From positions 44,125 through 108,124 of the IMG/VR virus record IMGVR_UViG_3300042945_001689: DNA of 64,000 bases. One strand, written 5' to 3'. The stretch is from a virus. Position 1 is the first letter of the stretch. The number at the start of each line of letters is the position of its first letter. The notes beneath the pieces are model-generated. The model made no database searches, was not told where the DNA came from, and saw only the letters and a program-made list of their open reading frames with translations. Below, piece by piece: positions 1-64,000 of the stretch. The position numbers were made by a program, and so were the translations under genes.

Positions 1-40
1 CATGGTCTATTATTAGTAAAAATTATTTTTTTAATGTCCA

Positions 41-757
41 TTATTTTTTTCTTTTATCATTTGTTTTTAATCTAATTGTTTTTAATTCATGCTTTCCTAC
101 AGGAATATCTGATTCGTCTGTAGCATTTCTGTAAAAGTGTGTCCACTCACCAACTCTATTTTTTAATTGAGACACCTCTCCATATTTTTTATTTTTAATT
201 TCATCTTCTTTAGAAAAAACATAATCATTAATATCTAATTCATATTGGTTTATGTTTTGTAAAGATATTGGAACAATAGCAGCAATAGGAGTTTTTGCTG
301 GAATTGTTATAACAACATTTGGTTTTGTAACTTTGGCTGCTAGTGGCAATGGATATCTAAAAAAAGAAGTAGAAATAAGTGTTGTGTATAAATGAATTCC
401 ATCAATAAATAGATTTGGAACTGGCATTGTTAACAAAGTTGTATTTTCATCAGTAATAAATTTAGTAAATGTATCAAAACTTAGCGTTGCACTTCTTCTA
501 TTTTCATTGACATATTTGTTACCAGATAGGATAGTTATATGACCATCCTCTTTATCTGTATCAATTCCGTCCCAAATAAAACTAATATCTTCATCAAAAC
601 TAATTCCCCAACCTAATGTATTTGAAATTGATAACGGAAAACAATGATATGCGTGTGCATTTGACACATTGTCCATCCAATCTCTTTTAGCAGAAATTTG
701 AGAGATGTTTACACCAGAATTTGGCATCATGTATGCATTAAAAACTTTATTAGTCAT
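41..757 (-). CDS. DUF6065-like protein (paralog of 11982..12701)
   Basis: KRDWMD..HAYHCFPLSISNTLGW motif shared with 11982..12701; start moved to ATG 757, which overlaps the upstream stop. Confidence 0.6.
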   Translation of the reverse strand: MTNKVFNAYMMPNSGVNISQISAKRDWMDNVSNAHAYHCFPLSISNTLGWGISFDEDISFIWDGIDTDKEDGHITILSGNKYVNENRRSATLSFDTFTKFITDENTTLLTMPVPNLFIDGIHLYTTLISTSFFRYPLPLAAKVTKPNVVITIPAKTPIAAIVPISLQNINQYELDINDYVFSKEDEIKNKKYGEVSQLKNRVGEWTHFYRNATDESDIPVGKHELKTIRLKTNDKRKK

Positions 758-1430
758 TTGTTTCTTCATGAAGGTCTGGCCTATGATATTTTGCGCTATA
801 ATCAAGCATTGTTACTAACGAATATTTTGTTCCAGATACCACTGGCATTGCTGTATGAGGATACATATAGTTTGATGGAAAAATATATAAATCACCTGCC
901 TGTGGTTTAACTTTTATTCCTTGTAGTCTAAAATCCAACTCTCCACCTTCGTAATCATCATTTAAATATCCTACTAAAGAAACTACACAGTTATATGTAG
1001 GACCTTGATCATGATGCTCTTGAAAATGTTGTCCTGGACCATATTTTATAAAATTAAATGATTCCCAGTATCTTAGTTCTCCAACACGAAAAAAATGAGA
1101 GTAGTCTTTAACTGCTGGAAGTTGTAAGTCATAACAGTCCTGCCAGACTTCTTGCAGCAAAACTGATTGAACGCTTTTATCATTCAGTAAATTTTCTTTT
1201 CTATATTTAAAATCAACACAGTCTCTATATTCTGGAATTTTTTGGGCATATCCAACTAAAGCCTCTCTCCAAAAATAATTTGGATTTTTGCCTGTTAGAC
1301 TATTTTCTAGTCTACTAATTATTTTCATGTCTTTTTTAAATACATTTCTATAAACTGCTATTCCATCTGCAAGTAATTCTTTACTATCCCAAGTTGGATT
1401 TTCAACAACATTTGGTTCAAAATTAATCAT
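750..1430 (-). CDS. 2OG-Fe(II) oxygenase, prolyl 4-hydroxylase-like
   Basis: HHD, YLNDDYEGGEL, distal H and GTKY motifs. Confidence 0.9.
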   Translation of the reverse strand: MINFEPNVVENPTWDSKELLADGIAVYRNVFKKDMKIISRLENSLTGKNPNYFWREALVGYAQKIPEYRDCVDFKYRKENLLNDKSVQSVLLQEVWQDCYDLQLPAVKDYSHFFRVGELRYWESFNFIKYGPGQHFQEHHDQGPTYNCVVSLVGYLNDDYEGGELDFRLQGIKVKPQAGDLYIFPSNYMYPHTAMPVVSGTKYSLVTMLDYSAKYHRPDLHEETND

Positions 1431-2161
1431 TGTTGCCTTTCTGTGTAAGTATACTTATGTCCCAATTCATTAATATCTGTCATAATAACAATACAATATT
1501 TTGTTCCATTAACCATGTCCATTGACGCATGCTCATAAATATAATTAGATGGAAAAATTGCTATATCACCAAACTTTGGTTTATAAACTAAGTTGTCTAG
1601 CCTTGGAAAAAATAATTCTCCGCCTTCATAATCATCATTTAAATAAATTACAACAGAAACTGTTGTATTATATGCTGGACCGTGATCTGCATGAATTCTA
1701 AATTGCTGTCCTACACCTTCATACTTTACAAAATTAAATGCTTCATAATAGACCACATTAATTCCCCAATAACGAGCATAGTCATCAACACATAATTTTA
1801 AAGTATTGTAAATTTCTTCATACATATCAATTAATTCAGCATTTTGCTCATCTCTTGCTCCCAGAGAATAAGGATTATACTTAAAATCAGAGCAGTTTCT
1901 AGCATACTTTATTGGTTGATCTGAGTTTGTAACTTTTGCTTCATTCCACTTATACCTTGTTTGTCCATTTAAATTATTTTCTAATATACTTAAATATTTT
2001 TCACAATTTTCTTTTGAAATTGCATTATTATAGATATTTAAACCTAATCCTGGATTGCTTACTTTAATATTATTAAAAGTTTTGTCTGGCATTCTAAAAG
2101 ATGCAGATTCTGACCTATCTTTTGTAAACCAAGGATTTTGTGATTCATTTACTTCAATCAT
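1427..2161 (-). CDS. 2OG-Fe(II) oxygenase, prolyl 4-hydroxylase-like
   Basis: HAD, YLNDDYEGGELFF, HAS..GTKY. Confidence 0.9.
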   Translation of the reverse strand: MIEVNESQNPWFTKDRSESASFRMPDKTFNNIKVSNPGLGLNIYNNAISKENCEKYLSILENNLNGQTRYKWNEAKVTNSDQPIKYARNCSDFKYNPYSLGARDEQNAELIDMYEEIYNTLKLCVDDYARYWGINVVYYEAFNFVKYEGVGQQFRIHADHGPAYNTTVSVVIYLNDDYEGGELFFPRLDNLVYKPKFGDIAIFPSNYIYEHASMDMVNGTKYCIVIMTDINELGHKYTYTERQQ

Positions 2162-2219
2162 TAGCGAGTCTCCTTTATTTAATTATAGCATAAGAATTAT
2201 TTAAAGGAGACTGCGCTTT

Positions 2220-3524
2220 TTATTCAATACTTTGATCTCTTGTGTCATATACTAACATATTTTCTGTAAAGAAGTTGTCGTATGGTTCACAGTTAATCGA
2301 ATATACTGTTTCTTCATAATTTAGAACGTCTAATGAATCAATATTGACAAACCCTAACTCTTCATATGAATATACCATATATGTGTCATCAATTGAATCA
2401 ATTCTTAAGAATTTTGAAACATTATCTTTTTTAGTTAAAATATAATGCGTTTCAGAATATGCATCGCCGTTAAGAAGATATACTTTATCTACTTGCTTTG
2501 ATGATACTGCATAAACTGTAGTTTCTCTTAAATTGGTTTCATTTAGGATTAAGTCTTCTGCTGTCCAATTTAACCAATCAGCGTTATGTGCTGAGGCTTG
2601 TTCTGGAAGTTCCATAGCAATTAAAACATCTCCTACAACTATGTCTTTGGCTTCTTTTCTGCCATTGGTAGTCATGATGCCTGTATTGCTGGCAATGGAA
2701 TACTCTGAGAATCCAAACCCTGGGAAAAATGGTCCGAATGGTGGTGGGAATGGTGGTGGGAATGGTGGTGGGAATGGTGGTGGGAATGGTGGTGGGAATG
2801 GTGGTGGTGCGAAACTTGGGAAGAACGGAAAGAACGGGAAGAATGGGAAAAATGGGAAGAATGGGAAGAATGGTGAAAGTGTAGTAACGCTAGAAGTTGT
2901 TGCTCCTAATGATGCTCCATTAGCATTTGTTGCAGTAACAGTGTAAGTCTGTGAAGTTCCTGCTGTATCAGCAATAGTTGATGATGTTGCTGATGATGCT
3001 AAATCTCCAGAAGAAGTTCCGTCAGAACCAGTAACGTTATGCTTAGATAAAGCCTTTCCACCAGTGGCACCAATTGTCCAACTGATTGTGTTTTGGTTAA
3101 CACCAGCACTGGCGACCGCACCTTGAGGCGCTTGTGGAACTGTTGTTGCAGTTACTGAAGAAGAAGTTGTTCCGCTTGCAGTTCCTGCAGCGTTTGTTCC
3201 TTTTACTGTAAATGTGTATGAAGTATTTGATGCTAATCCCTGAAAAGTATAAGAAGGAGTGGAAGAGCCAGTATTTACTTCGTAAGTTGAGGGGGTTGTT
3301 GTAATGATATAAGCAGTTGCTGCTGGAGATCCCGCTGGCAATGTCCAAGTAAGGCTTACTGCTCCACCTGTGCCTGCTGCAGATGCTGCTGAAGTAGTAT
3401 TAGCAGTAGCAAGATAAGGACGAGATGTTCCTACATCTGTACCACTTAAGGAAGTAACATTATCTGGTTGCAAAAAGTTGTCTTGTGCTGAAGACTTGAT
3501 ACCTCTTTTTTTACTAACTGCCAT
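2220..3524 (-). CDS. FN3-domain virion/fibre protein with (PFF)6-(PPPF)6 tract and C-terminal Hint (intein-like) domain
   Basis: FN3-like LTW..P / YTFTVKGTNAAG; Hint block A SIASNTGIMTTNG..KDIVVGD, block B SETH, block F/G VYSINCEPYDNFFTENMLVYD. Confidence 0.75.
   Translation of the reverse strand: MAVSKKRGIKSSAQDNFLQPDNVTSLSGTDVGTSRPYLATANTTSAASAAGTGGAVSLTWTLPAGSPAATAYIITTTPSTYEVNTGSSTPSYTFQGLASNTSYTFTVKGTNAAGTASGTTSSSVTATTVPQAPQGAVASAGVNQNTISWTIGATGGKALSKHNVTGSDGTSSGDLASSATSSTIADTAGTSQTYTVTATNANGASLGATTSSVTTLSPFFPFFPFFPFFPFFPFFPSFAPPPFPPPFPPPFPPPFPPPFPPPFGPFFPGFGFSEYSIASNTGIMTTNGRKEAKDIVVGDVLIAMELPEQASAHNADWLNWTAEDLILNETNLRETTVYAVSSKQVDKVYLLNGDAYSETHYILTKKDNVSKFLRIDSIDDTYMVYSYEELGFVNIDSLDVLNYEETVYSINCEPYDNFFTENMLVYDTRDQSIE
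2736..2873 (-). repeat. Coding tandem repeats: 6 x 12 bp (PPPF) and 6 x 9 bp (PFF)
   Basis: gaatggtggtgg x6 and gaagaa(c/t)gg-type x6 read directly on + strand. Confidence 0.95.
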
Positions 3525-3555
3525 TTTTACTCCTCTTTTCTATTATATCAAACTA

Positions 3556-5499
3556 TTATGCTTTTAAATCTCCCATTACAACCCAAAGATTTGCTGCTCT
3601 CTTAAATAATGTTGCTGATGACCATTGTGCACGAAGTTTTAATCCAGGAGTTGCATTTACTGTTGTTGTTCCTGGTGTTACTGCTTCAATTGTCACTTCG
3701 CCAGTATTTGTTCGAAGAATATCAATTGATGTTCCGACTGGATAATTAAGTGTAGCATCTGTTGGGATTAAAACCTTAACTGCAGTTCCACCTGTATGTG
3801 AAACTTCAATTAATGAGTCTCTTTCATTTGCTGCTGAAAGGGTGTATTCTGCTGTCTTCTGAATAATTGATGTCCGTGATGGAACACCTTCTTTTGTTTG
3901 TGTACCGTCGGTAAAAATAAATCCACCAGCAGTTGTACTAATAACTGAAGTTCCGTTTACTTTAAGATCTTTTCCTGAAGCAAGGTTGATATGCTCGGAA
4001 GATGTCCAAGAATCTGTAGAATCTACCCAGTTAAAGGTTTTGTCTGTTGCGCCTTTAAGTGTAATACCTCCGCCATCTGCAGTTGTATCAGTAGGAGTTC
4101 CTGTATCTCCAAGAACAATGTTTTTGTCTTCAATAACAAGGTTAGTTGAGTTAAGGTTTGTTGTAGTTCCATTAATCGTTAAGTTTCCAGAAAGAGTTAA
4201 GTCTGTTCCAGAAACGGCTCCTGTAAATGTTGCTCCAGTAAGAGAAGCCTTAGCGTCTAACTGTGTTTGAATGGCTGAAGTTACCCCATCAACGTAGTTA
4301 AGTTCTGTAGTTGATGTGGTTACACCATCAAGAATGTTAAGTTCTGCTGCTGTAGAAGTAATAGAACTTCCAGCAATCTGTAAAGTTGTGGCGTTTACTT
4401 CGCCTGCAGAGCCATAAATAACTGCTTTGCTATTTGCAATAGTTCCTGCTGATGATCCATCTACTAAGTTAAGTTCTGCTGCTGTAGAAGTAATAGAAGT
4501 GCCAGCAATTTGTAAAGTTGTAGCATTTACTTGGCCTGCTGGACCATAAATTACTGCCTTGCTATCTACAATTGTTCCAGCAATAGATCCATCTATTAAA
4601 TTAACTTCTGATGCTGTTGCAGTGACATCTGTTGCACCTGCTGAAAGAACATGTGTATGACCTGTTCCTGCTTTTCCATCAATCTGTCCTTGAATTCCAG
4701 CAGAAACTCCTTCTAGGTACCCTATTTCTGTTGAAGATAGATCTCCAATTGATGTGGTACTTGGAAGAGTTACTGTTCCAGTAAATGTAGGACCTGCTAG
4801 TGCTGCTTTAGCATCTAACTGAGTTTGAATTGCTGAGGTTACACCATTAAGATAACTAATTTCAGTATTTGATACATCTGCAACAACTGCTTGCTTATTG
4901 TCTAATTGTGTTTGAATTGCTGAAGTAACACCAGCAAGATATCCTAATTCTGTTGATGTTGCACCAGTTGCACTAAGGTTTCCTGTTGTAACAACAGTTC
5001 CGCTTACGTTTGGAAATGTAATAGTTCTATCGGCTGTAGGATCTGTTACTGTTAAAGTGGTTTCATAATCGTTTGCTGTAGTACCTTCAAAAACAATTCC
5101 TGTTGTAGCATTAATTGTTGTGCTGTTAATAGTAGTGGTTGTACCACTTACTGTTAAATCTCCTGAAACGGTAACGTTTCCACTACCATCGGACAAAACA
5201 ACTGTGCCTGTTGCATCTGGAAATGTAATTGTACGGTCTGCTGTAGGATCTGTTACGGCAAGAGTTGTTTCAAATGCGTTGTCTGTAGCACCTTCAAATG
5301 TAATGCTTGAACCAAATGATGGGTTTACTGTAGAGGATTGGTCAATAAAGTAGTCAATATTTGCCCAGTGGTTAGTGCCATCACCGATCTTAAACTTATT
5401 AGTGTCTGATTCCCATCCGATTTCACCAGCATTTAGTATTGGGTTTGCTGATGTCCATTGTGCTGCAGTACCTCTGCGTTGCTGCATTCTTGTTGCCAT
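3556..5499 (-). CDS. Tail fibre protein with Mtd-N-like N-terminal domain
   Basis: MQQRRGTAAQW..NPIL..GEIGWESDTNKFKIGDG; internal GVTSAIQTQLD repeats; C-terminal domain shared with 14890..15690. Confidence 0.8.
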   Translation of the reverse strand: MATRMQQRRGTAAQWTSANPILNAGEIGWESDTNKFKIGDGTNHWANIDYFIDQSSTVNPSFGSSITFEGATDNAFETTLAVTDPTADRTITFPDATGTVVLSDGSGNVTVSGDLTVSGTTTTINSTTINATTGIVFEGTTANDYETTLTVTDPTADRTITFPNVSGTVVTTGNLSATGATSTELGYLAGVTSAIQTQLDNKQAVVADVSNTEISYLNGVTSAIQTQLDAKAALAGPTFTGTVTLPSTTSIGDLSSTEIGYLEGVSAGIQGQIDGKAGTGHTHVLSAGATDVTATASEVNLIDGSIAGTIVDSKAVIYGPAGQVNATTLQIAGTSITSTAAELNLVDGSSAGTIANSKAVIYGSAGEVNATTLQIAGSSITSTAAELNILDGVTTSTTELNYVDGVTSAIQTQLDAKASLTGATFTGAVSGTDLTLSGNLTINGTTTNLNSTNLVIEDKNIVLGDTGTPTDTTADGGGITLKGATDKTFNWVDSTDSWTSSEHINLASGKDLKVNGTSVISTTAGGFIFTDGTQTKEGVPSRTSIIQKTAEYTLSAANERDSLIEVSHTGGTAVKVLIPTDATLNYPVGTSIDILRTNTGEVTIEAVTPGTTTVNATPGLKLRAQWSSATLFKRAANLWVVMGDLKA

Positions 5500-5547
5500 A
5501 TTATTTTCCTCCTACAGAAAATTTCTTATTTTTATTATAACAGATAA

Positions 5548-6006
5548 TTAATTAAAGTTATCTGTTGCAACTCCTCCATCATAGGTATTTTCCCATGATG
5601 AAGTGCTATAGTCTCCTGCGCTTACTAGAACACCTGGTTCATTATAAGCACCTCCAGAAACAAATGTACTTACAATAAGACCAGATCCATCAATTGCGGT
5701 ATTGTGAATGTGGTCTTGTAATACTTCTGCATCTTCAAGAGTTGCAATTGCTACCCATTGAGATCCATAATAAACATGAACTCTTTCTGTTAATGTGTCA
5801 AACCAAAGATTTCCATTTGATGGAGAATTTGGTGCTGTTCCGCTAACAGTTACTCCTGCACTACCCGCAACACTATCAACATATGCTTTTGTTGCTGCAT
5901 GTGTATTTTGAGTTGGAGTGGCAACTGTAACCGTTGATCCGAAAGTACCGCCATCGGCTACGACTAAGCCATGTTTTACCTTAAAATCTCTGTTTACAGT
6001 TGCCAT
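5548..6006 (-). CDS. Minor tail/fibre-associated protein
   Basis: N-terminus like 6019..7845; HAATKAYVD and GNLWFDT fibre motifs. Confidence 0.6.
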   Translation of the reverse strand: MATVNRDFKVKHGLVVADGGTFGSTVTVATPTQNTHAATKAYVDSVAGSAGVTVSGTAPNSPSNGNLWFDTLTERVHVYYGSQWVAIATLEDAEVLQDHIHNTAIDGSGLIVSTFVSGGAYNEPGVLVSAGDYSTSSWENTYDGGVATDNFN

Positions 6007-6018
6007 TTAATCTCCTTT

Positions 6019-7845
6019 TTATGCCTCTATGTATGTCTTTGAAACCTTAACAGAAGTATCTGCTGCTGCTGCAGTAACTTGAAGAAGAACATTTCCACCG
6101 CTATAAACAGCATTTGTTGTTCCAAGTTCTGTATTGCTTATAACATTAGCATACTCTGTTACATAAACATTATTGTCACCATCTATAGCAACAAGCATTT
6201 CAATTACTTCAATGTTGCCAGACTTTTTCATCTGAATAACATACTTAGCAGCAGAATATGTTGTTGCTGAGAATGTATCAATTGTTGTTGCTGAAGTGCC
6301 AGCAGTTGCTGTTGCAGATCCAACAAGAGCATCTGGTAGAGCAAGGCTAGTACCTGTTGCTGCTCCAAGTTCTGGAGTTACAAGAGTTGGTGTATTAGCA
6401 AATACCAGTGCACCAGTTCCTGTTTCATCAGTTACTGCTGAAGCAAGGTTTGCTGAAGAAGGGGTTCCCAAAAATGTTGCAACACCTGCTGCCAAACCAG
6501 AAACATCATTTGCAATTCTTACTGTAAGTGTATTGTTTGCACCGCTGATTGTCTTGTTTGTAAGAGTTTCGGCTGCATCTTTAAGTGATGTTCCATTAAC
6601 CTTAAATTCTTTTCCTGAAGCAAGGTTTAAGTGTTCAGATGAGGTCCATGCATCAGTTGCATCTACCCATGAGAAAGTCTTGTCTGTAGCACCCTTAAGA
6701 GTAATACCACCACCATCAGCACCTGCATCTGTTGGAGATGTTACTGCACCAAGTGTAAGGTTCTTGTCATCAACTGTGATTTCTGTTGAGTTAATTGTAG
6801 TTGTTGTACCGTTAACTGTTAGGTCCCCTGAAAGAACCAAAGATGTACCAGTTGCTGCACCAATGTTTGGTGTTACGAGTGTTGGTGTATTAGCAAAAAC
6901 AAGTGCTCCAGTACCAGTCTCGTCTGAAATAATTCCAGCGAGTTCTGATGAAGATGTTGCTGCAAGTACGTTTAACTTATCTGTTGTTACAACAAGAGTC
7001 TTTGTGTTTGGAATAGTTGTACCATTGATAGAATCAGCAGTAGCAACACCAAGTGCTGGAGTTGTAAGTGTTGGGCTTGTAAGTGTCTTATTTGTAAGTG
7101 TCTGTGTGTTAGTTGTTCCAACTACCGCACCAGTTGCACCATGTGCTTCTGTAAGGTTGCCATGAGTTGTAAGATCTGAAGAAGTAGCCTTAGCATCCAA
7201 CTGAGTCTGGATTGCTGAAGTTACGCCATCTACGTAGTTAAGTTCTGTAGCGGTTGCAGTAAGTGATGTACCAGCAATTTGTAGAGTTGTAGCATTTACT
7301 TCTCCTGCTGCTCCATAAATAACTGCCTTACCATTTGCAATAGTCCCTGCAGATGATCCATCTACTAAGTTGAGTTCAGAAGCACTTGCAGTCAAATCCG
7401 AAACATTTGCTACTTGAACTGTAACTGTGTTGTTTGTATAAGAAATTGTTTTGTTGCTTAATGTTTGTGTTGCATCATTAAGTGTTACAGTGCCTGTAGC
7501 GTTTGGAAGTGTGATAGTACGATCTGCTGTTGGATCTGCTACTTCAAGAATTGTCTCATAGTCATCTGCTGTTGCACCTTCAAATGAAATTGAAGAACCA
7601 AATACACCAACGGCTGCTGGGGCTGACCACTCAACTCCGTATGTTGCACTTGAATTTGCTGTGAGGACCTGTCCGTTTGTACCAATGGCTAAACGTGCTA
7701 CTGCATCATCTGCACTACCAACAATTAAGTCACCCTTAGCATCTACGGTTCCTGCGGTAAGAACATTCTTACCATTAACGGTTGCTGTTGATCCTTCAAC
7801 AACTAATCCCGATTTTACTCTAAAATCTTTATTTACTGTTGCCAT
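6019..7845 (-). CDS. Tail fibre / virion structural protein
   Basis: Thr/Ala/Gly-rich, TLTNKT repeats, blocks shared with 3556..5499. Confidence 0.75.
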   Translation of the reverse strand: MATVNKDFRVKSGLVVEGSTATVNGKNVLTAGTVDAKGDLIVGSADDAVARLAIGTNGQVLTANSSATYGVEWSAPAAVGVFGSSISFEGATADDYETILEVADPTADRTITLPNATGTVTLNDATQTLSNKTISYTNNTVTVQVANVSDLTASASELNLVDGSSAGTIANGKAVIYGAAGEVNATTLQIAGTSLTATATELNYVDGVTSAIQTQLDAKATSSDLTTHGNLTEAHGATGAVVGTTNTQTLTNKTLTSPTLTTPALGVATADSINGTTIPNTKTLVVTTDKLNVLAATSSSELAGIISDETGTGALVFANTPTLVTPNIGAATGTSLVLSGDLTVNGTTTTINSTEITVDDKNLTLGAVTSPTDAGADGGGITLKGATDKTFSWVDATDAWTSSEHLNLASGKEFKVNGTSLKDAAETLTNKTISGANNTLTVRIANDVSGLAAGVATFLGTPSSANLASAVTDETGTGALVFANTPTLVTPELGAATGTSLALPDALVGSATATAGTSATTIDTFSATTYSAAKYVIQMKKSGNIEVIEMLVAIDGDNNVYVTEYANVISNTELGTTNAVYSGGNVLLQVTAAAADTSVKVSKTYIEA

Positions 7846-7858
7846 TTTTTATCTCCTT

Positions 7859-8305
7859 TTATGCCTTTAATCCTATACGTGCATAACGTACGGTTATAGG
7901 TGTTGTACCGACTACTGGAGTAACCGTTAAGGATACTGTATTTCCAGCGCGGGAGACGCTTATGGTGCCAATATTCCCATCGTTGTCTATAGTTCCATAT
8001 TCACTAACGCTAACATCTGTACCGTCAATTAATATGTTAATCTCTGTGGCGTAATATTTATTAGCGCCTCCAGAAGTATGTTTGATTGAGATTAGGTATT
8101 TAACCATTCTCCATTCTGTTGCGTTAAAATTATCAACTACCGTAGAACTTTCAATTCCGTTAATTGTTGATTCATTATTACCAGTAGTTCCTAAGTCTGT
8201 GGCTTGGGCTGATGTTGAGTCAATTAAATCTTCATAATCTTGCTGAGTAGGACGATCTCCTGTTTGAAACAAGGCCTTGACTGATGCTAATGATATTTTT
8301 GCCAT
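7859..8305 (-). CDS. Virion structural protein
   Basis: C-terminal half homologous to the C-terminal domain of 6019..7845 (KY.I..K...IDG....V.EY). Confidence 0.6.
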   Translation of the reverse strand: MAKISLASVKALFQTGDRPTQQDYEDLIDSTSAQATDLGTTGNNESTINGIESSTVVDNFNATEWRMVKYLISIKHTSGGANKYYATEINILIDGTDVSVSEYGTIDNDGNIGTISVSRAGNTVSLTVTPVVGTTPITVRYARIGLKA

Positions 8306-8345
8306 ACCTAGATTATAACATAATTATTTTAATAGTTTTATAATT

Positions 8346-8573
8346 TTATAAAATATAGTTGCTTACACCAATCATTTGTAAGGGAATTGGTGGCGCATTA
8401 TTAGCGTTAAAGGCTATAATATCTATATCAGTTATTCTTACTCTAAATGGTAAAAATTCATTTATTGTTATCCCTCTGTCAATCTTTTCTTCAATAGAAA
8501 CTTTAGGAAATGTGTGTTGATCAATTGATTTTAATATTGTTGTTTGTTTATCAAATATTGCAACAGAAGCCAT
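8346..8573 (-). CDS. Hypothetical protein (tail module)
   Basis: 75 aa, start overlaps stop of 8573..8974. Confidence 0.6.
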   Translation of the reverse strand: MASVAIFDKQTTILKSIDQHTFPKVSIEEKIDRGITINEFLPFRVRITDIDIIAFNANNAPPIPLQMIGVSNYIL

Positions 8574-8974
8574 TAACTTGTTACGTCTTCTAAAACAACC
8601 ATTTGACCTCTAGCAACTGTCCAAACTCGTGTTGCATCAGATAGTTGAACATCAAAAACATCTCCAGTTTTTAATTGTGCTGACTGTACAGATGTTAATT
8701 TAACTGTAAATTCTCCAGTTTCATCTCCCGCGTCTGGGGCAGGCGTTATTGTAAATACTGTACCAGCAGAATCTTGATCAAAATTATTTTCTATATCTGG
8801 TCTTCTAAATCTTGCAGCAATTGTCCAGTTGGCTATTACAAGTGGATTTTTAGCATCATCTGTAACATATATCCTAAATGCAACGGTATCTCCCTTTACA
8901 ATTGTCCATTTTACTAATGGCGGGGCATCACCAATATCATAAACAGATTGTCCAGCACCTCTATAATTAGCCAT
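8573..8974 (-). CDS. BppU-N-like baseplate/fibre adaptor protein
   Basis: W.IVKGDT motif; paralog of 16265..16654 and 17499..17885. Confidence 0.5.
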   Translation of the reverse strand: MANYRGAGQSVYDIGDAPPLVKWTIVKGDTVAFRIYVTDDAKNPLVIANWTIAARFRRPDIENNFDQDSAGTVFTITPAPDAGDETGEFTVKLTSVQSAQLKTGDVFDVQLSDATRVWTVARGQMVVLEDVTS

Positions 8975-9091
8975 ATAAGAATTATAACATAATTACAAGA
9001 ATATGTAAAAAGTTGACAAAAAACAAAACTTCATGTTATACTGGTAGGTAACACCATAAAAAATGGTGTTTTGTTTTCTAAGGAGGAAACT

Positions 9092-9658
9092 ATGATTAAA
9101 TTTATCGAAAGAAACAAAGAGGTCATTAGTATACTCGGCATACTGACTTTAGTAACGACATTGTCAAACGTTGCTAATGCTGAAACACGAATAAGTGACA
9201 AAAATAATTTGAGTATAGAACAGGCTCAGGAGCAGGAAAACGCCTCGAAAGAGGTTTTTTTGGTTTCTAAAGAAGAAAATAATAAAATTAACAAAAAATA
9301 CAAATATGGAACCCCCCTTGAAAAAGACGAACTAATTAAAATATTAAAGCAAGTAGGCTTTAAAGGATATTCACTAAAGGTTGCTTGGGCAACGGTAATG
9401 AAAGAATCTATGGGCACTCCTAACTCTTGGAATCCTAATAGACAGACTGGAGATAATTCTTATGGCCTATTTCAAATCAATATGCTTGGAGGACTGGGCG
9501 AAGAAAGAAGAAGCAAGTTTAATCTAAAGTCTAACGAAGATCTGTTTGATCCAGTTAGAAATGCAGAAATCGCTTATCATATGAGTAATGGTGGTGAAGA
9601 TTGGTCTGCCTGGAAAGGCATTACCTGGAAAACTAAAGAGTGGATGGAAAGATATTAA
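9092..9658 (+). CDS. Lysozyme-like / lytic transglycosylase with N-terminal signal/TM segment
   Basis: catalytic ES, DNSYGLFQINM, DWSAW motifs; AGGAGG SD before ATG 9092. Confidence 0.8.
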   Translation: MIKFIERNKEVISILGILTLVTTLSNVANAETRISDKNNLSIEQAQEQENASKEVFLVSKEENNKINKKYKYGTPLEKDELIKILKQVGFKGYSLKVAWATVMKESMGTPNSWNPNRQTGDNSYGLFQINMLGGLGEERRSKFNLKSNEDLFDPVRNAEIAYHMSNGGEDWSAWKGITWKTKEWMERY

Positions 9659-10659
9659 TTTTTAATATCTTGTATTATCTCTAAAAATCCTTCTGCCCAA
9701 TGCATATGTTTATGAACTCCACTATGCCTTGCCTTTTTTGAATAATACTTTTCATCTTCTATGTCTGTTGATGTATCAAAATTTTTTGGATACAAATGTC
9801 TTAAATGTTCGTGTTTATTACATTCGTCTAAATATACATCAAGTCCATCATCACTTTTGTACCATCTATTAGACTTTAAATAAACAAAATTATTTGATAC
9901 ATTTTCTTGTTGTGTTATTAAGTCATACAAAAAACCACTCCACGTTGACCATAAAAATAAAATTTTTGCTTCTTTACAATACTGCTCTAACATTTTAATA
10001 TATTGATATGAGTAAAAAAATGGTAAATCTGGAGAAAAAACATCTTCAGAATAATGTGGTTTTTTAGAATATTTTTCTGATTCTTGATAAATTACGTGAG
10101 TTGAAGACAACATACTCTCTGGATGTACTGGAAAATAAGTATTTTTTGTTATTAATGTTTCAGTATTTACTGGAACCATAAATCTATAAAAATCTGGAAA
10201 CAAACATAAAAGAGTTTTTGGATGACCATATTCTTCAAAATATTTATATATATTATTTATAATTGCAACAACAGAGTCTCCTGGTTGACTTATATTTGAA
10301 TACTTTACATTTAAAGCCTTTGCTACTTGACTGCCCCATATTTCTTTTTCTGGCAATCCCAACCCAAATGTAAAAGAACAGCCACCAAAAACAAGTTCAT
10401 TGTTTTCATTAAAATCTTTTCCTCTAAAACCTAAATTATTTATAATATATGAATTAGACTGGTCCAATAAAAATTCTGTTTCTGTATAATGTCCCGTCCA
10501 TAGCAAACCATTTGGATACAAACCTGGTTTTCTTTTATTTGTAATAATCCAATCATTTAAAAATAAATGTTTAACATTTTCATGATCAACTACATCATTT
10601 CCAATTAAACCTAAGTCACTTATAGTTTCTTTTATAGTTTTAGTATATGTATTTTTCAT
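9655..10659 (-). CDS. Hypothetical SGNH-like protein (paralog of 49728..50606)
   Basis: NNLGFR...GCSFTFGLG motif. Confidence 0.5.
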   Translation of the reverse strand: MKNTYTKTIKETISDLGLIGNDVVDHENVKHLFLNDWIITNKRKPGLYPNGLLWTGHYTETEFLLDQSNSYIINNLGFRGKDFNENNELVFGGCSFTFGLGLPEKEIWGSQVAKALNVKYSNISQPGDSVVAIINNIYKYFEEYGHPKTLLCLFPDFYRFMVPVNTETLITKNTYFPVHPESMLSSTHVIYQESEKYSKKPHYSEDVFSPDLPFFYSYQYIKMLEQYCKEAKILFLWSTWSGFLYDLITQQENVSNNFVYLKSNRWYKSDDGLDVYLDECNKHEHLRHLYPKNFDTSTDIEDEKYYSKKARHSGVHKHMHWAEGFLEIIQDIKN

Positions 10660-10709
10660 ATTTTTTATCCTTTTTTTTAAATATTTTTTTAAATTTATAC
10701 AAATAATAT

Positions 10710-11300
10710 TTAATTTTTATTAACATATTTATTTCTAATTTCATTTTCAAATATTCTGTATTTAGTTGGAATCCAAAAAGATGGTGTGGTATATCTTGTG
10801 CCTTTTGTTATCTCCCGCACACCGTGTATATACATTGTGTTTGATGGGAAAAATACCAATGTACCAGCACTAGGTTTAAAGTCTAAGTTATGATCTGGGA
10901 AGTATATCTCTCCGCCTTCGTAGTCATCGTTCAAATATATAACAGCCCCATAGTCAACTATAAATGCTTCATTTGGATGTCCTTCTGGATCTTCTCCATC
11001 TGCATGTAGTGGTTGAAACTCTCCTGCGTCCCATCTTCTTATTCCAGCAGAATTTGTTTCAAGAGGTCTTCCAAAATAAAGTTCTATCTCTTGCTGTACT
11101 CTATCAATTGCTTTTTTTAGTATGGCATGGGCCTCTGGCTTTTCAGAAGCAAGATTTCTTGTTACTTTGTCTGGTATTCCAGCCATTGAATTAGAACCCC
11201 AAGAAATTGTATCGTCTATTGATGATAATACAATGTCTAAATCTTTCTTTGAAACAAAATTTTCTTTTATAACAATATTTTTTGTAGATCCTATTTTCAT
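10710..11300 (-). CDS. 2OG-Fe(II) oxygenase, prolyl 4-hydroxylase-like
   Basis: HAD, YLNDDYEGGEIYF, HGV..GTRY. Confidence 0.9.
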   Translation of the reverse strand: MKIGSTKNIVIKENFVSKKDLDIVLSSIDDTISWGSNSMAGIPDKVTRNLASEKPEAHAILKKAIDRVQQEIELYFGRPLETNSAGIRRWDAGEFQPLHADGEDPEGHPNEAFIVDYGAVIYLNDDYEGGEIYFPDHNLDFKPSAGTLVFFPSNTMYIHGVREITKGTRYTTPSFWIPTKYRIFENEIRNKYVNKN

Positions 11301-11309
11301 TTTTTCTCC

Positions 11310-11468
11310 TTAATTAGGTAACTCTGATTGCTCTGCTATTTCTTTTACTTTGTCAAAGTTTGATGCATCAACCATTGAAGATAAAACATAACATATCCAT
11401 TGATAAGATGACTTTTCGCAATACCCCTTTGACTGCATAATTTTAGCAATATCTTCTATAATTTCCAT
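11310..11468 (-). CDS. Small hypothetical protein (52 aa)
   Basis: hand-translated MEIIEDIAK..ELPN*; fills gap, start overlaps upstream stop. Confidence 0.55.
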   Translation of the reverse strand: MEIIEDIAKIMQSKGYCEKSSYQWICYVLSSMVDASNFDKVKEIAEQSELPN

Positions 11469-11989
11469 TACTTATACTCCAAAAATATGTTAATTGCATA
11501 TCTTGTTCCAGAATGAACCTGATGCGCTATGTGCATATATGGGTAGTTTGATGGAAATAATACCATAGAATTTTTTACTGGCTTAACTTTAATGTCAAAG
11601 TTGCAAAATTCTATCTCTCCGCCTTCGTAGTCATCGTTTAAATATATAACGCAACTAGTAACTCTGTTAGAAACATGCTTTGAGCCATCATCATAGTGCA
11701 TTACATACTTTTCTCCAGGCTCGTATTTTAATGCCTCTATTGTAAGATATGTTAGTTCTGGAAGAAAATATAAATCACGATATGCACTTAAAGAACTATG
11801 CAGCGCCTCATCTATAATTTTAAAAATTTCTTTTTGCAACTCTTTGTCTTGAAAGTATATGACTGAATTAGATCTATCTTCTGTTTTTACATTTAGTGGT
11901 TTTGTCCACTCATACTTATTAATTTCTTTAATTAATAAATCTGAATTATTCAAAACATTATAATAAAACTCTATTCCGTTTTTATTCAT
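11468..11989 (-). CDS. 2OG-Fe(II) oxygenase, prolyl 4-hydroxylase-like
   Basis: HYD, YLNDDYEGGE, HIA..GTRY. Confidence 0.9.
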   Translation of the reverse strand: MNKNGIEFYYNVLNNSDLLIKEINKYEWTKPLNVKTEDRSNSVIYFQDKELQKEIFKIIDEALHSSLSAYRDLYFLPELTYLTIEALKYEPGEKYVMHYDDGSKHVSNRVTSCVIYLNDDYEGGEIEFCNFDIKVKPVKNSMVLFPSNYPYMHIAHQVHSGTRYAINIFLEYK

Positions 11990-12701
11990 TTTTTTTCCTT
12001 ATGTCTTTGGTATGCAACTTTATTTTTTTTACTTCGTGTGATCCAACAGAATTGCCAAATTGATCAGTAGCGCTTCGATAAAAATCAGAAAACTTTGGAA
12101 TTTTATTATTTTCTAATATTACATTTCCATAGTCTGTTACTTTTTTATGGTATTCATTAATATTATGTGGATTATTATTTAAAGTAATTGTAGAATTTTG
12201 TAAATTTGTTAAAGATATTGGCAAAACAGAAATAATTGGAGAGTTTGCTTTAAACGTAATAACAGTGTTTGGCCTTGTAATTTTCCAAGATACTGGTATA
12301 GGTTTTTGCCAAAAACTAGAACTAATTAAGTTTGTTAACGGAACTGCGCCATCAATGTCTAAATTTGGTGGACCAAAAAACAATAAACTAGTTTCTGGAT
12401 TTGTTTCAAAAAACCAACCTATATTAAAAATTAGTGTTGCAGTTCCTCTGTTAGTGTCAACAAATTCTTTACCTTTTAAAACCGTTATGTGATTTCCTTC
12501 AGAAGAGTCGTTTCCATCCCAAACAACAGAAATATCTTTGGGGAATGAAAATCCCCATCCCATTTGATTTGTTAACGATAAAGGAAAACACCTGTATGCA
12601 TGTTGATCAAATGTTTTATCCATCCAGTCTCTTTTTAAAGAAAGTTGTTCTATTCTTGCACCTAAACCTGGATTTACTTCATATGCATTGATTTCATACA
12701 T
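11982..12701 (-). CDS. DUF6065-like protein
   Basis: KRDWMD..HAYRCFPLSLTNQMGW; paralog of 41..757. Confidence 0.6.
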   Translation of the reverse strand: MYEINAYEVNPGLGARIEQLSLKRDWMDKTFDQHAYRCFPLSLTNQMGWGFSFPKDISVVWDGNDSSEGNHITVLKGKEFVDTNRGTATLIFNIGWFFETNPETSLLFFGPPNLDIDGAVPLTNLISSSFWQKPIPVSWKITRPNTVITFKANSPIISVLPISLTNLQNSTITLNNNPHNINEYHKKVTDYGNVILENNKIPKFSDFYRSATDQFGNSVGSHEVKKIKLHTKDIRKKNE

Positions 12702-13364
12702 TTATTGTTTTTGCCTTAGTGGAGAGTTTGCTCCGTGTACCCTATCATTATAGTCAAACATTGTTACTGCAGAATATTTTATTCCTTCTTTTACAGGCAA
12801 AGCAGCATGAGAATATAAAAAGTTTGATGGGAACAAAACAATATCTCCCTCTTCTGGAGTATAAGTATAGTTTATGTATGGGAAAAACAATTCTCCTCCA
12901 GTATAGTTGTCATTTAAATACATAACTGTAGAAACAGTACATACATAACTAAAACCATGATCTGAATGAACCTGAAAGTGTTGATCTTTTCCATATCTAA
13001 CAAAATTAACTGCTTCTTGATACTCTAAGTTTAAATTAAAAAGTGAAGAATAATGTTTTACACATTCCTGTAGTCGTTCATCTATGTCAAAGTATATTTT
13101 TCTTAAATCTGACATAGTTGCTCTTGGGTTATTTACAAAATCATTTTTTCTTACTTTAAAGTCTACGCAATCTCTATAATCTTTTCTTGTTTCATAATCA
13201 CCAACTTGTGCTTCGCTCCATTTGAAAAAATTATCGCCATGTTTTTCAATAACATCTTCAAGTCGCTGAACAAGATTTAAGTCTTTATTAAGCGCATTTT
13301 TATAAACGAATACAGCAGGCGCAGGATTTTCTATAGTGGTTGTTTCTATAAAGTTAGATAACAT
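12702..13364 (-). CDS. 2OG-Fe(II) oxygenase, prolyl 4-hydroxylase-like
   Basis: HSD, YLNDNYTGGEL, HAA..GIKY; close paralog of 750..1430 (YRDCVDFK). Confidence 0.9.
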   Translation of the reverse strand: MLSNFIETTTIENPAPAVFVYKNALNKDLNLVQRLEDVIEKHGDNFFKWSEAQVGDYETRKDYRDCVDFKVRKNDFVNNPRATMSDLRKIYFDIDERLQECVKHYSSLFNLNLEYQEAVNFVRYGKDQHFQVHSDHGFSYVCTVSTVMYLNDNYTGGELFFPYINYTYTPEEGDIVLFPSNFLYSHAALPVKEGIKYSAVTMFDYNDRVHGANSPLRQKQ

Positions 13365-13403
13365 TTAATCTCCTTTTTGGTCAATATATAGTATACTACA
13401 TAT

Positions 13404-13988
13404 ATGGACAATATGTATAAGGTACAACCTGGCTATTTTGGGGACTCTGTTGATAATATCATTGTTTTAGAAAATTTTATAAGTCCAGATGACTTAGATA
13501 AATTTTACTTTTACTCTAAATCAATAGAAAATTTTTTATCCATACCTGATGACAACTGGGACAACAGGGTTCATAGTTCAGAGTTATTTAAAAATAGTAA
13601 TAAGGCATTATTTCTTAAACTTTTAGAATATCAAAAAAAATTAAAAATAGAAATAGAAAAAAGATTTAACTTTGTTTTACAAGAAAATTCACCATCAATA
13701 GTTCTTTGGAGACCTGGAGACGATCAGCCTCCTCATGCAGACAAACAGGAGCAAGATGGTAATCCAAATTCTTATCCTGAAAATGATGTGGCATCCCTAA
13801 TGTATATAAACGACAATTATGATGGTGGAGAAATATACTTTACTAACCAGGATATAACCATAAAGCCCAAGGCTGGTTCTGCAATATTTTTTCCTGGAGA
13901 TATACATTATACTCATGGGGTAACAAAAGTATTAAATAACAACAGATATACATCGCCAGCATTTTGGCGTGTAAAAAACTTTAATTAA
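13404..13988 (+). CDS. 2OG-Fe(II) oxygenase, prolyl 4-hydroxylase-like
   Basis: HAD, YINDNYDGGE, HGV..RY; resembles 10710..11300. Confidence 0.9.
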   Translation: MDNMYKVQPGYFGDSVDNIIVLENFISPDDLDKFYFYSKSIENFLSIPDDNWDNRVHSSELFKNSNKALFLKLLEYQKKLKIEIEKRFNFVLQENSPSIVLWRPGDDQPPHADKQEQDGNPNSYPENDVASLMYINDNYDGGEIYFTNQDITIKPKAGSAIFFPGDIHYTHGVTKVLNNNRYTSPAFWRVKNFN

Positions 13989-14890
13989 ATATTATCCCTA
14001 ACATCAAAAACCAACATATTTTCTGTAAAGAAATTATCATATGGTTCGCAATTGATTGAATAAACCGTATCTTCATATTCTATAATATCGAACACTTCTA
14101 TTGGAACAAACTGTAGATCAGCAAAAGAGTATACAAAATATGAACTATCAATTTCTGATGTTTGTATAAATTTAACAACATTATCTTTTTTAGTTAAAAT
14201 ATAATGCGTTCCCGAATATGCATCTCCGTTAATTATATAAAGTGTACCGATAGGTCTTGAGGTAATAGAAACAACCTCTGTTTCTCTTAAATTGGTTTCA
14301 TCTAATAATAAATCTTCTTTACTCCAAGTTGTCCAATCAGAAACATTGTTGGTATCTAAATCCATAGCAACCAAAACGTCTCCTACTACAATATCTTTAG
14401 CGTCTTTTCTTCCATTAATAGTTATAATTCCAGTATTGCTTGCAATGGAATATTCTGAATAGACTCCAAACCCTGGGAAAAATGGTGGTATTGGGAACGG
14501 TGGTGGGAACGGTGGTGGGGCAACGGCGAACGGTGGTGGGAACGGTGGTGGGAACGGTGGTGGGAACGGTGGTGGTGCTGGGGCTACTGGAGTAACAGAA
14601 TTACTTGCTGCAGATTCTAACGATGTAGCAACACCATTTCCTAGTTTTACTTTAAATGTATAGGCTGTTCCATTTGACAAACCACTAACAGTTATTGGAG
14701 AAGTTGAAGATGTTCCTGTTATATCTGATGGAGTTGAAGTTGCAGTGTAAGTTGTTCCAATTGGTTTGCCTAAATAGGCTGGTGCTGTAAATGAAACTGT
14801 TGCTGTTTCATTACCTTCTGTTGCAGTTCCAATTGTTGGAGTTCCTGGTTGTATTCCTCCACTACCTGAAGATATTGGTGGTAATGGCAT
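13985..14890 (-). CDS. FN3-domain protein with (PPPF)n tract and C-terminal Hint domain (paralog of 2220..3524)
   Basis: FN3 (GLSNGTAYTFKV); PPPF x6; SEY-SIASNTGI..SGTH..VYSINCEPYDNFFTENMLVFD; start ATG 14890 in TAATG overlap. Confidence 0.75.
   Translation of the reverse strand: MPLPPISSGSGGIQPGTPTIGTATEGNETATVSFTAPAYLGKPIGTTYTATSTPSDITGTSSTSPITVSGLSNGTAYTFKVKLGNGVATSLESAASNSVTPVAPAPPPFPPPFPPPFPPPFAVAPPPFPPPFPIPPFFPGFGVYSEYSIASNTGIITINGRKDAKDIVVGDVLVAMDLDTNNVSDWTTWSKEDLLLDETNLRETEVVSITSRPIGTLYIINGDAYSGTHYILTKKDNVVKFIQTSEIDSSYFVYSFADLQFVPIEVFDIIEYEDTVYSINCEPYDNFFTENMLVFDVRDNI
14495..14575 (-). repeat. Coding 12-bp tandem repeats (PPPF x4 + x2)
   Basis: gaacggtggtgg units on + strand. Confidence 0.95.
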
Positions 14891-15690
14891 TATGCACTCA
14901 GATCGCCAATTGCAATCCAAGTATTGGTTGCTCGTTTAATTAATGTACAAGATGAATACTGTGTTCTTAATTTTGCTGCATTTGAAGAAACTTGAGGTGT
15001 GCAATTTAGTGTAACTCCTGCAGTGACTACTACTGTTGTTGCTCCAGTTCCAGTTTGAATAATTGTAATTTGTGAACCAATTGCAAATGCTTGAGTTGCA
15101 TTAAGTGGAATAGTAACTGTATTTGCAGTTGATGTTAAATTCATTTCAATAATTTTATATGCATCTGACAAAACCAATGCGTGATTTGCTGTTTTTTCTA
15201 AAATAGTAAAATCTAATGCAGATTTAGTATCTTGAACTGCTTTGACTGCAGTTGGTGTTGCTGCTTTAACTGATGAAGTCTCTGATGTTGAATCTGACAA
15301 TTGAACAACTCCAGGTGTTGAAACTGATGCTGCTGTAGGTGCAGCCCATTTAAGACCAAATGTGCCCTGTGTTGAGTCTGCAGTTAAAATATGTCCATCG
15401 CTACCAACTGTTAAATTATCTAAATTATTATTTGATGTCCCTACTAAAAGATCGCCTTTAGCGTCAATGACAGTTTCTTCTACAGCATTTGTTAAAGTTG
15501 CATCAATTGCATCAATTCTTGTATCTATATCATCTAGATACTTTGAAATACCTGCGGTTGCTGTGCCTTCTGGCTCTGCTTCTTGTCCCCAATGATAATA
15601 TTTAAGTGCAACCTGTATGTCGGCTGGATCAGCCATTGCTGGAATTTTTGCTAGGGGATACTTAGAACTTCCTATATTTGTGGCTGCCAT
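14890..15690 (-). CDS. Tail fibre protein
   Basis: GVVQLSDSTS..AATPTAVK fibre repeat; C-terminal domain shared with 3556..5499. Confidence 0.75.
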   Translation of the reverse strand: MAATNIGSSKYPLAKIPAMADPADIQVALKYYHWGQEAEPEGTATAGISKYLDDIDTRIDAIDATLTNAVEETVIDAKGDLLVGTSNNNLDNLTVGSDGHILTADSTQGTFGLKWAAPTAASVSTPGVVQLSDSTSETSSVKAATPTAVKAVQDTKSALDFTILEKTANHALVLSDAYKIIEMNLTSTANTVTIPLNATQAFAIGSQITIIQTGTGATTVVVTAGVTLNCTPQVSSNAAKLRTQYSSCTLIKRATNTWIAIGDLSA

Positions 15691-15716
15691 AGTCTAAATA
15701 TTATAGCATAGTTATT

Positions 15717-16265
15717 CTAAGAAGCAGAAGATGTGTTGTCTTCCCCTATGCTAATTGAAATCATTACATCATAATCCCCTGATAAATTTGACCAGGTTGA
15801 TCCGCTCAAAGACTTAGCCTTAATTGTAAAGTCTAGATCAGTAGCGGTTAATGTTGGCTGAGTTATCACAGAGGCTATAACATTTGTTGTTCCAATGATG
15901 TTGTGATGTACAACAAAACTTCCAGTTGTTTCTGTTATTCCAAACATATCATTAATGTCATATGTAAAATCTGCGCTTCCAGAAATAAAAGTGACAGTTT
16001 CATTAACGTTATATGTTAGTGGAGCAAACTTACCAACAATAGTCCAGACGTTATCAATATACTGATAAAGTTCTGAAGTAGAAACATCTAAATACATATC
16101 GTTTGCTAGTGGAGTTTCTGCAATTGTTAAACCACTTGGCAACCCAGTTCCAACAAATTGTTTGCTTCCTCTTGTGCCAGTTTGTCCAATGTCAACTGAT
16201 ACAGTAATTTCTTCTACTGGGCCATAAACAGAAAGTTCGGGATCAAGGACAACTACCTCTGGCAT
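15717..16265 (-). CDS. Minor tail / structural protein
   Basis: GTRGS..GTGLP..DMYLD..LYQY fibre-type motif; tail-module context. Confidence 0.55.
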   Translation of the reverse strand: MPEVVVLDPELSVYGPVEEITVSVDIGQTGTRGSKQFVGTGLPSGLTIAETPLANDMYLDVSTSELYQYIDNVWTIVGKFAPLTYNVNETVTFISGSADFTYDINDMFGITETTGSFVVHHNIIGTTNVIASVITQPTLTATDLDFTIKAKSLSGSTWSNLSGDYDVMISISIGEDNTSSAS

Positions 16266-16654
16266 TAAACTGCCCCAGTAACATCATCTTGAACTGTAAT
16301 TGTGCCAGTTAATAAAGTATATCTAAGTGCTGCGCCATTATAAATTTCAAGATCATAATAATAAGTTGAGCCACCCTCTAGATCTCTTCCTCCATCAGGA
16401 GTAATCGTACATGTTATTGTATTGTCTGAAGTGTTGATAGATGCACCTAAATCTGAAGATCCGTTAGATGTTAGGACTAATTCTCTGGTACTGCCTCTAG
16501 CGTCTGCTATTGTAAAAATTGCATCTCTTGCTGGACTTGCTGATTTATAAGCAGAAAGAGCAAATGCTGCTCCTGTAGAATCTTTTGGGGATACAACAAA
16601 CCTAAATGTATCGCCACGATAATAGTCAAAATTATAAGTGCCTGGAAATGCCAT
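16265..16654 (-). CDS. BppU-N-like adaptor protein
   Basis: YYRGDTF..YYYDLEI..LLTGTITV. Confidence 0.5.
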   Translation of the reverse strand: MAFPGTYNFDYYRGDTFRFVVSPKDSTGAAFALSAYKSASPARDAIFTIADARGSTRELVLTSNGSSDLGASINTSDNTITCTITPDGGRDLEGGSTYYYDLEIYNGAALRYTLLTGTITVQDDVTGAV

Positions 16655-16669
16655 GTATTTATTATACCA

Positions 16670-17416
16670 CTAAGAAATATGGACTGTAAAGGATTTGACC
16701 TTTACGGCAGAATCTAGATCAGTTCTTATCTGTGGAACAACATTTGCTCGTTTCATTTTTTCATTTAAAATATACAGTGTTTGAGAAATTGAAAAGTCAT
16801 AAGTATACTTATATTTTAGATTAGCAACAAATTGTGAAACATTTACAGCGGGAATAGAATAGGTCCTTAGCCAAACCTCAACATTATTATCAAATGTTTC
16901 TATTTCAAAATTATAAACTATCTCTACCCTTGTGCCAATCTCTAATTGTTTAAAATTTAACTTCTGTGTTTCTGTATTCCACAAACTTACTTTTCCTATT
17001 GGCAAATGTTTTTCTATTGTTTGTCCTTTAGAATCATTTAATAGGTCTACCCAGCCCTCGTCACCTTTATCTAATCCTAAAAATATTTGCTCTTGGTTTA
17101 AATTTTCGTAATATGCCCAACCAGATTTTGTTGGTTGTATTTCAGCACCTTCTTTATTTATATATAAAGTTTCTCCAGCAGGTCCTCTTTCACCCTTTGG
17201 TCCCCTTTCTCCCTTTTCTCCAGGATCCCCTTTATCGCCTTTTGGACCAGCCTCTCCAGCCCTTCCAGTTAGTCCTTGAGGTCCTTGTGGCCCTACAAGT
17301 ATTCTATAGTCTATATCGGGCTCTGGAGCCGTTTTTTCTTCTTCAACAACTTTGCCATAAGAAGGTTTATTTTTTTGATTACCTGGAATTTCTGCTTTAC
17401 GACTAATACTCATCAT
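16670..17416 (-). CDS. Collagen-like (Gly-X-Y) structural protein
   Basis: about 13 consecutive G-X-Y triplets (GPQGPQGLT..GPAGE). Confidence 0.8.
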   Translation of the reverse strand: MMSISRKAEIPGNQKNKPSYGKVVEEEKTAPEPDIDYRILVGPQGPQGLTGRAGEAGPKGDKGDPGEKGERGPKGERGPAGETLYINKEGAEIQPTKSGWAYYENLNQEQIFLGLDKGDEGWVDLLNDSKGQTIEKHLPIGKVSLWNTETQKLNFKQLEIGTRVEIVYNFEIETFDNNVEVWLRTYSIPAVNVSQFVANLKYKYTYDFSISQTLYILNEKMKRANVVPQIRTDLDSAVKVKSFTVHIS

Positions 17417-17498
17417 TCACCAGTTTTAATTATAAATGTTTTGTCATCGACTTTTATAACTTTTGCTGGCGTTACTGCAGGGGAAGTAATTTTAATTA

Positions 17499-17885
17499 TC
17501 ATAGTCCACCTGGAGTTATATCACTGTATACACTAATTGTTCCAATAATTGGAGTCCAAACAATATCATCATCTGTAATGATCTGAACGTCAAAAGGTAG
17601 GTTTGCTACAACATTTTTATAACCATTTCCCCAGAACGTTGTTAAGTCTGAAGGGGCTGTAACAATAATATATCCATCATATTTAGTAACAGTGAGTTCG
17701 TCTAACAAGTCCCCAGAAGAATCGTATGACGTTGCTGAAACTGTCCAATCATCAATATCTATTTCTGTTGTTTCATCATCTTCTAAAAAATCTACCCTTA
17801 GAGTTGCGGTATCACCACGAACTACTTTCCATTTAATATTGATTGGCTCTGCGCCTACCTGTTCAATAGAAGATATTGTACTCAT
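17499..17885 (-). CDS. BppU-N-like adaptor protein
   Basis: WKVVRGDT..FDVQI..GTISV. Confidence 0.5.
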   Translation of the reverse strand: MSTISSIEQVGAEPINIKWKVVRGDTATLRVDFLEDDETTEIDIDDWTVSATSYDSSGDLLDELTVTKYDGYIIVTAPSDLTTFWGNGYKNVVANLPFDVQIITDDDIVWTPIIGTISVYSDITPGGL

Positions 17886-18043
17886 ACGTAAAATTATAAC
17901 ACAATAATCAATTTTTTCTAGCCAGGAGAAGGAAACTTGACAAACTTAGAAAGTTGGTGTATACTTTAAATATATAAGAAAAAAGAACTATCTTTAAGTT
18001 AAATATATAGAAGATATCTTATATATAGTATATAGAGTATATC

Positions 18044-18259
18044 TTATTTATTAGAATCTGAAACTCGATTTTCAATTAAAATGTCATACAGTTTGTCAAC
18101 CTTAATTTCTAACCTGTTGACCTGGTCTTTTACACTAGATCCACCATTTGGGCGGAGTTCAGAAAGATAATGTTTTACAAGCCACTTGATTCCAAAGGCG
18201 ATTGATGATACAATTGTTAAGATGGCTACTAAAAGGGAAGCCCAATCTTGCACTGTCAT
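18044..18259 (-). CDS. Small membrane protein (holin-like)
   Basis: one N-terminal TM, ELRPNGGSS, coiled-coil tail. Confidence 0.5.
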   Translation of the reverse strand: MTVQDWASLLVAILTIVSSIAFGIKWLVKHYLSELRPNGGSSVKDQVNRLEIKVDKLYDILIENRVSDSNK

Positions 18260-18294
18260 AATAAAATTAATTCTATCACATTTTTAGGAGTGTT

Positions 18295-19071
18295 TTGAAA
18301 AAACAAATTCTGGATACCATTGCGTACTCCAAAAAGTTGATAGTCTCGCCAGATATCGATGGACTCATGTCGGCAATGTTGTTATCAAAATATAATGGTT
18401 CGTCAGTGGTAGGTACATACGATAAAAATCTTTTAGTTCTCGCGGATGGCATTGATCCAAAAGACTGTCTATTCGTTGACTGCGATATGAACTCTCCAGA
18501 CTATGTATCAATTGGAAACCATATGCGACTTATGGAAGACAATATTTCAGTCGAATCGTTTAATCCAAATACGCATTACGAAGTCAAGCAATACAATCAA
18601 AAGTTTCCATTTGCAACGTGTTTCCTTCTCGCGTTTGGAATAGAGACTCAAACATCCCTATCTGACAACCTATGCATGGCATATGCAGATTCGACTTACA
18701 AGAATAAAGTCAACTATGCACCTAACATGCAGCATTGGTCAATGTTGATGGATTGTCCAGAAGTTCAATTTGTTATGAACAATGATGTCCACACATCTGT
18801 GGAAAACCATATGGGTTATATGGAAGGTAAGCAAGGTTTTGTTTCAAGACGATTAGGCAAGGAAAAGTATATTGATCAAATGAACCAGGCATTAGATAAT
18901 CAAGGCGCATGGTCATTTGCATTTCCTAATAAATTAACCAGGGGATACAAATACCAAACAGGCCTAATAGACAAAACAACCTGTATACGATATAATAAAG
19001 ATATAATCTCATACGCAGAAGTATATGGAGGAGAATATAGCGTGACTTATAAGGATGAAGTAGAATGGTAG
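18295..19071 (+). CDS. DHH-like phosphoesterase
   Basis: SPDIDGLMSA, FVDCD, GNH motifs. Confidence 0.55.
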   Translation: MKKQILDTIAYSKKLIVSPDIDGLMSAMLLSKYNGSSVVGTYDKNLLVLADGIDPKDCLFVDCDMNSPDYVSIGNHMRLMEDNISVESFNPNTHYEVKQYNQKFPFATCFLLAFGIETQTSLSDNLCMAYADSTYKNKVNYAPNMQHWSMLMDCPEVQFVMNNDVHTSVENHMGYMEGKQGFVSRRLGKEKYIDQMNQALDNQGAWSFAFPNKLTRGYKYQTGLIDKTTCIRYNKDIISYAEVYGGEYSVTYKDEVEW

Positions 19072-19256
19072 GGCCTTGGGATTTATTAAATCCAAATGCG
19101 CCAAGAACACCAGAAGGTCTTGCTGCTGCCCGCCTAGAAATCTGTCAATCGTGTGATTGGTTTAGACCAAAAACTCAAACATGTAAAAAGTGTGGATGTT
19201 TTATGAAACTTAAGACTACCCTTGAACAGGCTAAGTGTCCATTGGGTAAGTGGTAG
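19065..19256 (+). CDS. Small Cys-rich protein
   Basis: RLEICQSC..CKKCGCFM..CPLGKW. Confidence 0.7.
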   Translation: MVGPWDLLNPNAPRTPEGLAAARLEICQSCDWFRPKTQTCKKCGCFMKLKTTLEQAKCPLGKW

Positions 19257-19980
19257 ACTCATTACGATATATCCTAACTAGGTTAGATATTGTTGGATAT
19301 TGAGAGTTATACTTGTTTTCCATAAGAAGTAAGCCATGAACGTTGTTTGCTTCGCATTCCCTCAAAAATTCAATAAACTCATTTTCTGAAAAATTTTCTA
19401 GATCTACATTGTCTGGTCTATCATCTCCTATTACAGGACAAATTGAGATAACATACTTTTTGTCAGTTAGATCAAACTTATTTATTTTATACCAAGAATA
19501 TGGAACAATCATTGGAAAGTCATTATCTGCACAAACATTAAAAACCTCTTTGTTTGTTGTTGAAATGTAAAAGTCATTATCGCTTATTCTTTTAAATTCT
19601 TTTGCATATTCAAGCATATAGTTAGATCTTTCAATATTTGATGAATTGTCGTTTAGATCAGACAATATACCGCCAAAAATTTTTTCTTTCTCGTAGATAA
19701 ATCCACTTATAAAATTAATTGATACTGCCTTGTCATTAATTTCATTTATAGAAGAACATATCATAGATAGATACTGTGGCGAGATTGAGTGAGGCCTAAT
19801 TGCAACTATAAATTTAAAGTTATCTTTTTCCATTATTCTAGATATTTTTGTAAAGTAGTCATTGCTATAGATTGTGTATGGATACATTACACCATCAAAT
19901 TTTTTATACTGCAGGTTTTTCTTTTTTTTTATAAGTCCAGTAATATTTGTAGAATATCTGTCAAACCAGATTATATCCAC
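19231..19980 (-). CDS. Short luciferase-like (SsuD/LLM) monooxygenase-like protein
   Basis: FIVAIRPHSISPQY..INFISG resembles LLM motifs; paralog of 35140..35874. Confidence 0.55.
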   Translation of the reverse strand: MDIIWFDRYSTNITGLIKKKKNLQYKKFDGVMYPYTIYSNDYFTKISRIMEKDNFKFIVAIRPHSISPQYLSMICSSINEINDKAVSINFISGFIYEKEKIFGGILSDLNDNSSNIERSNYMLEYAKEFKRISDNDFYISTTNKEVFNVCADNDFPMIVPYSWYKINKFDLTDKKYVISICPVIGDDRPDNVDLENFSENEFIEFLRECEANNVHGLLLMENKYNSQYPTISNLVRIYRNESTTYPMDT

Positions 19981-20213
19981 TACTCTTCCTTACAACTACA
20001 ATGATTACAAACATCTTCTTTGAATAATTGAGTTGCCCATTTATCTTCTAGCCATAAAGGGTTTGGAGGAGTGTGTGTCTTGTTAATCTCTACCCATGTT
20101 TCTCTACCCATATTGTCTGTTCTAGGAATATGGCTTGATTCGAACTCAGGAGCCTTTGGTTCTTCCTGGAAATCTATGTCCCAGGCATTTTCGAAATTAT
20201 CTAATATACCCAT
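19980..20213 (-). CDS. Hypothetical protein
   Basis: 77 aa; TATAAT 6 nt upstream of ATG. Confidence 0.6.
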   Translation of the reverse strand: MGILDNFENAWDIDFQEEPKAPEFESSHIPRTDNMGRETWVEINKTHTPPNPLWLEDKWATQLFKEDVCNHCSCKEE

Positions 20214-20344
20214 GTATTTATTATACCCGAAAATCTGAAAAATTTTGGTTTTGAGAAAATCTGAATATTTTGTAAAGATGTATGATACATGATTTTAAAA
20301 AAAACACACAAAAAAATTAGTGAGCACACCGCAGAGATATGCCC

Positions 20345-20403
20345 ACTATGCATGGCCTTTTATTTTAAACTATGCACCCACTTTTATTTTACACTATGCA
20401 CCC
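20345..20403. repeat. Three direct repeats with 24-bp period (core ACTATGCA)
   Basis: ACTATGCA at 20345, 20369, 20393 separated by TTTTATTTT tracts. Confidence 0.85.
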
Positions 20404-20429
20404 TTGTTTATTTCTTAGGGGTGCCACCT

Positions 20430-20606
20430 CTATAATGTATTCCCCTGCACGTAGCCGTCAATACATAATAGATCGCATGTAATTTTTACACGCTGGTTAG
20501 GTAGTAGTGTTGATTTAAATACCTCAATAAAATCGTAGACCTCTTGCTTAGTCATGAGGTTAATGTTGCGAGTGTTACCTGACATTGTTGTTAGTGTTAC
20601 TTTCAT
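20430..20606 (-). CDS. Small early protein (paralog of 21762..21938)
   Basis: hand-translated MKVTLTTMSG..KITCDLLCIDGYVQGNTL*; AAAGGA SD. Confidence 0.7.
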   Translation of the reverse strand: MKVTLTTMSGNTRNINLMTKQEVYDFIEVFKSTLLPNQRVKITCDLLCIDGYVQGNTL

Positions 20607-20735
20607 TTAGTTTCCTTTAGTAGTGCATAGACATTGGTTAATTGTAATTGTGTTACCCTTTTGGATAACGCTTGCGAGAGTGTCACACTCATCGCAGATG
20701 TAAAGATGATCGAACATATCCATAATGTTACCCAT
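20607..20735 (-). CDS. Small Cys-containing early protein
   Basis: AGGAG SD; CDEC motif. Confidence 0.55.
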   Translation of the reverse strand: MGNIMDMFDHLYICDECDTLASVIQKGNTITINQCLCTTKGN

Positions 20736-20740
20736 ATTGG

Positions 20741-20935
20741 TTACTCTCCTAAAAAATAATCTAATTTGTAGCGTGAGAGGTGAAACCACTCACCTGATTC
20801 TAGTAACACACTCTTAGCGTGTTGATTAGACTTTTTGATCTTAACGATCTTGCCTGATTTAACTAAGGCAAAAGATAGAGGCATTGTAATAATATCTCCA
20901 ATTTCGATATTGTCGTATAGTGATAATGTAGTCAT
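20741..20935 (-). CDS. Small early protein
   Basis: GAAAGG SD, downstream of minus-strand promoter. Confidence 0.65.
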   Translation of the reverse strand: MTTLSLYDNIEIGDIITMPLSFALVKSGKIVKIKKSNQHAKSVLLESGEWFHLSRYKLDYFLGE

Positions 20936-20990
20936 TTAGTAACTACCTTTCTTTTAATGTGATAAACCTTGTGTTTATCGCTTTCCTTGA

Positions 20991-21065
20991 CCTAGGTTAT
21001 TTGCTCTTATTTGCTACGCTCACTCTATTTCTAGATTTATTTGGTAGGCTCAGAGGCTCACTAGG
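20991..21065 (-). ncRNA. Structured leader RNA: hairpin with three UGAGC/CAAAUAA internal loops and GAAA tetraloop
   Basis: CCUAG UGAGC CUC UGAGC CUAC CAAAUAA AUCUA GAAA UAGAG UGAGC GUAG CAAAUAA GAG CAAAUAA CCUAGG; four stems pair. Confidence 0.75.
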
Positions 21066-21091
21066 ATTTCTTATTTAATTTTATAGTAGTA

Positions 21092-21120
21092 ATACTAGCA
21101 TAGAAATCTCAAAAAGTCAA
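21092..21120 (-). promoter_or_regulatory. SigA-type promoter TTGACT-N17-TAGTAT with extended TG
   Basis: consensus match and spacing; drives the leader RNA and leftward early genes. Confidence 0.75.
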
Positions 21121-21206
21121 GTTTAGACACGGACAAATCGGACATTTTTTGTGTGATCTGTACCACATTTACCCGCGGGCCCCGACACGCCCGACCTCGT
21201 TGTGGG

Positions 21207-21256
21207 TTATCCACATGATGTACATCACATCCAGAATTGAGCGTGAGTTATCCACA
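21207..21256 (+). promoter_or_regulatory. Two DnaA boxes (TTATCCACA at 21207 and 21248)
   Basis: perfect consensus; further boxes at 23806 and 28711, 1-mismatch box at 28722. Confidence 0.7.
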
Positions 21257-21310
21257 TGACCTACATCACATTTCAAAATGTCCGTTTTGGTATGATTACT
21301 GGTCAGTAGA

Positions 21311-21332
21311 TGTCAGACCCCCCTGCTATACT
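21311..21332 (+). promoter_or_regulatory. TGTCAG-N10-TATACT promoter
   Basis: member of 7-copy motif family with fixed spacing. Confidence 0.7.
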
Positions 21333-21387
21333 TCTAGGTATAGAAGGTTGAAAAAGAAGTAAACCCCTTAAAGAAAGGAAGTCCAGA

Positions 21388-21597
21388 ATGACTTCACTAA
21401 ATGTAAATGTAACTACTAAACAATATGAATTGCGTTGGTCTGGATTGCAGACTTCTAGCAATTACACTTCATCTAATTTAGGTGGATTGTTCAATGATGA
21501 AAAGTCTATGAACGACTACTTAGATCAAAAAGTATCTGAGGGTTGGATAATCCTTGAAACTTCCGTTAATGTTTTTGAGCCTTTGGAGGTAAAGTAA
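21388..21597 (+). CDS. Small early protein
   Basis: GAAAGGA SD after promoter. Confidence 0.7.
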   Translation: MTSLNVNVTTKQYELRWSGLQTSSNYTSSNLGGLFNDEKSMNDYLDQKVSEGWIILETSVNVFEPLEVK

Positions 21598-21761
21598 TGA
21601 ACGCTATTTATTCACTAAAATCTATCTGCGGAAAGAATACTTTCTATGTAGATGCATATGATGTAAATTTTAATCCTAATGGTGCAACATGTTGCGATAA
21701 TTGCAAATCAATTTTAATCTGCCGTGAGGCTTGGGACTTTCTCTATAAGGGGGATAAATAA
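21597..21761 (+). CDS. Small Cys-rich early protein
   Basis: hand-translated MNAIYSLKSICG..CCDNC..GDK*; GGAGG SD. Confidence 0.65.
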   Translation: MNAIYSLKSICGKNTFYVDAYDVNFNPNGATCCDNCKSILICREAWDFLYKGDK

Positions 21762-21938
21762 ATGATAAAACTTAAACTAACTACGTTTAATGGTACTACT
21801 AAGGATATTTCTTTCAGTACCTCGTCAGATGTGCGTACATATATTGACGCACTAAAAAATACACTACCTAAATCAGTAGTGTTGCAAGTATCTTGCGATA
21901 CTCTTGGAATATCGGGTCACTTGAAAGGAAACAAATAA
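21762..21938 (+). CDS. Small early protein (paralog of 20430..20606)
   Basis: MIKLKLTTFNG..QVSCDTLGISGHLKGNK*. Confidence 0.7.
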   Translation: MIKLKLTTFNGTTKDISFSTSSDVRTYIDALKNTLPKSVVLQVSCDTLGISGHLKGNK

Positions 21939-22483
21939 TGAACCTTGATGAATATAAACAATTCGTAAAAACAAAACGTCAGATGTCAAAAATTGACGCT
22001 ATGGCAATTCTTGAAAATGCTAAAAAGCAAAATGAACTTATCCACTCTCAAAAAGAAAATGGTGAAAACTAATGAGCCTTGAACTACAAGACACACTGGC
22101 TATATGCCGTCAAATTCGTAACAATGATCGTGATAGTGGAACACACTACTTACTAGGTTATCTATGGGCTAACACTTCAGATAAAGAAAAGAAAAGAATC
22201 TATAAATTGTTCAAGGCAGACCTTGATGAGATTGGAGAAAAATAAAATGGAATTCGTAATTGTGTGCATGCATTGTTGGAAGAATACAAAATATGATGCG
22301 CTATCAGATGCAAGAGGGTTGCCGTGTAATCAATGCGGTAAAATCCTATAGGATGTGTTTAGACAAATAGTCTAAAAAAGCCCGCGGGCCCCTGTCCAAA
22401 ATGTCCGATTTGTGATATGTGATGTAACACACATTGAGAGTTGTCCGATTTGTCTGATAATTACTTGACATAATGTGTGCAAA

Positions 22484-22505
22484 TGTCAGACCCCCCTGCT
22501 ATAAT
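22484..22505 (+). promoter_or_regulatory. TGTCAG-N10-TATAAT promoter
   Basis: near-identical to 21311 copy. Confidence 0.7.
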
Positions 22506-22558
22506 ATAAATATAAAGAAAACAAGCGGTAAAGAAATCCGCTAAGAAAGGTGGTCAAA

Positions 22559-22756
22559 ATGACTACATTAAATAAAACTCAATGTGTGAATGGTAATTCT
22601 CACACCCCTAATCGTAAAGCAATTTCAATAATTGCTCACAATTTCGATTGTTCCGATTACTTTACATTTTGCGAAGTTTGCGAGCAAAACATTTCAGCAT
22701 TCTCATTCTATGATGAGGATCGTGGAGATGTTCTCAGCAAATGGTCAATAGACTAA
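22559..22756 (+). CDS. Small Zn-finger-like early protein
   Basis: CEVC; GAAAGGTGG SD. Confidence 0.65.
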   Translation: MTTLNKTQCVNGNSHTPNRKAISIIAHNFDCSDYFTFCEVCEQNISAFSFYDEDRGDVLSKWSID

Positions 22757-22763
22757 AAGGTCG

Positions 22764-22779
22764 TGTGATTAACCTCACA
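22764..22779. promoter_or_regulatory. CRP/GlxR-type site TGTGA-N6-TCACA
   Basis: perfect consensus. Confidence 0.7.
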
Positions 22780-22817
22780 TTCCAAATGTCCTAAATGTCC
22801 GTTTTTGGATTTGATTA

Positions 22818-22839
22818 TGTCAGTCCAATCTGGTAAGAT
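22818..22839 (+). promoter_or_regulatory. TGTCAG-N10-TAAGAT promoter
   Basis: motif family. Confidence 0.65.
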
Positions 22840-22872
22840 AAATACATAACAAAAAAAGAAAGAGGTGGCACT

Positions 22873-23076
22873 ATGTCAGCCAATGTTTACTCAGTCCAAT
22901 CCCTACTAGTGGGAACCGAATATCAGTCTGCAACCTTAACGGGTAAGATCGTTAGAGCAGAAGCGCACCCTAAAGCCGTATGGTATGATGGTTGCGAAAG
23001 TTATCTCGTAGAAATCCGACCTGAAATCGGATTTAGAAATGCTTATCGCACCATAGCGGTAAAAACTTCTAATTAA
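22873..23076 (+). CDS. Small early protein
   Basis: GAGGTGG SD. Confidence 0.7.
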   Translation: MSANVYSVQSLLVGTEYQSATLTGKIVRAEAHPKAVWYDGCESYLVEIRPEIGFRNAYRTIAVKTSN

Positions 23077-23091
23077 ATAAAATCGAAACAA

Positions 23092-23139
23092 GGGCAGTTT
23101 AGAGAGTGTTCTCGCCCGATGTCGTAAGTAAGAACTCTC
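23092..23139 (-). ncRNA. Divergent antisense copy of the pseudoknot motif
   Basis: GAGAGUUC..GGGCG-A-GAAC(A)CUCUC-UAAAC-UGCCC; same topology, longer loop 1. Confidence 0.4.
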
Positions 23140-23147
23140 ACCAATAT

Positions 23148-23169
23148 TGTCAGTGCCCACTGATATAAT
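23148..23169 (+). promoter_or_regulatory. TGTCAG-N10-TATAAT promoter
   Basis: motif family. Confidence 0.7.
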
Positions 23170-23201
23170 TTAACTCAACTAAAGAATAGGAAATAAAAAC
23201 A

Positions 23202-23408
23202 ATGAAAAAAATAACCCACTCGCTACAATTCGTTACCGAGGTTGATGAAAATCACCCAATAGGAATGCAACTGCTTTCACTTTCACGAGAAATGCAAAAA
23301 GAAATGCTTGAAGGAATGTTAAAAGAACTGGTTGCACCAAAAATTCAACCAATCCTTGACTTTCTTAATGAAGGCAATTCATATGCAATTCTAAAGGTGG
23401 CAGACTAA
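23202..23408 (+). CDS. Small early protein
   Basis: ORF after promoter, AGGA SD. Confidence 0.7.
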   Translation: MKKITHSLQFVTEVDENHPIGMQLLSLSREMQKEMLEGMLKELVAPKIQPILDFLNEGNSYAILKVAD

Positions 23409-23608
23409 TGATGACACGAAAAGACTATGTCGCAACTGCTGAAATTCTAAGCAATTATTTTGCTACATCTATTTTTGATGAGCAGGCAGAAATTTTATTT
23501 GCTGATTTGGTAGATGAATTTTCGCTAATGTTTGAAAGTGATAATCCAAGATTTGACGCAAATAAATTTGCTCTTGCTTGCTATAAAGAAATTGAGGTAA
23601 ATGCGTGA
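23408..23608 (+). CDS. Small early protein
   Basis: MTRKDY..DNPRFD..F..AC; coupled start/stop. Confidence 0.7.
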   Translation: MMTRKDYVATAEILSNYFATSIFDEQAEILFADLVDEFSLMFESDNPRFDANKFALACYKEIEVNA

Positions 23609-23735
23609 ATAGATTTTTAACAACAATCGTTCAACTATTTTTAGCGGGTAGCGTTTTCATTTTATTTAAAATGATGTTACCAATGCTAAAAGAAGATTTT
23701 CAACAAATAAAAAATGATTTAACAAAATAAAAAAA

Positions 23736-23763
23736 ATTCCTAAGCAAGAATAAAAACTGCTTA
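23736..23763 (+). ncRNA. H-type pseudoknot motif, copy 1
   Basis: AUUC-C-UAAGCA-A-GAAU-AAAAAC-UGCUUA; compensatory A-U in P2. Confidence 0.8.
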
Positions 23764-23879
23764 AATTTTGCCCGCGGGCCCCGACACGCCCGACCTCGTT
23801 GTGAGTTATCCACAACTCCTTTACGTGTGGTTAAGATCACACCCCAAAACCTGCAAAACCCCCTTAATGAATTATGAGA

Positions 23880-23901
23880 TGTCAGTCAAATATGCTAGGA
23901 T
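23880..23901 (+). promoter_or_regulatory. TGTCAG-N10-TAGGAT promoter
   Basis: motif family. Confidence 0.65.
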
Positions 23902-23928
23902 TGTATTATTCCAAAGAAAGGAAAACTA

Positions 23929-24123
23929 ATGGGAAACTTGTTTGATAAAATAGGAATTTGCTACACTTGCTATGATGAGGGCGTTATCTTTACTGATATG
24001 GATAGCGATGGATTTATAAATGATTTCTGCGCTGATTGTGAAAAAGGTCAGGTATTTGCTAATGACTATTCAATATGGTATGCTGAAAATGAAATGAACG
24101 AATACACTAAGGAGAACGCATAA
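23929..24123 (+). CDS. Small Zn-finger-like early protein
   Basis: CYTC..CADC; strong SD. Confidence 0.7.
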   Translation: MGNLFDKIGICYTCYDEGVIFTDMDSDGFINDFCADCEKGQVFANDYSIWYAENEMNEYTKENA

Positions 24124-24226
24124 TGACCTACTATGACGACTACTATGAAACTGATACGCCTACTGCCGTAGGTTGCTACTGCAAAATAAATTATCTATGC
24201 TCAGAATGTAAAGGAAGTTACAACTA

Positions 24227-24439
24227 ATGGAATATGAATATCTAATTACCTGCGCCTATGACGGGAACGCTCCGCATTGGGAGCAACGCTATGAAAACGA
24301 ATATGGCGCATGGGAAAACTTTTTCCTATTTACTGATTGGGGAATGGCTGATGAATACTCAACAGTTAATCTTTACACGCCAACTGGCAAATGTTATACA
24401 AAAAACTTTTATCGTAGTGGAATGGTGAGTGTAAAATAA
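24227..24439 (+). CDS. Small early protein
   Basis: 70 aa with SD. Confidence 0.7.
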   Translation: MEYEYLITCAYDGNAPHWEQRYENEYGAWENFFLFTDWGMADEYSTVNLYTPTGKCYTKNFYRSGMVSVK

Positions 24440-24633
24440 TGACACAGGAAAATTTTAAATATAGTTGGGAACGCTATACTATTTGGGATACCCCCGAAGT
24501 TTGGGAAGAACCATGCGGTGATGAAAGGGCTGAATTGAATGGCGTTGTGTCTTGGGAGTTAGAAGATGAAGAGCCATTTATTTCTTTAGAAGAAGATCCA
24601 GAAATGGAAGATTGGTTAATGAGTAATGTTTAA
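24439..24633 (+). CDS. Small acidic early protein
   Basis: very Glu/Asp/Trp-rich; coupled to upstream ORF. Confidence 0.6.
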   Translation: MTQENFKYSWERYTIWDTPEVWEEPCGDERAELNGVVSWELEDEEPFISLEEDPEMEDWLMSNV

Positions 24634-24842
24634 GATGTAAAATATAAAAACCCCCGCGGGCGATGTCCGATTTGTCCAGAATCTCCCAGGATTTGATTTC
24701 TAAGATTATTTATGATATTATTTTTATATGTGGAAAAAAACAAGCGAAGAGTTACGTAGAATACAAGAGTTACGTAGATCTAATGCTGCTACCCCTTTAC
24801 GGGACAAGTCTAAATATTCCCGAAAAAACAAGCATAAGAAAC

Positions 24843-24871
24843 TTGACATTTATCTCCCTGAAAGGTAGAAT
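24843..24871 (+). promoter_or_regulatory. SigA promoter TTGACA-N17-TAGAAT, leaderless for 24878
   Basis: consensus; ATG 6 nt after -10. Confidence 0.8.
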
Positions 24872-24877
24872 ATTAAT

Positions 24878-25606
24878 ATGAACCCAACTCACACCCTGAA
24901 ACGCTCTAATGATAGGAAAGTAACTAATGCTGTCAGTCCTAATGGTAAGACTCCAACAATTGCTAACACCTTCGGACTACCCGCAGGCAAAGAGTACTCC
25001 TGTCCTGGAGAAACCCCTACCTGCAAAAAAGTCTGCTACGCAGGAAAACTTGAAAAGATCTACAAAGGCGTAAAAGCCGTACTATTACATAATTGGGATT
25101 TGCTAAGCAATGCAGATTTTGATACCCAGGTACAATTGATAGATGAAATGATTATTGATTTCAAGTCTGATTGTGTAAAGAAAGACGCTCCTATGCTATT
25201 CCGTATCCACTGGGACGGAGATTTCTTCAATGATCAATACACTCTGGCCTGGAAGACAGTAATTGAAAGACACGAAGATGTTCAATTTTGGGTATACACG
25301 AGAGTAGCAAGCGCTGCTAGGATTCTTAAGGATGTTTCTAATTTAGGATTATATTATTCTACAGACGGCGATAACAAAAATATTGCACAAGGTCTCTCGG
25401 AAGAAGGAATAAAACTAGCATATCTTTCTACTACATTTGCGTTAGGTAAGGAAGATATGCTAAACTTGATAGGTAAGTCAGCCGTCAAGTGTCCTGAGAA
25501 TAATAAAAAGATTCCCCTCATTTCTAAACAGGGGTCAGCGTGTGTTACTTGCGGTCAATGTGTATTTGAGCGTAATAATATCCTATTTTCTAGTACTAAG
25601 AAATGA
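24878..25606 (+). CDS. GP88-family protein (mycobacteriophage gp88-like, Cys-rich)
   Basis: CPG.T..C..VCYA, FRIHWDGDF, YTR, C-terminal CxxCxxC. Confidence 0.75.
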   Translation: MNPTHTLKRSNDRKVTNAVSPNGKTPTIANTFGLPAGKEYSCPGETPTCKKVCYAGKLEKIYKGVKAVLLHNWDLLSNADFDTQVQLIDEMIIDFKSDCVKKDAPMLFRIHWDGDFFNDQYTLAWKTVIERHEDVQFWVYTRVASAARILKDVSNLGLYYSTDGDNKNIAQGLSEEGIKLAYLSTTFALGKEDMLNLIGKSAVKCPENNKKIPLISKQGSACVTCGQCVFERNNILFSSTKK

Positions 25607-25767
25607 GGAACTATGGAAGTCCTAATTGTCCTATTTATCGGTATTGTCGTATTGTTGGCTGGCTTGGGACATAAGTGATTTATCTCACACCAAAACTAGG
25701 CTCTACGATTTGATATTTTCTAGCAACCCTGCTAGAATTGTAATAACAACAAAAGAAAGGAAGCAAA

Positions 25768-25926
25768 ATGGCAAAGTCAGCACTATACAAAGTAGGCGAC
25801 ACCTATACCTCTCAAAAGAGCAAGGTAACAGGAACCATCTTGGAGATTTCTCCAAACTCATCTGGCTCGGTGCGAGTTAAACTAGATGTAGAGGGAAATA
25901 CCCGTTGGACAACTTGGAAGGCATAA
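25768..25926 (+). CDS. Small early protein (52 aa)
   Basis: hand-translated MAKSALYKVGD..RWTTWKA*; GAAAGGA SD. Confidence 0.7.
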   Translation: MAKSALYKVGDTYTSQKSKVTGTILEISPNSSGSVRVKLDVEGNTRWTTWKA

Positions 25927-25952
25927 GCCTTTAGGTTTAGCAAACGCTAACC

Positions 25953-25983
25953 AGACCTGAGCAAGTCTAGGATAAACTGCTCA
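25953..25983 (+). ncRNA. H-type pseudoknot motif, copy 2
   Basis: AGAC-C-UGAGCA-A-GUCU-AGGAUAAAC-UGCUCA. Confidence 0.8.
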
Positions 25984-26013
25984 CCAAACCCCTTACCCGA
26001 AAGGAACCCAAAT

Positions 26014-26436
26014 ATGGCACGACAGAAAGCAATCTCAGTAAAAATTGCAACAAGCAAAGTAATCAAGGCACTAGAAACTCGTCTAGCAGAACTAGAAAAG
26101 AACTATGCCTCACAAGAAGCCAATGAAGCAAAGTATCAGAAGGCTTACAAGAATTGGCAGAAAGAACTACAAGAGTTCGCTATTGCTAATATCAAGAAGG
26201 CAGAAAACTTCCGCACATCATATCGTTCTTGGAATAAGACCTTGAACATTGACTACGACATCATCACAAACGAGGACTCTTTACCAAAAGAGCCTGAGCG
26301 TGATTTTGAGCAACTCCATCAACACAGTTATCGTGAGATGAAAGAGGAAATGGAAAATGCTATCCGTATTCTCAAAATGACAGATGAGGAAGTTGTAAGC
26401 ACATCAACTTACAATGCTATTTCTCGTTATCTTTAA
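26014..26436 (+). CDS. Hypothetical coiled-coil protein
   Basis: 140 aa, strong SD. Confidence 0.8.
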   Translation: MARQKAISVKIATSKVIKALETRLAELEKNYASQEANEAKYQKAYKNWQKELQEFAIANIKKAENFRTSYRSWNKTLNIDYDIITNEDSLPKEPERDFEQLHQHSYREMKEEMENAIRILKMTDEEVVSTSTYNAISRYL

Positions 26437-26483
26437 CAAGATAGGCACACGGATAATTTAATTATCTATACGCCTTAGTTAAA

Positions 26484-26511
26484 TCTCCTGAGTATGAGGC
26501 TAAACTGCTCA
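26484..26511 (+). ncRNA. H-type pseudoknot motif, copy 3
   Basis: UCUC-C-UGAGUA-U-GAGG-CUAAAC-UGCUCA; G-U wobbles fix the + strand. Confidence 0.8.
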
Positions 26512-26568
26512 CCAACTTTCATCTCTGCTAAGCCCCAGGCCATGATGCGTGGGTATGCCTGAGATGAT

Positions 26569-26596
26569 CTTCCTGAGCATGAGGTTAAACTGCTCA
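26569..26596 (+). ncRNA. H-type pseudoknot motif, copy 4
   Basis: CUUC-C-UGAGCA-U-GAGG-UUAAAC-UGCUCA. Confidence 0.8.
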
Positions 26597-26615
26597 TTTT
26601 TGCCCCGCGGGGGAT

Positions 26616-26631
26616 TGTGATAAACATCACA
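26616..26631. promoter_or_regulatory. CRP/GlxR-type site TGTGA-N6-TCACA
   Basis: perfect consensus just after CCCGCGGG. Confidence 0.7.
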
Positions 26632-26674
26632 TTCTTAAAAAATGTCCAGAAACGCCCAATTTAAGATTAGACAA

Positions 26675-26696
26675 TGTCAGCCCTATCCGCTAGAAT
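26675..26696 (+). promoter_or_regulatory. TGTCAG-N10-TAGAAT promoter
   Basis: motif family. Confidence 0.7.
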
Positions 26697-26727
26697 TATA
26701 TTAACAACAACGAAAGGAACAACCCCT

Positions 26728-27021
26728 ATGGCAAATATGAAGAAAATTATGGATGCAACAAATGATGCTATCCATACTAATGAAATTTCAGATGAGGCTT
26801 CAGGTCTTGTAGCAACTATCGCAGAAGGTCTGCCACTTGATGTAATTATCAAAGAGTTATACCAATACTCGCAAGCCTTATCTGCTATGGTACTAACAAA
26901 AGTTTTGCACACCATGTATGATGCCGAAACTATTGAGAACATGATAGATGGCTACCAAGATGAACTTACCGCAGAAATGTTTGATGAGATTGAAAACTAT
27001 CTTCAGAAAGAAGGAAACTAA
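26728..27021 (+). CDS. Hypothetical acidic early protein
   Basis: start moved to ATG 26728 after promoter and SD. Confidence 0.7.
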   Translation: MANMKKIMDATNDAIHTNEISDEASGLVATIAEGLPLDVIIKELYQYSQALSAMVLTKVLHTMYDAETIENMIDGYQDELTAEMFDEIENYLQKEGN

Positions 27022-27022
27022 T

Positions 27023-27424
27023 ATGCCTATTCCAGATAACTCGTGTCTAGTAACTATCAACTCACTAAATGAGGAGATTGCTTTACTAAAATCACAACTA
27101 GGAGATGCTCTTAGTAACTCACAAAGACACTATGAATACTATGAAAAACTGCAAAACTCTATTCGTTATTTCTTTGAGAGCAATCGTAGTGATGCTACTT
27201 GTGAGTTTGACATTGACAATGTAAATGCTTTCCTTGCTGAAAATAGCATTGAACCGCTAAAGCGTGAGTATCGTGTTGAGTTCCGAATTGAAGGAACAAT
27301 TCTTGTGGAAGCAGAAAACGAAGATGAAGCACAAGATATAGTAAATGAACTTGATGTAACGCATTGGACTGCTGAAGTTGAAAATTTTGAAGCAGAAGCA
27401 ACTAATGTAGAAGCAACCTACTAG
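27023..27424 (+). CDS. Hypothetical early protein
   Basis: GAAGGA SD before ATG 27023; VEAENEDEA motif. Confidence 0.7.
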   Translation: MPIPDNSCLVTINSLNEEIALLKSQLGDALSNSQRHYEYYEKLQNSIRYFFESNRSDATCEFDIDNVNAFLAENSIEPLKREYRVEFRIEGTILVEAENEDEAQDIVNELDVTHWTAEVENFEAEATNVEATY

Positions 27425-27442
27425 TTTTTCCGTAGGGGAAAA

Positions 27443-27470
27443 AGTCCTGAGCATGACTAAAAACTGCTCA
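27443..27470 (+). ncRNA. H-type pseudoknot motif, copy 5
   Basis: AGUC-C-UGAGCA-U-GACU-AAAAAC-UGCUCA. Confidence 0.8.
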
Positions 27471-27483
27471 CCACCCGCGGGGG

Positions 27484-27516
27484 TGTGACATTGATCACAG
27501 TGTGTTCTTTATCACA
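27484..27516. promoter_or_regulatory. Tandem CRP/GlxR-type sites
   Basis: TGTGA-CATTGA-TCACA then TGTGT-TCTTTA-TCACA. Confidence 0.7.
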
Positions 27517-27592
27517 TAACGATATTTTAGGATGATTTGACTTTGACTTTGATTTACGATAAAATTAGAATATCAACTGAAAGGATAAAAAT

Positions 27593-28573
27593 ATGGCTCA
27601 TGAAATCGAAATAATCAACGGTGAGGCTTCTTTTGCTTCATTGCGTGAACCTGCGTGGCATGGTTTAGGTACCGTGTTTACAGAAGAGAAAACAACTAGC
27701 GAAATGCTAGAGTTAGCAAATCTGCAAGACTGGAATGTAAGATTAGAAGAGGTCGAGGCTCCTGCTACTCTAACATCAGACAAAAATTATTTCTATGTAG
27801 TACGAAATAATCCCGTAATCGAAAATCAAAACGATATTTTAGGTATTGTTGGAGAACGTTACAATGTATTGCAAAATGAACAACTATTTGATTTTGCAGA
27901 TGCAATGCTAGATGGTGGACGATGGGAAACCGCTGGCTCACTACGAGGTGGACGTGTAGTATTTGGTAGCCTTGCACTAGATCGTGAAACCGTACTAGAC
28001 CCTAATGGCGTTGCAGATAAAATCAACACCTATCTGATAGTCAATACATCACACGATGGTTCTATCTCAATTCAAGCAAGCGTTACCCCCGTACGTGTAG
28101 TGTGCGCTAACACATTGAACTTTGCTTTGCGTAGTGTAAAGCAATCCTTCAAGATTCGCCACACACAAACTGCTAATGGTAAAGTACAATCCGCTAAGAC
28201 TGCTCTAGGTATTGCTAACGCATACATGGACGACTTTAGCGTTATGGCAAACAAGATGATTCAGACTGAATTATCCGCTAAGCAATTCAACGATATTCTT
28301 CTCACCGCTTACCCTAAGCCTGATAAGGATTCTAAGCAAGCCCTAACCAAGTGGACAAATAAAATTGACACTCTCAATGATATTTACACTGGCGAATTCA
28401 ATCACATGATTTCGGGTAATGCGTGGGGCGCTCTTAATGCAATGACTGAACGCATTGACTGGTTCAGAGGTCAAGGTGAAACTAAGTTAGCAGCAGCAAG
28501 TGGTTTTGATGTTGCGACTAATGCAGAAAAAAATCGTTTAATGAAAATCGTAAATGATTTTGTAGCAGCGTAA
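27593..28573 (+). CDS. DUF932 / TIGR03299-type phage-plasmid protein
   Basis: PAWHGLG, ETAGSLRGGR, NTSHDG, RVVCANTL, RHT motifs. Confidence 0.85.
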   Translation: MAHEIEIINGEASFASLREPAWHGLGTVFTEEKTTSEMLELANLQDWNVRLEEVEAPATLTSDKNYFYVVRNNPVIENQNDILGIVGERYNVLQNEQLFDFADAMLDGGRWETAGSLRGGRVVFGSLALDRETVLDPNGVADKINTYLIVNTSHDGSISIQASVTPVRVVCANTLNFALRSVKQSFKIRHTQTANGKVQSAKTALGIANAYMDDFSVMANKMIQTELSAKQFNDILLTAYPKPDKDSKQALTKWTNKIDTLNDIYTGEFNHMISGNAWGALNAMTERIDWFRGQGETKLAAASGFDVATNAEKNRLMKIVNDFVAA

Positions 28574-28577
28574 ATAA

Positions 28578-28606
28578 ATATCCTGAGCATGATATAAAAC
28601 TGCTCA
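28578..28606 (+). ncRNA. H-type pseudoknot motif, copy 6, 3 nt before tRNA-Asp
   Basis: AUAUC-C-UGAGCA-U-GAUAU-AAAAC-UGCUCA. Confidence 0.8.
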
Positions 28607-28609
28607 TCT

Positions 28610-28686
28610 GATTCCATAGATCAATTGGTTAGATCGCCACCCTGTCACGGTGGAGGTTGCGGGTTCAAGTCCCGTTGGAATCGCCA
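28610..28686 (+). tRNA. tRNA-Asp(GTC)
   Basis: cloverleaf; anticodon stem CCACC/GGTGG, TTCAA T-loop, encoded CCA. Confidence 0.95.
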
Positions 28687-28825
28687 AAGGTTGGTGCAAC
28701 ACCCGCGGGGTTATCCACAGGTTATTCACATGATGAACGGTAAATCAAATTTTAAATCTAAAACATACTTTTTCCCTTTATTAAGAAGAGTTGACTTTTT
28801 CCTGGAATCAGGGTAAAATATTAAT

Positions 28826-29044
28826 ATGACCCAAAAAGTTGCAATTTACGAAATGAATTACTCTTGCTCTCCTGGCGGTATTGACTGCTGGGAAGCAACC
28901 ATTCAAGGTTATGGTACTAGTACTACTGCCTCTGACTTTAAAAATGCTGGAGAGGCTCTTAATTGGGTACTTGACAGATACCCTGACGAAATGTTAGAAT
29001 TGGTAGTAACTTCAATTCCTGCCTACGAAAAGGAATATGTATGA
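28826..29044 (+). CDS. Small early protein (leaderless)
   Basis: TTGACT-N17-TAAAAT at 28791-28819, ATG 6 nt later. Confidence 0.7.
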   Translation: MTQKVAIYEMNYSCSPGGIDCWEATIQGYGTSTTASDFKNAGEALNWVLDRYPDEMLELVVTSIPAYEKEYV

Positions 29045-29204
29045 CCCAAACAACCTACAAACCTTATACTATAAATGAACTAGTCATGGCTATCTATGAA
29101 GATAACCTATCACATTTTGAATTTATGGAAAACATGAATGGGGGAGACTGTGATTGTTCTCTCCATAATACTATGAATACTATTGTTGAATACTGGGGAG
29201 AATA

Positions 29205-29480
29205 ATGGGACGTAATCTAGCAGAAGAGTTAGCAAGCAATTCTTTATTGGATGAGATTAAATTAGATAATGCTATAGCGATACACTTACGGGGTAATCAC
29301 TATCCCCCGATTCCTTTGACTATGGTCCAGCCATGTATCGAAGCAATTGACGCATATTGGGATGAGGATTTAGACCATATGATTGATCTGCCAGAGGGCG
29401 TCTTCTATCGTGGTAGTGACAAGGCTCCTGCTTGGGCCATTATTGAATCACATCATCTTGGCGCTTGGTGTGCAGATTGA
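29205..29480 (+). CDS. Hypothetical protein
   Basis: HLRGNHYPP motif; GGAG SD. Confidence 0.75.
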   Translation: MGRNLAEELASNSLLDEIKLDNAIAIHLRGNHYPPIPLTMVQPCIEAIDAYWDEDLDHMIDLPEGVFYRGSDKAPAWAIIESHHLGAWCAD

Positions 29481-29657
29481 GGTGTACCTCATGTGGAAGT
29501 AAGATAACCTTTGAAAGCCAGGATGAAAGAGGATTCTGGTCCTGCCAGGATTGTGGGCAACCTACAGAAGAAGAGGGTTGACCTTATTAAGAAATGCTTG
29601 ACATTTTCCCCAAAACCTGCTAAAATTTAATTACGAACCAAGTAGAAAGAACCCGAA

Positions 29658-29885
29658 ATGAAAACATCAAGACTAGACCCATACTTACAAAAACAAGTTG
29701 AACTAGGCTCATCTGGCATAGACATTATGCATGGAGCATTAAAGACTATTATGCATGAGTTTGAAAACAAAACCTTTGAGGACAAATCATATGAAGAAGG
29801 ATATATGGATTGTCTTGTTGACCTATACAGTTTGACCTACGATATCTCATTTGCTATCATGGATAATGAGAGAAAGGATACGTAA
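29658..29885 (+). CDS. Hypothetical protein
   Basis: follows TTGACA-N17-TAAAAT at 29598. Confidence 0.7.
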   Translation: MKTSRLDPYLQKQVELGSSGIDIMHGALKTIMHEFENKTFEDKSYEEGYMDCLVDLYSLTYDISFAIMDNERKDT

Positions 29886-30045
29886 TGGCAACATATCGTT
29901 TTATGACTGGTACTTGGTATGAGATTACCCTGCCAGATAACAAGGTAGATTTAGAGGGTTATTTCCCTGAAGAGTTACATGATGCATACTTTGATAACTG
30001 TCTACCCGAAGATGTTCAAGTATACGAAGTTGAAGCGGACCATAT

Positions 30046-30240
30046 ATGGGACAATTGATTGAGTATATTAAGATACATCTAATTAGTTTAAGACAAGATT
30101 GGGAAGATGCTATTAATAACATAGACCTAATTGATTCTGAGTACCATCCTTCTGATGATTATTTTGAAGGAGCAATTGAGGCAACAGAGCACCTGTTGTC
30201 AGTGGCAGAAGGTATACTTAATGGTGGAGAGGATAGATAA
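30046..30240 (+). CDS. Hypothetical acidic protein
   Basis: coupled to 30240 ORF. Confidence 0.6.
   Translation: MGQLIEYIKIHLISLRQDWEDAINNIDLIDSEYHPSDDYFEGAIEATEHLLSVAEGILNGGEDR
30197..30218 (+). promoter_or_regulatory. TGTCAG-N10-TATACT promoter (inside upstream CDS)
   Basis: motif family; 21 nt before ATG 30240. Confidence 0.6.
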
Positions 30241-30887
30241 TGCCAAATTGGGTATACAATCAGGTATCTATCAAGGGACCTGAGAATCAGATAGCAGATA
30301 TCAAGGAACAACTTAATCAACCATATACTAGTATTCAAGATAACTACAATCATGAAACTAAAAAATGGGAGAAAAAAGAGTTTGCATATAGTAATCCTAT
30401 ATTTGCATTTTGGAATATCCATCGACCATTAGACATGAAAACATATAATTTGCAAGAAGACCCCAATGCAGATAAAACTAAACTATTTGATGGCAATAAC
30501 TGGTATAACTGGAATGTTCGTGAGTGGGGTACTAAATGGGATGTTGGACTTAGAGACGATGAAAGATTTACTGATACTGAGTTAATAGAAGAGACTAGTG
30601 GTTCATTAGTTTATTCTATACATACCGCTTGGGCTCCCCCTGTTCCTGCCATCCAAAAATTATCTAAGTTTGTGCCTGATTGTATTGTTACTCTTACCTA
30701 TCAAGAAGAGCAAGGCTGGGGTGGCGAGGTAATTTATCTTGATGGCTTGGCTGTTATTGAGAAAGAATACGACTCTCTATGCAATGAGTGCGATGCAGAA
30801 AACACTATGGAATACTGTGAGCATTGCGAAGTTGAGACATGCACTGCTTGCGCCTTTCCTTCCTGTACCCATTTAGTACAGGCATAG
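30240..30887 (+). CDS. DUF1281/YubB ferredoxin-like domain protein with C-terminal Cys cluster
   Basis: MPNW..N, WYNWN..WGTKWD, TAWAPP. Confidence 0.8.
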   Translation: MPNWVYNQVSIKGPENQIADIKEQLNQPYTSIQDNYNHETKKWEKKEFAYSNPIFAFWNIHRPLDMKTYNLQEDPNADKTKLFDGNNWYNWNVREWGTKWDVGLRDDERFTDTELIEETSGSLVYSIHTAWAPPVPAIQKLSKFVPDCIVTLTYQEEQGWGGEVIYLDGLAVIEKEYDSLCNECDAENTMEYCEHCEVETCTACAFPSCTHLVQA

Positions 30888-30949
30888 GTTGACAAACTGC
30901 AGCGGTAACGGTAGAATATATATACAACTAAAACTATGAGAGGATAGCA

Positions 30950-31315
30950 ATGGGAGATAGAACTAATTTTCACTTTAAAGTAAATGAAGACACCTTGACT
31001 TTGTACAGTCACTGGGGTGGTACCTGGCGTAAACAAGATTTGGCTCGTGCACTGAGTGTAGCAATGCCACGAATCCAAATGGGAGATATCGACTATGCAT
31101 TGCGTGTTTGTATCTCACAATTGATTGGAGCAGATTGGAATCAGGAAACTGGTTTTGGTCTACGCATTAATAACCCGCAGGGTGCTGAAGAAGAATATGG
31201 ATTTTTAGAAATCAACTTTAACAATGGCACAGTCCAGGATGATGACATTGTCAAGCCAATCCAGGAATTCATTTCCTACCACTTGACACAAGCAGCAACA
31301 ACTGCTACAATTTAA
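30950..31315 (+). CDS. Hypothetical protein
   Basis: MGDR..LYSHWGG; promoter TTGACA-N17-TAGAAT at 30889. Confidence 0.75.
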   Translation: MGDRTNFHFKVNEDTLTLYSHWGGTWRKQDLARALSVAMPRIQMGDIDYALRVCISQLIGADWNQETGFGLRINNPQGAEEEYGFLEINFNNGTVQDDDIVKPIQEFISYHLTQAATTATI

Positions 31316-31346
31316 TAACCACAACCCTAACCGAAAGGAGCCAGCA

Positions 31347-31511
31347 ATGGCAACTAAGAAAGCAGCAAAAGCAAAGACATACCCATATCTTGAAACTTGG
31401 GACACACGGTATGGCCTCTCCCAACGTGTGGTCCTACGTAAGAACGGCAAGTTTGTAGACAATGTCTCGCTTGACGCTCTTAAGCGAGGCCAACGGGTAG
31501 GCTCTCGCTAA
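31347..31511 (+). CDS. Small basic protein (54 aa)
   Basis: hand-translated MATKKAAKAK..; GAAAGGAG SD; promoter at 31282. Confidence 0.7.
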   Translation: MATKKAAKAKTYPYLETWDTRYGLSQRVVLRKNGKFVDNVSLDALKRGQRVGSR

Positions 31512-31541
31512 ATCAGTGAGGAATGGGTTCCCTCACTAACT

Positions 31542-31584
31542 AGGGGGGCGTTGGGTCTGCGACTTGCGCCCCTCTTTACTTTTT
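31542..31584 (+). terminator. Probable intrinsic terminator
   Basis: AGGGGGGCG..CGCCCCTCT stem plus T-rich tail. Confidence 0.55.
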
Positions 31585-31608
31585 GGTACAATTCAATAAG
31601 GGAGAAAA

Positions 31609-31842
31609 ATGACTAGATTATTTAGACCAACAAGACAGACTAAGGAGGAAAAGGCTGCAGTAGAGATAGGTGACATCCTATCAGACTTTAGACTTGACTT
31701 AGATTCACTTGGTTACTATGTAGCAAGGTCTAACCCCTATGTTATTTATCGTAGGTTTGAGGCTGTTGCGGAATCAGCATTATTAGAACGTGAAGGTTTA
31801 GATGATACAAGAATGGAGAACTACAATGACAGACTTCTATAA
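31609..31842 (+). CDS. Hypothetical protein
   Basis: 77 aa with SD. Confidence 0.7.
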   Translation: MTRLFRPTRQTKEEKAAVEIGDILSDFRLDLDSLGYYVARSNPYVIYRRFEAVAESALLEREGLDDTRMENYNDRLL

Positions 31843-32104
31843 GGCATGTGCTATTCTATCTGAGTTATACATGGGGTATGGAGATGACCCAGAGTTTAGA
31901 GATTTTATAGAATACAATGATATTGGAATACCACTTGCTCACTTTGTAAATGACGGGCTGGTAAGAGAACTTGGCGACTCAGCAAATATCTATATAGAGG
32001 AAACATTCTCACTACTATGTAAGTCACTAGGATACAAGGGTGCTACATATGATTTTGATAATTTAGATGATTTATTAGAAATGGCTCCTAGTAAAGAAGA
32101 GTAA
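31826..32104 (+). CDS. Hypothetical protein
   Basis: FIEYNDIGIPLA; start moved to ATG 31826 (GGAG SD). Confidence 0.7.
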   Translation: MTDFYKACAILSELYMGYGDDPEFRDFIEYNDIGIPLAHFVNDGLVRELGDSANIYIEETFSLLCKSLGYKGATYDFDNLDDLLEMAPSKEE

Positions 32105-32227
32105 GGTTTGGGCAGATCCTCTACTTCCCTGGAGGATCGGCCTGATCGCGGCACCCGCGGGAAACTATATCAAGTGACCGTGGTCCCCATGGCAAATCAT
32201 ATCAAATTGGACATATTGGACAAACCT

Positions 32228-32318
32228 TATTTTCCCAAACCTTATTACGAAGACAATTATATTTTCCCAAAACCATATTACGAACATGATTATATTTTCC
32301 CAAACCCTTATTACGAAA
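32228..32318. repeat. Three ~33-bp tandem repeats (TTTTCCCAAA..TATTACGAA)
   Basis: TATTACGA at 32243, 32276, 32309. Confidence 0.85.
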
Positions 32319-32360
32319 CATTAAAAAAAATCCCAGAAACTTTAGTGTTATAATAGTTTT

Positions 32361-32624
32361 ATGAGTCCAAGAGTCCATTTTGCTAAAGAAATGTATGGTC
32401 CTTATTTCCTAGAATCCAAACACTTTAGTTGTGATTGTGATAAAGATAAGAAGCCTATTCATCCTATACGTAAGTTTATAGATCGTCTCTTTCGTATCCC
32501 CGCCAAAGTAGAGGTCGAGCAGGTCCCTGAGCAGCCCAAGCCAAAGACGTCCAAGCCAGCCACCCAGGAAGAGATTGACGCCTACAATTTTCGGCGGGAA
32601 CAACGTAAACAATCTAATCAATAA
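32361..32624 (+). CDS. Hypothetical protein (near-leaderless)
   Basis: TGTTATAAT just upstream of ATG. Confidence 0.6.
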   Translation: MSPRVHFAKEMYGPYFLESKHFSCDCDKDKKPIHPIRKFIDRLFRIPAKVEVEQVPEQPKPKTSKPATQEEIDAYNFRREQRKQSNQ

Positions 32625-32800
32625 TACCCCTATATAAAACATTACGATACCAAACCTTTTTTCCTGGTTTTCTTTTATTTATCAAACCTTTATATAATTT
32701 TATTACGAAATATTTTAAAATATCCTAAAATTTGTTATCAAATTGTTATACATATTTGGCAACTTGACAAACCTTTATATCTATGATATGGGGGATATGG

Positions 32801-32866
32801 GGTTTGGGATATAAGGTTTGAAGGTTTGATGGTTTGAAGATATAAGGTTTGGAGATAAGAGGTTTG
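32801..32866. repeat. Cluster of six GGTTTG hexamers in non-coding DNA
   Basis: 32801, 32815, 32823, 32831, 32846, 32861; flanked by CAAACC copies. Confidence 0.8.
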
Positions 32867-33084
32867 GCCCCTAGACATTACGACCCCATCTGTCTAAGCG
32901 CTCCATAACCCATTACTCTCCACTTTCCTCCACTATACACCAAACCATACTATCTCAGTAACATTTATTTCATCCAAACCTCCCTATTACAATAGCCTTT
33001 ATAGGTCATATAAGCCTATTTGCGAGGGGATATTAAACACCCAAACCATACTTCTTGGCCATAAAAGGATATATACTTATATGT

Positions 33085-33201
33085 ATGTCCGACTTTCTAT
33101 GTGATATCTGTGATCGCTCTTTGGCCAAATATGTAACCATCAAAGCAGCATATTGTAGTACATGCTATAGAGATGAAGTCCTATTGGATCAAATAGACTA
33201 A
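33085..33201 (+). CDS. Tiny Zn-finger-like protein (38 aa)
   Basis: CDIC..CSTC; TATACT 7 nt upstream. Confidence 0.5.
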   Translation: MSDFLCDICDRSLAKYVTIKAAYCSTCYRDEVLLDQID

Positions 33202-33253
33202 TGCTTCATACTGGGGCTATGTTCTTATATAGGTATTAATGGTCTTTCTTGAT

Positions 33254-33502
33254 TTACCCCGCAGTGCAAGGTTCAAGCACTCTATGAGATACAAAATCAC
33301 CACAAGGACATAAACCTGCTCTACATTCACATTCATCTAGGTTTATCAAACTCTCATTAACAGGTAGAGGGGCACATGACTTATTACTTTCATGAGAAAC
33401 ATACTCTCCACATGGAGAAAAACCTATTTTTCCATAGTCATAAAAATGTGATCCAATTGGAGTATGAGCACAACTTTTAGGATTTATTTCTTTGTTTTCC
33501 AT
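33254..33502 (-). CDS. Cys/His-rich small protein with internal duplication
   Basis: PCGEYVSH / PCGDFVSH repeats. Confidence 0.55.
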   Translation of the reverse strand: MENKEINPKSCAHTPIGSHFYDYGKIGFSPCGEYVSHESNKSCAPLPVNESLINLDECECRAGLCPCGDFVSHRVLEPCTAG

Positions 33503-33603
33503 ATATGTATCTTATCATACTGTTTTATTATAAGGGTGATGAGGGTCTTTATTGACTTCCCGCCGAACTTGACAACCTATCCGCCGAACTGTATAATGAA
33601 TAT

Positions 33604-33777
33604 ATGAGCATAGACGACATGACATTAAGAGAAGAAATAGCAAGGGCTATAGAGGCTATACCTATTGAGCCTGGAGTAACCAATGCTTTGGGTATGCGTA
33701 TTGCTGCTGCTGAAATTGCAAGAGGGTTAGACAATTACATGACTCAGTGGTTTGAAAGACAGGTTGATTTTGAATAA
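33604..33777 (+). CDS. Small hypothetical protein (leaderless)
   Basis: TTGACA-N17-TATAAT at 33569-33597; MSIDDMTLREEIA.. Confidence 0.65.
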   Translation: MSIDDMTLREEIARAIEAIPIEPGVTNALGMRIAAAEIARGLDNYMTQWFERQVDFE

Positions 33778-33987
33778 GAATGAATGTGTGAAATGTGAGA
33801 TGCATCACAAAGATCCTTTATTCTGGGAAAGTCATCAAACCATGACAGATAATAGAATTTGGTGTGTTTATGGAAGATAAGTGTAGCCATACTTGGTATA
33901 TGCGAGAACCAGGTATCCAGTGTACAAAATGTGGAGATATTTGGCAATCCGAGAATACTAACACATAGTGCTCGTGTAGAGCATAAG

Positions 33988-34021
33988 GGTGTTTACTGTT
34001 CTATTTACCGCCGAACTTTAA
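33988..34021. repeat. 34-bp direct repeat, left copy
   Basis: GGTGTTTacTGTTCTATTTACCGCCGAACTTTAA; 32/34 identical to 35127-35160. Confidence 0.9.
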
Positions 34022-35061
34022 GACTTAGATCCAATTAGTGCAATTTGCGCTTTTGCTATAGTTAGCGCCGAGCCTGTAAGTGGAGAGTATTCCAATTTTT
34101 TGGCTGAAAGAGTAGCGCATGAAGTGGCAGTATACTTAAAGAATCCTTTGATTATATTTGCCTTATCGCTTGCTTGTGTTGGTGCTAGGCCATAAGAGAA
34201 CGAGGATATGTTGTAAGCCTTCTTATCCTTGTTGTTATAGTTTGGAACAATGATGCCATTTCCTTCAGGCTCAAAATCACTTAGGAATGCAGAGGCTGCT
34301 TCAGATGTAGGTTGCATAAACACACCAGCACCATTTTCAATAAATGCCTTAGCAAGATTTTGATTTGTAGCATAAGAAGATTCCATATATCCTATTGCGC
34401 CATTTGTACGTGCAACCTGAGATGCCATAAGATTAGTTCCAGCAACAGAACTAAAAGTTCCTAAAGGTAATTGAGTTTTTGGAAATGCTTGTGTAAAAGA
34501 CTTGTTTGGAGCCTTTGTCCAGATTGATGGAGCAATAGCACTAAGATATTCTGTTACTACTTGAGTTGTTCCAGAACTATCTGCACGATAGAAAACCATT
34601 ATTTGTAGGTTTGGTAGTTTTGGTTTTACTTTCTTTATAGTATTATCTTTAACTATTTGAGGATCATTCCACTTTGTTATATCCCCTGCAAAAATTTTAG
34701 CCAATGTTTTTTTCTTTAATTGAATCTTGCCTTTGTACCCATCAATTCTATATGCAATTGCAATAGGGCCTGCTACTAATGGAACATACACAAAATCTTT
34801 TTCTTTATTAATTTGTGAAGCAGCAACATCACTTGCTGCAAAATCAACAGTGCCTAGCATAAACATATTAATTCCAGCACCTGATCCTAGTGCTGTGTAT
34901 TCTATGCTATGTCCAGAGGCTTTTCCATATTGAACACGGCATTCATCAATAAAGTTAGCAATGAATGATGAACCAGAACCCGTAAGTTGATCTGCATGGG
35001 CTGGTTGGGCGATGAGTAAAGATGCAGCGATTGCTGCTACGATAAATCTAGAAGATTTCAT
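34018..35061 (-). CDS. pstS: Phosphate ABC transporter substrate-binding protein
   Basis: signal peptide, GSGSS, GSGAG, DFAASD, RADSSGTT. Confidence 0.92.
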   Translation of the reverse strand: MKSSRFIVAAIAASLLIAQPAHADQLTGSGSSFIANFIDECRVQYGKASGHSIEYTALGSGAGINMFMLGTVDFAASDVAASQINKEKDFVYVPLVAGPIAIAYRIDGYKGKIQLKKKTLAKIFAGDITKWNDPQIVKDNTIKKVKPKLPNLQIMVFYRADSSGTTQVVTEYLSAIAPSIWTKAPNKSFTQAFPKTQLPLGTFSSVAGTNLMASQVARTNGAIGYMESSYATNQNLAKAFIENGAGVFMQPTSEAASAFLSDFEPEGNGIIVPNYNNKDKKAYNISSFSYGLAPTQASDKANIIKGFFKYTATSCATLSAKKLEYSPLTGSALTIAKAQIALIGSKS

Positions 35062-35126
35062 AATTTAATGATACCAGGAGTATTTTAATTTAGGGTAAAT
35101 AGAAAAAGAACATCTAATTAACAGTA

Positions 35127-35160
35127 GGTGTTTGATGTTCTATTTACCGCCGAACTTTAA
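35127..35160. repeat. 34-bp direct repeat, right copy
   Basis: see 33988. Confidence 0.9.
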
Positions 35161-35874
35161 AGCCTTATATTCTTTTACAAAGTTCATAACTTTTTTTTCT
35201 GCGTTTGTCTCATACACTAATACACCATAAAACCCTTTACTATTTAAATCATCTAAAAAGTCAGCGAATTCTTTTTTAGTAAACGTTGTAGAGTCTGAGT
35301 GGTTAGCATGAATAGTGTTTTCATCATCGTCTTTAAATATAGGTCCAATGGAAACTATTGCTTTTGAATTATCTATATCATACTCACCGCTTATATACCT
35401 TGAATATGGCAAAATAACATTTTGATCATGCTTTTTTGCAGCGTCAAACGTAAACTTATTTGTTGTAGAAACAAATAATTTTGGTAACTTTAGTCCTTTC
35501 ATTGCACTAAATACATCTAAAAATTTAATAAGATAGTTAGATTTGTCTATGTTTGAAGAAAGATCATTGACATCTCCAATTACCCCTCCATACTCTCTTT
35601 CATGTTCTTTAGGCCACCCAGATATTAAATTAATTTCTATTGATCCTGGAGAAATTTCATCTAAAGAATTGCATAAAAAAGAAAGATACTGTGGAGATAT
35701 AAGATATGGCCTTATTGCTATCATGTATGTAAAGTTTTGATATTTATCTATACATCTTGCTACACGAACAAAATCTGCATTTTCAATACCAGTAGCAAAT
35801 AATATACCATCAAAACCACTGGCGTGGGCATTTTTAATTTCTTCAAACCAACCACTAAAATAATATATCTTCAT
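35140..35874 (-). CDS. Short luciferase-like (SsuD/LLM) monooxygenase-like protein
   Basis: GFDGIL, MIAIRPYLISPQY, INLISG; start moved to MKIYYF. Confidence 0.6.
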   Translation of the reverse strand: MKIYYFSGWFEEIKNAHASGFDGILFATGIENADFVRVARCIDKYQNFTYMIAIRPYLISPQYLSFLCNSLDEISPGSIEINLISGWPKEHEREYGGVIGDVNDLSSNIDKSNYLIKFLDVFSAMKGLKLPKLFVSTTNKFTFDAAKKHDQNVILPYSRYISGEYDIDNSKAIVSIGPIFKDDDENTIHANHSDSTTFTKKEFADFLDDLNSKGFYGVLVYETNAEKKVMNFVKEYKALKFGGK

Positions 35875-36143
35875 TAATAATCCTGCAACCATGCTAAATA
35901 ATTTGCTATTGCAAAAATAAACAAATAGATAAAGAAAATATACTTCATAGTGTATAATTGTAGCATGGACACTATAGAAAAAGAAAACACCTGTGCTTAT
36001 TGCAATCACCCTGCCGTCTATAATGATATAGGATTAAATGATAAAGGTATGTTTGCAGTATTGGATGTATGTAAGTGCCACCTTGAAAAGTATGCTCCAT
36101 AATCGCTATTGACAAACTGACTTCTGCAAGATATACTTAATAC

Positions 36144-36485
36144 ATGGAATCATTACTATTAGCAATTGCATTGTTTTTGTCATCCCCTGCTGGACAGGAT
36201 CCAAATAGGGAGCCAATGTGGTTTGATGGATGTCAAAACATCACAGAACAACAATTAGATAGTTCAACCTGGCAATATTCTTGCGGGGATAATGATATGA
36301 TAGAACCACAAACTATAGAAGAATGGGTGGAACCAAATGCGGCAATCGAACACTTTAGCCTCACAAAACAAACAAAAGCGTTACCTAAAAAACAAAAAGC
36401 GTCTACAATCAAAGCCAAGCCTGTCAAGGCAGCAAAGACGGGAACAGGCAATAAGAGAACTCATGCTTCTAAACTACTTAAGTAA
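36144..36485 (+). CDS. Secreted/membrane hypothetical protein
   Basis: signal peptide, Lys-rich tail; leaderless promoter 36109-36137. Confidence 0.65.
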   Translation: MESLLLAIALFLSSPAGQDPNREPMWFDGCQNITEQQLDSSTWQYSCGDNDMIEPQTIEEWVEPNAAIEHFSLTKQTKALPKKQKASTIKAKPVKAAKTGTGNKRTHASKLLK

Positions 36486-36670
36486 AACAGCAAAGCCAAG
36501 TCAAGAATCAGTTTCTAATAATGATAAATAAAGTGAGTGGTCCTGATGATGATGGCTATATGCTTTATGCTAATTCAAACAGACTGCTAGGATTTTGGGG
36601 CAATTTGTGTGGACTAGTGGCTACATTTTTTATTAATCAATCAATAAAACATGGAGATTATTTTGAAATA

Positions 36671-37057
36671 TTAGACCAAGACTAGGTCTATTGTAGTTTT
36701 TTTAAGTTCTTCTTCTGTCCAAAGTCCAACTTTAGAATCTCCGCCATATGATTTTGCCAAACCAGAATTTATAAGTTGATCATTAACACTTACCTCTGAC
36801 TTTAAATATATTTTGCCAAGATATCTTCCATACTTATCAGGTTTAGATACTTCTAGTTTTACAAGTTTGCCTTCTAGGTTCTTAACTAAAAACTCTTTAA
36901 GGGCTTTTCCAAGTGGTGTATTTTTTTCTGCAGTATCAATACCAGATAATCTAATTCTTTCTTTGTGCCATACACTAAATCCAAGATCAATAAATACATC
37001 ACAGGTATCACCATCAACTACCTTGTCAATTTTTGTATAATATGTATACATAGCCAT
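36671..37057 (-). CDS. Thermonuclease (SNase-like)
   Basis: VVDGDT, RIRLSGIDTAE, DKYGRYLG. Confidence 0.9.
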   Translation of the reverse strand: MAMYTYYTKIDKVVDGDTCDVFIDLGFSVWHKERIRLSGIDTAEKNTPLGKALKEFLVKNLEGKLVKLEVSKPDKYGRYLGKIYLKSEVSVNDQLINSGLAKSYGGDSKVGLWTEEELKKTTIDLVLV

Positions 37058-37127
37058 GTTGACAATTATAACATCGTTTGGTACAATTGAACTATAGAAA
37101 CAGCCTATTTAACACTTTAGAAAGGTC

Positions 37128-37385
37128 TTGGTTATGAAAGAACTTATTCACTTTACAGCAGATTGGTGTCAACCATGCAAGGCTATGGCGCCAATTGTTT
37201 ATGAATTTAAAGATAAACATCCAGAAATTATATACACAAAGATAGATGTAGATGAAAATCCAGATGCTGCTCAATTTTTTAATGTAAAAGGAGTTCCAAC
37301 TTTTATATCTCAAATAGAGGGACTTAATCATGATCGAAGAACTGGTAAGTCTACTTTGTTTCAATTAGAATCACTGTTCGGATAA
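37128..37385 (+). CDS. Thioredoxin
   Basis: WCQPC, IDVDE, VPTF. Confidence 0.9.
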   Translation: MVMKELIHFTADWCQPCKAMAPIVYEFKDKHPEIIYTKIDVDENPDAAQFFNVKGVPTFISQIEGLNHDRRTGKSTLFQLESLFG

Positions 37386-37391
37386 AACTTA

Positions 37392-37465
37392 GCACCAGTA
37401 GCCAAGTTGGTTAAGGCCCCGAACTCATAATTCGGTTATCGTAGGTTCAAGTCCTACCTGGTGTA
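37392..37465 (+). tRNA. tRNA-CAT (Ile2 or elongator Met)
   Basis: cloverleaf, CCGAA-CT-CAT-AA-TTCGG; C4/C5 in the acceptor stem hint at Ile2. Confidence 0.9.
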
Positions 37466-37469
37466 CTAA

Positions 37470-37543
37470 TGGTCTGTAGCACAATTGGCAGTTGCACTCG
37501 GCTGTTAACCGAGATGTTGTAGGTTCGAGTCCTACCAGACCAG
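37470..37543 (+). tRNA. tRNA-Asn(GTT)
   Basis: CTCGG-CT-GTT-AA-CCGAG; acceptor TGGTCTG/CAGACCA. Confidence 0.93.
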
Positions 37544-37546
37544 CAA

Positions 37547-37618
37547 GGCACCATCGTCTATCGGTTAGGACATCGCCCTTTCACGGCGAAAAGACGGGTT
37601 CGACTCCCGTTGGCGCTA
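37547..37618 (+). tRNA. tRNA-Glu(TTC)
   Basis: TCGCC-CT-TTC-AC-GGCGA; one A-C mismatch in acceptor stem. Confidence 0.88.
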
Positions 37619-37619
37619 C

Positions 37620-37692
37620 GCCCTCATAACTCAGGGGATAGAGTCACGGACTTCTAATCCGTTGGTCGCAGGTTCGAATCCTGCTGAGGGCA
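37620..37692 (+). tRNA. tRNA-Arg(TCT)
   Basis: ACGGA-CT-TCT-AA-TCCGT; acceptor GCCCTCA/TGAGGGC. Confidence 0.93.
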
Positions 37693-37723
37693 CAAATATG
37701 ATAGAATTAGTAATGGAGATATT

Positions 37724-38386
37724 ATGTTAACTAAAAATAGTTTTATTGGATATGAAGTAGAAGAGCCTATTGCAAATGTTTTTATTATTAAAAATTTTTT
37801 ATCTGACACAGAACAAAAAATATTATTAGATTATGTTAAATCTTTGTCTCAAGAGGATTGGGAACATGAGTATCGTGAAAATTTAAAAAAGTTTTGTTTA
37901 GTAAAATTTGGCACAGATGATGTACAAAAATTAGTAAAAGAGGGAAAGTTTGAAGTTACAGAAAATTGGAGCGATAAAAATTTTCATCTTGTTAATAATG
38001 GAACTTCAGCAGTTAAAAAAATATGTTTATCTTTAACTGAAATTATTAATACTTTTTTACCAGAAGATATAGAAATGAGAGGCCCAGGAACAGCACAAAG
38101 GCAGTATGCTGGTGTTCCACTTACTGCACATTACGACCAATACACTGATCCATCAATAGAATATGCAGCAATTATTTATTTAAATGACGACTACATTGAT
38201 GGAGAATTATTTTTTCCAAACAAAACTTTTGAAATTAAGCCATTATCAAAATCGTTAGTTATTTTTCCTGGAACAGAAGAGTTTACTCATGGAGTAAAGG
38301 CTCCTGGAGAAGGACCAATAAGATATGTTTTGCCTTCTTTTATCTCTAAAAAAGAATTTTATAATGATGGAAAATATTATGTATGA
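37724..38386 (+). CDS. 2OG-Fe(II) oxygenase, prolyl 4-hydroxylase-like
   Basis: HYD, YLNDDYIDGELFF, HGV..RY. Confidence 0.88.
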   Translation: MLTKNSFIGYEVEEPIANVFIIKNFLSDTEQKILLDYVKSLSQEDWEHEYRENLKKFCLVKFGTDDVQKLVKEGKFEVTENWSDKNFHLVNNGTSAVKKICLSLTEIINTFLPEDIEMRGPGTAQRQYAGVPLTAHYDQYTDPSIEYAAIIYLNDDYIDGELFFPNKTFEIKPLSKSLVIFPGTEEFTHGVKAPGEGPIRYVLPSFISKKEFYNDGKYYV

Positions 38387-38416
38387 AATTAATGAAAACA
38401 TTGATAAAACAATAAA

Positions 38417-38965
38417 ATGTTTTTAACGCTTACAACATATCCAAGATCTGGGCAACACTTTTTAAAAGAGCATCTAGAACAAAGATTTTTTTTAGAAAAC
38501 TTTAAATATACCCACGAAGAAGAAGAAAATAAAGAATGTACAACAATAACAATAATAAGAAATCCGTTAGAATCAATAGCATCTTGGGTGGCTATGCAAA
38601 ATTATTATGACAAAAAAACAAATCACTTTTTAATAATCAAAAATATTAAATTTTGTCAAGCAAAATATAACAAATTTTATAAATATATTTTATCAAATGT
38701 AGATATAATTATTGATTATAATTATTTAAATTCAAACACTGAAGACATAATACAATATATAGGACAAAAAATAAAAAATGTTCCAAACAACAATAACGTT
38801 GTGCTAAACATTAAAGATGAACCTGATAGAAAACACATAGTCTCTTCAAAAAAAAATCAAGAATATGATTTTATTTTAAATATAACAAAAAAAATTGATA
38901 TGAAAAATGAATTTGAACTATACAATTTAGCACTTAAAAAATCTTACCCTAATTTTATTTTATAA
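38417..38965 (+). CDS. Sulfotransferase-like protein
   Basis: TYPRSG (5'-PSB-like) and IIRNP..S..S (3'-PB-like). Confidence 0.65.
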   Translation: MFLTLTTYPRSGQHFLKEHLEQRFFLENFKYTHEEEENKECTTITIIRNPLESIASWVAMQNYYDKKTNHFLIIKNIKFCQAKYNKFYKYILSNVDIIIDYNYLNSNTEDIIQYIGQKIKNVPNNNNVVLNIKDEPDRKHIVSSKKNQEYDFILNITKKIDMKNEFELYNLALKKSYPNFIL

Positions 38966-39487
38966 CTATTTTTCTGGACAACAGTTGAATGAATCTAACT
39001 GTACTGCAGTAGAACGATCTGTTCCAAAAGACAACATTGCAGATTTAGTTGCTGGAACACAGTTAGGTACTGGTTTTCCATCTTTACCTGGCTTCATGCC
39101 ACGTTGCACATAACCCTCCCAACATGGGGCAGCCTTTTCAATTCCAAACACATCAGCAAACAAAGCCTTGTTTCTTTCACGTTCTGCAATTCTGCGAGAC
39201 CAAGAAAATCCTGCATCTCCGCCCCAAGCATCCCACATAATACGACCATTAGATGGATTTGACGTGTTATAAAAATCTTTACCTTTTTTATCTACTTCAT
39301 GACGAGAAAAAAAAGAATACATGCGCTTTACTGTATCTAAAGATAATGCTCTTCCAGCAACAATGTCAGTTGCTCTACCCCAGCCTACAGGTGTACCAGC
39401 ACCAGTTGCTTTTCCTTCTTCTTTCCATTTAAGCGCTCTACGAGCAGCAGCCTTCATGCCAGACGTTGGGCTATAGGTATCAGCCAT
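38966..39487 (-). CDS. Conserved phage protein
   Basis: RMYSFFSRH, WDAWGG and CWEGY..VPNCVP modules. Confidence 0.65.
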   Translation of the reverse strand: MADTYSPTSGMKAAARRALKWKEEGKATGAGTPVGWGRATDIVAGRALSLDTVKRMYSFFSRHEVDKKGKDFYNTSNPSNGRIMWDAWGGDAGFSWSRRIAERERNKALFADVFGIEKAAPCWEGYVQRGMKPGKDGKPVPNCVPATKSAMLSFGTDRSTAVQLDSFNCCPEK

Positions 39488-39616
39488 TTTTCTTCTCCTT
39501 TGGTTTACCAGGCGTATATGGCTCTACACGAGACTTTATACGACCATCCTTAGTCATACGAACAATCCATCCATCTTTTATCTGCATTGGATTAAATGCA
39601 TATTTTGATTTCTTCA

Positions 39617-40177
39617 TTATTTAGCAAAACCTCTAGGATCAAACATGCTATTATCCCAAATAGACTTTGTAACTTTTTCTGAACTATATGTTCCACCCCT
39701 ACGCTTATATTCTTGAACTACCCAAGAATTAGCAACAGCGCTTGGATACACATCAAATTTATCTTTTGCTGCTTGCACAACTCTAGCATAAAGTTGTGGA
39801 TTTGATGGTCTTGATCCACCACTTCTTGGTTTAATGAAATCACCATAATTTGGTTTTTCTGCTTTACCAATTGAATTGTCATATGCATCCATGCCTGATC
39901 CTTCTTTATCGTCTTCCATTGAATTATTCTCCATATCTATTACTTTTGCATCATTGTGCATCATTCCAATACTATAAGCGGTTGGTTCCCACTTACCATC
40001 TTCTTCTTTATAAATTCTGACTGACATTGCTGGGTTCTCTGGTGGCATTGACTCAAGAGCGTACTCAGATCCAGGAGTTCCTAGTGTTCCGCCTTCTATC
40101 ATTATATGTTCAACAACTCCATGAATAATACCTTCTGTAGTTTTACCCATAACGAAATTGCCTTCAGTAATATGCAT
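39617..40177 (-). CDS. Hypothetical phage protein
   Basis: C-terminal LY.RV..AK.KF.VYPSA.AN.W..EYKRRGG module. Confidence 0.65.
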   Translation of the reverse strand: MHITEGNFVMGKTTEGIIHGVVEHIMIEGGTLGTPGSEYALESMPPENPAMSVRIYKEEDGKWEPTAYSIGMMHNDAKVIDMENNSMEDDKEGSGMDAYDNSIGKAEKPNYGDFIKPRSGGSRPSNPQLYARVVQAAKDKFDVYPSAVANSWVVQEYKRRGGTYSSEKVTKSIWDNSMFDPRGFAK

Positions 40178-40229
40178 AACTATAATTATACCAGTTTTTC
40201 TGGTATACTATTATAGTTGAAAGGTAATA

Positions 40230-41186
40230 ATGGCAAACATAGTCTTTTTAGGCAATTTTGAAGTACCATATAGTAGCGAAAATCATCACGCTAACTCTTT
40301 AGAATCTTTAGGTCATACTGTTTGTAGATTGCAAGAAAGAACAATTAAGGATAGTTTTGTTCTTGAACAAGCAATGAACAGTGATCTCTTTATATGGGTG
40401 CATACACATGGCTGGAACACTCCAGGAAGAATCGGTATGGGCTACGTGCTAGAAGAGTTAAAGAAGGCCAACATCCCCACAATGACATATCATTTAGACC
40501 TATGGCTTGGTTTAGAAAGACAGAAAGACTTAGAAGAGGATGACTTCTATAAAACAATTGGACACTTCTTTGCAACAGATAAATTAATGACTGATTGGTT
40601 TAATGAGAACACTAATGTAAAAGGACACTTCCTTCCTGCTGGAGTATATGATAAAGAGTGCTACATTCATCCAGACTATGATGTTCAAGACTTTGATTAC
40701 GATGTGATATTTGTTGGTAGTAAAAGATATCACCATGAATATCCATACAGACCGCAACTAATAGATCACTTAAGAAATGTTTATGGTAAAAGATTTTTAC
40801 ATGTAGGTGGAGATGGTGATACTGGAACTGTCCGTGGAGATAAGTTAAATAGAATTTATGCTAAAAGTAAGATAGCAATTGGAGATAGTTTAAATATAGG
40901 ATTTAACTATCCTTACTATACAAGCGATAGATTGTTTGAAAGTACTGGTCGTGGTGGATTTACTATCTACCCTCGTATTAAAGGTCTTGAAGAATATTTT
41001 GAAGATGAAAGTGAAATTGTTTTTTATGAACATGGAAACTTAAAAGATTTAACAGATAAGATAGATGAATATCTTGAAGACAACCTTAGCAGGGAAGATA
41101 TAAGATTAAATGGTCATGAAAGAACTAAGCAAGAGCATACATATATACATAGATGGGCAACTATACTAAAGGAGTTAAACATATGA
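40230..41186 (+). CDS. Glycosyltransferase (CgeB/Glyco_trans_1_2-like)
   Basis: DVIFVGS, Y..SKI, SDRLFE..G.G, HTY.HR. Confidence 0.85.
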   Translation: MANIVFLGNFEVPYSSENHHANSLESLGHTVCRLQERTIKDSFVLEQAMNSDLFIWVHTHGWNTPGRIGMGYVLEELKKANIPTMTYHLDLWLGLERQKDLEEDDFYKTIGHFFATDKLMTDWFNENTNVKGHFLPAGVYDKECYIHPDYDVQDFDYDVIFVGSKRYHHEYPYRPQLIDHLRNVYGKRFLHVGGDGDTGTVRGDKLNRIYAKSKIAIGDSLNIGFNYPYYTSDRLFESTGRGGFTIYPRIKGLEEYFEDESEIVFYEHGNLKDLTDKIDEYLEDNLSREDIRLNGHERTKQEHTYIHRWATILKELNI

Positions 41187-41935
41187 ACTTTATAGAAAGA
41201 TCTGATATCGTATGGAAAACAGTTCCATATATTCGTCAAGGTGAAACCAGAAACTATGATTACAATCTTGAATTAAACGAGCCATTGGCAAGTTGGGATG
41301 TTTGGGATTATTGGGAAAAAGAAAGAATACATAGCATGAAGACTCACCTTAAGAAAGGTGATGTATTTTTTGATATTGGCACAGAATCTGGATGGTGTAA
41401 TTTAGTTTATGCTGATATAGTTGGACCAGAAAACATGGTGCTTATTGAACCAACACCAGAGTTTTGGCCAAACATTCATGCTCTTTGGTATAAAAATTAT
41501 TCAGTAGATCCGTTAGGAATGTATGCTGGATTAATTAGCGACAACACAACTGATACTCGCAAAGGTAGTGATCTTAATGCGTGGGGAGAAGATTATCTTG
41601 GTGCAATTATTGATCGCAATAAGTATGTCTATATTCATGACAATTCTGCAAACATACCTATGATTAAATTAGATGACTATGTTTCTGAAGTTGGCATTGT
41701 TCCAGATGTTTTAAATATTGATGTAGAAGGTGCAGAACTTCTTGTATTTAAAGGTGCAGAAAACACGTTAAGAAATAATAATTTAAAAATATTTGTATCA
41801 ATTCATGATGATTTAGGTCTGCGTGATTACAATACATCACCTGAAGATACTATATCTTATCTAGAATCTCTTGGATATGTTGGAGAATTTCTAGCAAAAA
41901 ATCATGAAGCACATTGGTATTTTGAAAAGAAATAA
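41183..41935 (+). CDS. FkbM-family methyltransferase
   Basis: FFDIG, IEP, LDDY, IDVEGAE. Confidence 0.88.
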   Translation: MNFIERSDIVWKTVPYIRQGETRNYDYNLELNEPLASWDVWDYWEKERIHSMKTHLKKGDVFFDIGTESGWCNLVYADIVGPENMVLIEPTPEFWPNIHALWYKNYSVDPLGMYAGLISDNTTDTRKGSDLNAWGEDYLGAIIDRNKYVYIHDNSANIPMIKLDDYVSEVGIVPDVLNIDVEGAELLVFKGAENTLRNNNLKIFVSIHDDLGLRDYNTSPEDTISYLESLGYVGEFLAKNHEAHWYFEKK

Positions 41936-41937
41936 AA

Positions 41938-42786
41938 ATGTTAACTGCCTATATTTATTCTAAAGATCCACTTGATTCTGCTAATGATAAATGGGATTAC
42001 GGTCTATTAAAGCAAACATTTGAAAGAAATAAAATAAAAGAAGTTGTTGTTGATACATTGCCACAAGAAGAAAGAGCCTTTGTTGTTATTCCTGGACAAG
42101 GTAATGCTGGTAAAGAAGATAGTATAAATGATGAATTAAAAAATATAGGCAGAGTAGTTTTATTTATAACTGGAGATGAAGGAAATTTATTTGATATTGA
42201 TAAAATAACGCATGGAAATATATCTATTTGGGTTCAATGCCCGACAAGAAAACACCAAAAATATAATAAACTTCCTATAGGTGCACCACATCATATTAAA
42301 GACAACATCCCCGAATATACAGAAAAAACACATACTGCATGCTTTGCTGGGCAAATTACACATAAGAGAAGACAGCAATTAGCAGACATAATGCCAAGTA
42401 TTAAAGATTCTATTTATAAACCTACTGATGGCTTTGCCAAAGGCGATGAACCAAAAGAATATTATAAAAATTTGTTTAGTGCTAAAATTGCTCCCGCTCC
42501 TGCAGGCGCTGTAAGTATGGATTCATTTAGATTTTTTGAAGCAATTGAAATGCTTTGTCTGCCTATTGCAGACTTAAGAAACTCTAAAGGGCATAAAGAT
42601 AATTTTTATCATTATATTTTTGATGAAACATTGCCATTTCCATCAACTAGTAATTGGTCAGAATTGCCAGAGATTATTAAATCAATATTAAAGGATTATC
42701 CAAACAATATGCATCATGTAGTTTCTTGGTGGATTAAATATAAAAGAGATTTTGCAATTAAACTTATGAAGGAGATATATGCATAA
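41938..42786 (+). CDS. Exostosin (GT47)-like glycosyltransferase
   Basis: FAGQ, AP.P.G..DSFRFFEA..CLPI. Confidence 0.65.
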   Translation: MLTAYIYSKDPLDSANDKWDYGLLKQTFERNKIKEVVVDTLPQEERAFVVIPGQGNAGKEDSINDELKNIGRVVLFITGDEGNLFDIDKITHGNISIWVQCPTRKHQKYNKLPIGAPHHIKDNIPEYTEKTHTACFAGQITHKRRQQLADIMPSIKDSIYKPTDGFAKGDEPKEYYKNLFSAKIAPAPAGAVSMDSFRFFEAIEMLCLPIADLRNSKGHKDNFYHYIFDETLPFPSTSNWSELPEIIKSILKDYPNNMHHVVSWWIKYKRDFAIKLMKEIYA

Positions 42787-43540
42787 GAATGACGTAACAA
42801 TTATTGTTGTAACATCAGTTCTTCCAGATCACCCAGACACTTCTATCCTTGATGAAACAATTAACTCCGTAAGATATCATTTTCCTGATAACGAAATCAT
42901 ATTGCAGATAGATGGCTTGCGTGAAGAAAGACTAAATAGAAAAAATGATTATGATGAATTTAAGAACAGAGTGTTATGGAAATGTTTGCATGAATGGAAA
43001 AATGTTTTACCAATAATTTTTGACAAACATAGTCATCAGACAACAATGATGAAAGAAACAATTGGTTTAATAACTACATCAATATTATTGTATGTTGAGG
43101 GAGATGCTCCACTTGTTACTGAAGAGCCTATAGATTGGCAAAAATGTTTAGATATGTTTGAGTATAATGAAGCAAAAACAATTAGATTTCACTTTGAAGC
43201 ATCTATTCCAAGATCACATGAGCATTTAATGTTTGGTCTTAGTGATGATTTTATGAAAACAGCACAATGGAGCCAAAGACCACACCTATCTTTAGTGTCG
43301 TATTATAGAAATGAGATTATGCCAAGATTAAAGGATCATTCGTTTATAGAAGACATTATCCATGGCGCTATACAAGATGATATTTTGCCCTATGACGTAT
43401 TTGATAAAGAAGGATGGGACAAACATAAACTTTGGATCTACCATCCAAAAAATAATATTAAAAGATCTTACCATTTAGACGGACGCAGGGGTACAAGAAA
43501 ATTCACATCAGATGATGACGTATGGGGATATACTGAATGA
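42779..43540 (+). CDS. GT-A fold glycosyltransferase-like protein
   Basis: VTIIV, IILQIDG, YVEGD, HLDGR; operon context. Confidence 0.6.
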   Translation: MHKNDVTIIVVTSVLPDHPDTSILDETINSVRYHFPDNEIILQIDGLREERLNRKNDYDEFKNRVLWKCLHEWKNVLPIIFDKHSHQTTMMKETIGLITTSILLYVEGDAPLVTEEPIDWQKCLDMFEYNEAKTIRFHFEASIPRSHEHLMFGLSDDFMKTAQWSQRPHLSLVSYYRNEIMPRLKDHSFIEDIIHGAIQDDILPYDVFDKEGWDKHKLWIYHPKNNIKRSYHLDGRRGTRKFTSDDDVWGYTE

Positions 43541-44580
43541 GACTTGGAATTATTGCTAGATCAGACAATACTGGGCTGGGATACCAAACAAAACAGTTAA
43601 CAGATATGTTAAAACCTAGCAAAGTAATGTTAATTGATTTTTCTCAACATAACAATAATAAACAACATCCTGAATGGTATAACGGATATGAAGTAATAAA
43701 TGTTCTTGGTATACCAGATAGCAGGGATATCGATAGATTTTTAAAAGATATAGACGTTGTATTAAGTTGTGAAACATTCTACAACAATGACGAACTGATA
43801 TTAAAGGCTAGAGATAAAGGAATTAAAACAATTCTTCAGTATAATTACGAACTTTTTGGGAACCTATCAAAAAAGAATATGGAATTACCAAATGTTTTAG
43901 TATCTCCTAGTTCATGGAAAATAGATGATATTGAGTTTAAATTTGGCAGAAAAGCAAAAGTAGTTCACTTGCCACCGCCAACAAACACAAATCTATTTGA
44001 CGGTGCTAGTAAAATTAATAGATCAAAAACTCATAATCGCATACTGCACATTGGTGGAAAACGTGCTGCACAAGATAGAAATGGAACCAACACAATAGTT
44101 AATATGTTGAAATATTCTAAAGCAGATTATGAACTAGTAATAAGGACGCAAACCAAACTTGATCTAAACTTTAATGATGATCGTATTGTATTAGATTATA
44201 ATGATAGTGTAGATAGAGAGTCAATGTACGTTGGCTTTGATGCTATGGTCTTGCCTAGAAGATATGCTGGACTATGTTTACCTATGAATGAGTCTTTGCT
44301 TAGTGCCCTGCCAGTTTTTATGACAAATATCGCCCCCAACCATAAAGTGCTTCCAAAAAAATGGTTAGTAGAGTCACATCTAATTGAACAGTTTAAAGCA
44401 AAAACTATGATAAATGTTTATGAAGCAGATTTAAAAAAACTAGCAGGACTTATTGATAATTATGTTGCACTTAGTAATGAACAAAAAAATATTGAAAAAG
44501 AAGAAGCCTTGTCCATAGGATATGAAAACTTTGCTCCAGAGGCACTACTGCCACAATACATTAAATTAATTAATGAATAA
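43537..44580 (+). CDS. GT-B glycosyltransferase (GT4-like)
   Basis: D.MVLP..GLCLPMNE. Confidence 0.8.
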   Translation: MRLGIIARSDNTGLGYQTKQLTDMLKPSKVMLIDFSQHNNNKQHPEWYNGYEVINVLGIPDSRDIDRFLKDIDVVLSCETFYNNDELILKARDKGIKTILQYNYELFGNLSKKNMELPNVLVSPSSWKIDDIEFKFGRKAKVVHLPPPTNTNLFDGASKINRSKTHNRILHIGGKRAAQDRNGTNTIVNMLKYSKADYELVIRTQTKLDLNFNDDRIVLDYNDSVDRESMYVGFDAMVLPRRYAGLCLPMNESLLSALPVFMTNIAPNHKVLPKKWLVESHLIEQFKAKTMINVYEADLKKLAGLIDNYVALSNEQKNIEKEEALSIGYENFAPEALLPQYIKLINE

Positions 44581-45273
44581 CTACTCTTCATAAATTGTTT
44601 TATTTTTAAACTCTTTAGATAAATATAAATCTTTTAATTCTAAAAATGATCCACTCTCCGTTGATAAAAATGGATATTTGTTTGCCTCGTAGTCATAAGA
44701 TAATGGTGCAAAATTTTCTGATTTATAAACTTTAACATCTGATATTTCTTTTGACTCATCATTAAATGTATTGCCATAAATAGATCGATACAACAAATTA
44801 TGATTTATTCTTAAAATATTATCAAATTTTTCTTTTGACATTTTCATCGGTACATGTATTTCATAGTTTAATGGATTATCAATACCCATCTGTAAAAGTT
44901 TATCTTGTGTTATTTTTAATCTATTTATATAAGAACTTCTTCCAAGTATAGTTTCATAAGCATCAATTTTATTTTCTAATGTGCCACTGTAATATGAAAC
45001 TATTGTATCAATTGGTTTAATAATAAAAAAATCATCATTCATTAAAACAAAATCATCTGGGATATCAGATGTGTTACATATTGTTTTAAAATTATTAAAA
45101 GCATTTTTATATTTAGAATATTTTTGATTTACTGGTATATATTGCCCAACATACCAATCTGGTTTACCACCAACTACCCATAGACTGTCTACATTGCAAT
45201 TTTTAACAACAGACCTTATAGAATAACGAAGTTCTTCGTTGTTTCCATCTTTGCATATATAAACAAAATTCAT
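44581..45273 (-). CDS. Stealth-like sugar-phosphate transferase
   Basis: ELRYSIRS and FVLMNDDFF motifs. Confidence 0.6.
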   Translation of the reverse strand: MNFVYICKDGNNEELRYSIRSVVKNCNVDSLWVVGGKPDWYVGQYIPVNQKYSKYKNAFNNFKTICNTSDIPDDFVLMNDDFFIIKPIDTIVSYYSGTLENKIDAYETILGRSSYINRLKITQDKLLQMGIDNPLNYEIHVPMKMSKEKFDNILRINHNLLYRSIYGNTFNDESKEISDVKVYKSENFAPLSYDYEANKYPFLSTESGSFLELKDLYLSKEFKNKTIYEE

Positions 45274-45294
45274 AACATCTCCAAAATAATATGA

Positions 45295-45316
45295 GGCAGA
45301 CTAATTAAAGTCTGCC
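45295..45316. terminator. Hairpin downstream of holin
   Basis: GGCAGACT/AGTCTGCC 8-bp stem. Confidence 0.5.
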
Positions 45317-45333
45317 CCACACTTATTAATATA

Positions 45334-45618
45334 TTACTTAACTACCTTTTTTGCTGTAGTAGCCTTTTTTGTAGCCTTCTTTTTCACTGGCTTAATAGTC
45401 TTCATTGCATCATCAACATCCTTTGCGATTGCATCGAACTTGCCAAATGCTGGATCTTTTGGATTTGCTGCACGAAGAACTACTGGGACTAGAGCAGCCA
45501 CCAGAGCAGCCCACATGTCCTTTGGATCGGTAACTCCCGCTGTGTATAGTGCAACTACACCAGCAAGTACAGAGCGTCCGTATGAGGCTCCCATAGCCTT
45601 TAGTTGTGCTTGATTCAT
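45334..45618 (-). CDS. Putative holin
   Basis: two hydrophobic helices, NPKDPAFG, basic tail. Confidence 0.6.
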   Translation of the reverse strand: MNQAQLKAMGASYGRSVLAGVVALYTAGVTDPKDMWAALVAALVPVVLRAANPKDPAFGKFDAIAKDVDDAMKTIKPVKKKATKKATTAKKVVK

Positions 45619-45724
45619 TTACTCACCTCTTTCTATTATTATTATACACTAAAACTAATAAGTAAAATTTTTTTTATTTCTAATTTGTTTTTTTAATTTA
45701 ATCTTATTTATTAGTTTTTTTATT

Positions 45725-46123
45725 TTATTTATCATCTGAACCTTTTCCATTGTCTTGAACAATAGGAAGAAGTTTTCCTATCACACTAGACAAAAATGTT
45801 GGGCTATTTAAATCATCAACCCTAGTATTATTCATTTCTTTGCGACAATCTTCAATAACATTATTTACAATATCAATTGTATCCTCAATATATTTGAATG
45901 CCCATTCCCTTGAGTCTGATAAAAATTTAACAAATCCTTCGTTAGTTTCATCTTTAAACATTGATGAATTTTCTATTTGATCTTTCATTGCTGACATCAT
46001 GGCAATAGCAATTTGATTATCTAATAAACTTTGATTGAGAGCACCTTGTATTTGATATGCTCTATAAATCATATAAATATTAAATGCTGATAGCCCAATA
46101 ATTACCCAGTTATACCACTGCAT
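45725..46123 (-). CDS. Membrane-anchored hypothetical protein
   Basis: N-terminal TM; FVKFLSDSREWAF.YIE. Confidence 0.65.
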   Translation of the reverse strand: MQWYNWVIIGLSAFNIYMIYRAYQIQGALNQSLLDNQIAIAMMSAMKDQIENSSMFKDETNEGFVKFLSDSREWAFKYIEDTIDIVNNVIEDCRKEMNNTRVDDLNSPTFLSSVIGKLLPIVQDNGKGSDDK

Positions 46124-46601
46124 TTCGCTCCTCATGTGTTGGCCAATAGTAATTGCATTTTTCACAACATGGTTCATTGTATGGACTAATTGTTGCATAC
46201 TGATACTTGTTATAAAAAATAGGATCCTTTTTAAATAGATTAGCCTTGTGAGTTGTTGTAATACGCATTACCTTATTATCATTAAGCCAGAATGATGGTG
46301 GAGTTTTTCCCCATCTATCCGAACATTTTTCTTTAAGATCATTAAGGTTGTTTTCATTGTTTATTGTCTTAATCCCACGAACCTTAGCCTCTTCTATCAT
46401 GTGCTGTATATAAGACCACAGACCAGCCTCATAGCCCTTCCACATAAGCACTGCAGGGTGATTACGCCATGCCCCAGACGGTGACTCTCCTGACAACACC
46501 TTGAGTATTTGATACCCCTCAAGGATTTGTTTATTAAGTCTTTTATTGTCTAAGGATTTTGCGGTATATGAAATATTACTAGATGGAAGAAATGTTTGCA
46601 T
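46110..46601 (-). CDS. Pyrimidine-dimer DNA glycosylase / MSMEG_6728-like protein
   Basis: MQTFLP, LD.KRL.KQ..E..Q, HPAVLMW.G, YYWP. Confidence 0.8.
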   Translation of the reverse strand: MQTFLPSSNISYTAKSLDNKRLNKQILEGYQILKVLSGESPSGAWRNHPAVLMWKGYEAGLWSYIQHMIEEAKVRGIKTINNENNLNDLKEKCSDRWGKTPPSFWLNDNKVMRITTTHKANLFKKDPIFYNKYQYATISPYNEPCCEKCNYYWPTHEERNAVV

Positions 46602-46719
46602 TAAACAACCTTAAGGGTATTGCAACGAGTACAGCCAACATATGTATTACCAGTAAATGGACATGCTCCAGCATCTACAAGAGCATGACCTTTAAATTTA
46701 CATACAATTTTTTTGATAA

Positions 46720-47475
46720 TCATAATCCTAATTCTTTTCTTTTTTTTGTAGCAGAGATTGCTTCTATATCTTTATCTAAACCAACCTGCTCAATCTTATA
46801 TCCAACATCACGTCCATACACTATGTTTGTTATGTTAGGCATTTTGATTACAAATGGAAAGTTTAAACTGGCATCTTTCCTAATATATCCATTAACTTCT
46901 TCATAAGAGAGCGGATCTTTTTCGCTAGTCCCTTGAGTATCCCTAACACCAAGCACCACCTGTTCTGTTCTTTTCTTTGCTTCAAAGTATAATGCATTAT
47001 GACCCTCATGCCAAGGCTGGTAACGACCTAGCATTAGCGTTGTAGGGGCTTTCCAGTCTGGTAAATTATACTTATCTATAATATATTGTACCCTATCATC
47101 TGATTCTATTGTACTGTCAAAAGACTCATCATAAAGAATGGGATCTTCCCAAAGTTTATTTGTGTCTTCAAACCTTCCTTCTTTAATTCTATTCATCCAA
47201 ATTAAAATATCTGGTTTACCAAAAGCATCTCTTGTTTTTTCGGTAGGGCAAATAAAATCTACAACTACAACCTGACCTTGCTCTGATAACATTTTTGCAA
47301 TAGCACCAAGTCTACGAGCATTCTCTACTCTATCTTCTATAGAAAATCCTAAATCAGAGTTAATTGTTGACCTAACATAATCAGCATTAACATGAATAGC
47401 ATTAATTCTAGAAGATAGTTTTGTCGCCAAAGTGGTTTTACCAGATCCAGGAATACCAATTATTTGTATAATCAT
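46720..47475 (-). CDS. APS-kinase-like P-loop kinase fused to HxGH nucleotidyltransferase
   Basis: GIPGSGKTT, DLGFS.EDR.EN.RR; LGRYQPWHEGH; ISATK.R. Confidence 0.8.
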   Translation of the reverse strand: MIIQIIGIPGSGKTTLATKLSSRINAIHVNADYVRSTINSDLGFSIEDRVENARRLGAIAKMLSEQGQVVVVDFICPTEKTRDAFGKPDILIWMNRIKEGRFEDTNKLWEDPILYDESFDSTIESDDRVQYIIDKYNLPDWKAPTTLMLGRYQPWHEGHNALYFEAKKRTEQVVLGVRDTQGTSEKDPLSYEEVNGYIRKDASLNFPFVIKMPNITNIVYGRDVGYKIEQVGLDKDIEAISATKKRKELGL

Positions 47476-47702
47476 TTTCCACCCGTCCTAACTAACATAA
47501 CTATAGCCCCATTTTCTTCTAAGGCTTTTTTAACCCTTACCATATATTCTACAGCAAGTCTCTTATCTCTGTCAAATAACTTCATAAAACTTGCTTCGTC
47601 TGCTCTTACTGTAATAAAATGCTCATTATCAATAATATCTACACCAAATCCATTTGGTGGGGCAATAGATCTAACGGCTCGCCTCATTGCGTCTGTATAC
47701 AT
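47472..47702 (-). CDS. Hypothetical protein
   Basis: start moved to MYTDAMRR, coupled to neighbours. Confidence 0.65.
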   Translation of the reverse strand: MYTDAMRRAVRSIAPPNGFGVDIIDNEHFITVRADEASFMKLFDRDKRLAVEYMVRVKKALEENGAIVMLVRTGGK

Positions 47703-47914
47703 TATTCTTCTCTTTTCCAGTGAAAGAATGACTTTATATAAACTGCAGCATAAGCAACGGCGGAAAATATAAAACCATACTGTTTTGTTATCAGTGCATA
47801 TGTAATCCATAACACCTCATTGGCGCAAAGTATTAACCAACCCCAAATCGTTTTGCGACCTACAAAGTAGATGCCTGCTACTCCTATTACTGCTAATACC
47901 CACGACCACCACAT
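47702..47914 (-). CDS. Small PnuC-like membrane protein
   Basis: three hydrophobic segments, GW..N..W..QYG..W. Confidence 0.55.
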   Translation of the reverse strand: MWWSWVLAVIGVAGIYFVGRKTIWGWLILCANEVLWITYALITKQYGFIFSAVAYAAVYIKSFFHWKREE

Positions 47915-47937
47915 GATTAAACCTATCTCTTAGTATT

Positions 47938-48363
47938 CTATTCTACCAGACCTGGATAATCTGTGCAAATGCCATAAACATTATTATATTTATAATCTAA
48001 ATTTAAATCAACTATAATTGATTTTTCTGTAACATTTTTTCCTGGATATGTCCATATATACCCATTGCTTGTTAAAGTAAAATCATCTTCTTGATGCCAA
48101 AAAAACATATGTTTATTTCTATCTAATGCATTTAAAGCATTGATATTTTTACAATGAAACCAGGACACATCTTTAATATCATCTATAAATCTATCTCCTA
48201 CTGGATATTGTGAAAAATCATGACCTAAGTACCAAGTAGATTCTATCAGTCTAATATCAATCTCTACATTAAATCCCTTTTGTATTGCATGGTAAATAAG
48301 CCCAGGACTATTCTCTAGTGGACTTGGACCATCAACATTTCCTCTGTGTGCTATTTTAATCAT
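47938..48363 (-). CDS. GDPD-like phosphodiesterase
   Basis: IAHRG, EN, VEID, GHD, GICTDYP. Confidence 0.75.
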   Translation of the reverse strand: MIKIAHRGNVDGPSPLENSPGLIYHAIQKGFNVEIDIRLIESTWYLGHDFSQYPVGDRFIDDIKDVSWFHCKNINALNALDRNKHMFFWHQEDDFTLTSNGYIWTYPGKNVTEKSIIVDLNLDYKYNNVYGICTDYPGLVE

Positions 48364-49723
48364 TCTTACTCCTATTATATAAATAATAGTTCAAATCTTC
48401 TGGAGTACCTATTCCCCACATTTTTTCAACTGGTAAAGCATAAATCTTTTTTTCATCTAAAATAGCCTCGTTAAATGCTGGGCATGTATAAAATTCATTA
48501 TTTACACGAATATCTTTATTAATCATTTGTTTTGCATATTTTATAAAATCTGACCCATGTTTCCAATAGTATATTCCTACCGTTGCATTATCACTAATAG
48601 GTTTTTTTTCAGCAACTTCTAAAACTAATCCATCTGAGTCTGTTTTTGCATAAGACCACTTTGGATGTGATGATTTAAATGTTGCTATTCCACCGTCTGC
48701 ATTCTTGCTATATAAATCATATAAAAACTTTTTACTGTCCCATTCAACAATTTGATCTGAGTTTGCTATAAAAAGTGGACTATTGTTGTTTATATACTCG
48801 GAGGCCATTAAGCAGGTTCTTGCAGCACCGTCTGTAATTCCATTTATTTTTATTATGTTGCAATTAGGTGTAATTCTATTAAGCAAGTATTCTAAACCAT
48901 ATTTATCATAATGTTCTTGTTGTACAACATAAGTATATTTTGCATTAATACCCAAACTATTTACTACAGCCTGTATCATTGGCATATTATCAACTTCTAT
49001 CAATGGCTTTGGAAATGAATATCCAGCATCAAAAAATCTACTACCCATTCCAGCCATTGGAATTAAAACGTTTAAACTATTATCATTCCACATACTTTTT
49101 GAATTTTTTAAATAATCAATTGCAATATTTATTTTTTCTAAACACAAGTCAGATCTATTTGTAATTTCAAAAAGTTTTGCTTTGCTATCTATTGCTGCAA
49201 GTTTTCCAACAATACTATCTTCAAATATTGCTGTATCTTCTGGCAAAAGACCAAAAAATGACATTGCCTTCCAATACATTTCTGGATGTGGTTTAGCAAA
49301 CTTAACGTCTTCGCTGCTTACTATATAATCTACAAAGTCAATAATTCCAAGAGATCTTAAACAACTTTCAACTGTTAATTTTATACTATTGCTTGCAACA
49401 GATATAAACATATTATTTTTTTTAATATGTTTAAACAAATCAATAAGTTCATAATCTATTGATAGACCATCTAATGCAATTTTAGTAGCATTCTGTTTTT
49501 CAGTATAAATTTGTTCATAGTATTTTTGTTCTAAACCTTTACTCTTTGTTAAAATTTTTAACTTATCTTTTGTTGGTAGGCCTTCATAAATTTTAGAATG
49601 TTCTTCTTTTGATATGATATATTTTTTATCAACATTTTTTAAGGCACAGTTTAATGCAACAAAATGTATTTCTTTGCTGTCAATTAACACTCCATCAAGA
49701 TCAAAAACAATTAATTTGTTCAT
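48356..49723 (-). CDS. HAD phosphatase fused to sugar nucleotidyltransferase
   Basis: FDLDGVL..KPHP..EDS; IPMAG.GSRF..PKPLI..GTPEDL. Confidence 0.88.
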   Translation of the reverse strand: MNKLIVFDLDGVLIDSKEIHFVALNCALKNVDKKYIISKEEHSKIYEGLPTKDKLKILTKSKGLEQKYYEQIYTEKQNATKIALDGLSIDYELIDLFKHIKKNNMFISVASNSIKLTVESCLRSLGIIDFVDYIVSSEDVKFAKPHPEMYWKAMSFFGLLPEDTAIFEDSIVGKLAAIDSKAKLFEITNRSDLCLEKINIAIDYLKNSKSMWNDNSLNVLIPMAGMGSRFFDAGYSFPKPLIEVDNMPMIQAVVNSLGINAKYTYVVQQEHYDKYGLEYLLNRITPNCNIIKINGITDGAARTCLMASEYINNNSPLFIANSDQIVEWDSKKFLYDLYSKNADGGIATFKSSHPKWSYAKTDSDGLVLEVAEKKPISDNATVGIYYWKHGSDFIKYAKQMINKDIRVNNEFYTCPAFNEAILDEKKIYALPVEKMWGIGTPEDLNYYLYNRSKND

Positions 49724-49727
49724 AATA

Positions 49728-50606
49728 TTATTTTATCATATACAACGAATGTGCAAATTCAGACCAGGCATAATGAAACGCATATCCAAAATGTGGCTCT
49801 TGATCATCTCTTTTGTCATAAGCGTCTATCAAACAATCTAAATTTTTATTTTGATCAATACATGTAAATATATCATTAAAAAATTTTTTTTCATCTATTT
49901 GATAAAAAGTTTTAAAATAGTTATAAAGTTTTTCATCAGATTTATTTTTATATAAGTCAACTATATTTTTATTTTTTATTAAAGTATATCTGTTAAGTAA
50001 GAATTGTGTCCAAGTAAAAGAAATTAATTTTATGTTATTTGAATTACAATACTGTTCTAACATTAAATATACATTATGAGATAAAATAGTAGCAAGATAG
50101 TTTGTCTGATGATTCTGCTGTGCATCATCATGTAGATAAATAACGTCTCTTCCAATATTTGGAAAGTTAATAAAAATACAATCTGGATTGCCAAACATTT
50201 TACAGTATTTAAAAATGTTACTTATTATTTCAAAGTTTGATCCTGCTGGAATTCCAAGATTATAGAAACCACTTAATGACTCTTTTTCTTTTATTTTTTC
50301 ATAAACTAAAGTTGGCCATAAATAATCTTGTGGCATTCCAACTCCAAAGGTGTTTGAACATCCAGCAAATAAAATATGCTTGCCATTATGTTTATCAGTA
50401 AAATCATCTGATCTAAATCCATAATTGTTTAAATAGTATGTACTTGGATCATCTGATAAATAATTTATTTTTTGTTTTTTTTGAGAGTCGTATGTAGGTC
50501 TATCAACAAAACAATTTGTTTTTATTTTTTCATTATCAAATGCCCATAGTGGCACAATAAAATCATTTAAGTTTATATTTTTTTTATGAAATTTAAAAAG
50601 ATTCAT
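49728..50606 (-). CDS. Hypothetical SGNH-like protein
   Basis: NNYGFR..GCSNTFGVG; paralog of 9655..10659. Confidence 0.5.
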   Translation of the reverse strand: MNLFKFHKKNINLNDFIVPLWAFDNEKIKTNCFVDRPTYDSQKKQKINYLSDDPSTYYLNNYGFRSDDFTDKHNGKHILFAGCSNTFGVGMPQDYLWPTLVYEKIKEKESLSGFYNLGIPAGSNFEIISNIFKYCKMFGNPDCIFINFPNIGRDVIYLHDDAQQNHQTNYLATILSHNVYLMLEQYCNSNNIKLISFTWTQFLLNRYTLIKNKNIVDLYKNKSDEKLYNYFKTFYQIDEKKFFNDIFTCIDQNKNLDCLIDAYDKRDDQEPHFGYAFHYAWSEFAHSLYMIK

Positions 50607-51618
50607 TGTTTAATAACACCCCAACTATTTTATTTTTTTCTAGTTTATCTACTAAATCTTTTGAGTTAGAATTATACTCATTTTGTATTGATATATATGT
50701 GTGGTTTTTTGACCAGGCTATATCTCTATATTGTCCATGAGTTGATGTCCTTTTCATACGAGATTTTGTCTCAACATTATATGATGATGTCTCTAGTGGT
50801 GTGTATATTTCTACAATGTTAGATTTATTTGGCATCATTAACATATTTAACAAACCGCTTCCAGTCAAACCGATTAGTGTTTTAACAGAACTAAAATATT
50901 TTATTTGATCTTCAAATGTTTTAAATGTTTCTGGAATAACTATCTCGCAACCATTATTTTTAAAAAATTCTTCAATTAAATATTCGTTATTTTGTCTATC
51001 CATATTAATATATTTTTGTGATTTTACATTTCTTGACAAATATACAACTTTATTTGCAACTTCATCTTTTGAATATTCGCTAAACAAATTAGAAAGCAAG
51101 TCAAGGTTTTGCAACTTAAGTTCTGTGTCTTTGAAGATGGCACAGTTATCTGTTTTAATAATAACATTTTTATTTGGATGTGATGTATTATTAATTTTAT
51201 TAAGTTCTTGCATTCTTTTTGGAGAAGAGTTTATTATTGTAAAATTAATATGTTTTTTTTCTAATACTTCTAAAAAAAATTTAAAAAATGCTGGTCCATC
51301 TTTATCATAAAAATAACTAGGAATATCTGAAGAATCTAAAATGAATTCAAAATCACCCCACGAAGGACTAGACTTAAAATTTTTGTCTAAATATAAAATT
51401 TTTGCAAGATTGTCTATTAAATTATGATATATTCTTGGATGTAAACCTATAAGTATTTTATTGTTTGTTGAAGTTAGGTCTAATATACTATAATTGTTTT
51501 CTTTTATAAAATCATTATTCCTTGCTACATAAACATGGTTGTTAGACTGATACTCAAGGTATCTAATATTTTTATCATAATTGATATGCATATGTATTGG
51601 AATATTATTTATTAACAT
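50593..51618 (-). CDS. GT61 (DUF563)-like glycosyltransferase
   Basis: YH.L.D, VYLSR, PE..F.DQI..F, GSGL.N. Confidence 0.7.
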   Translation of the reverse strand: MLINNIPIHMHINYDKNIRYLEYQSNNHVYVARNNDFIKENNYSILDLTSTNNKILIGLHPRIYHNLIDNLAKILYLDKNFKSSPSWGDFEFILDSSDIPSYFYDKDGPAFFKFFLEVLEKKHINFTIINSSPKRMQELNKINNTSHPNKNVIIKTDNCAIFKDTELKLQNLDLLSNLFSEYSKDEVANKVVYLSRNVKSQKYINMDRQNNEYLIEEFFKNNGCEIVIPETFKTFEDQIKYFSSVKTLIGLTGSGLLNMLMMPNKSNIVEIYTPLETSSYNVETKSRMKRTSTHGQYRDIAWSKNHTYISIQNEYNSNSKDLVDKLEKNKIVGVLLNNESF

Positions 51619-51903
51619 TTAACCCTCAATTGTTAAATTTTCCCAGATTTCAGCCCACCTAGGCTTGGTCTTATGATTGTTGAATTCTCTCGAAATGTTT
51701 CCCTTGTCTAAGTATACTCCGCCCCATACTCCATACTCTTTTTCAGATATACCGACAGCAAAGCAGGTTCTGGCAACTGGGCAAGCAATGCATACATTAT
51801 CTACTCCATGTCTAATGTTTGGATTATCTTCATATTTATCAAAGAATAAATTTGTATCATAATCAAGACAAGCAGCATCTTCTTTCCATAAATGTTTATT
51901 CAC
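51619..51903 (-). CDS. whiB: WhiB-family transcription factor
   Basis: four Cys (C..C-x2-C-x5-C) and GVWGG; GTG start. Confidence 0.92.
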   Translation of the reverse strand: MNKHLWKEDAACLDYDTNLFFDKYEDNPNIRHGVDNVCIACPVARTCFAVGISEKEYGVWGGVYLDKGNISREFNNHKTKPRWAEIWENLTIEG

Positions 51904-52115
51904 TATAACTCCAAATGTTTTTGGCTTATCTTCCATCCATTTTGATCTGGAGCATAGACTGTTTTAACATACCAATTGCCATCAACAAATGCACCATTTG
52001 TTTGGTATATTGCTGTTTTAGACTTTGATAGATGAATTACATTCCACCCATCCCATCTTAAACTTGAATTAGCAGAAACGATTTTTTCCATCTGATCTAA
52101 TGTTGTGATATTCAT
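51903..52115 (-). CDS. Hypothetical protein
   Basis: 70 aa in operon. Confidence 0.7.
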   Translation of the reverse strand: MNITTLDQMEKIVSANSSLRWDGWNVIHLSKSKTAIYQTNGAFVDGNWYVKTVYAPDQNGWKISQKHLEL

Positions 52116-52122
52116 AATTTCC

Positions 52123-52473
52123 TTAGTATGAGAATACGTTCAGTTCAACATTGTTAGATTGTGCAAGTGAAGCCAACTTTGATATATGCTGATTAGGCTT
52201 ACTAAAATACGCAAAATAATTAATGTCGTTCATATTTTCTTCAATCCATTGTGGATTTGTTTTGTAAAACTTTACCCTTATGCCTCTTGCCTTTAATCCT
52301 TTTTCAGATACATTACAAAACTCAGAAACAAAAGAGTGAACTTGCTGTGGACCAACTGAATAAACTATGTAATCTTCATTATCTTGTTTAATAGATGAAA
52401 GAGCAATCCCCATAGCACGAAGAAATATCTGGTAGTCATTGAACTCATTTGTCCCCTGCACCACGACCTTCAT
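52123..52473 (-). CDS. Hypothetical protein (possible SLOG-like fold)
   Basis: MKVVVQGT..F.DY. Confidence 0.6.
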   Translation of the reverse strand: MKVVVQGTNEFNDYQIFLRAMGIALSSIKQDNEDYIVYSVGPQQVHSFVSEFCNVSEKGLKARGIRVKFYKTNPQWIEENMNDINYFAYFSKPNQHISKLASLAQSNNVELNVFSY

Positions 52474-52855
52474 TTTTACTCCTGTCAGTTAGTTTATCTA
52501 GTATATTAAGCATTTTTTTTAATTCTTCTTCTGACATACCTTCTGTATTTACAGGAGATGTTGTTGATCGATCTACATGACCATCTTCAACATTGGCTTT
52601 ATAAAAAATATTTTTATGAACCCAGTATGCATAATCTTCAGTTATTAAAACATCTATAATACTTTCTCTATTACGTTTTGTTAACTGAGTATCTTTTACA
52701 TCAATTGGAACCAAGTCTGGCAAAAATGGGCCAATAATATGATGTATGCTGCTTTGTCGATATTTAATTTTAGACTTTTTTTCTTTAGGCTTTATTATAT
52801 AAAGTATAGCAAGAATAGCCATCGTTGTCAAGAACGATACAAGAAAATCATTCAT
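52445..52855 (-). CDS. Membrane-anchored hypothetical protein
   Basis: N-terminal TM. Confidence 0.65.
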   Translation of the reverse strand: MNDFLVSFLTTMAILAILYIIKPKEKKSKIKYRQSSIHHIIGPFLPDLVPIDVKDTQLTKRNRESIIDVLITEDYAYWVHKNIFYKANVEDGHVDRSTTSPVNTEGMSEEELKKMLNILDKLTDRSKNEGRGAGDK

Positions 52856-52874
52856 GTATCTATTGTAGCACTAC

Positions 52875-53213
52875 TTATCTTTTTTCATGGTAAACACGTT
52901 TAAGTTCTTTTAAAAAGTTTTGTAGTGTTTCATTTAAGTCATTAATTTCATTTTTATCAAATGCTTTTTTTGTTAACTTTACCGTTGGACTTTGTTCAAA
53001 TAAATCCATGTCAACAAAACCCTTTTCCCATAATGCCATAACCTCTGTATTCAACATTGACATGTGCATTTTATAAAGATCAGGGTCAACATCTTCTAGT
53101 TTTTCTGTAAAACGATAAAGTGGTTCGCCATCTTCGGCAAATCCTTCAAATGAAACAGCACCTTTATCAATTAAATTAATTAGTGCAAATTCTGCAGCCT
53201 CGTCTGGTGTCAT
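52875..53213 (-). CDS. Hypothetical protein
   Basis: 112 aa in operon. Confidence 0.7.
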   Translation of the reverse strand: MTPDEAAEFALINLIDKGAVSFEGFAEDGEPLYRFTEKLEDVDPDLYKMHMSMLNTEVMALWEKGFVDMDLFEQSPTVKLTKKAFDKNEINDLNETLQNFLKELKRVYHEKR

Positions 53214-53470
53214 TAGTGTGACTCTCCCTTACTGCGATTTTCGATCAGTCTTTCTCTTTCATCAAGTACTGAATATGCATAAGCCATCATCTTTCTGGAT
53301 CCTTCAATGTCATTCATGATTTTTCCATAATGATGTCCACAAAACATTAACTCTCCATTAACACCAGTTACAGATACATAAGCCTGTGAAGAACAACCAT
53401 CGCATCTATCTTGTGCAGTCAACAGCCATTTACGCTCTTCTACTTTTTCTTCAGTGCCCATCTTAAACAT
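53213..53470 (-). CDS. Small Zn-binding protein
   Basis: DRCD.C..AY..L.FCGHH. Confidence 0.7.
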   Translation of the reverse strand: MFKMGTEEKVEERKWLLTAQDRCDGCSSQAYVSVTGVNGELMFCGHHYGKIMNDIEGSRKMMAYAYSVLDERERLIENRSKGESH

Positions 53471-53471
53471 A

Positions 53472-53657
53472 TTATACCCTCTTATTGTCGGTGGAATAAA
53501 AACCCTTACCATTAAATTGTACACCAAAAGAAGTGTATTGTCTAGTCAGAACCACACCACATTTTTCACAGTTGTACTGTGGCTCTGACTCTACTATTGA
53601 TCTAGTTTTAATTATTTCTGTATTACATTCAATACATTTATAAACATAGTCTGGCAT
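53472..53657 (-). CDS. FmdB-family zinc-ribbon protein
   Basis: MP.Y.YKC..C..C..CG..F.GKGFYSTD. Confidence 0.85.
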   Translation of the reverse strand: MPDYVYKCIECNTEIIKTRSIVESEPQYNCEKCGVVLTRQYTSFGVQFNGKGFYSTDNKRV

Positions 53658-53857
53658 TATTTTATTTTCTTGTTAAACCTTGCCCACACACGTTCGTGAA
53701 TATAATATGCACAGGATTCCCAGGCAATATATGCAAGAGATCCTAAACTAGCATATTCCCATTCACGAGTAAATGCATAAATAACACCATATACAAAACC
53801 AATGTGGACAAACTGCCAACTAATTGTTTTTAATAAACTTCTTTTATTTGATTCCAC
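53657..53857 (-). CDS. DUF2061-like membrane protein
   Basis: RSLLKTISW..YY.HERVW. Confidence 0.75.
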   Translation of the reverse strand: MESNKRSLLKTISWQFVHIGFVYGVIYAFTREWEYASLGSLAYIAWESCAYYIHERVWARFNKKIK

Positions 53858-54454
53858 TTATTTTGCTGCCTTTTTTGCTGCCTTTTTTACAGGCTTTGGT
53901 GCTGGCTTTGCAAGTTTAACTGCTAATGGCTGTCCCTCTTCACCTTTATAAACTGGACGACCCCAGGCAACGACTCCATTAATCAACTTTTTGCCATTGT
54001 TTTTAACATATGCACGAGTTTTTTCTACGCACATTCCGCCATTTCTTTGGTCTCCCTTTGCAGTTCCTGAAGTGTTTCCTTCAATAACTTGAATTGTTCC
54101 ATCGCCATTATTCTTAATACAAATACCGACATGTGAAATACGATTCACACCATCTTCTGGGAAATCAAAATAAATCCAGTCTCCTGGAGTTGGATCATCA
54201 TTACGAGCATCTGACCAACGATTATTTTTCTTAAACCAATCTGATGCTGCTACTGTTGATGCTGACTTTGGATACTTCTTTGGATCTAGCCCAGAAGTAA
54301 ATGCACACCAAGAAACGAATGATTGGCACCATGGCTGAAAATTCATGCCAGTCCATTTGCCGTACTTTGTTTCATTATCTTTTGGACCTTCAATAGTTCC
54401 AACTTCTTTCTTAGCGATTTCAATAATCGCTTCTACTGTACCTTTTTCTGCCAT
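53858..54454 (-). CDS. CHAP-domain amidase / endolysin
   Basis: PWCQSFVSW, PGD, SHVG, IEGNT. Confidence 0.88.
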   Translation of the reverse strand: MAEKGTVEAIIEIAKKEVGTIEGPKDNETKYGKWTGMNFQPWCQSFVSWCAFTSGLDPKKYPKSASTVAASDWFKKNNRWSDARNDDPTPGDWIYFDFPEDGVNRISHVGICIKNNGDGTIQVIEGNTSGTAKGDQRNGGMCVEKTRAYVKNNGKKLINGVVAWGRPVYKGEEGQPLAVKLAKPAPKPVKKAAKKAAK

Positions 54455-54466
54455 GTTATTCTCCTT

Positions 54467-55888
54467 TTATTTGTAAATAGGAAAGTTATATGTTTTTTCC
54501 CATTCAATTATATCATGCTCGTCATTAAGCAGGGGCTGGCCCTTAATATTTAAACTTGTATTTAATAATACTGGGACCCCTGTTTCTAAAAAAAACTTAT
54601 TCAATACTCGCCATAAACCAGAATGCTGTTCTCTATTTACTGTTTGAACTCTACTTGTTCCGTCAATATGAACAACAGATGGTATTTGACTAGGTCTTAA
54701 ACACTTTACGGCATACTGCATATAAGGACTAGTAAAAGACATGTCAAACCATTTTGATGCGTATTCTTCCATAACTACTGGGGCAAAAGGTCTAAATAGT
54801 TCTCTTTGTTTTATTTTGTTTACCTTATCTTTAATGCTAGGATCTCTAGGATCTGCCAAAATACTTCTATTCCCTAATGCTCTAGGCCCATATTCTGCTC
54901 TACCGTTTGCAACTGCAACTATTTTATTTTTCTTTATTGCCTCAAAAATTTCTACTGCTGGATACTTATCTCCAATTTTATGACCTAAATAAGGTCCTTG
55001 CCAATCAAGATGTTTGCCATATAATGCTGCTGCTGCCCCCAAAGACGAACCAGCATCTCCAGGATTAGGCATAATCCAAACATCTTCAAATATATCCCAT
55101 AGTTTTGTATTAGCAGAACAGTTTAATGCACAACCACCCATAAAAACTAACTTTGTTTTTTTTGTTTTTTGTTTTGCATATCTCATAAATTCTATAAGCC
55201 TGTCTTCATAAACTTTTTGAACCGCTGCTGCAATGTCAAATTTATCTTGTTCTAAAATTGTATGTGGCCAATCATGTATTCCTTTATGAAGATTATATTT
55301 TTGTCCATTAAAAACAGGAAAATATTCATCTACCTTTTTTAAATATTTTGATGGATCACCATAACCAGCCATGCCCATAAAAATATACTCTTCTTCATTT
55401 GGTTTTAATCCTACAAGTTTTGTAAATGCTGAATAAAATAATCCAAAACTTATTGGATAATTAATTGATTCAATATGATTTATTTTATTTCCTTCACCAG
55501 TCCAAATTGTAGACGTGTTCCACTCACCAATAGCATCAAGAACAACTATCAATGCATTATCAAACTTACTTGTATAGTATCCTGCTGCTGCATGTGAGTA
55601 ATGGTGTTTAAAGTTTACCCTTGGTATTCCTAAAAGATCAAATTTAGGTTTCCAATCTGATGACCCACCAAATAACAGCCTAGATTTTTTTAAATATGGT
55701 TTTTCATAATATGCAATCTTATCTGGTTTGCCATAGTTAAATGCATCATTAATCAACTGTTGATTGATATACCAGTCATTTTTTTGTTTGCTGTATCTTT
55801 CTGCATGCCCTGCAAAAAGTATTTCTCCATCTTTAATCAAAGATACAGATGCATCGTGAGACGTTTCGTTAATACCTAATATAATCAC
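54467..55888 (-). CDS. Carbamoyltransferase (NodU/CmcH family)
   Basis: HD, HH.SHAA, GGCALN, EYGPRALGNRS, NTSLN; GTG start right after tRNA-Thr. Confidence 0.92.
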   Translation of the reverse strand: MIILGINETSHDASVSLIKDGEILFAGHAERYSKQKNDWYINQQLINDAFNYGKPDKIAYYEKPYLKKSRLLFGGSSDWKPKFDLLGIPRVNFKHHYSHAAAGYYTSKFDNALIVVLDAIGEWNTSTIWTGEGNKINHIESINYPISFGLFYSAFTKLVGLKPNEEEYIFMGMAGYGDPSKYLKKVDEYFPVFNGQKYNLHKGIHDWPHTILEQDKFDIAAAVQKVYEDRLIEFMRYAKQKTKKTKLVFMGGCALNCSANTKLWDIFEDVWIMPNPGDAGSSLGAAAALYGKHLDWQGPYLGHKIGDKYPAVEIFEAIKKNKIVAVANGRAEYGPRALGNRSILADPRDPSIKDKVNKIKQRELFRPFAPVVMEEYASKWFDMSFTSPYMQYAVKCLRPSQIPSVVHIDGTSRVQTVNREQHSGLWRVLNKFFLETGVPVLLNTSLNIKGQPLLNDEHDIIEWEKTYNFPIYK

Positions 55889-55889
55889 G

Positions 55890-55960
55890 AGCCTCTTGTA
55901 AGAATCGAACTTACGCATCCCGCTTACAAGGCGGGGGCACTACCACTATGCTAAAGAGGC
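55890..55960 (-). tRNA. tRNA-Thr(TGT)
   Basis: acceptor GCCTCTT/AAGAGGC; CCCGC-CT-TGT-AA-GCGGG; GTTCGA T-loop. Confidence 0.92.
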
Positions 55961-55967
55961 AACACTA

Positions 55968-57260
55968 CTAATTAATTTTAACATATACCTTGTTATTTGT
56001 AAAATCAGCAACTGAAATACTTAAACCATCAAGTGTTATTGATGTATTATTATCGTGTAACTCTTTAATAAGAACATATGGTGCATGTCCATGCCAAATT
56101 GAAGTGTCTACCAAATAAACAATAACAGTGTTTTTTCCAAAATAATATTCTGATTGTGTTCTATATTCAATAAATATTGATTTGCCATCTGATATTTTAA
56201 TTGAAATTAACCTGTTCTCATTTTTTAAATTTAACGAAAACAAATTTATAAAAGAATTTGAATTTTTTGTCAAACATAAAACATTTTTATCTTCTATCCA
56301 TCCAGCAGACCATCTATGCCATCCAAGAATGTCGGCGTTATATGCGTTAGCCATAAAATCCCAATTTTTCATTGGATTTGAGAAATCAAAATGGTTATAC
56401 AAATCTTCAAAACCTAGCCAACCATGACCCAACTCGTGAGCAATTATTTCCCAGGTTCCCGATGTTTGTCCGCCATCTAATACGACAGTATGTATTTTTT
56501 CTCCATGGAAATCAAAATAATTTCCTTTTGTTTTTAGCAATCCCCCTGCAAAATAGTATTTCGTTTTATTATTGGTCTGTATTGCAACTATGTCATATGA
56601 GGAAAGTTTTAATTCTTTACTTGAATTGTTAAATATTTCCTGGACCAATGAATCCTGACTAACCTTTTTGCCGTTGGGAGAAAGTCCATACTGATCCATG
56701 GTGTTTGGCAATCGGACCCAATAGTCTTTTTCCGCAATCTTGTAGGCTAAATTTGCTTTTCCATATGAATTAAATGAAAAATATTTTTTTACTTTCTTCA
56801 TTTGTTCTTCTAAGTTCTTGAAATCTGAATCATCAAAGATCAAATCTTTAAAGGAGACTGGCAAAACAATTAATGACAACTCTTGCGGATTTTTAAAATT
56901 ACTGTAGGTAAATCGTTCAAAGCCTGATGAAACGAGTTGCACATTTTTATTTACTGTAGCGTCTACTATTTTGCAGGCATCTATTTCTAGATAGGTTCCA
57001 AGTGAATCAGGTATGGGAGTGGGTGTTGGAGTTGGACTTGAGGTTGCACTTGGAGTAGGAGTTGGCTTAACAATTACTACGCCCTTGTTCCAAACCAACT
57101 TCTTTCCTGATTTAATGCATGTGTAAACCTTGTCTTGATTAGTAACTTTCTGCTTATAGATCTTGCATGTAGATCTAGGAGTTATATTTTCGGCGTTAGC
57201 GCTACCTATTGATGAAACAAAAAAAAATATAATTGTTATAAATGTTAAAAGTTTTTTCAT
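55968..57260 (-). CDS. Secreted M6-like zinc metallopeptidase
   Basis: signal peptide, PT linker, HELGH..G..DLY, WDFM. Confidence 0.75.
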   Translation of the reverse strand: MKKLLTFITIIFFFVSSIGSANAENITPRSTCKIYKQKVTNQDKVYTCIKSGKKLVWNKGVVIVKPTPTPSATSSPTPTPTPIPDSLGTYLEIDACKIVDATVNKNVQLVSSGFERFTYSNFKNPQELSLIVLPVSFKDLIFDDSDFKNLEEQMKKVKKYFSFNSYGKANLAYKIAEKDYWVRLPNTMDQYGLSPNGKKVSQDSLVQEIFNNSSKELKLSSYDIVAIQTNNKTKYYFAGGLLKTKGNYFDFHGEKIHTVVLDGGQTSGTWEIIAHELGHGWLGFEDLYNHFDFSNPMKNWDFMANAYNADILGWHRWSAGWIEDKNVLCLTKNSNSFINLFSLNLKNENRLISIKISDGKSIFIEYRTQSEYYFGKNTVIVYLVDTSIWHGHAPYVLIKELHDNNTSITLDGLSISVADFTNNKVYVKIN

Positions 57261-57460
57261 ATAAAAATCCTAATGACGTGTTCGCATGGGTCGCCCCCTG
57301 CTTCCCACTCTTCTATTTCTTCTTGACTCATAAACTCGTATCCACCATCATGTGTGTGACAATATGGGTTACTTACCCAACCTCTTTCAATTCCATTTGT
57401 AAGCCAAATACCAAATTCTTTTTCTCCTGCTGATAAATCTTCTTCACCTAAATGATTCAT
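57257..57460 (-). CDS. Hypothetical protein
   Basis: C.THDG..GGDPC.H. Confidence 0.7.
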   Translation of the reverse strand: MNHLGEEDLSAGEKEFGIWLTNGIERGWVSNPYCHTHDGGYEFMSQEEIEEWEAGGDPCEHVIRIFI

Positions 57461-57475
57461 AACTATATTTTATCC

Positions 57476-58000
57476 TTAAATGCTAACTGTGTCAATAGGA
57501 CCCATACATGATGTTGAGAATTTAATTGCAGATGCAACTGCACCAATAGATCTTTTACGTGCATCCTTTTGATTTTCTGTAGCAAACAAATACCCCATTG
57601 CATATGACGAGCCAGAACCCATTGTAAGATATTCATTATTATATTGAGTTAATGACATGTCTGCTGCACTATGTTCAAAGATTTCACCTTTAACGCAAAT
57701 GATCATTCCAAAATCAGAATCTTTTGAAACGTCTACCCACCAATCATTATAAAAATCTCTAAGTTCTTTGATAAACTTTGTATACATAAATTTTTGTATA
57801 TTGTTTCCAGTTGGAATAGATGGTTTAAAATTATGTCGAATGCGTTCGCCATCCATACTGCCTGCATAACCGATAATATACGGACCTAATTGCCAAACTT
57901 TTGGCGTGGAAGATGCAAGCATCATATCATCATCAGATACACCACGTTCACCAGACATATAAATTTTATCTTCTTTACGAACAGCAACAATACAAGTCAC
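57476..58000 (-). CDS. HslV/proteasome-beta-like Ntn protease
   Basis: GTG then N-terminal Thr (TCIVAV), PKV, GSGSSYAMG. Confidence 0.75.
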   Translation of the reverse strand: MTCIVAVRKEDKIYMSGERGVSDDDMMLASSTPKVWQLGPYIIGYAGSMDGERIRHNFKPSIPTGNNIQKFMYTKFIKELRDFYNDWWVDVSKDSDFGMIICVKGEIFEHSAADMSLTQYNNEYLTMGSGSSYAMGYLFATENQKDARKRSIGAVASAIKFSTSCMGPIDTVSI

Positions 58001-58077
58001 AAATACCCCTTTAATAGCACCTAAATCAATTGTACCATCAGAGGGGTATCGTGTCAAACAACCCAGACCAAAATGTC

Positions 58078-58368
58078 CTATTTGCCCTTTTTGTCCACCG
58101 CAGAAAACGCATTATTGATTTCTTGAATGGTCAGTTTTCCGTCATCCAGAAAGCCCCTAGCGAGTCTTTCAACTACTGTTGCAACTCCTAATGTGCCAGC
58201 CAAAATAACAGCCTTTGCTGTGCTAATTCCTACTACTGCTCCAGCACCTATTACGGATAGTCCTGATGCTGCAAATACTGCAATAATACGCATAATAATA
58301 TTATTAATGCTTGCGATAGCGCCAGATCCAACTTGGGTAGGCTCTTCAATTTGTTTTGCTCTTGCCAT
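58078..58368 (-). CDS. Small membrane protein
   Basis: two TM helices, DDGKLT..EIN. Confidence 0.7.
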   Translation of the reverse strand: MARAKQIEEPTQVGSGAIASINNIIMRIIAVFAASGLSVIGAGAVVGISTAKAVILAGTLGVATVVERLARGFLDDGKLTIQEINNAFSAVDKKGK

Positions 58369-58370
58369 AT

Positions 58371-58553
58371 TTAGTCCCCCTCCCTATTTCTTATTGGACT
58401 TGTGATTATCCAAAGAGTTGTAGTCGCCATGATTCCATAACCAACTATTGTTTTTGCACTACCATCTAATACTACCCAGGCAATAAACATTCCAAGAAGG
58501 GTCCATGCCTGATCTATTAGATCTTTTATTATATTTTTTATTATTCTTACCAT
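58371..58553 (-). CDS. Small membrane protein
   Basis: two TM helices. Confidence 0.7.
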   Translation of the reverse strand: MVRIIKNIIKDLIDQAWTLLGMFIAWVVLDGSAKTIVGYGIMATTTLWIITSPIRNREGD

Positions 58554-60694
58554 TTTCTTCCTCCTCTTGAACCTGGTGAGTTGGCTCCTGAGCCCCCACC
58601 AGAACTTCCTCCGCTACCTGAACCTCCTGTAGCGCCACCTGCTGCTACTGCTGCTGCGTTAATTGCTGCACCTGTTGCAACAACTGTTGCCACAACCATA
58701 TCTGTTGCTTCTTCTCGTTCTTCCTCAGTCATATCTGCACCAATACTTCCAAGGGCTGCTAATGCTGCTCCTGGGTCAGTAAATGCTGCTTCTAATAATG
58801 CTCCTGGGTCTTGAACTAATTCTATGTTTGCAGCAACTTCAGCAGTAATAATAAGTGCGTTTCCATTTTCGTCAGTGCGTAGTTCTACTGGTGTTTCTGG
58901 TGGAAGATCTGCGTATGAAACTCCAGATGCCTGTACTTCTGCTGCTGAAATTGATTCTCCTGGCTTAAGATCTTCTATTAATGCTGCTACTACAACATCT
59001 TTTTGTTCTTCAGTTAATTCTTTACCATCTTTTGCATCTTCAAGTATTTCGTTTAATTCTTCTTCTTCTGCTTTTGCTTCTTCTTCAGCAGCCTTTTCTT
59101 CTTCTAATTCTTTTGCTTCGACTTCTTCAGCAATTCTTTTTTCTTCTGCAAGTGCTTCAGCCTCTGCTTCTGCCTTTGCTTTTGCAATTGCTTCTTCTTC
59201 TGCTGCTATACGCTCAGCCTCTGCCTTTGCTTCTTCTGCAAGTCTTTCTTCTTCCGCTATGCGCTCTGCCTCTATGCGTTCAGCCTCTGCTTTTGCTTCT
59301 GCTTCTGCTTTTTCTTCTGCTTCTTTAAGTTCTGCTGCAATGCGATCTGCTTCTTCTTGGGCTTCTATCTCTGCTTGAATTCTTGCTGCTTCAATCTCTG
59401 CTGCTTCACGGTCAGCCTTTTCTTTTAGTTCCAATTCTGCTTTAATTCTTTCTGCTTCTTGTGCTGCTTGAAGTGCTGCAATTCTTTCAGCCTCTGCTTG
59501 AGCTGCTGCTGCCTGGGCTGCAATTAATGCTGCTGTTTCTGCCTGTATCCTTGCTGCTTCTGCTTGTTGTGCTGCTGCTAATGCTGCAGTTGTTGCAGCA
59601 ATTTCTGCTTCAGTTGGCCCAGTTGGTATTGTCACAGTTGTTGTTTCGCTAGGTGTAGGTGTAGTGACTGTTGATGTTTCACTAGGTGTTGTCACGGTTT
59701 CTGTTTCAGGTGTTGGCGTTGTGACTGTTATTGTTTCAGGTGTAGGTATTGTTACTGTTATTGTTTCAGGTGTAGGTATTGTTACTGTTGCTGTTTGAGA
59801 AGGGCTAGGGGTTGGAGTAGGGGTAGGCTCTGGAGCAGGGGCTACATATGTAGAACCAGTAACAACATTTGAATTTGCAGAGTAAAGGGAGAAGGTATCG
59901 TTATCTGATCTAATATGAAATGACCATATTGTTCCTGCTGGCATAAGACCATCTAGCAAGGAATGGTCAATTGTAATTGTTGTATTTAAAGAGTTTGGTC
60001 CGCCAACATTTCCAGTAGCAATTCCCCAACCATTACATCCAGTACAATTAAAACTAATTGCATATCTTTCTGGTTGAGTGTTTCCAGTGTCTGGTGCTTC
60101 CCAACTTAAAACTGTTGATGTTTCTCCACTACTTATTGTTAAATTTCTTGGAGGTCCTATTGTTTTTACTACTGGTGCTGATTGTGAAGTAAATGCTGAT
60201 GCTGGAATAATATCCATAGATCCAGACTGATCCCAATGAAGGAATACATTTGCTCCCCCGCCATTTTCATAATACATTAATTCTATTGTTTTTGGAATAC
60301 CTGCTGTAAATGATATTGGATCACTAATAGTACCTCCACCGCCTTTATCACGCCAGTCATCTGCTACTAAGACTCCATCAATGTAAAGCTTTGTACCATC
60401 ATCTGCTGTTGCTAAAAATGATATATTTTGAGTAGAATCGCTTCTAATTGACCCAGTAAATCGTACGATAACATCCTCTGAAGGGCCACCTAATACACTA
60501 CCAGAACCCCACTGGAAGTCAATGTTAGGTACATTAGTCGTGACGACTGGAGAGGCTCCCTGGGGTATGTAGGGAGAGCCATTTTGTCCTAGTACATTAT
60601 AGACTTGAGCAGTCAAACCTTCTGCTGCGTGGGCTTTATCAATTATTAAAAGCAGGGGAAATAGAGCAAGGGATAAAACCAATGCTACTCTCAA
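58547..60694 (-). CDS. Secreted/membrane PA14 + FN3 + Thr/Pro linker + Ala/Glu coiled-coil protein
   Basis: signal peptide; PA14 (IDFQWG, ADDG..LYIDG, YYENGG); TP repeats; EAERIAA repeats; hydrophobic helix and Gly tail. Confidence 0.8.
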   Translation of the reverse strand: MRVALVLSLALFPLLLIIDKAHAAEGLTAQVYNVLGQNGSPYIPQGASPVVTTNVPNIDFQWGSGSVLGGPSEDVIVRFTGSIRSDSTQNISFLATADDGTKLYIDGVLVADDWRDKGGGGTISDPISFTAGIPKTIELMYYENGGGANVFLHWDQSGSMDIIPASAFTSQSAPVVKTIGPPRNLTISSGETSTVLSWEAPDTGNTQPERYAISFNCTGCNGWGIATGNVGGPNSLNTTITIDHSLLDGLMPAGTIWSFHIRSDNDTFSLYSANSNVVTGSTYVAPAPEPTPTPTPSPSQTATVTIPTPETITVTIPTPETITVTTPTPETETVTTPSETSTVTTPTPSETTTVTIPTGPTEAEIAATTAALAAAQQAEAARIQAETAALIAAQAAAAQAEAERIAALQAAQEAERIKAELELKEKADREAAEIEAARIQAEIEAQEEADRIAAELKEAEEKAEAEAKAEAERIEAERIAEEERLAEEAKAEAERIAAEEEAIAKAKAEAEAEALAEEKRIAEEVEAKELEEEKAAEEEAKAEEEELNEILEDAKDGKELTEEQKDVVVAALIEDLKPGESISAAEVQASGVSYADLPPETPVELRTDENGNALIITAEVAANIELVQDPGALLEAAFTDPGAALAALGSIGADMTEEEREEATDMVVATVVATGAAINAAAVAAGGATGGSGSGGSSGGGSGANSPGSRGGRKW

Positions 60695-60771
60695 TAACTT
60701 TTTAATCTTTAACTCCTTATAGTCGTAGTGGTGATATGACTAATAAGGCTATTATATCATTTTATTGCAAC

Positions 60772-60805
60772 AAAAAAGAGGGCCAGCACTAAAACTGACC
60801 CTCTT
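60772..60805 (-). terminator. Intrinsic terminator
   Basis: AAGAGGGTCAG..CTGGCCCTCTTTTTT on minus strand. Confidence 0.75.
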
Positions 60806-60817
60806 ATTGTTAAGGTA

Positions 60818-62524
60818 TTAAGCCTTTACCTTCTTAGCAATCTTTGCAACTACCGTTGCAAGTGACTTGATTTGTGCTTGAAGTCCAGCAATTAACTTAG
60901 CTACAGACTCTGAAAGAGCTGCAACTGCATCTGTTGCTGCTTGTGCTGCTGCAGTTGCAGCATCTGCTGCTTTAGCTGCATCAAGCGCTGCAGTTGTTGC
61001 TGCGTTAGAAGCCTCTAGAGCTTCTTTTGCTGCATCTGTTGCTGCCTTCTGTGCAGAATCTTCAACAAGTGCCTCTGCAGAAACTACAACCTGACCTGCT
61101 ACTGGAAGAGATGATCCACCAGTTGCTGTAATCTTAATTGTATTTTGTACAAGTGGCATAAAGACCTTGTATGTCTTAACTGTTGCTGTATCTGTTGTTA
61201 CAGAAGCAGATGTTAGTACATCAGATGCTGATCCAAATGCATAGTTAGAAACAATTCCACCTGTAGCAAATAGATTAGCGTGTGTCTTACCAGATACTGG
61301 AAGACCTGCTGCATCTAGAACCTGAACTGTAATAGTCGCTGCTTCTCCTGGAAGGTACTGAGCCTTATCAAAAGACAACTTGACAGTTGCTGCTGCACCC
61401 TCTACACGAGTTGCAACTGGTGCAGATGATACTGTTCCTGACTTAACAGTTACAGCAACTCCACCTGTCTTAACTCCTGTAAGAGTAAATAGTGCTTCAC
61501 CATTTACGATTGTTGCTGCAGTTCCTGAATCAGATACCACTGAAACATCGCTTGAGAAAGCATTAAGTGTTCCTGCTCCAACTGTTACTCCAGCAGCATC
61601 GTATGCTACTGCCTTAATTGTTGAAACATTTGATCCCACTGGGATAACAGACTTAACTGTTGTTGCTACGATAGATGCGATATCTCCATAGAATGTTACC
61701 TTCTCAGTTGCAAGAACTACACCTGCAAGTGTTGTAAGGGTAATTGTTGATACTCCTGCTGTACCGTCAGCAAATACACCAATATGGTTTCCTGAAGGAA
61801 TTACCAATGAGCGACCTTGTGCTGAAATTGATGTTGCATTTGATCCGCTACCAATCATTCCTGAACCTGAAACTGTTGCAAGAATTGACTCAGTTGCTGA
61901 TCCTCCTGCTGCATTCTTAGGTGTAACAACAATTACTGCTGCTGCATCTGTTGAAGTAGCCTTTGGAGCATAAACTGTAGCATCTGCTGTTGCAGTTGTT
62001 ACTTCGCCAGCATTAAGGATAGATGTAGTAGTTGAAGCAGATGGAGTTAGATCCGCTGCCTTAACTGTTACTGTCCATGAAACTGATGGTCCATTGATTG
62101 GGCTTGTTGTCAAAATTCTTGCATCATATGTACCTGCAACTGTTGGTGCATTCAAAGTTACCAAGAACTTTGCTGTTACATATGTTGGTGTGTTAACTGT
62201 TGAGTTAACGTTTGCTGAAACATTATTTCCTGCAATAACTACTGAGGATGTTGATGTTTCTAGAAGTGATAGGGTTGCAGACTTTGCTGCCCCTGTTGGC
62301 TGAGAGAACATAGCAGAGATAATTGTTGCTGTATCTGCTGATGTTTCTGAAATAAACGACAATGTTACTACTGCTGTAGCAGACTCACCAGATGTCACAG
62401 CGTCTGTTGCTGAGTCAATGGCTAGAGTTGGTGCGTTTACAGCAGCACTTGTCGGAAGTGCTGATAGTACGCCAAAAGACATTGCTGCAGCTAGTCCCAA
62501 AGCGATTTTCTTAAATGAATTCAC
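60818..62524 (-). CDS. Secreted Ig-like surface protein with C-terminal coiled coil
   Basis: signal peptide MNSFKKIA..; Ala/Thr/Val-rich beta domains; D..G.PV motifs. Confidence 0.65.
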   Translation of the reverse strand: MNSFKKIALGLAAAMSFGVLSALPTSAAVNAPTLAIDSATDAVTSGESATAVVTLSFISETSADTATIISAMFSQPTGAAKSATLSLLETSTSSVVIAGNNVSANVNSTVNTPTYVTAKFLVTLNAPTVAGTYDARILTTSPINGPSVSWTVTVKAADLTPSASTTTSILNAGEVTTATADATVYAPKATSTDAAAVIVVTPKNAAGGSATESILATVSGSGMIGSGSNATSISAQGRSLVIPSGNHIGVFADGTAGVSTITLTTLAGVVLATEKVTFYGDIASIVATTVKSVIPVGSNVSTIKAVAYDAAGVTVGAGTLNAFSSDVSVVSDSGTAATIVNGEALFTLTGVKTGGVAVTVKSGTVSSAPVATRVEGAAATVKLSFDKAQYLPGEAATITVQVLDAAGLPVSGKTHANLFATGGIVSNYAFGSASDVLTSASVTTDTATVKTYKVFMPLVQNTIKITATGGSSLPVAGQVVVSAEALVEDSAQKAATDAAKEALEASNAATTAALDAAKAADAATAAAQAATDAVAALSESVAKLIAGLQAQIKSLATVVAKIAKKVKA

Positions 62525-62537
62525 TTACTTCTCCTTA

Positions 62538-63998
62538 TTATATTAGTTTTAAATTGTCAAGAAAATCCCTGACATCTTCAGGCATTTGCCTGTCTTCCAA
62601 TTCTACCATAGCTCTTTGCTGTCTTGCAAGTTTATCACTTGTTCCCCAGGTATGGATCTCTATTTCAATATCTATATCCTTTGGGGTGTGAGAGATAGCA
62701 CCAAAAACAGCACCACAAACAGCATCTGCCAAGTCTTTAGATTTCTTTCTAGGGTGATCAACACGATTGCCCTTCATAATCTTCAACTCTGACATTTCTT
62801 CCAAGAGTAATGGAATCATTGGCATAGCAACTCGCTCTTCATAGATCATCATTGCTAAATCTTCGTAGTGTTTTTTTGCAACAGAAACAGTATCAGTTCT
62901 TATTCCTACTGCTTTAAGTTCTTGTTGAATATCAAATGATTGCCAACGGTCAAAAGAAACCATTCCTATATTAAAGCCTTGCCTTCTAAGGTTTTGAATC
63001 CACTGCTTAACCTGAGATAGATCAACTGGTCCTTCTGATCTTGGTTCCCACCATGCTACTGCATCTACTATTACGATAGGTGCTACTTGTTCATAATCTT
63101 TAATTACCTGGATATTTACCCACTTATCTACGTGAGCAATTGCTACCGCACACTTATCGTGCTTTTGTGCAAGGTCAGCGTGAACATAATAAATTTTATC
63201 TGGATCTGGTTTAAAGTTTTCTGCAAACCTTCTAAAACTATCAACAGGATTTGTTAATGTCATACAGCTAATTAGCTTGTCCTTTTGCTTAAAAAAAGCA
63301 TCAGATGAGTACGTTGGGGTACAAAGAAAACGCATCATTGCATCTCCTAAGTCTGTTAAGAATGCAATCTTAAAGTCATCAATCTTACGGGTAGGGTTTA
63401 CATCCCAAGTTGGACGCTTTAGTGCAAATATCTTAGGAATTTTATATGAAAGTATATTATCCTCATCCCATGATATTTCAAAATTGTTGTCTGGATTATC
63501 GTGTGGTAGATCTTCATTAATAATAAACTTATGTGTTTTTTCTATTACTTCTTTCTCAGCAATAACTGAATCATACCGTTGAGAAATAAAGTCACCTTGA
63601 TAGCGGGGAAATGAAAGAAGAACAACCTTACCAAGATCAGGAAAACGAGAATCTACAGTACCACGAAAAGCTTTGTATATGTTATCAGCAGTCTTTCCTT
63701 GTTCATTTCCTGTTGCTACCTCAGATGCAAAACCAGAAATTTCATCAAGGACTGCCATAAACAAGTTCAAACCTTCGTGTGACTCACGCTCAGAGTGTCC
63801 AGAATAAACTGTGATTGATTTGTCAAACTCAACTGAGTCTGCTTTTGGATTATACTTTCCTGCAAACCATGGTGATCTTTCAATCTTTGATTTAAAACCT
63901 TTAAAAAAAACGTTCTTTGCCTGCTGAGCATTAACTGCAACGTTGATAATGTCAATAGCATCTCCCGCAGGCTTTCCATAGTAAACTGCAGGGTCTTT
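62538..63998 (-). CDS. terL: Terminase large subunit (5' part outside window)
   Basis: frame open to window edge; A.NAQQA, Walker B AVLDE, LLSFP, nuclease HADLA..D, FDRWQS, DH..SKDLADA. Confidence 0.88.
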   Translation of the reverse strand, partial: KDPAVYYGKPAGDAIDIINVAVNAQQAKNVFFKGFKSKIERSPWFAGKYNPKADSVEFDKSITVYSGHSERESHEGLNLFMAVLDEISGFASEVATGNEQGKTADNIYKAFRGTVDSRFPDLGKVVLLSFPRYQGDFISQRYDSVIAEKEVIEKTHKFIINEDLPHDNPDNNFEISWDEDNILSYKIPKIFALKRPTWDVNPTRKIDDFKIAFLTDLGDAMMRFLCTPTYSSDAFFKQKDKLISCMTLTNPVDSFRRFAENFKPDPDKIYYVHADLAQKHDKCAVAIAHVDKWVNIQVIKDYEQVAPIVIVDAVAWWEPRSEGPVDLSQVKQWIQNLRRQGFNIGMVSFDRWQSFDIQQELKAVGIRTDTVSVAKKHYEDLAMMIYEERVAMPMIPLLLEEMSELKIMKGNRVDHPRKKSKDLADAVCGAVFGAISHTPKDIDIEIEIHTWGTSDKLARQQRAMVELEDRQMPEDVRDFLDNLKLI

Positions 63999-64000
63999 AA

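Follow-up and report, generated by a model that had tools for sequence, protein, structure and literature searches.

Among the closest described counterparts of the repeat analysed here are the stoperators of Cluster A mycobacteriophages, which are 13-bp, asymmetric sites that are oriented with transcription, occur genome-wide, and are bound, in a temperate phage, by a repressor that is known and monomeric (PMC6550527, PMC9283540); their consensus is genome-specific and tracks the divergence of the repressor (PMC6550527). Cluster O mycobacteriophages carry 17-bp palindromic repeats (TGTTCGG-N3-CCGAACA) in more than 30 copies across the genome, with about a third in coding sequence, half-sites 3 bp apart, and one sequence shared by the five members of the cluster, for which swapping between relatives was not reported (PMC4351075). 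The PeSLs of T4-type phages are defined by a promoter and a stem-loop themselves and undergo homologous exchange, without a separate short genome-specific palindrome (PMC2839356). In PeSL systems, insertions, deletions, and replacements that separate sister phages have their endpoints within the elements, and exchange between adjacent elements yields mini-circles. Integrons are taken here to comprise an IntI tyrosine recombinase, promoterless cassettes, and folded attC sites of 57–141 bp. The Streptomyces phage phiC31 is said, from work of Ingham et al. in 1994, to carry highly conserved, intergenic copies of a repressor operator (CIR) in the early region of an actinophage genome; these reportedly differ from the present repeat in being ~17 bp long and in serving a known repressor (gene c) of a temperate phage.

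The repeat under study is CCCGCGGG, a perfect 8-bp palindrome found in a viral genome record of 108,124 bp; the window, i.e., the whole stretch of DNA that was analysed (IMGVR_UViG_3300042945_001689:44125-108124), measures 64,000 nucleotides, and positions are counted from its first letter. A scan of the whole genome returned eight exact copies, all at 21172–32161 and hence within an early region of 11 kb out of 108 kb, and no copy elsewhere in the record, against a chance expectation of 0.03–0.09 copies (dinucleotide-preserving shuffles: mean 0.03, maximum 1). An initial sequence-only reading had counted the 8-mer eight times in 11 kb, had noticed it nowhere else in the window, and had asked for its enrichment over the whole genome; the count is borne out, the exclusivity now extends to the full genome, and an even spread is clearly not what is found. 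Only five one-mismatch variants occur genome-wide, every genomic copy of CCGCGG falls within one of the eight sites, as do 8 of the 18 copies of CGCG, and nearly all G/C runs of eight or more bases are CCCGCGGG sites. The same reading considered it unexpected that a phage should keep a palindrome with a SacII site; the CCGCGG core is indeed present, but the argument from avoidance is weak because composition predicts only ~3 copies of CCGCGG. All copies lie outside supported genes and are intergenic as claimed, the overlapping ORFs being only frames of 39–81 aa without a family match or without independent homolog support.

The word is typically located 3–16 nt past a terminal hairpin or the tRNA-Asp, with s1 and s4 as exceptions that have no hairpin, and host-factor-like boxes (CRP-like, DnaA, or TGTCCGATTTGT) begin 1–4 nt past it, followed by a promoter (Table 1). 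The succession of gene end, hairpin, word, boxes, and promoter, which had been proposed as the usual order, is seen at s2, s3, s5, and s6; at the remaining sites it is modified, as s7 follows a tRNA, s8 a different hairpin, and s4 an A-tract only, while s1 occupies a divergent promoter gap. The hairpin itself is conserved across this genome and four relatives (R2, L001, L002, and L004), with a covarying stem and a conserved loop. Two boundaries, identified from the sequence as s1 and s3, share a nearly identical tract, as had been noted before; the flanks of the eight sites are otherwise mostly unrelated to each other, and gene conversion alone therefore cannot hold the 8-mer identical.

Table 1. 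Positions of the eight exact CCCGCGGG copies (s1–s8) and of neighbouring features, in window coordinates.
Feature	Position	Strand	Context
s1	21172–21179	.	Left edge of early region, divergent promoter gap; CRP-like TGTGA-N6-CCACA box ends 4 nt before word; one GACACGCC box and two DnaA boxes downstream
s2	22381–22388	.	30 nt past stop at 22351; preceded by hairpin TTTAGAC..GTCTAAA and A-tract; TGTCCGATTTGT boxes after word at 22402 and 22442
s3	23771–23778	.	41 nt past stop at 23730; 43/44 bp common with s1; preceded by conserved hairpin (~23738–23763) and AATTTTG
s4	24653–24660	.	20 nt past stop at 24633; 3 nt before TGTCCGATTTGT box
TGTCCGATTTGT box	24664–24675	+	Conserved across relatives bearing different words
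s5	26604–26611	.	After hairpin 26573–26596 and TTTTTGC; CRP-like box 26616–26631, 4 nt downstream
s6	27474–27481	.	Upstream of DUF932 gene; after hairpin 27447–27470 and CCA; CRP-like box 27484–27499, 2 nt downstream
tRNA-Asp	28610–28686	+	Closes DUF932 unit, replacing hairpin
s7	28702–28709	.	15 nt past tRNA-Asp, 1 nt before DnaA box at 28711
s8	32154–32161	.	Right edge of early region; AAGGTTTG-type iterons next; different hairpin before
Conserved hairpin, example (CCUGAGCA..UAAAACUGCUCA)	27447–27470	+	Precedes several words; further copies end at 23763, 25983, 26511, 26596, 28606
Promoter downstream of word, example (TGTCAG-N10-TAGAAT)	26675–26696	+	From sequence and promoter scan; architecture repeated at 22484–22505 and 23880–23901
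sigma70-like promoters	27537–27571, 28791–28819		

The uncultured phage, which judging from WhiB and PstS relatives probably infects freshwater acI actinobacteria, belongs to a family of at least 589 viral contigs. At orthologous junctions of relatives the flanks can be aligned and the word is replaced by a different one that is uniform within each genome, including CCGCGG, CCCGGGGG, CCCATGGG, CACATGTG, GGGGCGCCCC, GGGACGTCCC, GAACGTTC, CGTACG, and others. For instance, the s4 orthologs read GCCGCGGG in R2, CCCGGGGG in L001, GCCCATGGGC in L232, TCACATGTGA in L233, GGCCCAGGGGCC in L235, and GGGGCGTCC in L006, and the junction orthologous to s6 bears a different word in each of 10 relatives. Similarly, the word after the same tRNA-Asp (s7) is CCCGGGGG in L001, GCCCATGGGC in L231, CACATGTG in L233, CCCGTGGG in L235, GCCCCGGGGC in L237, and GGGGCGCCCC in L275; at the site orthologous to s3, R2 has kept CCCGCGGG. 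Only a 6-bp core is invariant in R2, and the words of L235 and L001 are less uniform, points that weigh against a dedicated reader. Confinement to an early region of roughly 6–13 kb was found in 4 of 4 genomes checked whole; the other three hold 12 of 14 GGGCGCCC copies within 11 kb (G001), 6 of 6 GGGGCCGG copies within 9 kb (G002), and 8 of 9 GGGCGTC copies within 6.4 kb (G003), each count being 10 to 100 times chance. One relative of 94,728 bp has terminal repeats, and its word region spans 60–69 kb, so that the closer of the two contig ends is ~25 kb away; this indirect point gives no support for staged DNA entry, a role that had also been suggested. T5-type first-step transfer, by comparison, would call for strand-specific nicks at a consensus and for a stop signal close to the genome end that enters.

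Most of the words are perfect palindromes of 8–12 bp. Three relatives that are 82–91% identical (L231, L233, and L235) have their own word each at all three junctions aligned; CCCATGGG of L231 and CACATGTG of L233 differ by a symmetric double substitution, the same at each of the three, and L235 has CCCNNGGG at this place, CCCAGGGG being present at one junction and the reverse complement of CCCAGGGG at a second. This symmetric change, together with words that are not GC-rich (CACATGTG, TTGTCGACAA, and GAACGTTC), indicates that dyad symmetry is kept, not GC content. Moreover, asymmetric words (L006, L234, L237, and L307) are found in either orientation among units that run the same way, which favours reading of the word as DNA and disfavours its reading as RNA; no consistent RNA pairing partner was found for the 8-mer.

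Because relatives bear a different palindrome at the same places, a docking site for a putative phage-specific DNA-binding protein is likelier than a recombination joint, and sites for a phage protein are the favoured option among those offered by the sequence-only reading, the words being uniform per genome, dyad-symmetric, and swapped at orthologous junctions. We tentatively, and with slightly less than even confidence, regard CCCGCGGG as an operator-like site for a candidate co-evolving, dimeric, phage-specific reader, comparable to mycobacteriophage stoperators. The word occupies the sole probably untranscribed stretch between early transcription units: the hairpin or tRNA that closes one unit lies just before this stretch, and the host-factor-like boxes and promoter of the next follow directly. 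A phage-encoded protein that read the word would act on all marked junctions jointly, and might silence the early units, co-regulate them in some other way, or form a boundary between them. Word and reader would drift together toward related phages with different, mutually exclusive specificities, in parallel to the immunity groups formed through repressor/stoperator pairs in Cluster A mycobacteriophages.

The likeness to the stoperators of L5 and Bxb1 is that one short site recurs many times in the narrow gaps between genes of an actinobacteriophage, with a genome-specific consensus that varies among relatives and sets the specificity groups (PMC6550527, PMC9283540). In contrast to stoperators, the word is a dyad of 6–10 bp restricted to the early region, where it stands between units; CCCGCGGG is a perfect palindrome and the asymmetric words of relatives occur in both orientations, unlike the L5-type site, and the cognate HTH repressor of an L5-type system was not found in the phage. 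Like the Cluster O repeats, the words are invariant dyads that lie chiefly between genes, at a higher density in the non-structural arm of integrase-less actinophages, and the reader is only putative in both cases (PMC4351075).

Searches of the genome gave no match to ParB_N or RHH_1 and no HTH repressor, the only HTH_3 trace being located in the ORF of a RuvC-like resolvase; no repressor, integrase, or parABS system was found in the phage, and none of the 30 small early ORFs matched a DNA-binding PHROG or a PHROG regulator; a repressor of novel fold is still conceivable. The sole fast-evolving conserved early protein, P0001, has an N-terminus that is invariant across genomes with different words, a further point against the operator-like reading. 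A contiguous palindrome of 6–8 bp is short for a helix-turn-helix dimer, and a beta-ribbon or enzyme-type reader would fit better. Two acI genomes (1.3–1.4 Mb) contain 4 and 1 copies of CCCGCGGG; such rarity in plausible hosts argues against a common host regulon site. Other features also sit uneasily with the proposed reading: the distance from word to −10 element (84–151 nt, without helical phasing) is atypical for a classical repressor or activator site, and only about half of the intergenic gaps in the early region (~8 of ~16) bear the word, the word-free gaps including four strong sigma70-like promoters and one hairpin.

An unlikely alternative, which builds on the recombination joints proposed by the sequence-only reading, takes the words as microhomology or crossover cores for the exchange, duplication, and loss of self-contained expression cassettes, like T4-type PeSLs or recombinase core sites, with uniformity needed for partner compatibility. 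Cassette content does differ strongly between this genome, R2, and L001, and junction modules do move and duplicate: an s5-type module is found at the s6 position in R2, which has no word at the s5 position, and s1 bears a 32-nt box block identical to that of s3, inserted right after the word and starting at the end of the shared 12-mer. A mosaic switch (DUF932 block, from ~89% to 70% identity) lies 3 nt from s6, an indel end in L001 lies ~15 nt from a word, and the phage encodes RecA, a RuvC-like resolvase, and a Cas4-like nuclease. PeSLs are the documented precedent, and as with them, repeated modules of terminator and promoter partition an early region that is plastic and made up of small accessory genes, and are involved when genes are gained, lost, or shuffled (PMC2839356); a PeSL-type unit of hairpin, boxes, and promoter is present between small ORFan cassettes, only looser here (100–230 bp). 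However, unlike in PeSLs, the words are not the main breakpoints. Of ~18 breakpoints between the window and R2, a few lie near words (at 3, 44, 60, and 69 nt), but most fall at ordinary gene borders 150–630 nt from any word (e.g., 21401, 22765, 23012, 23201, and 24341), and s4 lies inside an unbroken conserved block of 2.1 kb. Thus, the alignment of relatives shows breakpoints largely unrelated to the word, and recombination joints as its main role are unsupported, although cassettes vary. Moreover, 8 nt are insufficient for RecA-type exchange, the site flanks do not resemble recombinase-type inverted arms, and no integrase, resolvase, or HUH enzyme is among the Pfam matches listed. An integron is likewise not indicated, as no IntI-type integrase is among the listed matches, the cassettes have their own promoters, and the word measures 8 bp.

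It is also improbable that the word is a cis-acting boundary without a dedicated reader, in which a stable short duplex just past a weak, U-poor terminator hairpin would slow RNA polymerase and aid termination or insulation, copies being kept alike by duplication of junction modules and gene conversion. Words lie 3–13 nt past the hairpin or tRNA that closes a unit, in many cases behind a tract of T or A, and the downstream duplex would occupy this very place while the hairpin folds; many words are embedded in G/C runs of 8–14 nt, the G/C runs at the corresponding places of L001 are heterogeneous, and a recent copy event is seen in the s1/s3 pair. Such a clamp would nevertheless be indifferent to G-to-C swaps, whereas 8 of 8 sites agree exactly amid unrelated flanks, and neither words that are not GC-rich nor a symmetric double substitution at every aligned site would be expected of it; furthermore, s1 and s4 have a word without a hairpin, and one hairpin (25957–25983) has no word after it.

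Quite improbable, too, is that the words serve a sequence-specific enzyme of the phage or the host strain, which would restrict (in a Type II-like way), nick, or methylate them and so set programmed nicks, cuts, or epigenetic marks at unit boundaries. Like a Type II restriction-modification target, the word is a palindrome in the 4–8 bp range, with core CCGCGG, and every core among the relatives is a classical 6-bp palindrome of this type (CCGCGG, CCCGGG, CCATGG, ACATGT, GGCGCC, GACGTC, GGTACC, CGTACG, AACGTT, and GTCGAC). Specificity that differs between close relatives is typical of restriction-modification systems, and the genomes show strong avoidance of restriction sites: CCGG is purged here (0 copies versus ~99 expected) and survives in L001 only inside words, and AGCT is depleted (11 copies versus ~300 expected). 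However, no DNA methylase, restriction enzyme, or integrase is among the Pfam families listed for the 138 ORFs screened, and the core GGCGCC of G001 occurs 11 times outside its early region and so is not generally harmful there. The genome would be broken if a palindrome were nicked on each strand, and the fixed position beside regulatory boxes is left unexplained. Lastly, pairing between copies of a self-complementary word within the same RNA or single-stranded DNA molecule, which would loop out cassettes as retroviral dimerisation palindromes pair, would account for self-complementarity as the conserved property, for symmetric compensatory changes, and for asymmetric words in both orientations on the same strand, but it is highly improbable, as the words, placed after a likely terminator and ahead of the next promoter, are probably poorly transcribed, the five CCCGGGGG copies of L001 share a single orientation, 8 bp make a weak long-range interaction, and folding gives no support.

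The novel feature here is a swappable short word at the junctions of early units. It is conceivable, though doubtful, that the candidate operator-like site and its reader represent a large family of uncultured freshwater actinophages with a minimal, re-assignable dyad 'address' of 8–10 bp at early-unit boundaries, read by a putative new small dimeric protein (possibly beta-ribbon or enzyme-derived, with no detectable family), word and reader co-diversifying into many mutually exclusive specificity groups. If so, the dyad 'address' would serve phages that appear to be lytic and vie for shared hosts as a code of immunity or incompatibility.

The eight-base palindrome CCCGCGGG (the word) occurs eight times at the boundaries of early gene units (sites s1–s8, left to right), as the sequence-only reading had reported, against 0.03 copies expected by chance in dinucleotide-preserving shuffles. 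A k-mer count over the whole source record (IMG/VR virus record; 108,124 bp, 99% complete, 34.9% G+C), of which the window covers bases 44125-108124, places all eight in the early region, with no ninth copy elsewhere. One-mismatch variants number only five in the whole genome; every genomic copy of CCGCGG and 8 of the 18 copies of CGCG lie within the eight sites, which also account for almost all G/C runs of at least 8 nt. The flanks of the sites are mutually unrelated, which argues against simple homogenization, except at s1 and s3, where the identity over 43 of 44 bp noted earlier was confirmed.

Some 45 small ORFs, all on the plus strand, populate the 11-kb region that holds the words; almost every one is an ORFan, GP88 (PF17338), DUF932, and a DUF1281_C protein being the exceptions. 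Two short frames, one of 46 aa (basic) and one of 52 aa, show 97–98% identity in the closest relative (R2) and 89–96% in the related locus L001, are much better conserved than the longer ORFs overlapping them, and are probably the real genes there. Elsewhere, the genome encodes a DnaE-type polymerase, DnaB, DnaG, RecA, a class II ribonucleotide reductase, portal, and capsid. Glycan modification of the virion or of DNA is a possible role for a gene cluster that comprises glycosyltransferases, FkbM methyltransferase, APS kinase, nucleotidyl transferase, HAD hydrolase, and carbamoyltransferase. Close relatives among GenBank phages were not found, apart from one tRNA match. A freshwater acI-type actinobacterium is the likely host, because the genome encodes WhiB and a PstS-like protein whose best full-length relatives belong to Candidatus Planktophila and Nanopelagicaceae.

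Coordinates of the features discussed (window positions unless another record is named)
Feature	Position	Site	Remark
CCCGCGGG (start)	21172, 22381, 23771, 24653, 26604, 27474, 28702, 32154	s1–s8	
TGTGA-N6-TCACA (CRP/GlxR-like) box	21152-21167, 26616-26631, 27484-27499	s1, s5, s6	1–4 nt from word
TTATCCACA perfect DnaA box	21207, 21248, 23806, 28711	s1, s3, s7	genome's only four; few tens of nt from word at s1 and s3
TGTCCGATTTGT box		s1, s2, s4	
GACACGCC box			among host-factor-like boxes downstream of words
Hairpin CCUGrrCA..UAAAACUGyyC	23738-28606		six copies
46-aa frame	24728-24868		
52-aa frame	25768-25926		
P0001	26014-26436		140 aa
DUF932	27593-28573		
AAGGTTTG/CAAACCTT iterons	32103-33000		about ten, immediately past last word
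Glycosyltransferase/FkbM methyltransferase gene cluster	~38000-56000		
Predicted recombination gene cluster	whole source record, 1475-5559		minus strand
Word array with GC hairpins	L011, 1879-13049		

The proposed order of gene end, hairpin, word, boxes, and promoter proved to be the usual layout, but s7 comes after tRNA-Asp instead of a hairpin. The word lies 16–50 nt past the previous stop codon or tRNA (168 nt at s5), and the gap from hairpin to word is usually 3–9 nt, often with an intervening T- or A-tract. Four junctions use a conserved hairpin, CCUGAGCA..UAAAACUGCUCA, of the general form CCUGrrCA..UAAAACUGyyC, which also occurs in relatives: its stem covaries, while the loop stays the same, among the window, R2, L001, L002, and L004. 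This hairpin is separable from the word, and a GCCC-UUCG-GGGC tetraloop hairpin takes its place in loci L232–L235. The word itself is rejected as a terminator stem, as folding of all eight junctions pairs the 8-mer with a different partner each time. The first box resembling a host-factor site begins 1–4 nt past the word, and the closeness of CRP/GlxR-like and DnaA boxes to the words suggests that host factors act at the early promoters. The predicted promoter that follows (TGTCAG-N10-TAnnnT or sigma70-like) has its -10 element 84–151 nt from the word, without helical phasing at 84, 116, 122, and 151 nt. The word is a separable element: roughly every second gap between genes lacks it, among them gaps with four strong promoters and one hairpin copy. 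The iteron array beyond the last word may be a replication origin; locus L002 carries the same iteron 17 times.

Relatives were compared at 19 loci anchored on DUF932 and at 80 loci anchored on GP88, the latter drawn from at least 589 matches that point to a large phage family. CCCGCGGG was absent from all 19 DUF932-anchored loci, and this absence led to the discovery that the word is swapped between relatives: each locus has its own over-represented short word, spaced at about 1 kb, and in three relatives with long contigs 12 of 14, 6 of 6, and 8 of 9 copies are confined to the early region. A scan of viral contigs with CCCGCGGG-N0-8-TGTCCG returned mostly chance matches in GC-rich phages; R2, 85–93% identical to the window, was found by a metagenome scan with a 20-mer and built from three overlapping metagenome contigs. 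From the three word forms at its five sites, the invariant core is CCGCGG, with G/C flanks. DUF932 of the window is 68% identical to that of R2 and 85% to that of L001, neighboring genes rank oppositely, and this mosaic switch coincides with the s6 junction. In L011, each word is followed by a GC hairpin in which compensatory changes occur (GGCC-ca-GGCC vs. GCGC-ga-GCGC), and then by GCTGTCAAG, which resembles the 3' half of an L5 stoperator.

Words of the window and of related loci, with the word at the junction before GP88
Locus	Word	Copies	Word before GP88
Window	CCCGCGGG	8	CCCGCGGG
R2	CCCGCGGG (three), GCCGCGGC, GCCGCGGG	5	GCCGCGGG
L001	CCCGGGGG	5	CCCGGGGG
L004	GGGGTACCCC	2, either side of DUF932	
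L005	GGGGCCGG	6	
L006	GGGCGTC	8	GGGGCGTCC
L008	CGTACGGC	6	
L010	GAACGTTC	6	
L011	CGGGCGCCCG	12	
L230			GGGGCCGGGGG
L231	CCCATGGG	5	
L232			GCCCATGGGC
L233	CACATGTG	4	TCACATGTGA
L235			GGCCCAGGGGCC
L264	TTGTCGACAA	3	
L275	GGGCGCCC, core of GGGGCGCCCC	6	
L307	GACGTCCC, part of GGGACGTCCC	8	

At orthologous junctions, the flanks can be aligned and the word is exchanged. For instance, the junction before GP88 keeps its conserved hairpin and conserved TGTCCGATTTGT box on either side of a changing word, and s4 and s7 carry CCCGCGGG in the window vs. CCCGGGGG in L001; the word is replaced likewise at the junctions before DUF932 and after tRNA-Asp, automatic extraction being noisy before DUF932 and kept only for the post-tRNA anchor. 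Among L231, L233, and L235 (82–91% identical overall), three junctions align: L231 has CCCATGGG at each, L233 has CACATGTG, which differs by C2-to-A plus G7-to-T, and L235 has CCCAGGGG, the reverse complement of CCCAGGGG, or CCCGTGGG. The recurrence of a symmetric double change at independent sites shows that selection acts on dyad symmetry and that every site in a genome follows one specificity. Since several words are not rich in GC, base composition is not what is conserved, and an RNA element is argued against because asymmetric words occur in both orientations among co-directional units. This is the pattern expected if one dimeric factor, with a specificity that varies by lineage, recognizes the site as DNA. 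Lying past the terminal hairpin and ahead of the first box, in DNA that is probably untranscribed, the word is well placed for a bound factor that would co-regulate or insulate the marked units. A site for a common host regulator is argued against by the rarity of CCCGCGGG in two acI genomes (4 copies and 1 copy), the acI-type host itself being only likely.

A gene for such a reader was not recognized in Pfam, PHROG (30 small early ORFs), or targeted ParB/HTH/RHH searches, the last covering the genome with ParB_N, HTH_3, and RHH_1. A 190-aa ORF beside the Cas4-like gene was rejected as a repressor, being a RuvC-like resolvase; with a NinG-like protein, the Cas4/PD-(D/E)XK nuclease, and RecA, it forms a predicted recombination gene cluster. 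The early ORF P0001 is present in all relatives, with orthologs at some 78 loci, and stands out for its divergence (57% identity, against 90–98% for neighboring genes). Phages of different word classes share the same N-terminus, KAISVKIATxKVIKALE, the remainder of the protein being fast-evolving and coiled-coil-like, and on account of this invariance P0001 was rejected as the setter of word specificity; one of the conserved boxes might be its target. In another trio (L275, L307, and L300), mosaicism was too strong for a divergence outlier to emerge.

Recombination at the junctions, which had been proposed as one possible role of the words, is a real by-product because junction modules move: an s5-type module is found at the s6 position in R2, and s1 holds the s3 box block inserted directly past a shared 12-mer. 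However, it is not the best primary function, as most of the approximately 18 breakpoints in the window–R2 alignment lie at ordinary gene borders, only four come within 70 nt of a word, and s4 sits within an unbroken 2.1-kb block. The Type II-like cores suggest, alternatively, the target of a sequence-specific enzyme. Purging of restriction sites looks strong here and common to R2, L002, L006, L008, and L010 (in the window's genome, CCGG has 0 copies for about 99 expected from composition, and AGCT has 11 for about 300). Yet Pfam screens of 138 ORFs and a genome ParB_N search yielded, among the matches listed, no phage enzyme of this kind (no restriction enzyme or DNA methylase) and no integrase or ParB; moreover, the relative G001 tolerates the core GGCGCC elsewhere and displays no general avoidance of the hexamer core. 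A GC clamp aiding termination fits the position of the word but leaves the AT-containing words and the exact identity of the copies unexplained. Staged DNA entry, also proposed, found no support, since a 94,728-bp relative with terminal repeats has its words at 60–69 kb, and some 25 kb separate them from the closer end of the contig.

Dispersed operator-like repeats and terminator–promoter cassettes are already known from phage early regions. The closest documented behavior to swapped words is the stoperator/repressor pair of Cluster A mycobacteriophages, in which the stoperator consensus differs from genome to genome in step with the repressor (PMC6550527); a second analogue is provided by the 17-bp palindromes without known function of Cluster O phages (PMC4351075), and in the promoter-early stem-loop cassettes of T4-type phages recombination at junctions is likewise a by-product (PMC2839356). 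What is new is a minimal dyad word of 6–10 bp that is constant inside each genome but exchanged, with symmetric co-variation, from one close relative to the next, throughout a very large uncultured family and without a recognizable reader.

If a co-evolving reader exists, the family of at least 589 contigs would offer a natural series of matched words and binding specificities, useful for learning how DNA recognition is re-assigned step by step; single-base and symmetric double changes recur at every aligned junction. If the words are enzyme targets, they would represent the deliberate keeping of restriction-type sites in genomes otherwise purging them. The reader hypothesis, if true, may help to explain the palindromes found dispersed in other actinophages, Cluster O among them, and could reveal how phages that are abundant in lakes and infect acI-type actinobacteria control the timing or insulation of early genes and how related lytic phages escape cross-regulation.

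What the first reader, a model, noticed from the sequence alone, without database searches (positions are those of the whole stretch)
23736..28606. Six dispersed copies of a ~28-nt H-type RNA pseudoknot with covariation in both stems
Seen: consensus NNNC-C-UGAGCA-W-GNNN-(N)AAAC-UGCUCA at 23736, 25953, 26484, 26569, 27443, 28578. P1 differs in every copy but always pairs (AUUC/GAAU, AGAC/GUCU, UCUC/GAGG, CUUC/GAGG, AGUC/GACU, AUAUC/GAUAU). P2 has a compensatory change (UAAGCA/UGCUUA) and a U-G wobble; the wobbles work only on the sense strand, implying RNA. Copies follow stop codons of early genes, three directly precede CCCGCGGG and one abuts tRNA-Asp. Inference: nuclease roadblock or processing signal, antitermination element, or decoy RNA (type III TA antitoxins such as ToxI are similar-sized pseudoknots, and phage mimics are known). 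I cannot match it to a known family.
Basis: partly seen in the sequence, partly recalled or inferred. Interest (0 to 1): 0.88.

Follow-up and report, generated by a model that had tools for sequence, protein, structure and literature searches.

The report
Coremin-like RNA pseudoknot in phage operons
The six repeats are real copies of a 27-30-base RNA pseudoknot found just after gene ends in hundreds of unrelated phages and prophages; it closely resembles the plant-virus 'coremin' knot that stops RNA-degrading enzymes and ribosomes, so it is probably a compact roadblock between genes, though this is untested.

Summary
All six copies exist at the stated coordinates, all on the + strand. They are the only copies in the 108-kb phage genome.

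The same element occurs in at least 119 viral contigs and about 75 prokaryotic genome contigs. These span Saccharibacteria, Cyanobacteria, Firmicutes, Actinobacteria, Bacteroidota, Proteobacteria and Methanobrevibacter. It also occurs in cultured phages such as Labelle, S-EIVl, S-RIM4 and the Erwinia Loessnervirus group.

Both stems covary in tests that did not select for pairing, so the H-type pseudoknot is real. No Rfam 15 family matches it.

The stop codon to knot distance has a hard minimum of 5 nt and a mode of 5-6 nt. tRNA genes, hammerhead ribozymes or DUF2800 RNAs often start 0-12 nt after the knot. No neighbouring protein family is shared.

Its signature matches the coremin / xrRNA-C pseudoknot of eukaryotic RNA viruses: a C-G closing pair, first loop base C, loop ending A-D, then NN-AAAC-U with that A pairing the U. 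It differs in a 6-bp Watson-Crick stem 2, U instead of G at loop position 2, and no second hairpin.

My best reading (about 0.4) is a protein-independent roadblock to 5'->3' exonucleases and ribosomes at cistron borders. A 3'-end protector is the main rival.

This scan had already found the family on other DNA, and the coremin lead came from those notes.

The parts
23736..23763 (+). Pseudoknot copy 1. P1 23736-39 with 23748-51 (AUUC/GAAU). L1 is C at 23740. P2 23741-46 with 23758-63 (UAAGCA/UGCUUA, compensatory A-U). L2 is A at 23747. L3 is AAAAAC at 23752-57.
   Evidence: 42.8 bits. It starts 5 nt after the TAA at 23728-30 of ORF 23605-23730. CCCGCGGG follows at 23771.
25953..25983 (+). Pseudoknot copy 2. 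P1 is AGAC/GUCU. L1 is C at 25957. P2 25958-63 with 25978-83. L3 is 9 nt (AGGAUAAAC).
   Evidence: 31.5 bits. It lies 26 nt after the stop of ORF 25768-25926 and 30 nt before the ATG at 26014.
26484..26511 (+). Pseudoknot copy 3. P1 is UCUC/GAGG. P2 is UGAGUA/UGCUCA, with a U-G wobble that pairs only on this strand.
   Evidence: 43.2 bits. It lies 47 nt after the stop of ORF 26014-26436. A 57-nt hairpin RNA follows at 26512-26568 (-20.7 kcal/mol, z -2.9).
26569..26596 (+). Pseudoknot copy 4. P1 is CUUC/GAGG. P2 is the consensus UGAGCA/UGCUCA. L3 is UUAAAC.
   Evidence: 39.8 bits. A U5 run and then the CCCCGCGGGG palindrome (26604) follow.
27443..27470 (+). Pseudoknot copy 5. P1 is AGUC/GACU. 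P2 is the consensus. L3 is AAAAAC.
   Evidence: 48.4 bits. It lies 18 nt after the TAG of ORF 26948-27424. CCCGCGGG follows at 27474.
28578..28606 (+). Pseudoknot copy 6. P1 is (A)UAUC/GAUA(U). P2 is the consensus. L3 is AAAAC.
   Evidence: 49.1 bits. It starts 4-5 nt after the TAA at 28571-73 of the phrog_1221/DUF932-like gene and ends 3 nt before tRNA-Asp.
28610..28686 (+). tRNA-Asp (GTC), the downstream neighbour of copy 6. It is context, not part of the knot.
   Evidence: The gene-knot-tRNA-Asp arrangement recurs in 13 related viral loci.
26512..26568 (+). Stable hairpin RNA lying between knot copies 3 and 4. It is context.
   Evidence: MFE -20.7 kcal/mol, z -2.94. No ORF is present.

Best explanation
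Each element folds, in the mRNA, into a compact H-type pseudoknot of the coremin (xrRNA-C) type.

The anatomy is:
- Stem 1 has 3-5 free-sequence pairs closed by C-G.
- A single C forms loop 1.
- Stem 2 has six pairs (U-GAGC-A with U-GCUC-A), formed between the hairpin loop and the bases that follow the AAAC.
- One junction base is A or U.
- An A-rich loop 3 (NN-AAAC) probably lies in the minor groove of stem 1.

The knot needs no protein partner. It acts as a mechanical roadblock for machines that thread single-stranded RNA in the 5'->3' direction. These include RNase J-type exonucleases where the host has them, 5'-end-dependent decay, and ribosomes that slide or read past the stop codon.

Placed as close to the stop codon as a terminating ribosome allows, it uncouples the downstream RNA from the fate of the upstream cistron. 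The downstream RNA may be the next cistron, a tRNA, a ribozyme or a small structured RNA.

Shown here: the fold (by covariation), the placement rules, the breadth of occurrence, and the shared signature with coremin. Inferred: that it blocks enzymes, and in which direction.
For: Fold:
- Both stems covary in unselected tests (summary counts).
- Length changes occur only in loop 3 or as hairpin insertions.
- G is almost absent from the three bases after stem 2 (2, 3 and 5 of 146). A G there would extend stem 2 at the expense of stem 1.

RNA-level action on translated messages:
- The distance from the stop codon to stem 1 has a hard floor at 5 nt. Only 6 of 198 copies lie below it, 58 lie at 5-6 nt, and 101 at 5-10 nt.
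- This equals the spacer used by frameshift pseudoknots, which lets a ribosome sit on the stop codon without unwinding the knot (established knowledge).
- Cultured phages show the same layout.

No dedicated partner:
- The largest shared neighbour protein family is present in 32 of 192 loci.
- Upstream genes fall into 91 clusters.
- Hosts span bacteria and an archaeon.

Kinship with coremin (papers read). Coremin has a 3-5 bp hairpin with a sequence-specific C-G closing pair, a loop that starts with Y and ends A-D, then G-UU-AAA-CU-AC. Its AAACU is essential, an insertion just after the hairpin is tolerated, A7 pairs with U19, and the adenosines are modelled in the stem 1 minor groove. The phage knot has the same closing pair, a first loop base C, a loop ending A-W (145 of 150 copies are A or U), NN-AAAC-U, the same A-U register, and insertions at the same place.

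Coremin blocks Xrn1 and scanning ribosomes. It stimulates -1 frameshifting, and frameshift-positive variants were selected in E. coli. A flaviviral xrRNA also blocks bacterial RNase J1.

Downstream neighbours fit a 5' shield:
- tRNA genes start 3-12 nt after 19 of 146 copies, and none lies upstream within 30 nt.
- DUF2800 RNA starts 0 nt after the knot in 5 loci.
- A stable hairpin RNA follows copy 3 in the window.
- Start codons lie 12-45 nt downstream in about a third of copies.
Against: - No experiment or RNA-end data exist for any phage copy.
- Coremin needs a second hairpin directly after the spacer to stop Xrn1, and the phage knot has none. Hairpins start 0-4 nt after it in 70 of 213 copies, against 72-88 in controls, and the 3' flank is less structured than controls.
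- Loop position 2 is U, where coremin requires G.
- Ordinary frameshift pseudoknots of similar size do not stop Xrn1 (PMC10321173).
- The knot also occurs in phages of Erwinia and in a Polynucleobacter assembly. These hosts lack RNase J by my own knowledge, so that enzyme cannot be the only target.
- A hammerhead ribozyme directly after the knot (L145, L008, L228) cuts the knot away from the downstream RNA, as RNase P does before tRNAs. That fits a 3'-end role better.
- Window copies 1, 4 and 5 sit at operon ends in front of promoter-like regions.
- Most 'invariant' bases were fixed by my search patterns. The model search found exceptions.
Confidence: 0.4

Rival explanations
1. The knot is a 3'-end protector. 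It belongs to the upstream cistron and stops 3'->5' exonucleases (PNPase, RNase II/R, the archaeal exosome) after termination or cleavage just downstream. This stabilises the upstream message with a 3' UTR of only about 35 nt.
For: - Spacing to the upstream stop codon is tight, while spacing to the next start codon is broad.
- End-generating elements follow the knot closely. tRNA 5' ends (RNase P cuts) lie 3-12 nt after it in 19 of 146 copies.
- Type III hammerheads cut 5-9 nt after it in L145 (Rfam) and, by eye, in L008 and L228.
- T runs of at least 5 lie within 14 nt in 24 of 221 copies, against 3-6 in controls.
- Window copies 1, 4 and 5 lie at operon ends.
Against: - The characterised relative, coremin, is a 5'->3' block, and xrRNAs are direction-dependent.
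- The T-run controls were mostly coding sequence, so that enrichment may only reflect intergenic composition.
- Genuine xrRNAs also sit right after stop codons.
- Simple hairpins normally suffice against 3' exonucleases, so the conserved sequence is left unexplained.
Confidence: 0.2
2. The knot is a processing signal. Either it is a tRNA-acceptor-like pseudoknot cleaved by RNase P (as the TYMV tRNA-like structure is), or it is a very small self-cleaving ribozyme that punctuates polycistronic RNA.
For: - A universal or intrinsic agent would explain the same sequence occurring across bacterial phyla and an archaeon.
- The layout can be read as U(-1), G(+1), then a variable base after GCUC and frequent CC(A): CCA follows in 22 of 146 copies against about 2 expected. 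The last stem 2 base changes without compensation.
- The knot keeps company with tRNAs and hammerheads, as known phage ribozymes do.
Against: - CCA is absent in 85% of copies.
- The coaxial helix is only about 10 bp and has no T-loop mimic.
- Cleavage there would destroy the knot whose stem 1 is so strictly maintained.
- No known ribozyme is this small.
- The G-poor flank is explained by the fold itself.
Confidence: 0.1
3. The knot is a translation signal for the upstream gene. Lodged at the mRNA entrance while the stop codon is in the A site, it would modulate termination, read-through, frameshifting or ribosome recycling.
For: The spacing peak at 5-6 nt matches recoding spacers. Coremin stimulates -1 frameshifting (PMC10321173).
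Against: - Half of the copies lie more than 10 nt from the nearest long ORF stop.
- Some copies lie in long non-coding stretches, such as Erwinia phage Berlingot.
- Upstream genes are unrelated.
- I did not look for a conserved slippery site or extension frame.
Confidence: 0.08
4. The knot is a decoy or binding site for a host or phage protein. Candidates are a ToxI-like antitoxin mimic, a tRNA-enzyme decoy, or a nucleation site like the T4 gene 32 pseudoknot.
For: - Stem 2 is under sequence constraint, with 87% consensus, although the stem covaries.
- Its core duplex GAGC/GCUC plus flanking A equals the commonest tRNA D-stem duplex (my own reading of the sequence).
- The T2/T4 gene 32 knot has the same one-base loop 1 geometry (established knowledge).
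Against: - No protein family co-occurs with it.
- Copies are single and dispersed, not tandem arrays next to a toxin gene.
- Its range across phyla argues against a lineage-specific partner.
Confidence: 0.07
5. The element works at the DNA level, as a promoter, operator or single-stranded DNA structure.
For: It sits 12-35 nt before start codons and 0-12 nt before RNA genes, as a promoter might.
Against: - Loop 3 length varies from 5 to more than 13 nt.
- Stem 1 covaries, and U-G wobbles pair on one strand only.
- All copies are co-oriented with genes.
- The 5-nt gap after stop codons has no explanation at the DNA level.
Confidence: 0.02

Closest known systems
Coremin motif / xrRNA-C, including its Watson-Crick type, of plant, fungal and invertebrate RNA viruses (Dilweg et al. 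2019 PMC6546385; 2023 PMC10520033; 2023 PMC10321173)
   Same: - A 3-5 bp hairpin of free sequence closed by C-G.
- The first loop base is a pyrimidine (C), and the loop ends A then A/U/G.
- The hairpin is followed by NN-AAAC-U, and the loop A pairs with that U.
- An A-rich loop faces the stem 1 minor groove.
- Insertions are tolerated just 3' of the hairpin.
- Loops of 4-8 nt are known.
- It is usually placed just after a stop codon, at the start of a 3' UTR or intergenic region.
   Different: - Stem 2 is six Watson-Crick pairs and runs past the 10-nt 'spacer'.
- Loop position 2 is U, not the required G.
- Position 20 is G, not A.
- There is no second hairpin, which coremin needs to stop Xrn1.
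- The carriers are DNA phages and prophages of bacteria and archaea, where Xrn1 does not exist.
- Function is untested.
Luteovirus-type -1 frameshift pseudoknots (BWYV and relatives)
   Same: The size (about 28 nt), a short loop 1 with a C, an A-rich loop 3 and one junction base are shared. So is a 5-8 nt distance from the codon in the A site.
   Different: Here that codon is a stop codon, and I did not look for a slippery heptamer or an extension frame. Stem lengths are reversed (4 + 6 bp against 5 + 3 bp). BWYV does not stop Xrn1 (PMC10321173).
T2/T4/T6 gene 32 mRNA pseudoknot (autoregulatory operator)
   Same: It is phage-encoded, an H-type knot, and has a single nucleotide in loop 1 spanning a 6-7 bp stem 2 (established knowledge).
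   Different: The gene 32 knot lies in one specific 5' leader and works with gp32. The knot here is dispersed behind unrelated genes with no common protein.
Flavivirus and tombusvirus/polerovirus xrRNAs (classes 1-3)
   Same: They are protein-independent folded RNA blocks to 5'->3' exonucleases, placed right after the ORF. One blocks bacterial RNase J1 (PMC5760640).
   Different: They are much larger, with three-way junctions or a 9-bp long-range knot that forms a ring. There is no sequence similarity.
PreQ1-I riboswitch aptamer
   Same: It is a small H-type knot with an A-rich loop 3 ending in C before stem 2.
   Different: The knot here has no ligand pocket, since loops 1 and 2 are one base each. 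It occurs in many copies behind unrelated genes and before tRNAs. Rfam RF00522 does not match.

Membership tests
Coremin / xrRNA-C | Hairpin 1 has 3-5 bp. Pairing is required, the sequence is free, and the loop-closing pair is C-G. | tested here: met
   P1 pairs 2-3 form in 146/146 copies with four pair types. The closing pair is C-G in 146/146 copies whose 5' strand was not part of the pattern. Two G-C exceptions turned up among the 40 model hits I read.
Coremin / xrRNA-C | Loop 1 follows the consensus YGAD / YGNNAD: first Y, second G, penultimate A, last not C. | tested here: inconclusive
   The loop is C-U-G-A-G-C-A-W. The first base is C and the penultimate is A. The last is A or U in 145 of 150 copies, C in 3 and G in 2. 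The second base is U and the G comes third, and CCGAAA-type loops failed in the coremin assays. The first-base C and penultimate A were fixed by my patterns.
Coremin / xrRNA-C | The conserved spacer is G-UU-AAA-CU-AC, with A16-A20 essential, U13/U14 free and an insertion after G12 tolerated. | tested here: met
   The knot has NN-AAAC-U with variable NN, and all extra length is inserted 5' of AAAC. Position 20 is G, where it pairs. A minority variant, AAAAAGGCUCA, exists. AAACU was part of the search pattern.
Coremin / xrRNA-C | A pseudoknot forms between loop bases and the spacer bases after AAA, in register 7-19. | tested here: met
   The penultimate loop A pairs with the U after AAAC. Five further pairs follow, and four of them covary.
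Coremin / xrRNA-C | A second hairpin of at least 4 bp lies directly after the spacer and is needed for Xrn1 resistance. | tested here: not met
   Hairpins start 0-4 nt after the knot in 70 of 213 copies, against 72-88 in controls. The 3' flank is less structured than controls. Only window copies 1, 4 and 5 have a GC palindrome there.
Coremin / xrRNA-C | It halts Xrn1 just 5' of hairpin 1, stalls ribosomes and stimulates -1 frameshifting. | not testable with these tools
   This needs enzyme and reporter assays.
Type III antitoxin RNA (ToxI-like) | A tandem array of about 36-nt repeats lies directly upstream of a ToxN-family toxin gene. | tested here: not met
   Copies are single and lie 85-2200 nt apart. 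There is no PF13958 match in the genome, but the control genomes did not match either, so that search alone is weak.
Any Rfam 15 family | A match to a curated covariance model. | tested here: not met
   There is no hit at gathering score in the window. There is none at E up to 10 over 23600-28800 apart from the tRNA and chance matches.
-1 programmed frameshift signal | A slippery heptamer lies 5-9 nt upstream, and a -1 frame extends the protein. | not tested
   The spacing fits, but the codon at that spacing is a stop codon. I made no systematic search for slippery sites.
Intrinsic (Rho-independent) terminator | A GC-rich hairpin is directly followed by a U tract. | tested here: not met
   A T run of at least 5 lies within 14 nt in only 24 of 221 copies. 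Stem 2 alone gives -4 to -6.6 kcal/mol.
tRNA-like acceptor pseudoknot (TYMV type) / RNase P substrate | A coaxial helix of about 12 bp ends in a discriminator base plus CCA. | tested here: inconclusive
   The helix is about 10 bp. CCA follows in 22 of 146 copies, which is enriched but a minority. Cleavage cannot be tested here.

The most novel reading that the evidence does not exclude
The phage knot is a true exoribonuclease- and ribosome-resistant RNA that works in bacteria and archaea. It would be the prokaryotic-virus branch of the coremin fold. One roughly 28-nt roadblock module would then be shared, by descent or transfer, between DNA phages of many phyla and RNA viruses of plants, fungi and invertebrates. 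It would also show that bacterial mRNA decay and translation are punctuated by xrRNA-like elements.
Probability: 0.35. Interest if true: 0.9.

Novelty: new variant of a known kind. Interest (0 to 1): 0.8.

Why it matters
Exoribonuclease-resistant RNAs are known only from RNA viruses of eukaryotes. If this knot does the same job, it would be the first such element in phages. It occurs in hundreds of unrelated phage and prophage contigs across bacterial phyla and in a methanogen.

That would point to a general, protein-free way of insulating neighbouring cistrons, tRNAs and ribozymes within long phage transcripts. It would also offer a tiny, host-independent stabiliser or insulator part for synthetic biology.

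The phage copies supply natural variation in both stems, in loop length and in a possible loop 3 to stem 1 triple. That variation could help to work out the still unsolved coremin fold. The idea can be tested directly with cultured phages and simple nuclease assays.

Tried and rejected
- **Rfam.** Gathering mode on the window and E-value mode on the region found no family for the knot.
- **Full-text search for the literal sequence words.** It returned only unrelated primers and siRNAs.
- **Drum and related Weinberg 2017 motifs.** They are described with terminators and protein associations and sit in Rfam without a match. The 10,006-motif phage catalogue and the Minerva preprint gave nothing recognisable.
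- **Public sequencing runs.** No RNA holder was listed, only one contig-level run of unknown kind holding 23% of the words.
- **Earlier findings by sequence.** Nothing was returned.
- **A shared neighbour protein.** None was found.
- **Gene-orientation test (convergent against divergent neighbours).** My crude ORF caller was too noisy to decide: 21 against 14, with 39 false 'inside ORF' calls.
- **Terminator or hp2 hairpin after the knot.** It was not enriched.
- **T-run enrichment.** I kept it only as weak evidence, because the control windows were mostly coding.
- **ToxN search.** There was no hit, but the control genomes did not match either.
- **Other coremin-like knots in the window, with stem 2 of 3-8 bp.** Nothing rose above the reversed-sequence background except the six copies.
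- **BLAST of the whole 6.5-kb region against cultured phages.** It gave only short gene-level matches.
- **Ideas considered and dropped.** These were a riboswitch, since the knot has no pocket, many copies and sits before tRNAs; and an N4-type hairpin promoter, given the variable loop, the wobble strand bias and the stop-codon spacing.

Full report
**What is there**

The window is the right-hand 64 kb of a 108-kb, 99%-complete IMG/VR phage record. Between 23.7 and 28.6 kb lies a block of small, co-oriented genes of unknown function. Only phrog_1392 and a phrog_1221/DUF932-like gene are recognisable.

Six copies of one short element lie in its intergenic gaps, all on the coding strand. They are the only copies in the genome. 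A covariance model built later finds no others in the window: the six score 31-49 bits and the next hit scores 14.

Each copy reads as follows:
- Stem 1 (P1), 5' strand: NNNC.
- Loop 1: C.
- Stem 2 (P2), 5' strand: UGAGCA.
- Junction base: A or U.
- Stem 1, 3' strand: GNNN.
- Loop 3: NN-AAAC, 5-9 nt in the window.
- Stem 2, 3' strand: UGCUCA.

**Is the pseudoknot real?**

A pattern holding only the conserved words was scanned over IMG/VR. The 5' strand of P1 lay outside that pattern, yet three results held:
- The base before the pattern is C in 146/146 copies.
- P1 pairs 2 and 3 form in 146/146 copies, with all four Watson-Crick types.
- Pair 4 forms in 84%, and position 5 pairs no more often than chance.

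For P2 I scanned all loci while leaving the four inner pairs free. Of 39 non-consensus copies, 31 keep all four pairs, and 12 of them do so by fully compensatory changes such as UGGACA/UGUCCA, UAGACA/UGUCUA and UGGCCA/UGGCCA. The 8 unpaired hits match the background of 4 in reversed sequence.

On a 150-row alignment, 97.3% of cells pair, against 82% in shuffles and 24-37% in slid registers. That alignment was selected for pairing, so it only summarises the result.

Several further observations fit a folded RNA:
- Extra length occurs only in loop 3, or as inserted hairpins.
- U-G wobbles pair on the sense strand only.
- G is nearly absent from the three bases after P2. A G there would extend P2 into loop 1 and P1.
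- Loop 3 position 2 co-varies with P1 pair 3 (MI 0.39; A with A-U or U-A pairs, U with C-G). This may be a minor-groove triple or may reflect shared ancestry.

Nested folding recovers only the P2 hairpin, at -4 to -6.6 kcal/mol.

One caveat applies to conservation. The 'invariant' bases were largely fixed by my patterns. The model search over 100 loci gave 182 hits. Among the 40 I read are these exceptions:
- The last P2 base changes to C, U or G without compensation.
- The junction base is C in about 5%.
- A G-C closing pair occurs twice.
- There is an AAAAAGGCUCA variant.

**Distribution**

The same pattern hit at least 119 contigs of species-representative prokaryotic genomes, about 75 of them with an intact P1. 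They include Saccharibacteria, Cyanobacteria, Anaerolineae, Omnitrophota, Clostridia, lactobacilli, Nocardia, Bacteroidota, alpha-, beta- and delta-proteobacteria and Methanobrevibacter. The remainder are chance matches inside genes.

BLAST with one copy finds the knot, always unannotated, in these cultured phages:
- Mycobacterium phage Labelle.
- Synechococcus phages S-EIVl and S-RIM4.
- Nine Erwinia Loessnervirus phages.
- Paracoccus, Lentibacter, Bacillus and Nostoc phages.

No Rfam 15 family matches.

**Placement rules (221 unique copies)**

Four rules emerge.

1. *Distance from the upstream stop codon.* The gap from the stop codon of the upstream ORF to a 4-bp P1 has a hard floor at 5 nt. 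Six copies lie below it, 58 at 5-6 nt, and 101 of 198 at 5-10 nt, with a long tail beyond. Annotated phages agree: Labelle gene 85, S-RIM4 gene 084 and S-EIVl each show stop codon, about 5 nt, then the knot. A 5-8 nt gap is what keeps a downstream structure just outside the mRNA entrance when the preceding codon is in the A site, as in frameshift signals (established knowledge). So the knot is kept out of the path of the terminating ribosome, which argues that it acts as RNA on translated messages.
2. *Distance to the next start codon.* This is broad, from 12 to 200 nt, with about a third of copies at 12-45 nt.
3. *What follows the knot.*
   - A tRNA gene starts 3-12 nt downstream in 19 of 146 viral copies, 13 of them tRNA-Asp as in the window. 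None ends within 30 nt upstream.
   - A type III hammerhead begins 0-4 nt after the knot in L145 (Rfam hit) and, by eye, in L008 and L228.
   - The DUF2800 RNA (RF02960) begins at the very next base in five loci.
   - In the window, copy 3 is followed by a stable 57-nt hairpin and then copy 4.
   - Otherwise the 3' flank is G-poor and less structured than control windows. Hairpins are not enriched there. T runs are somewhat enriched, but against mostly coding controls.
4. *No partner protein.* Upstream genes fall into 91 clusters of 157. The most frequent neighbour family is in 32 of 192 loci, and those are relatives of this phage.

**What it resembles**

A look-up of this scan's earlier notes showed that other agents had met the same family on other genomes and had pointed to the coremin motif. 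I read the three papers.

Coremin (xrRNA-C) has these features:
- A 3-5 bp hairpin whose C-G closing pair is sequence-specific.
- A loop following YGAD or YGNNAD. Loops of 4-8 nt work, the first base must be a pyrimidine, and the last must not be C.
- A spacer reading G-UU-AAA-CU-AC, in which A16 to A20 are essential. The two U are free, and an insertion right after the hairpin is tolerated.
- A second hairpin directly downstream, which is needed to stop Xrn1.

It is now modelled as an H-type pseudoknot. Loop bases 6-8 pair with spacer bases 18-20, base 5 forms loop 1, and the adenosines lie in the stem 1 minor groove. 'Watson-Crick-type' variants were selected and one was found in nature. In those, the second hairpin is dispensable for frameshift stimulation but not for Xrn1 resistance.

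The phage knot shares these features:
- The C-G closing pair.
- The first loop C.
- The loop ending A-W.
- NN-AAAC-U, with the loop A pairing with the U after AAAC.
- The site where insertions occur.

Common phage copies even read GUC-C...AU-GAC-GUUAAAC-U, identical to BNYVV coremin outside the enlarged loop.

It differs in four ways:
- Loop position 2 is U.
- Stem 2 has six pairs and runs beyond the 'spacer'.
- Position 20 is G rather than A.
- The second hairpin is absent.

I therefore file it as a variant of the coremin kind, not as a proven member.

**How it most likely works**

Coremin stops Xrn1 one base before hairpin 1, blocks scanning ribosomes, and drives -1 frameshifting. Frameshift-positive variants were selected in E. 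coli. A flaviviral xrRNA also stops bacterial RNase J1, which shows that such folds are general mechanical blocks.

By analogy and by placement, I take the phage knot to be a protein-free roadblock at cistron borders. It would stop 5'->3' threading machines arriving from the upstream cistron, namely exonucleases and stray ribosomes, and so insulate the downstream RNA.

This direction is an inference, and several facts pull the other way:
- Hammerheads and RNase P cut the knot off the downstream RNA, leaving it at the 3' end of the upstream fragment.
- Three window copies sit at operon ends, before CCCGCGGG and promoter-like regions.
- Erwinia and Polynucleobacter lack RNase J, by my own knowledge.
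- The second hairpin that coremin needs against Xrn1 is missing.

The main rival is therefore a 3'-end protector for the upstream message. Lesser rivals are an RNase P or self-cleavage signal, a termination or recoding signal, a protein decoy and a DNA-level site.

No RNA run holding this phage was listed, so none of these readings could be tested on reads.

**Verdict**

The ToxI-like option does not.
- The family is absent from Rfam, and I found no paper describing it in phages. Its closest described relative is coremin.
- This scan had already noted the family on other DNA.

Noticed in passing
window 21172, 22381, 23771, 24653, 26604, 27474, 28702, 32154: All eight CCCGCGGG palindromes of the 35%-GC genome lie in this 11-kb early region, where about 0.2 are expected by chance. 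Each heads a promoter-like intergenic stretch that carries recurring words (ATGTCCGATTTGTCC, GTTATCCACA, TGTGA..TCACA, ATGTCAGACCCC) and -10-like boxes. Relatives carry small CCC-loop-GGG hairpins in the same place after the knot.
   Followed up: partly
L023:285-445, L239:912-1071, L163:5432-5592, L188:5051-5208(-), L243:1598-1754(-): The DUF2800 RNA motif (RF02960, 140-160 bits) begins at the base immediately after the pseudoknot in five unrelated contigs.
   Followed up: partly
L145:7541-7595(-); L008 about 13780-13850; L228 about 5745-5830: Type III hammerhead ribozymes start 0-4 nt after the pseudoknot, so their cleavage site lies 5-9 nt 3' of it. Only the L145 copy reaches the Rfam gathering score.
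   Followed up: partly
window 26512-26568: A 57-nt stable hairpin (-20.7 kcal/mol, z -2.9) with no ORF lies between knot copies 3 and 4. It may be a small RNA bracketed by two knots. A similar tandem pair 60 nt apart occurs in L037.
   Followed up: partly
window 27425-27442: A small hairpin, UUUUUCC-GUA-GGGGAAAAA, read by eye and not folded, fills the gap between the TAG of ORF 26948-27424 and knot copy 5.
   Followed up: no
L246:900-2430 (Erwinia phage Berlingot, OQ818695.1 about 4110-5640): A 1.5-kb unannotated stretch holds the knot, one weak tRNA hit and several tRNA 3'-half-like segments (GGTTCGATTCC...CCA). It may be a dense non-coding RNA region.
   Followed up: no
L040:11778-12019: A permuted tmRNA (RF04321, 66.8 bits) lies in a viral contig that also carries three knot copies.
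   Followed up: no
alignment A1, column 24 against pair 8-21: The second base of loop 3 co-varies with the third stem 1 pair. It is A with A-U or U-A pairs and U with C-G pairs (MI 0.39, 0 of 300 permutations reach it). This may be a base triple or may reflect shared ancestry.
   Followed up: partly
window 37392-37693 and 55889-55960(-): The window also holds a tRNA cluster (Met, Asn, Glu, Arg) and a lone tRNA-Thr. None is preceded by a knot.
   Followed up: no
P2 of all copies: The stem 2 core duplex GAGC/GCUC, with an A after each strand, has the same letters as the commonest tRNA D-stem (G10-C25 to C13-G22, A14, A26). I do not know whether this matters.
   Followed up: no
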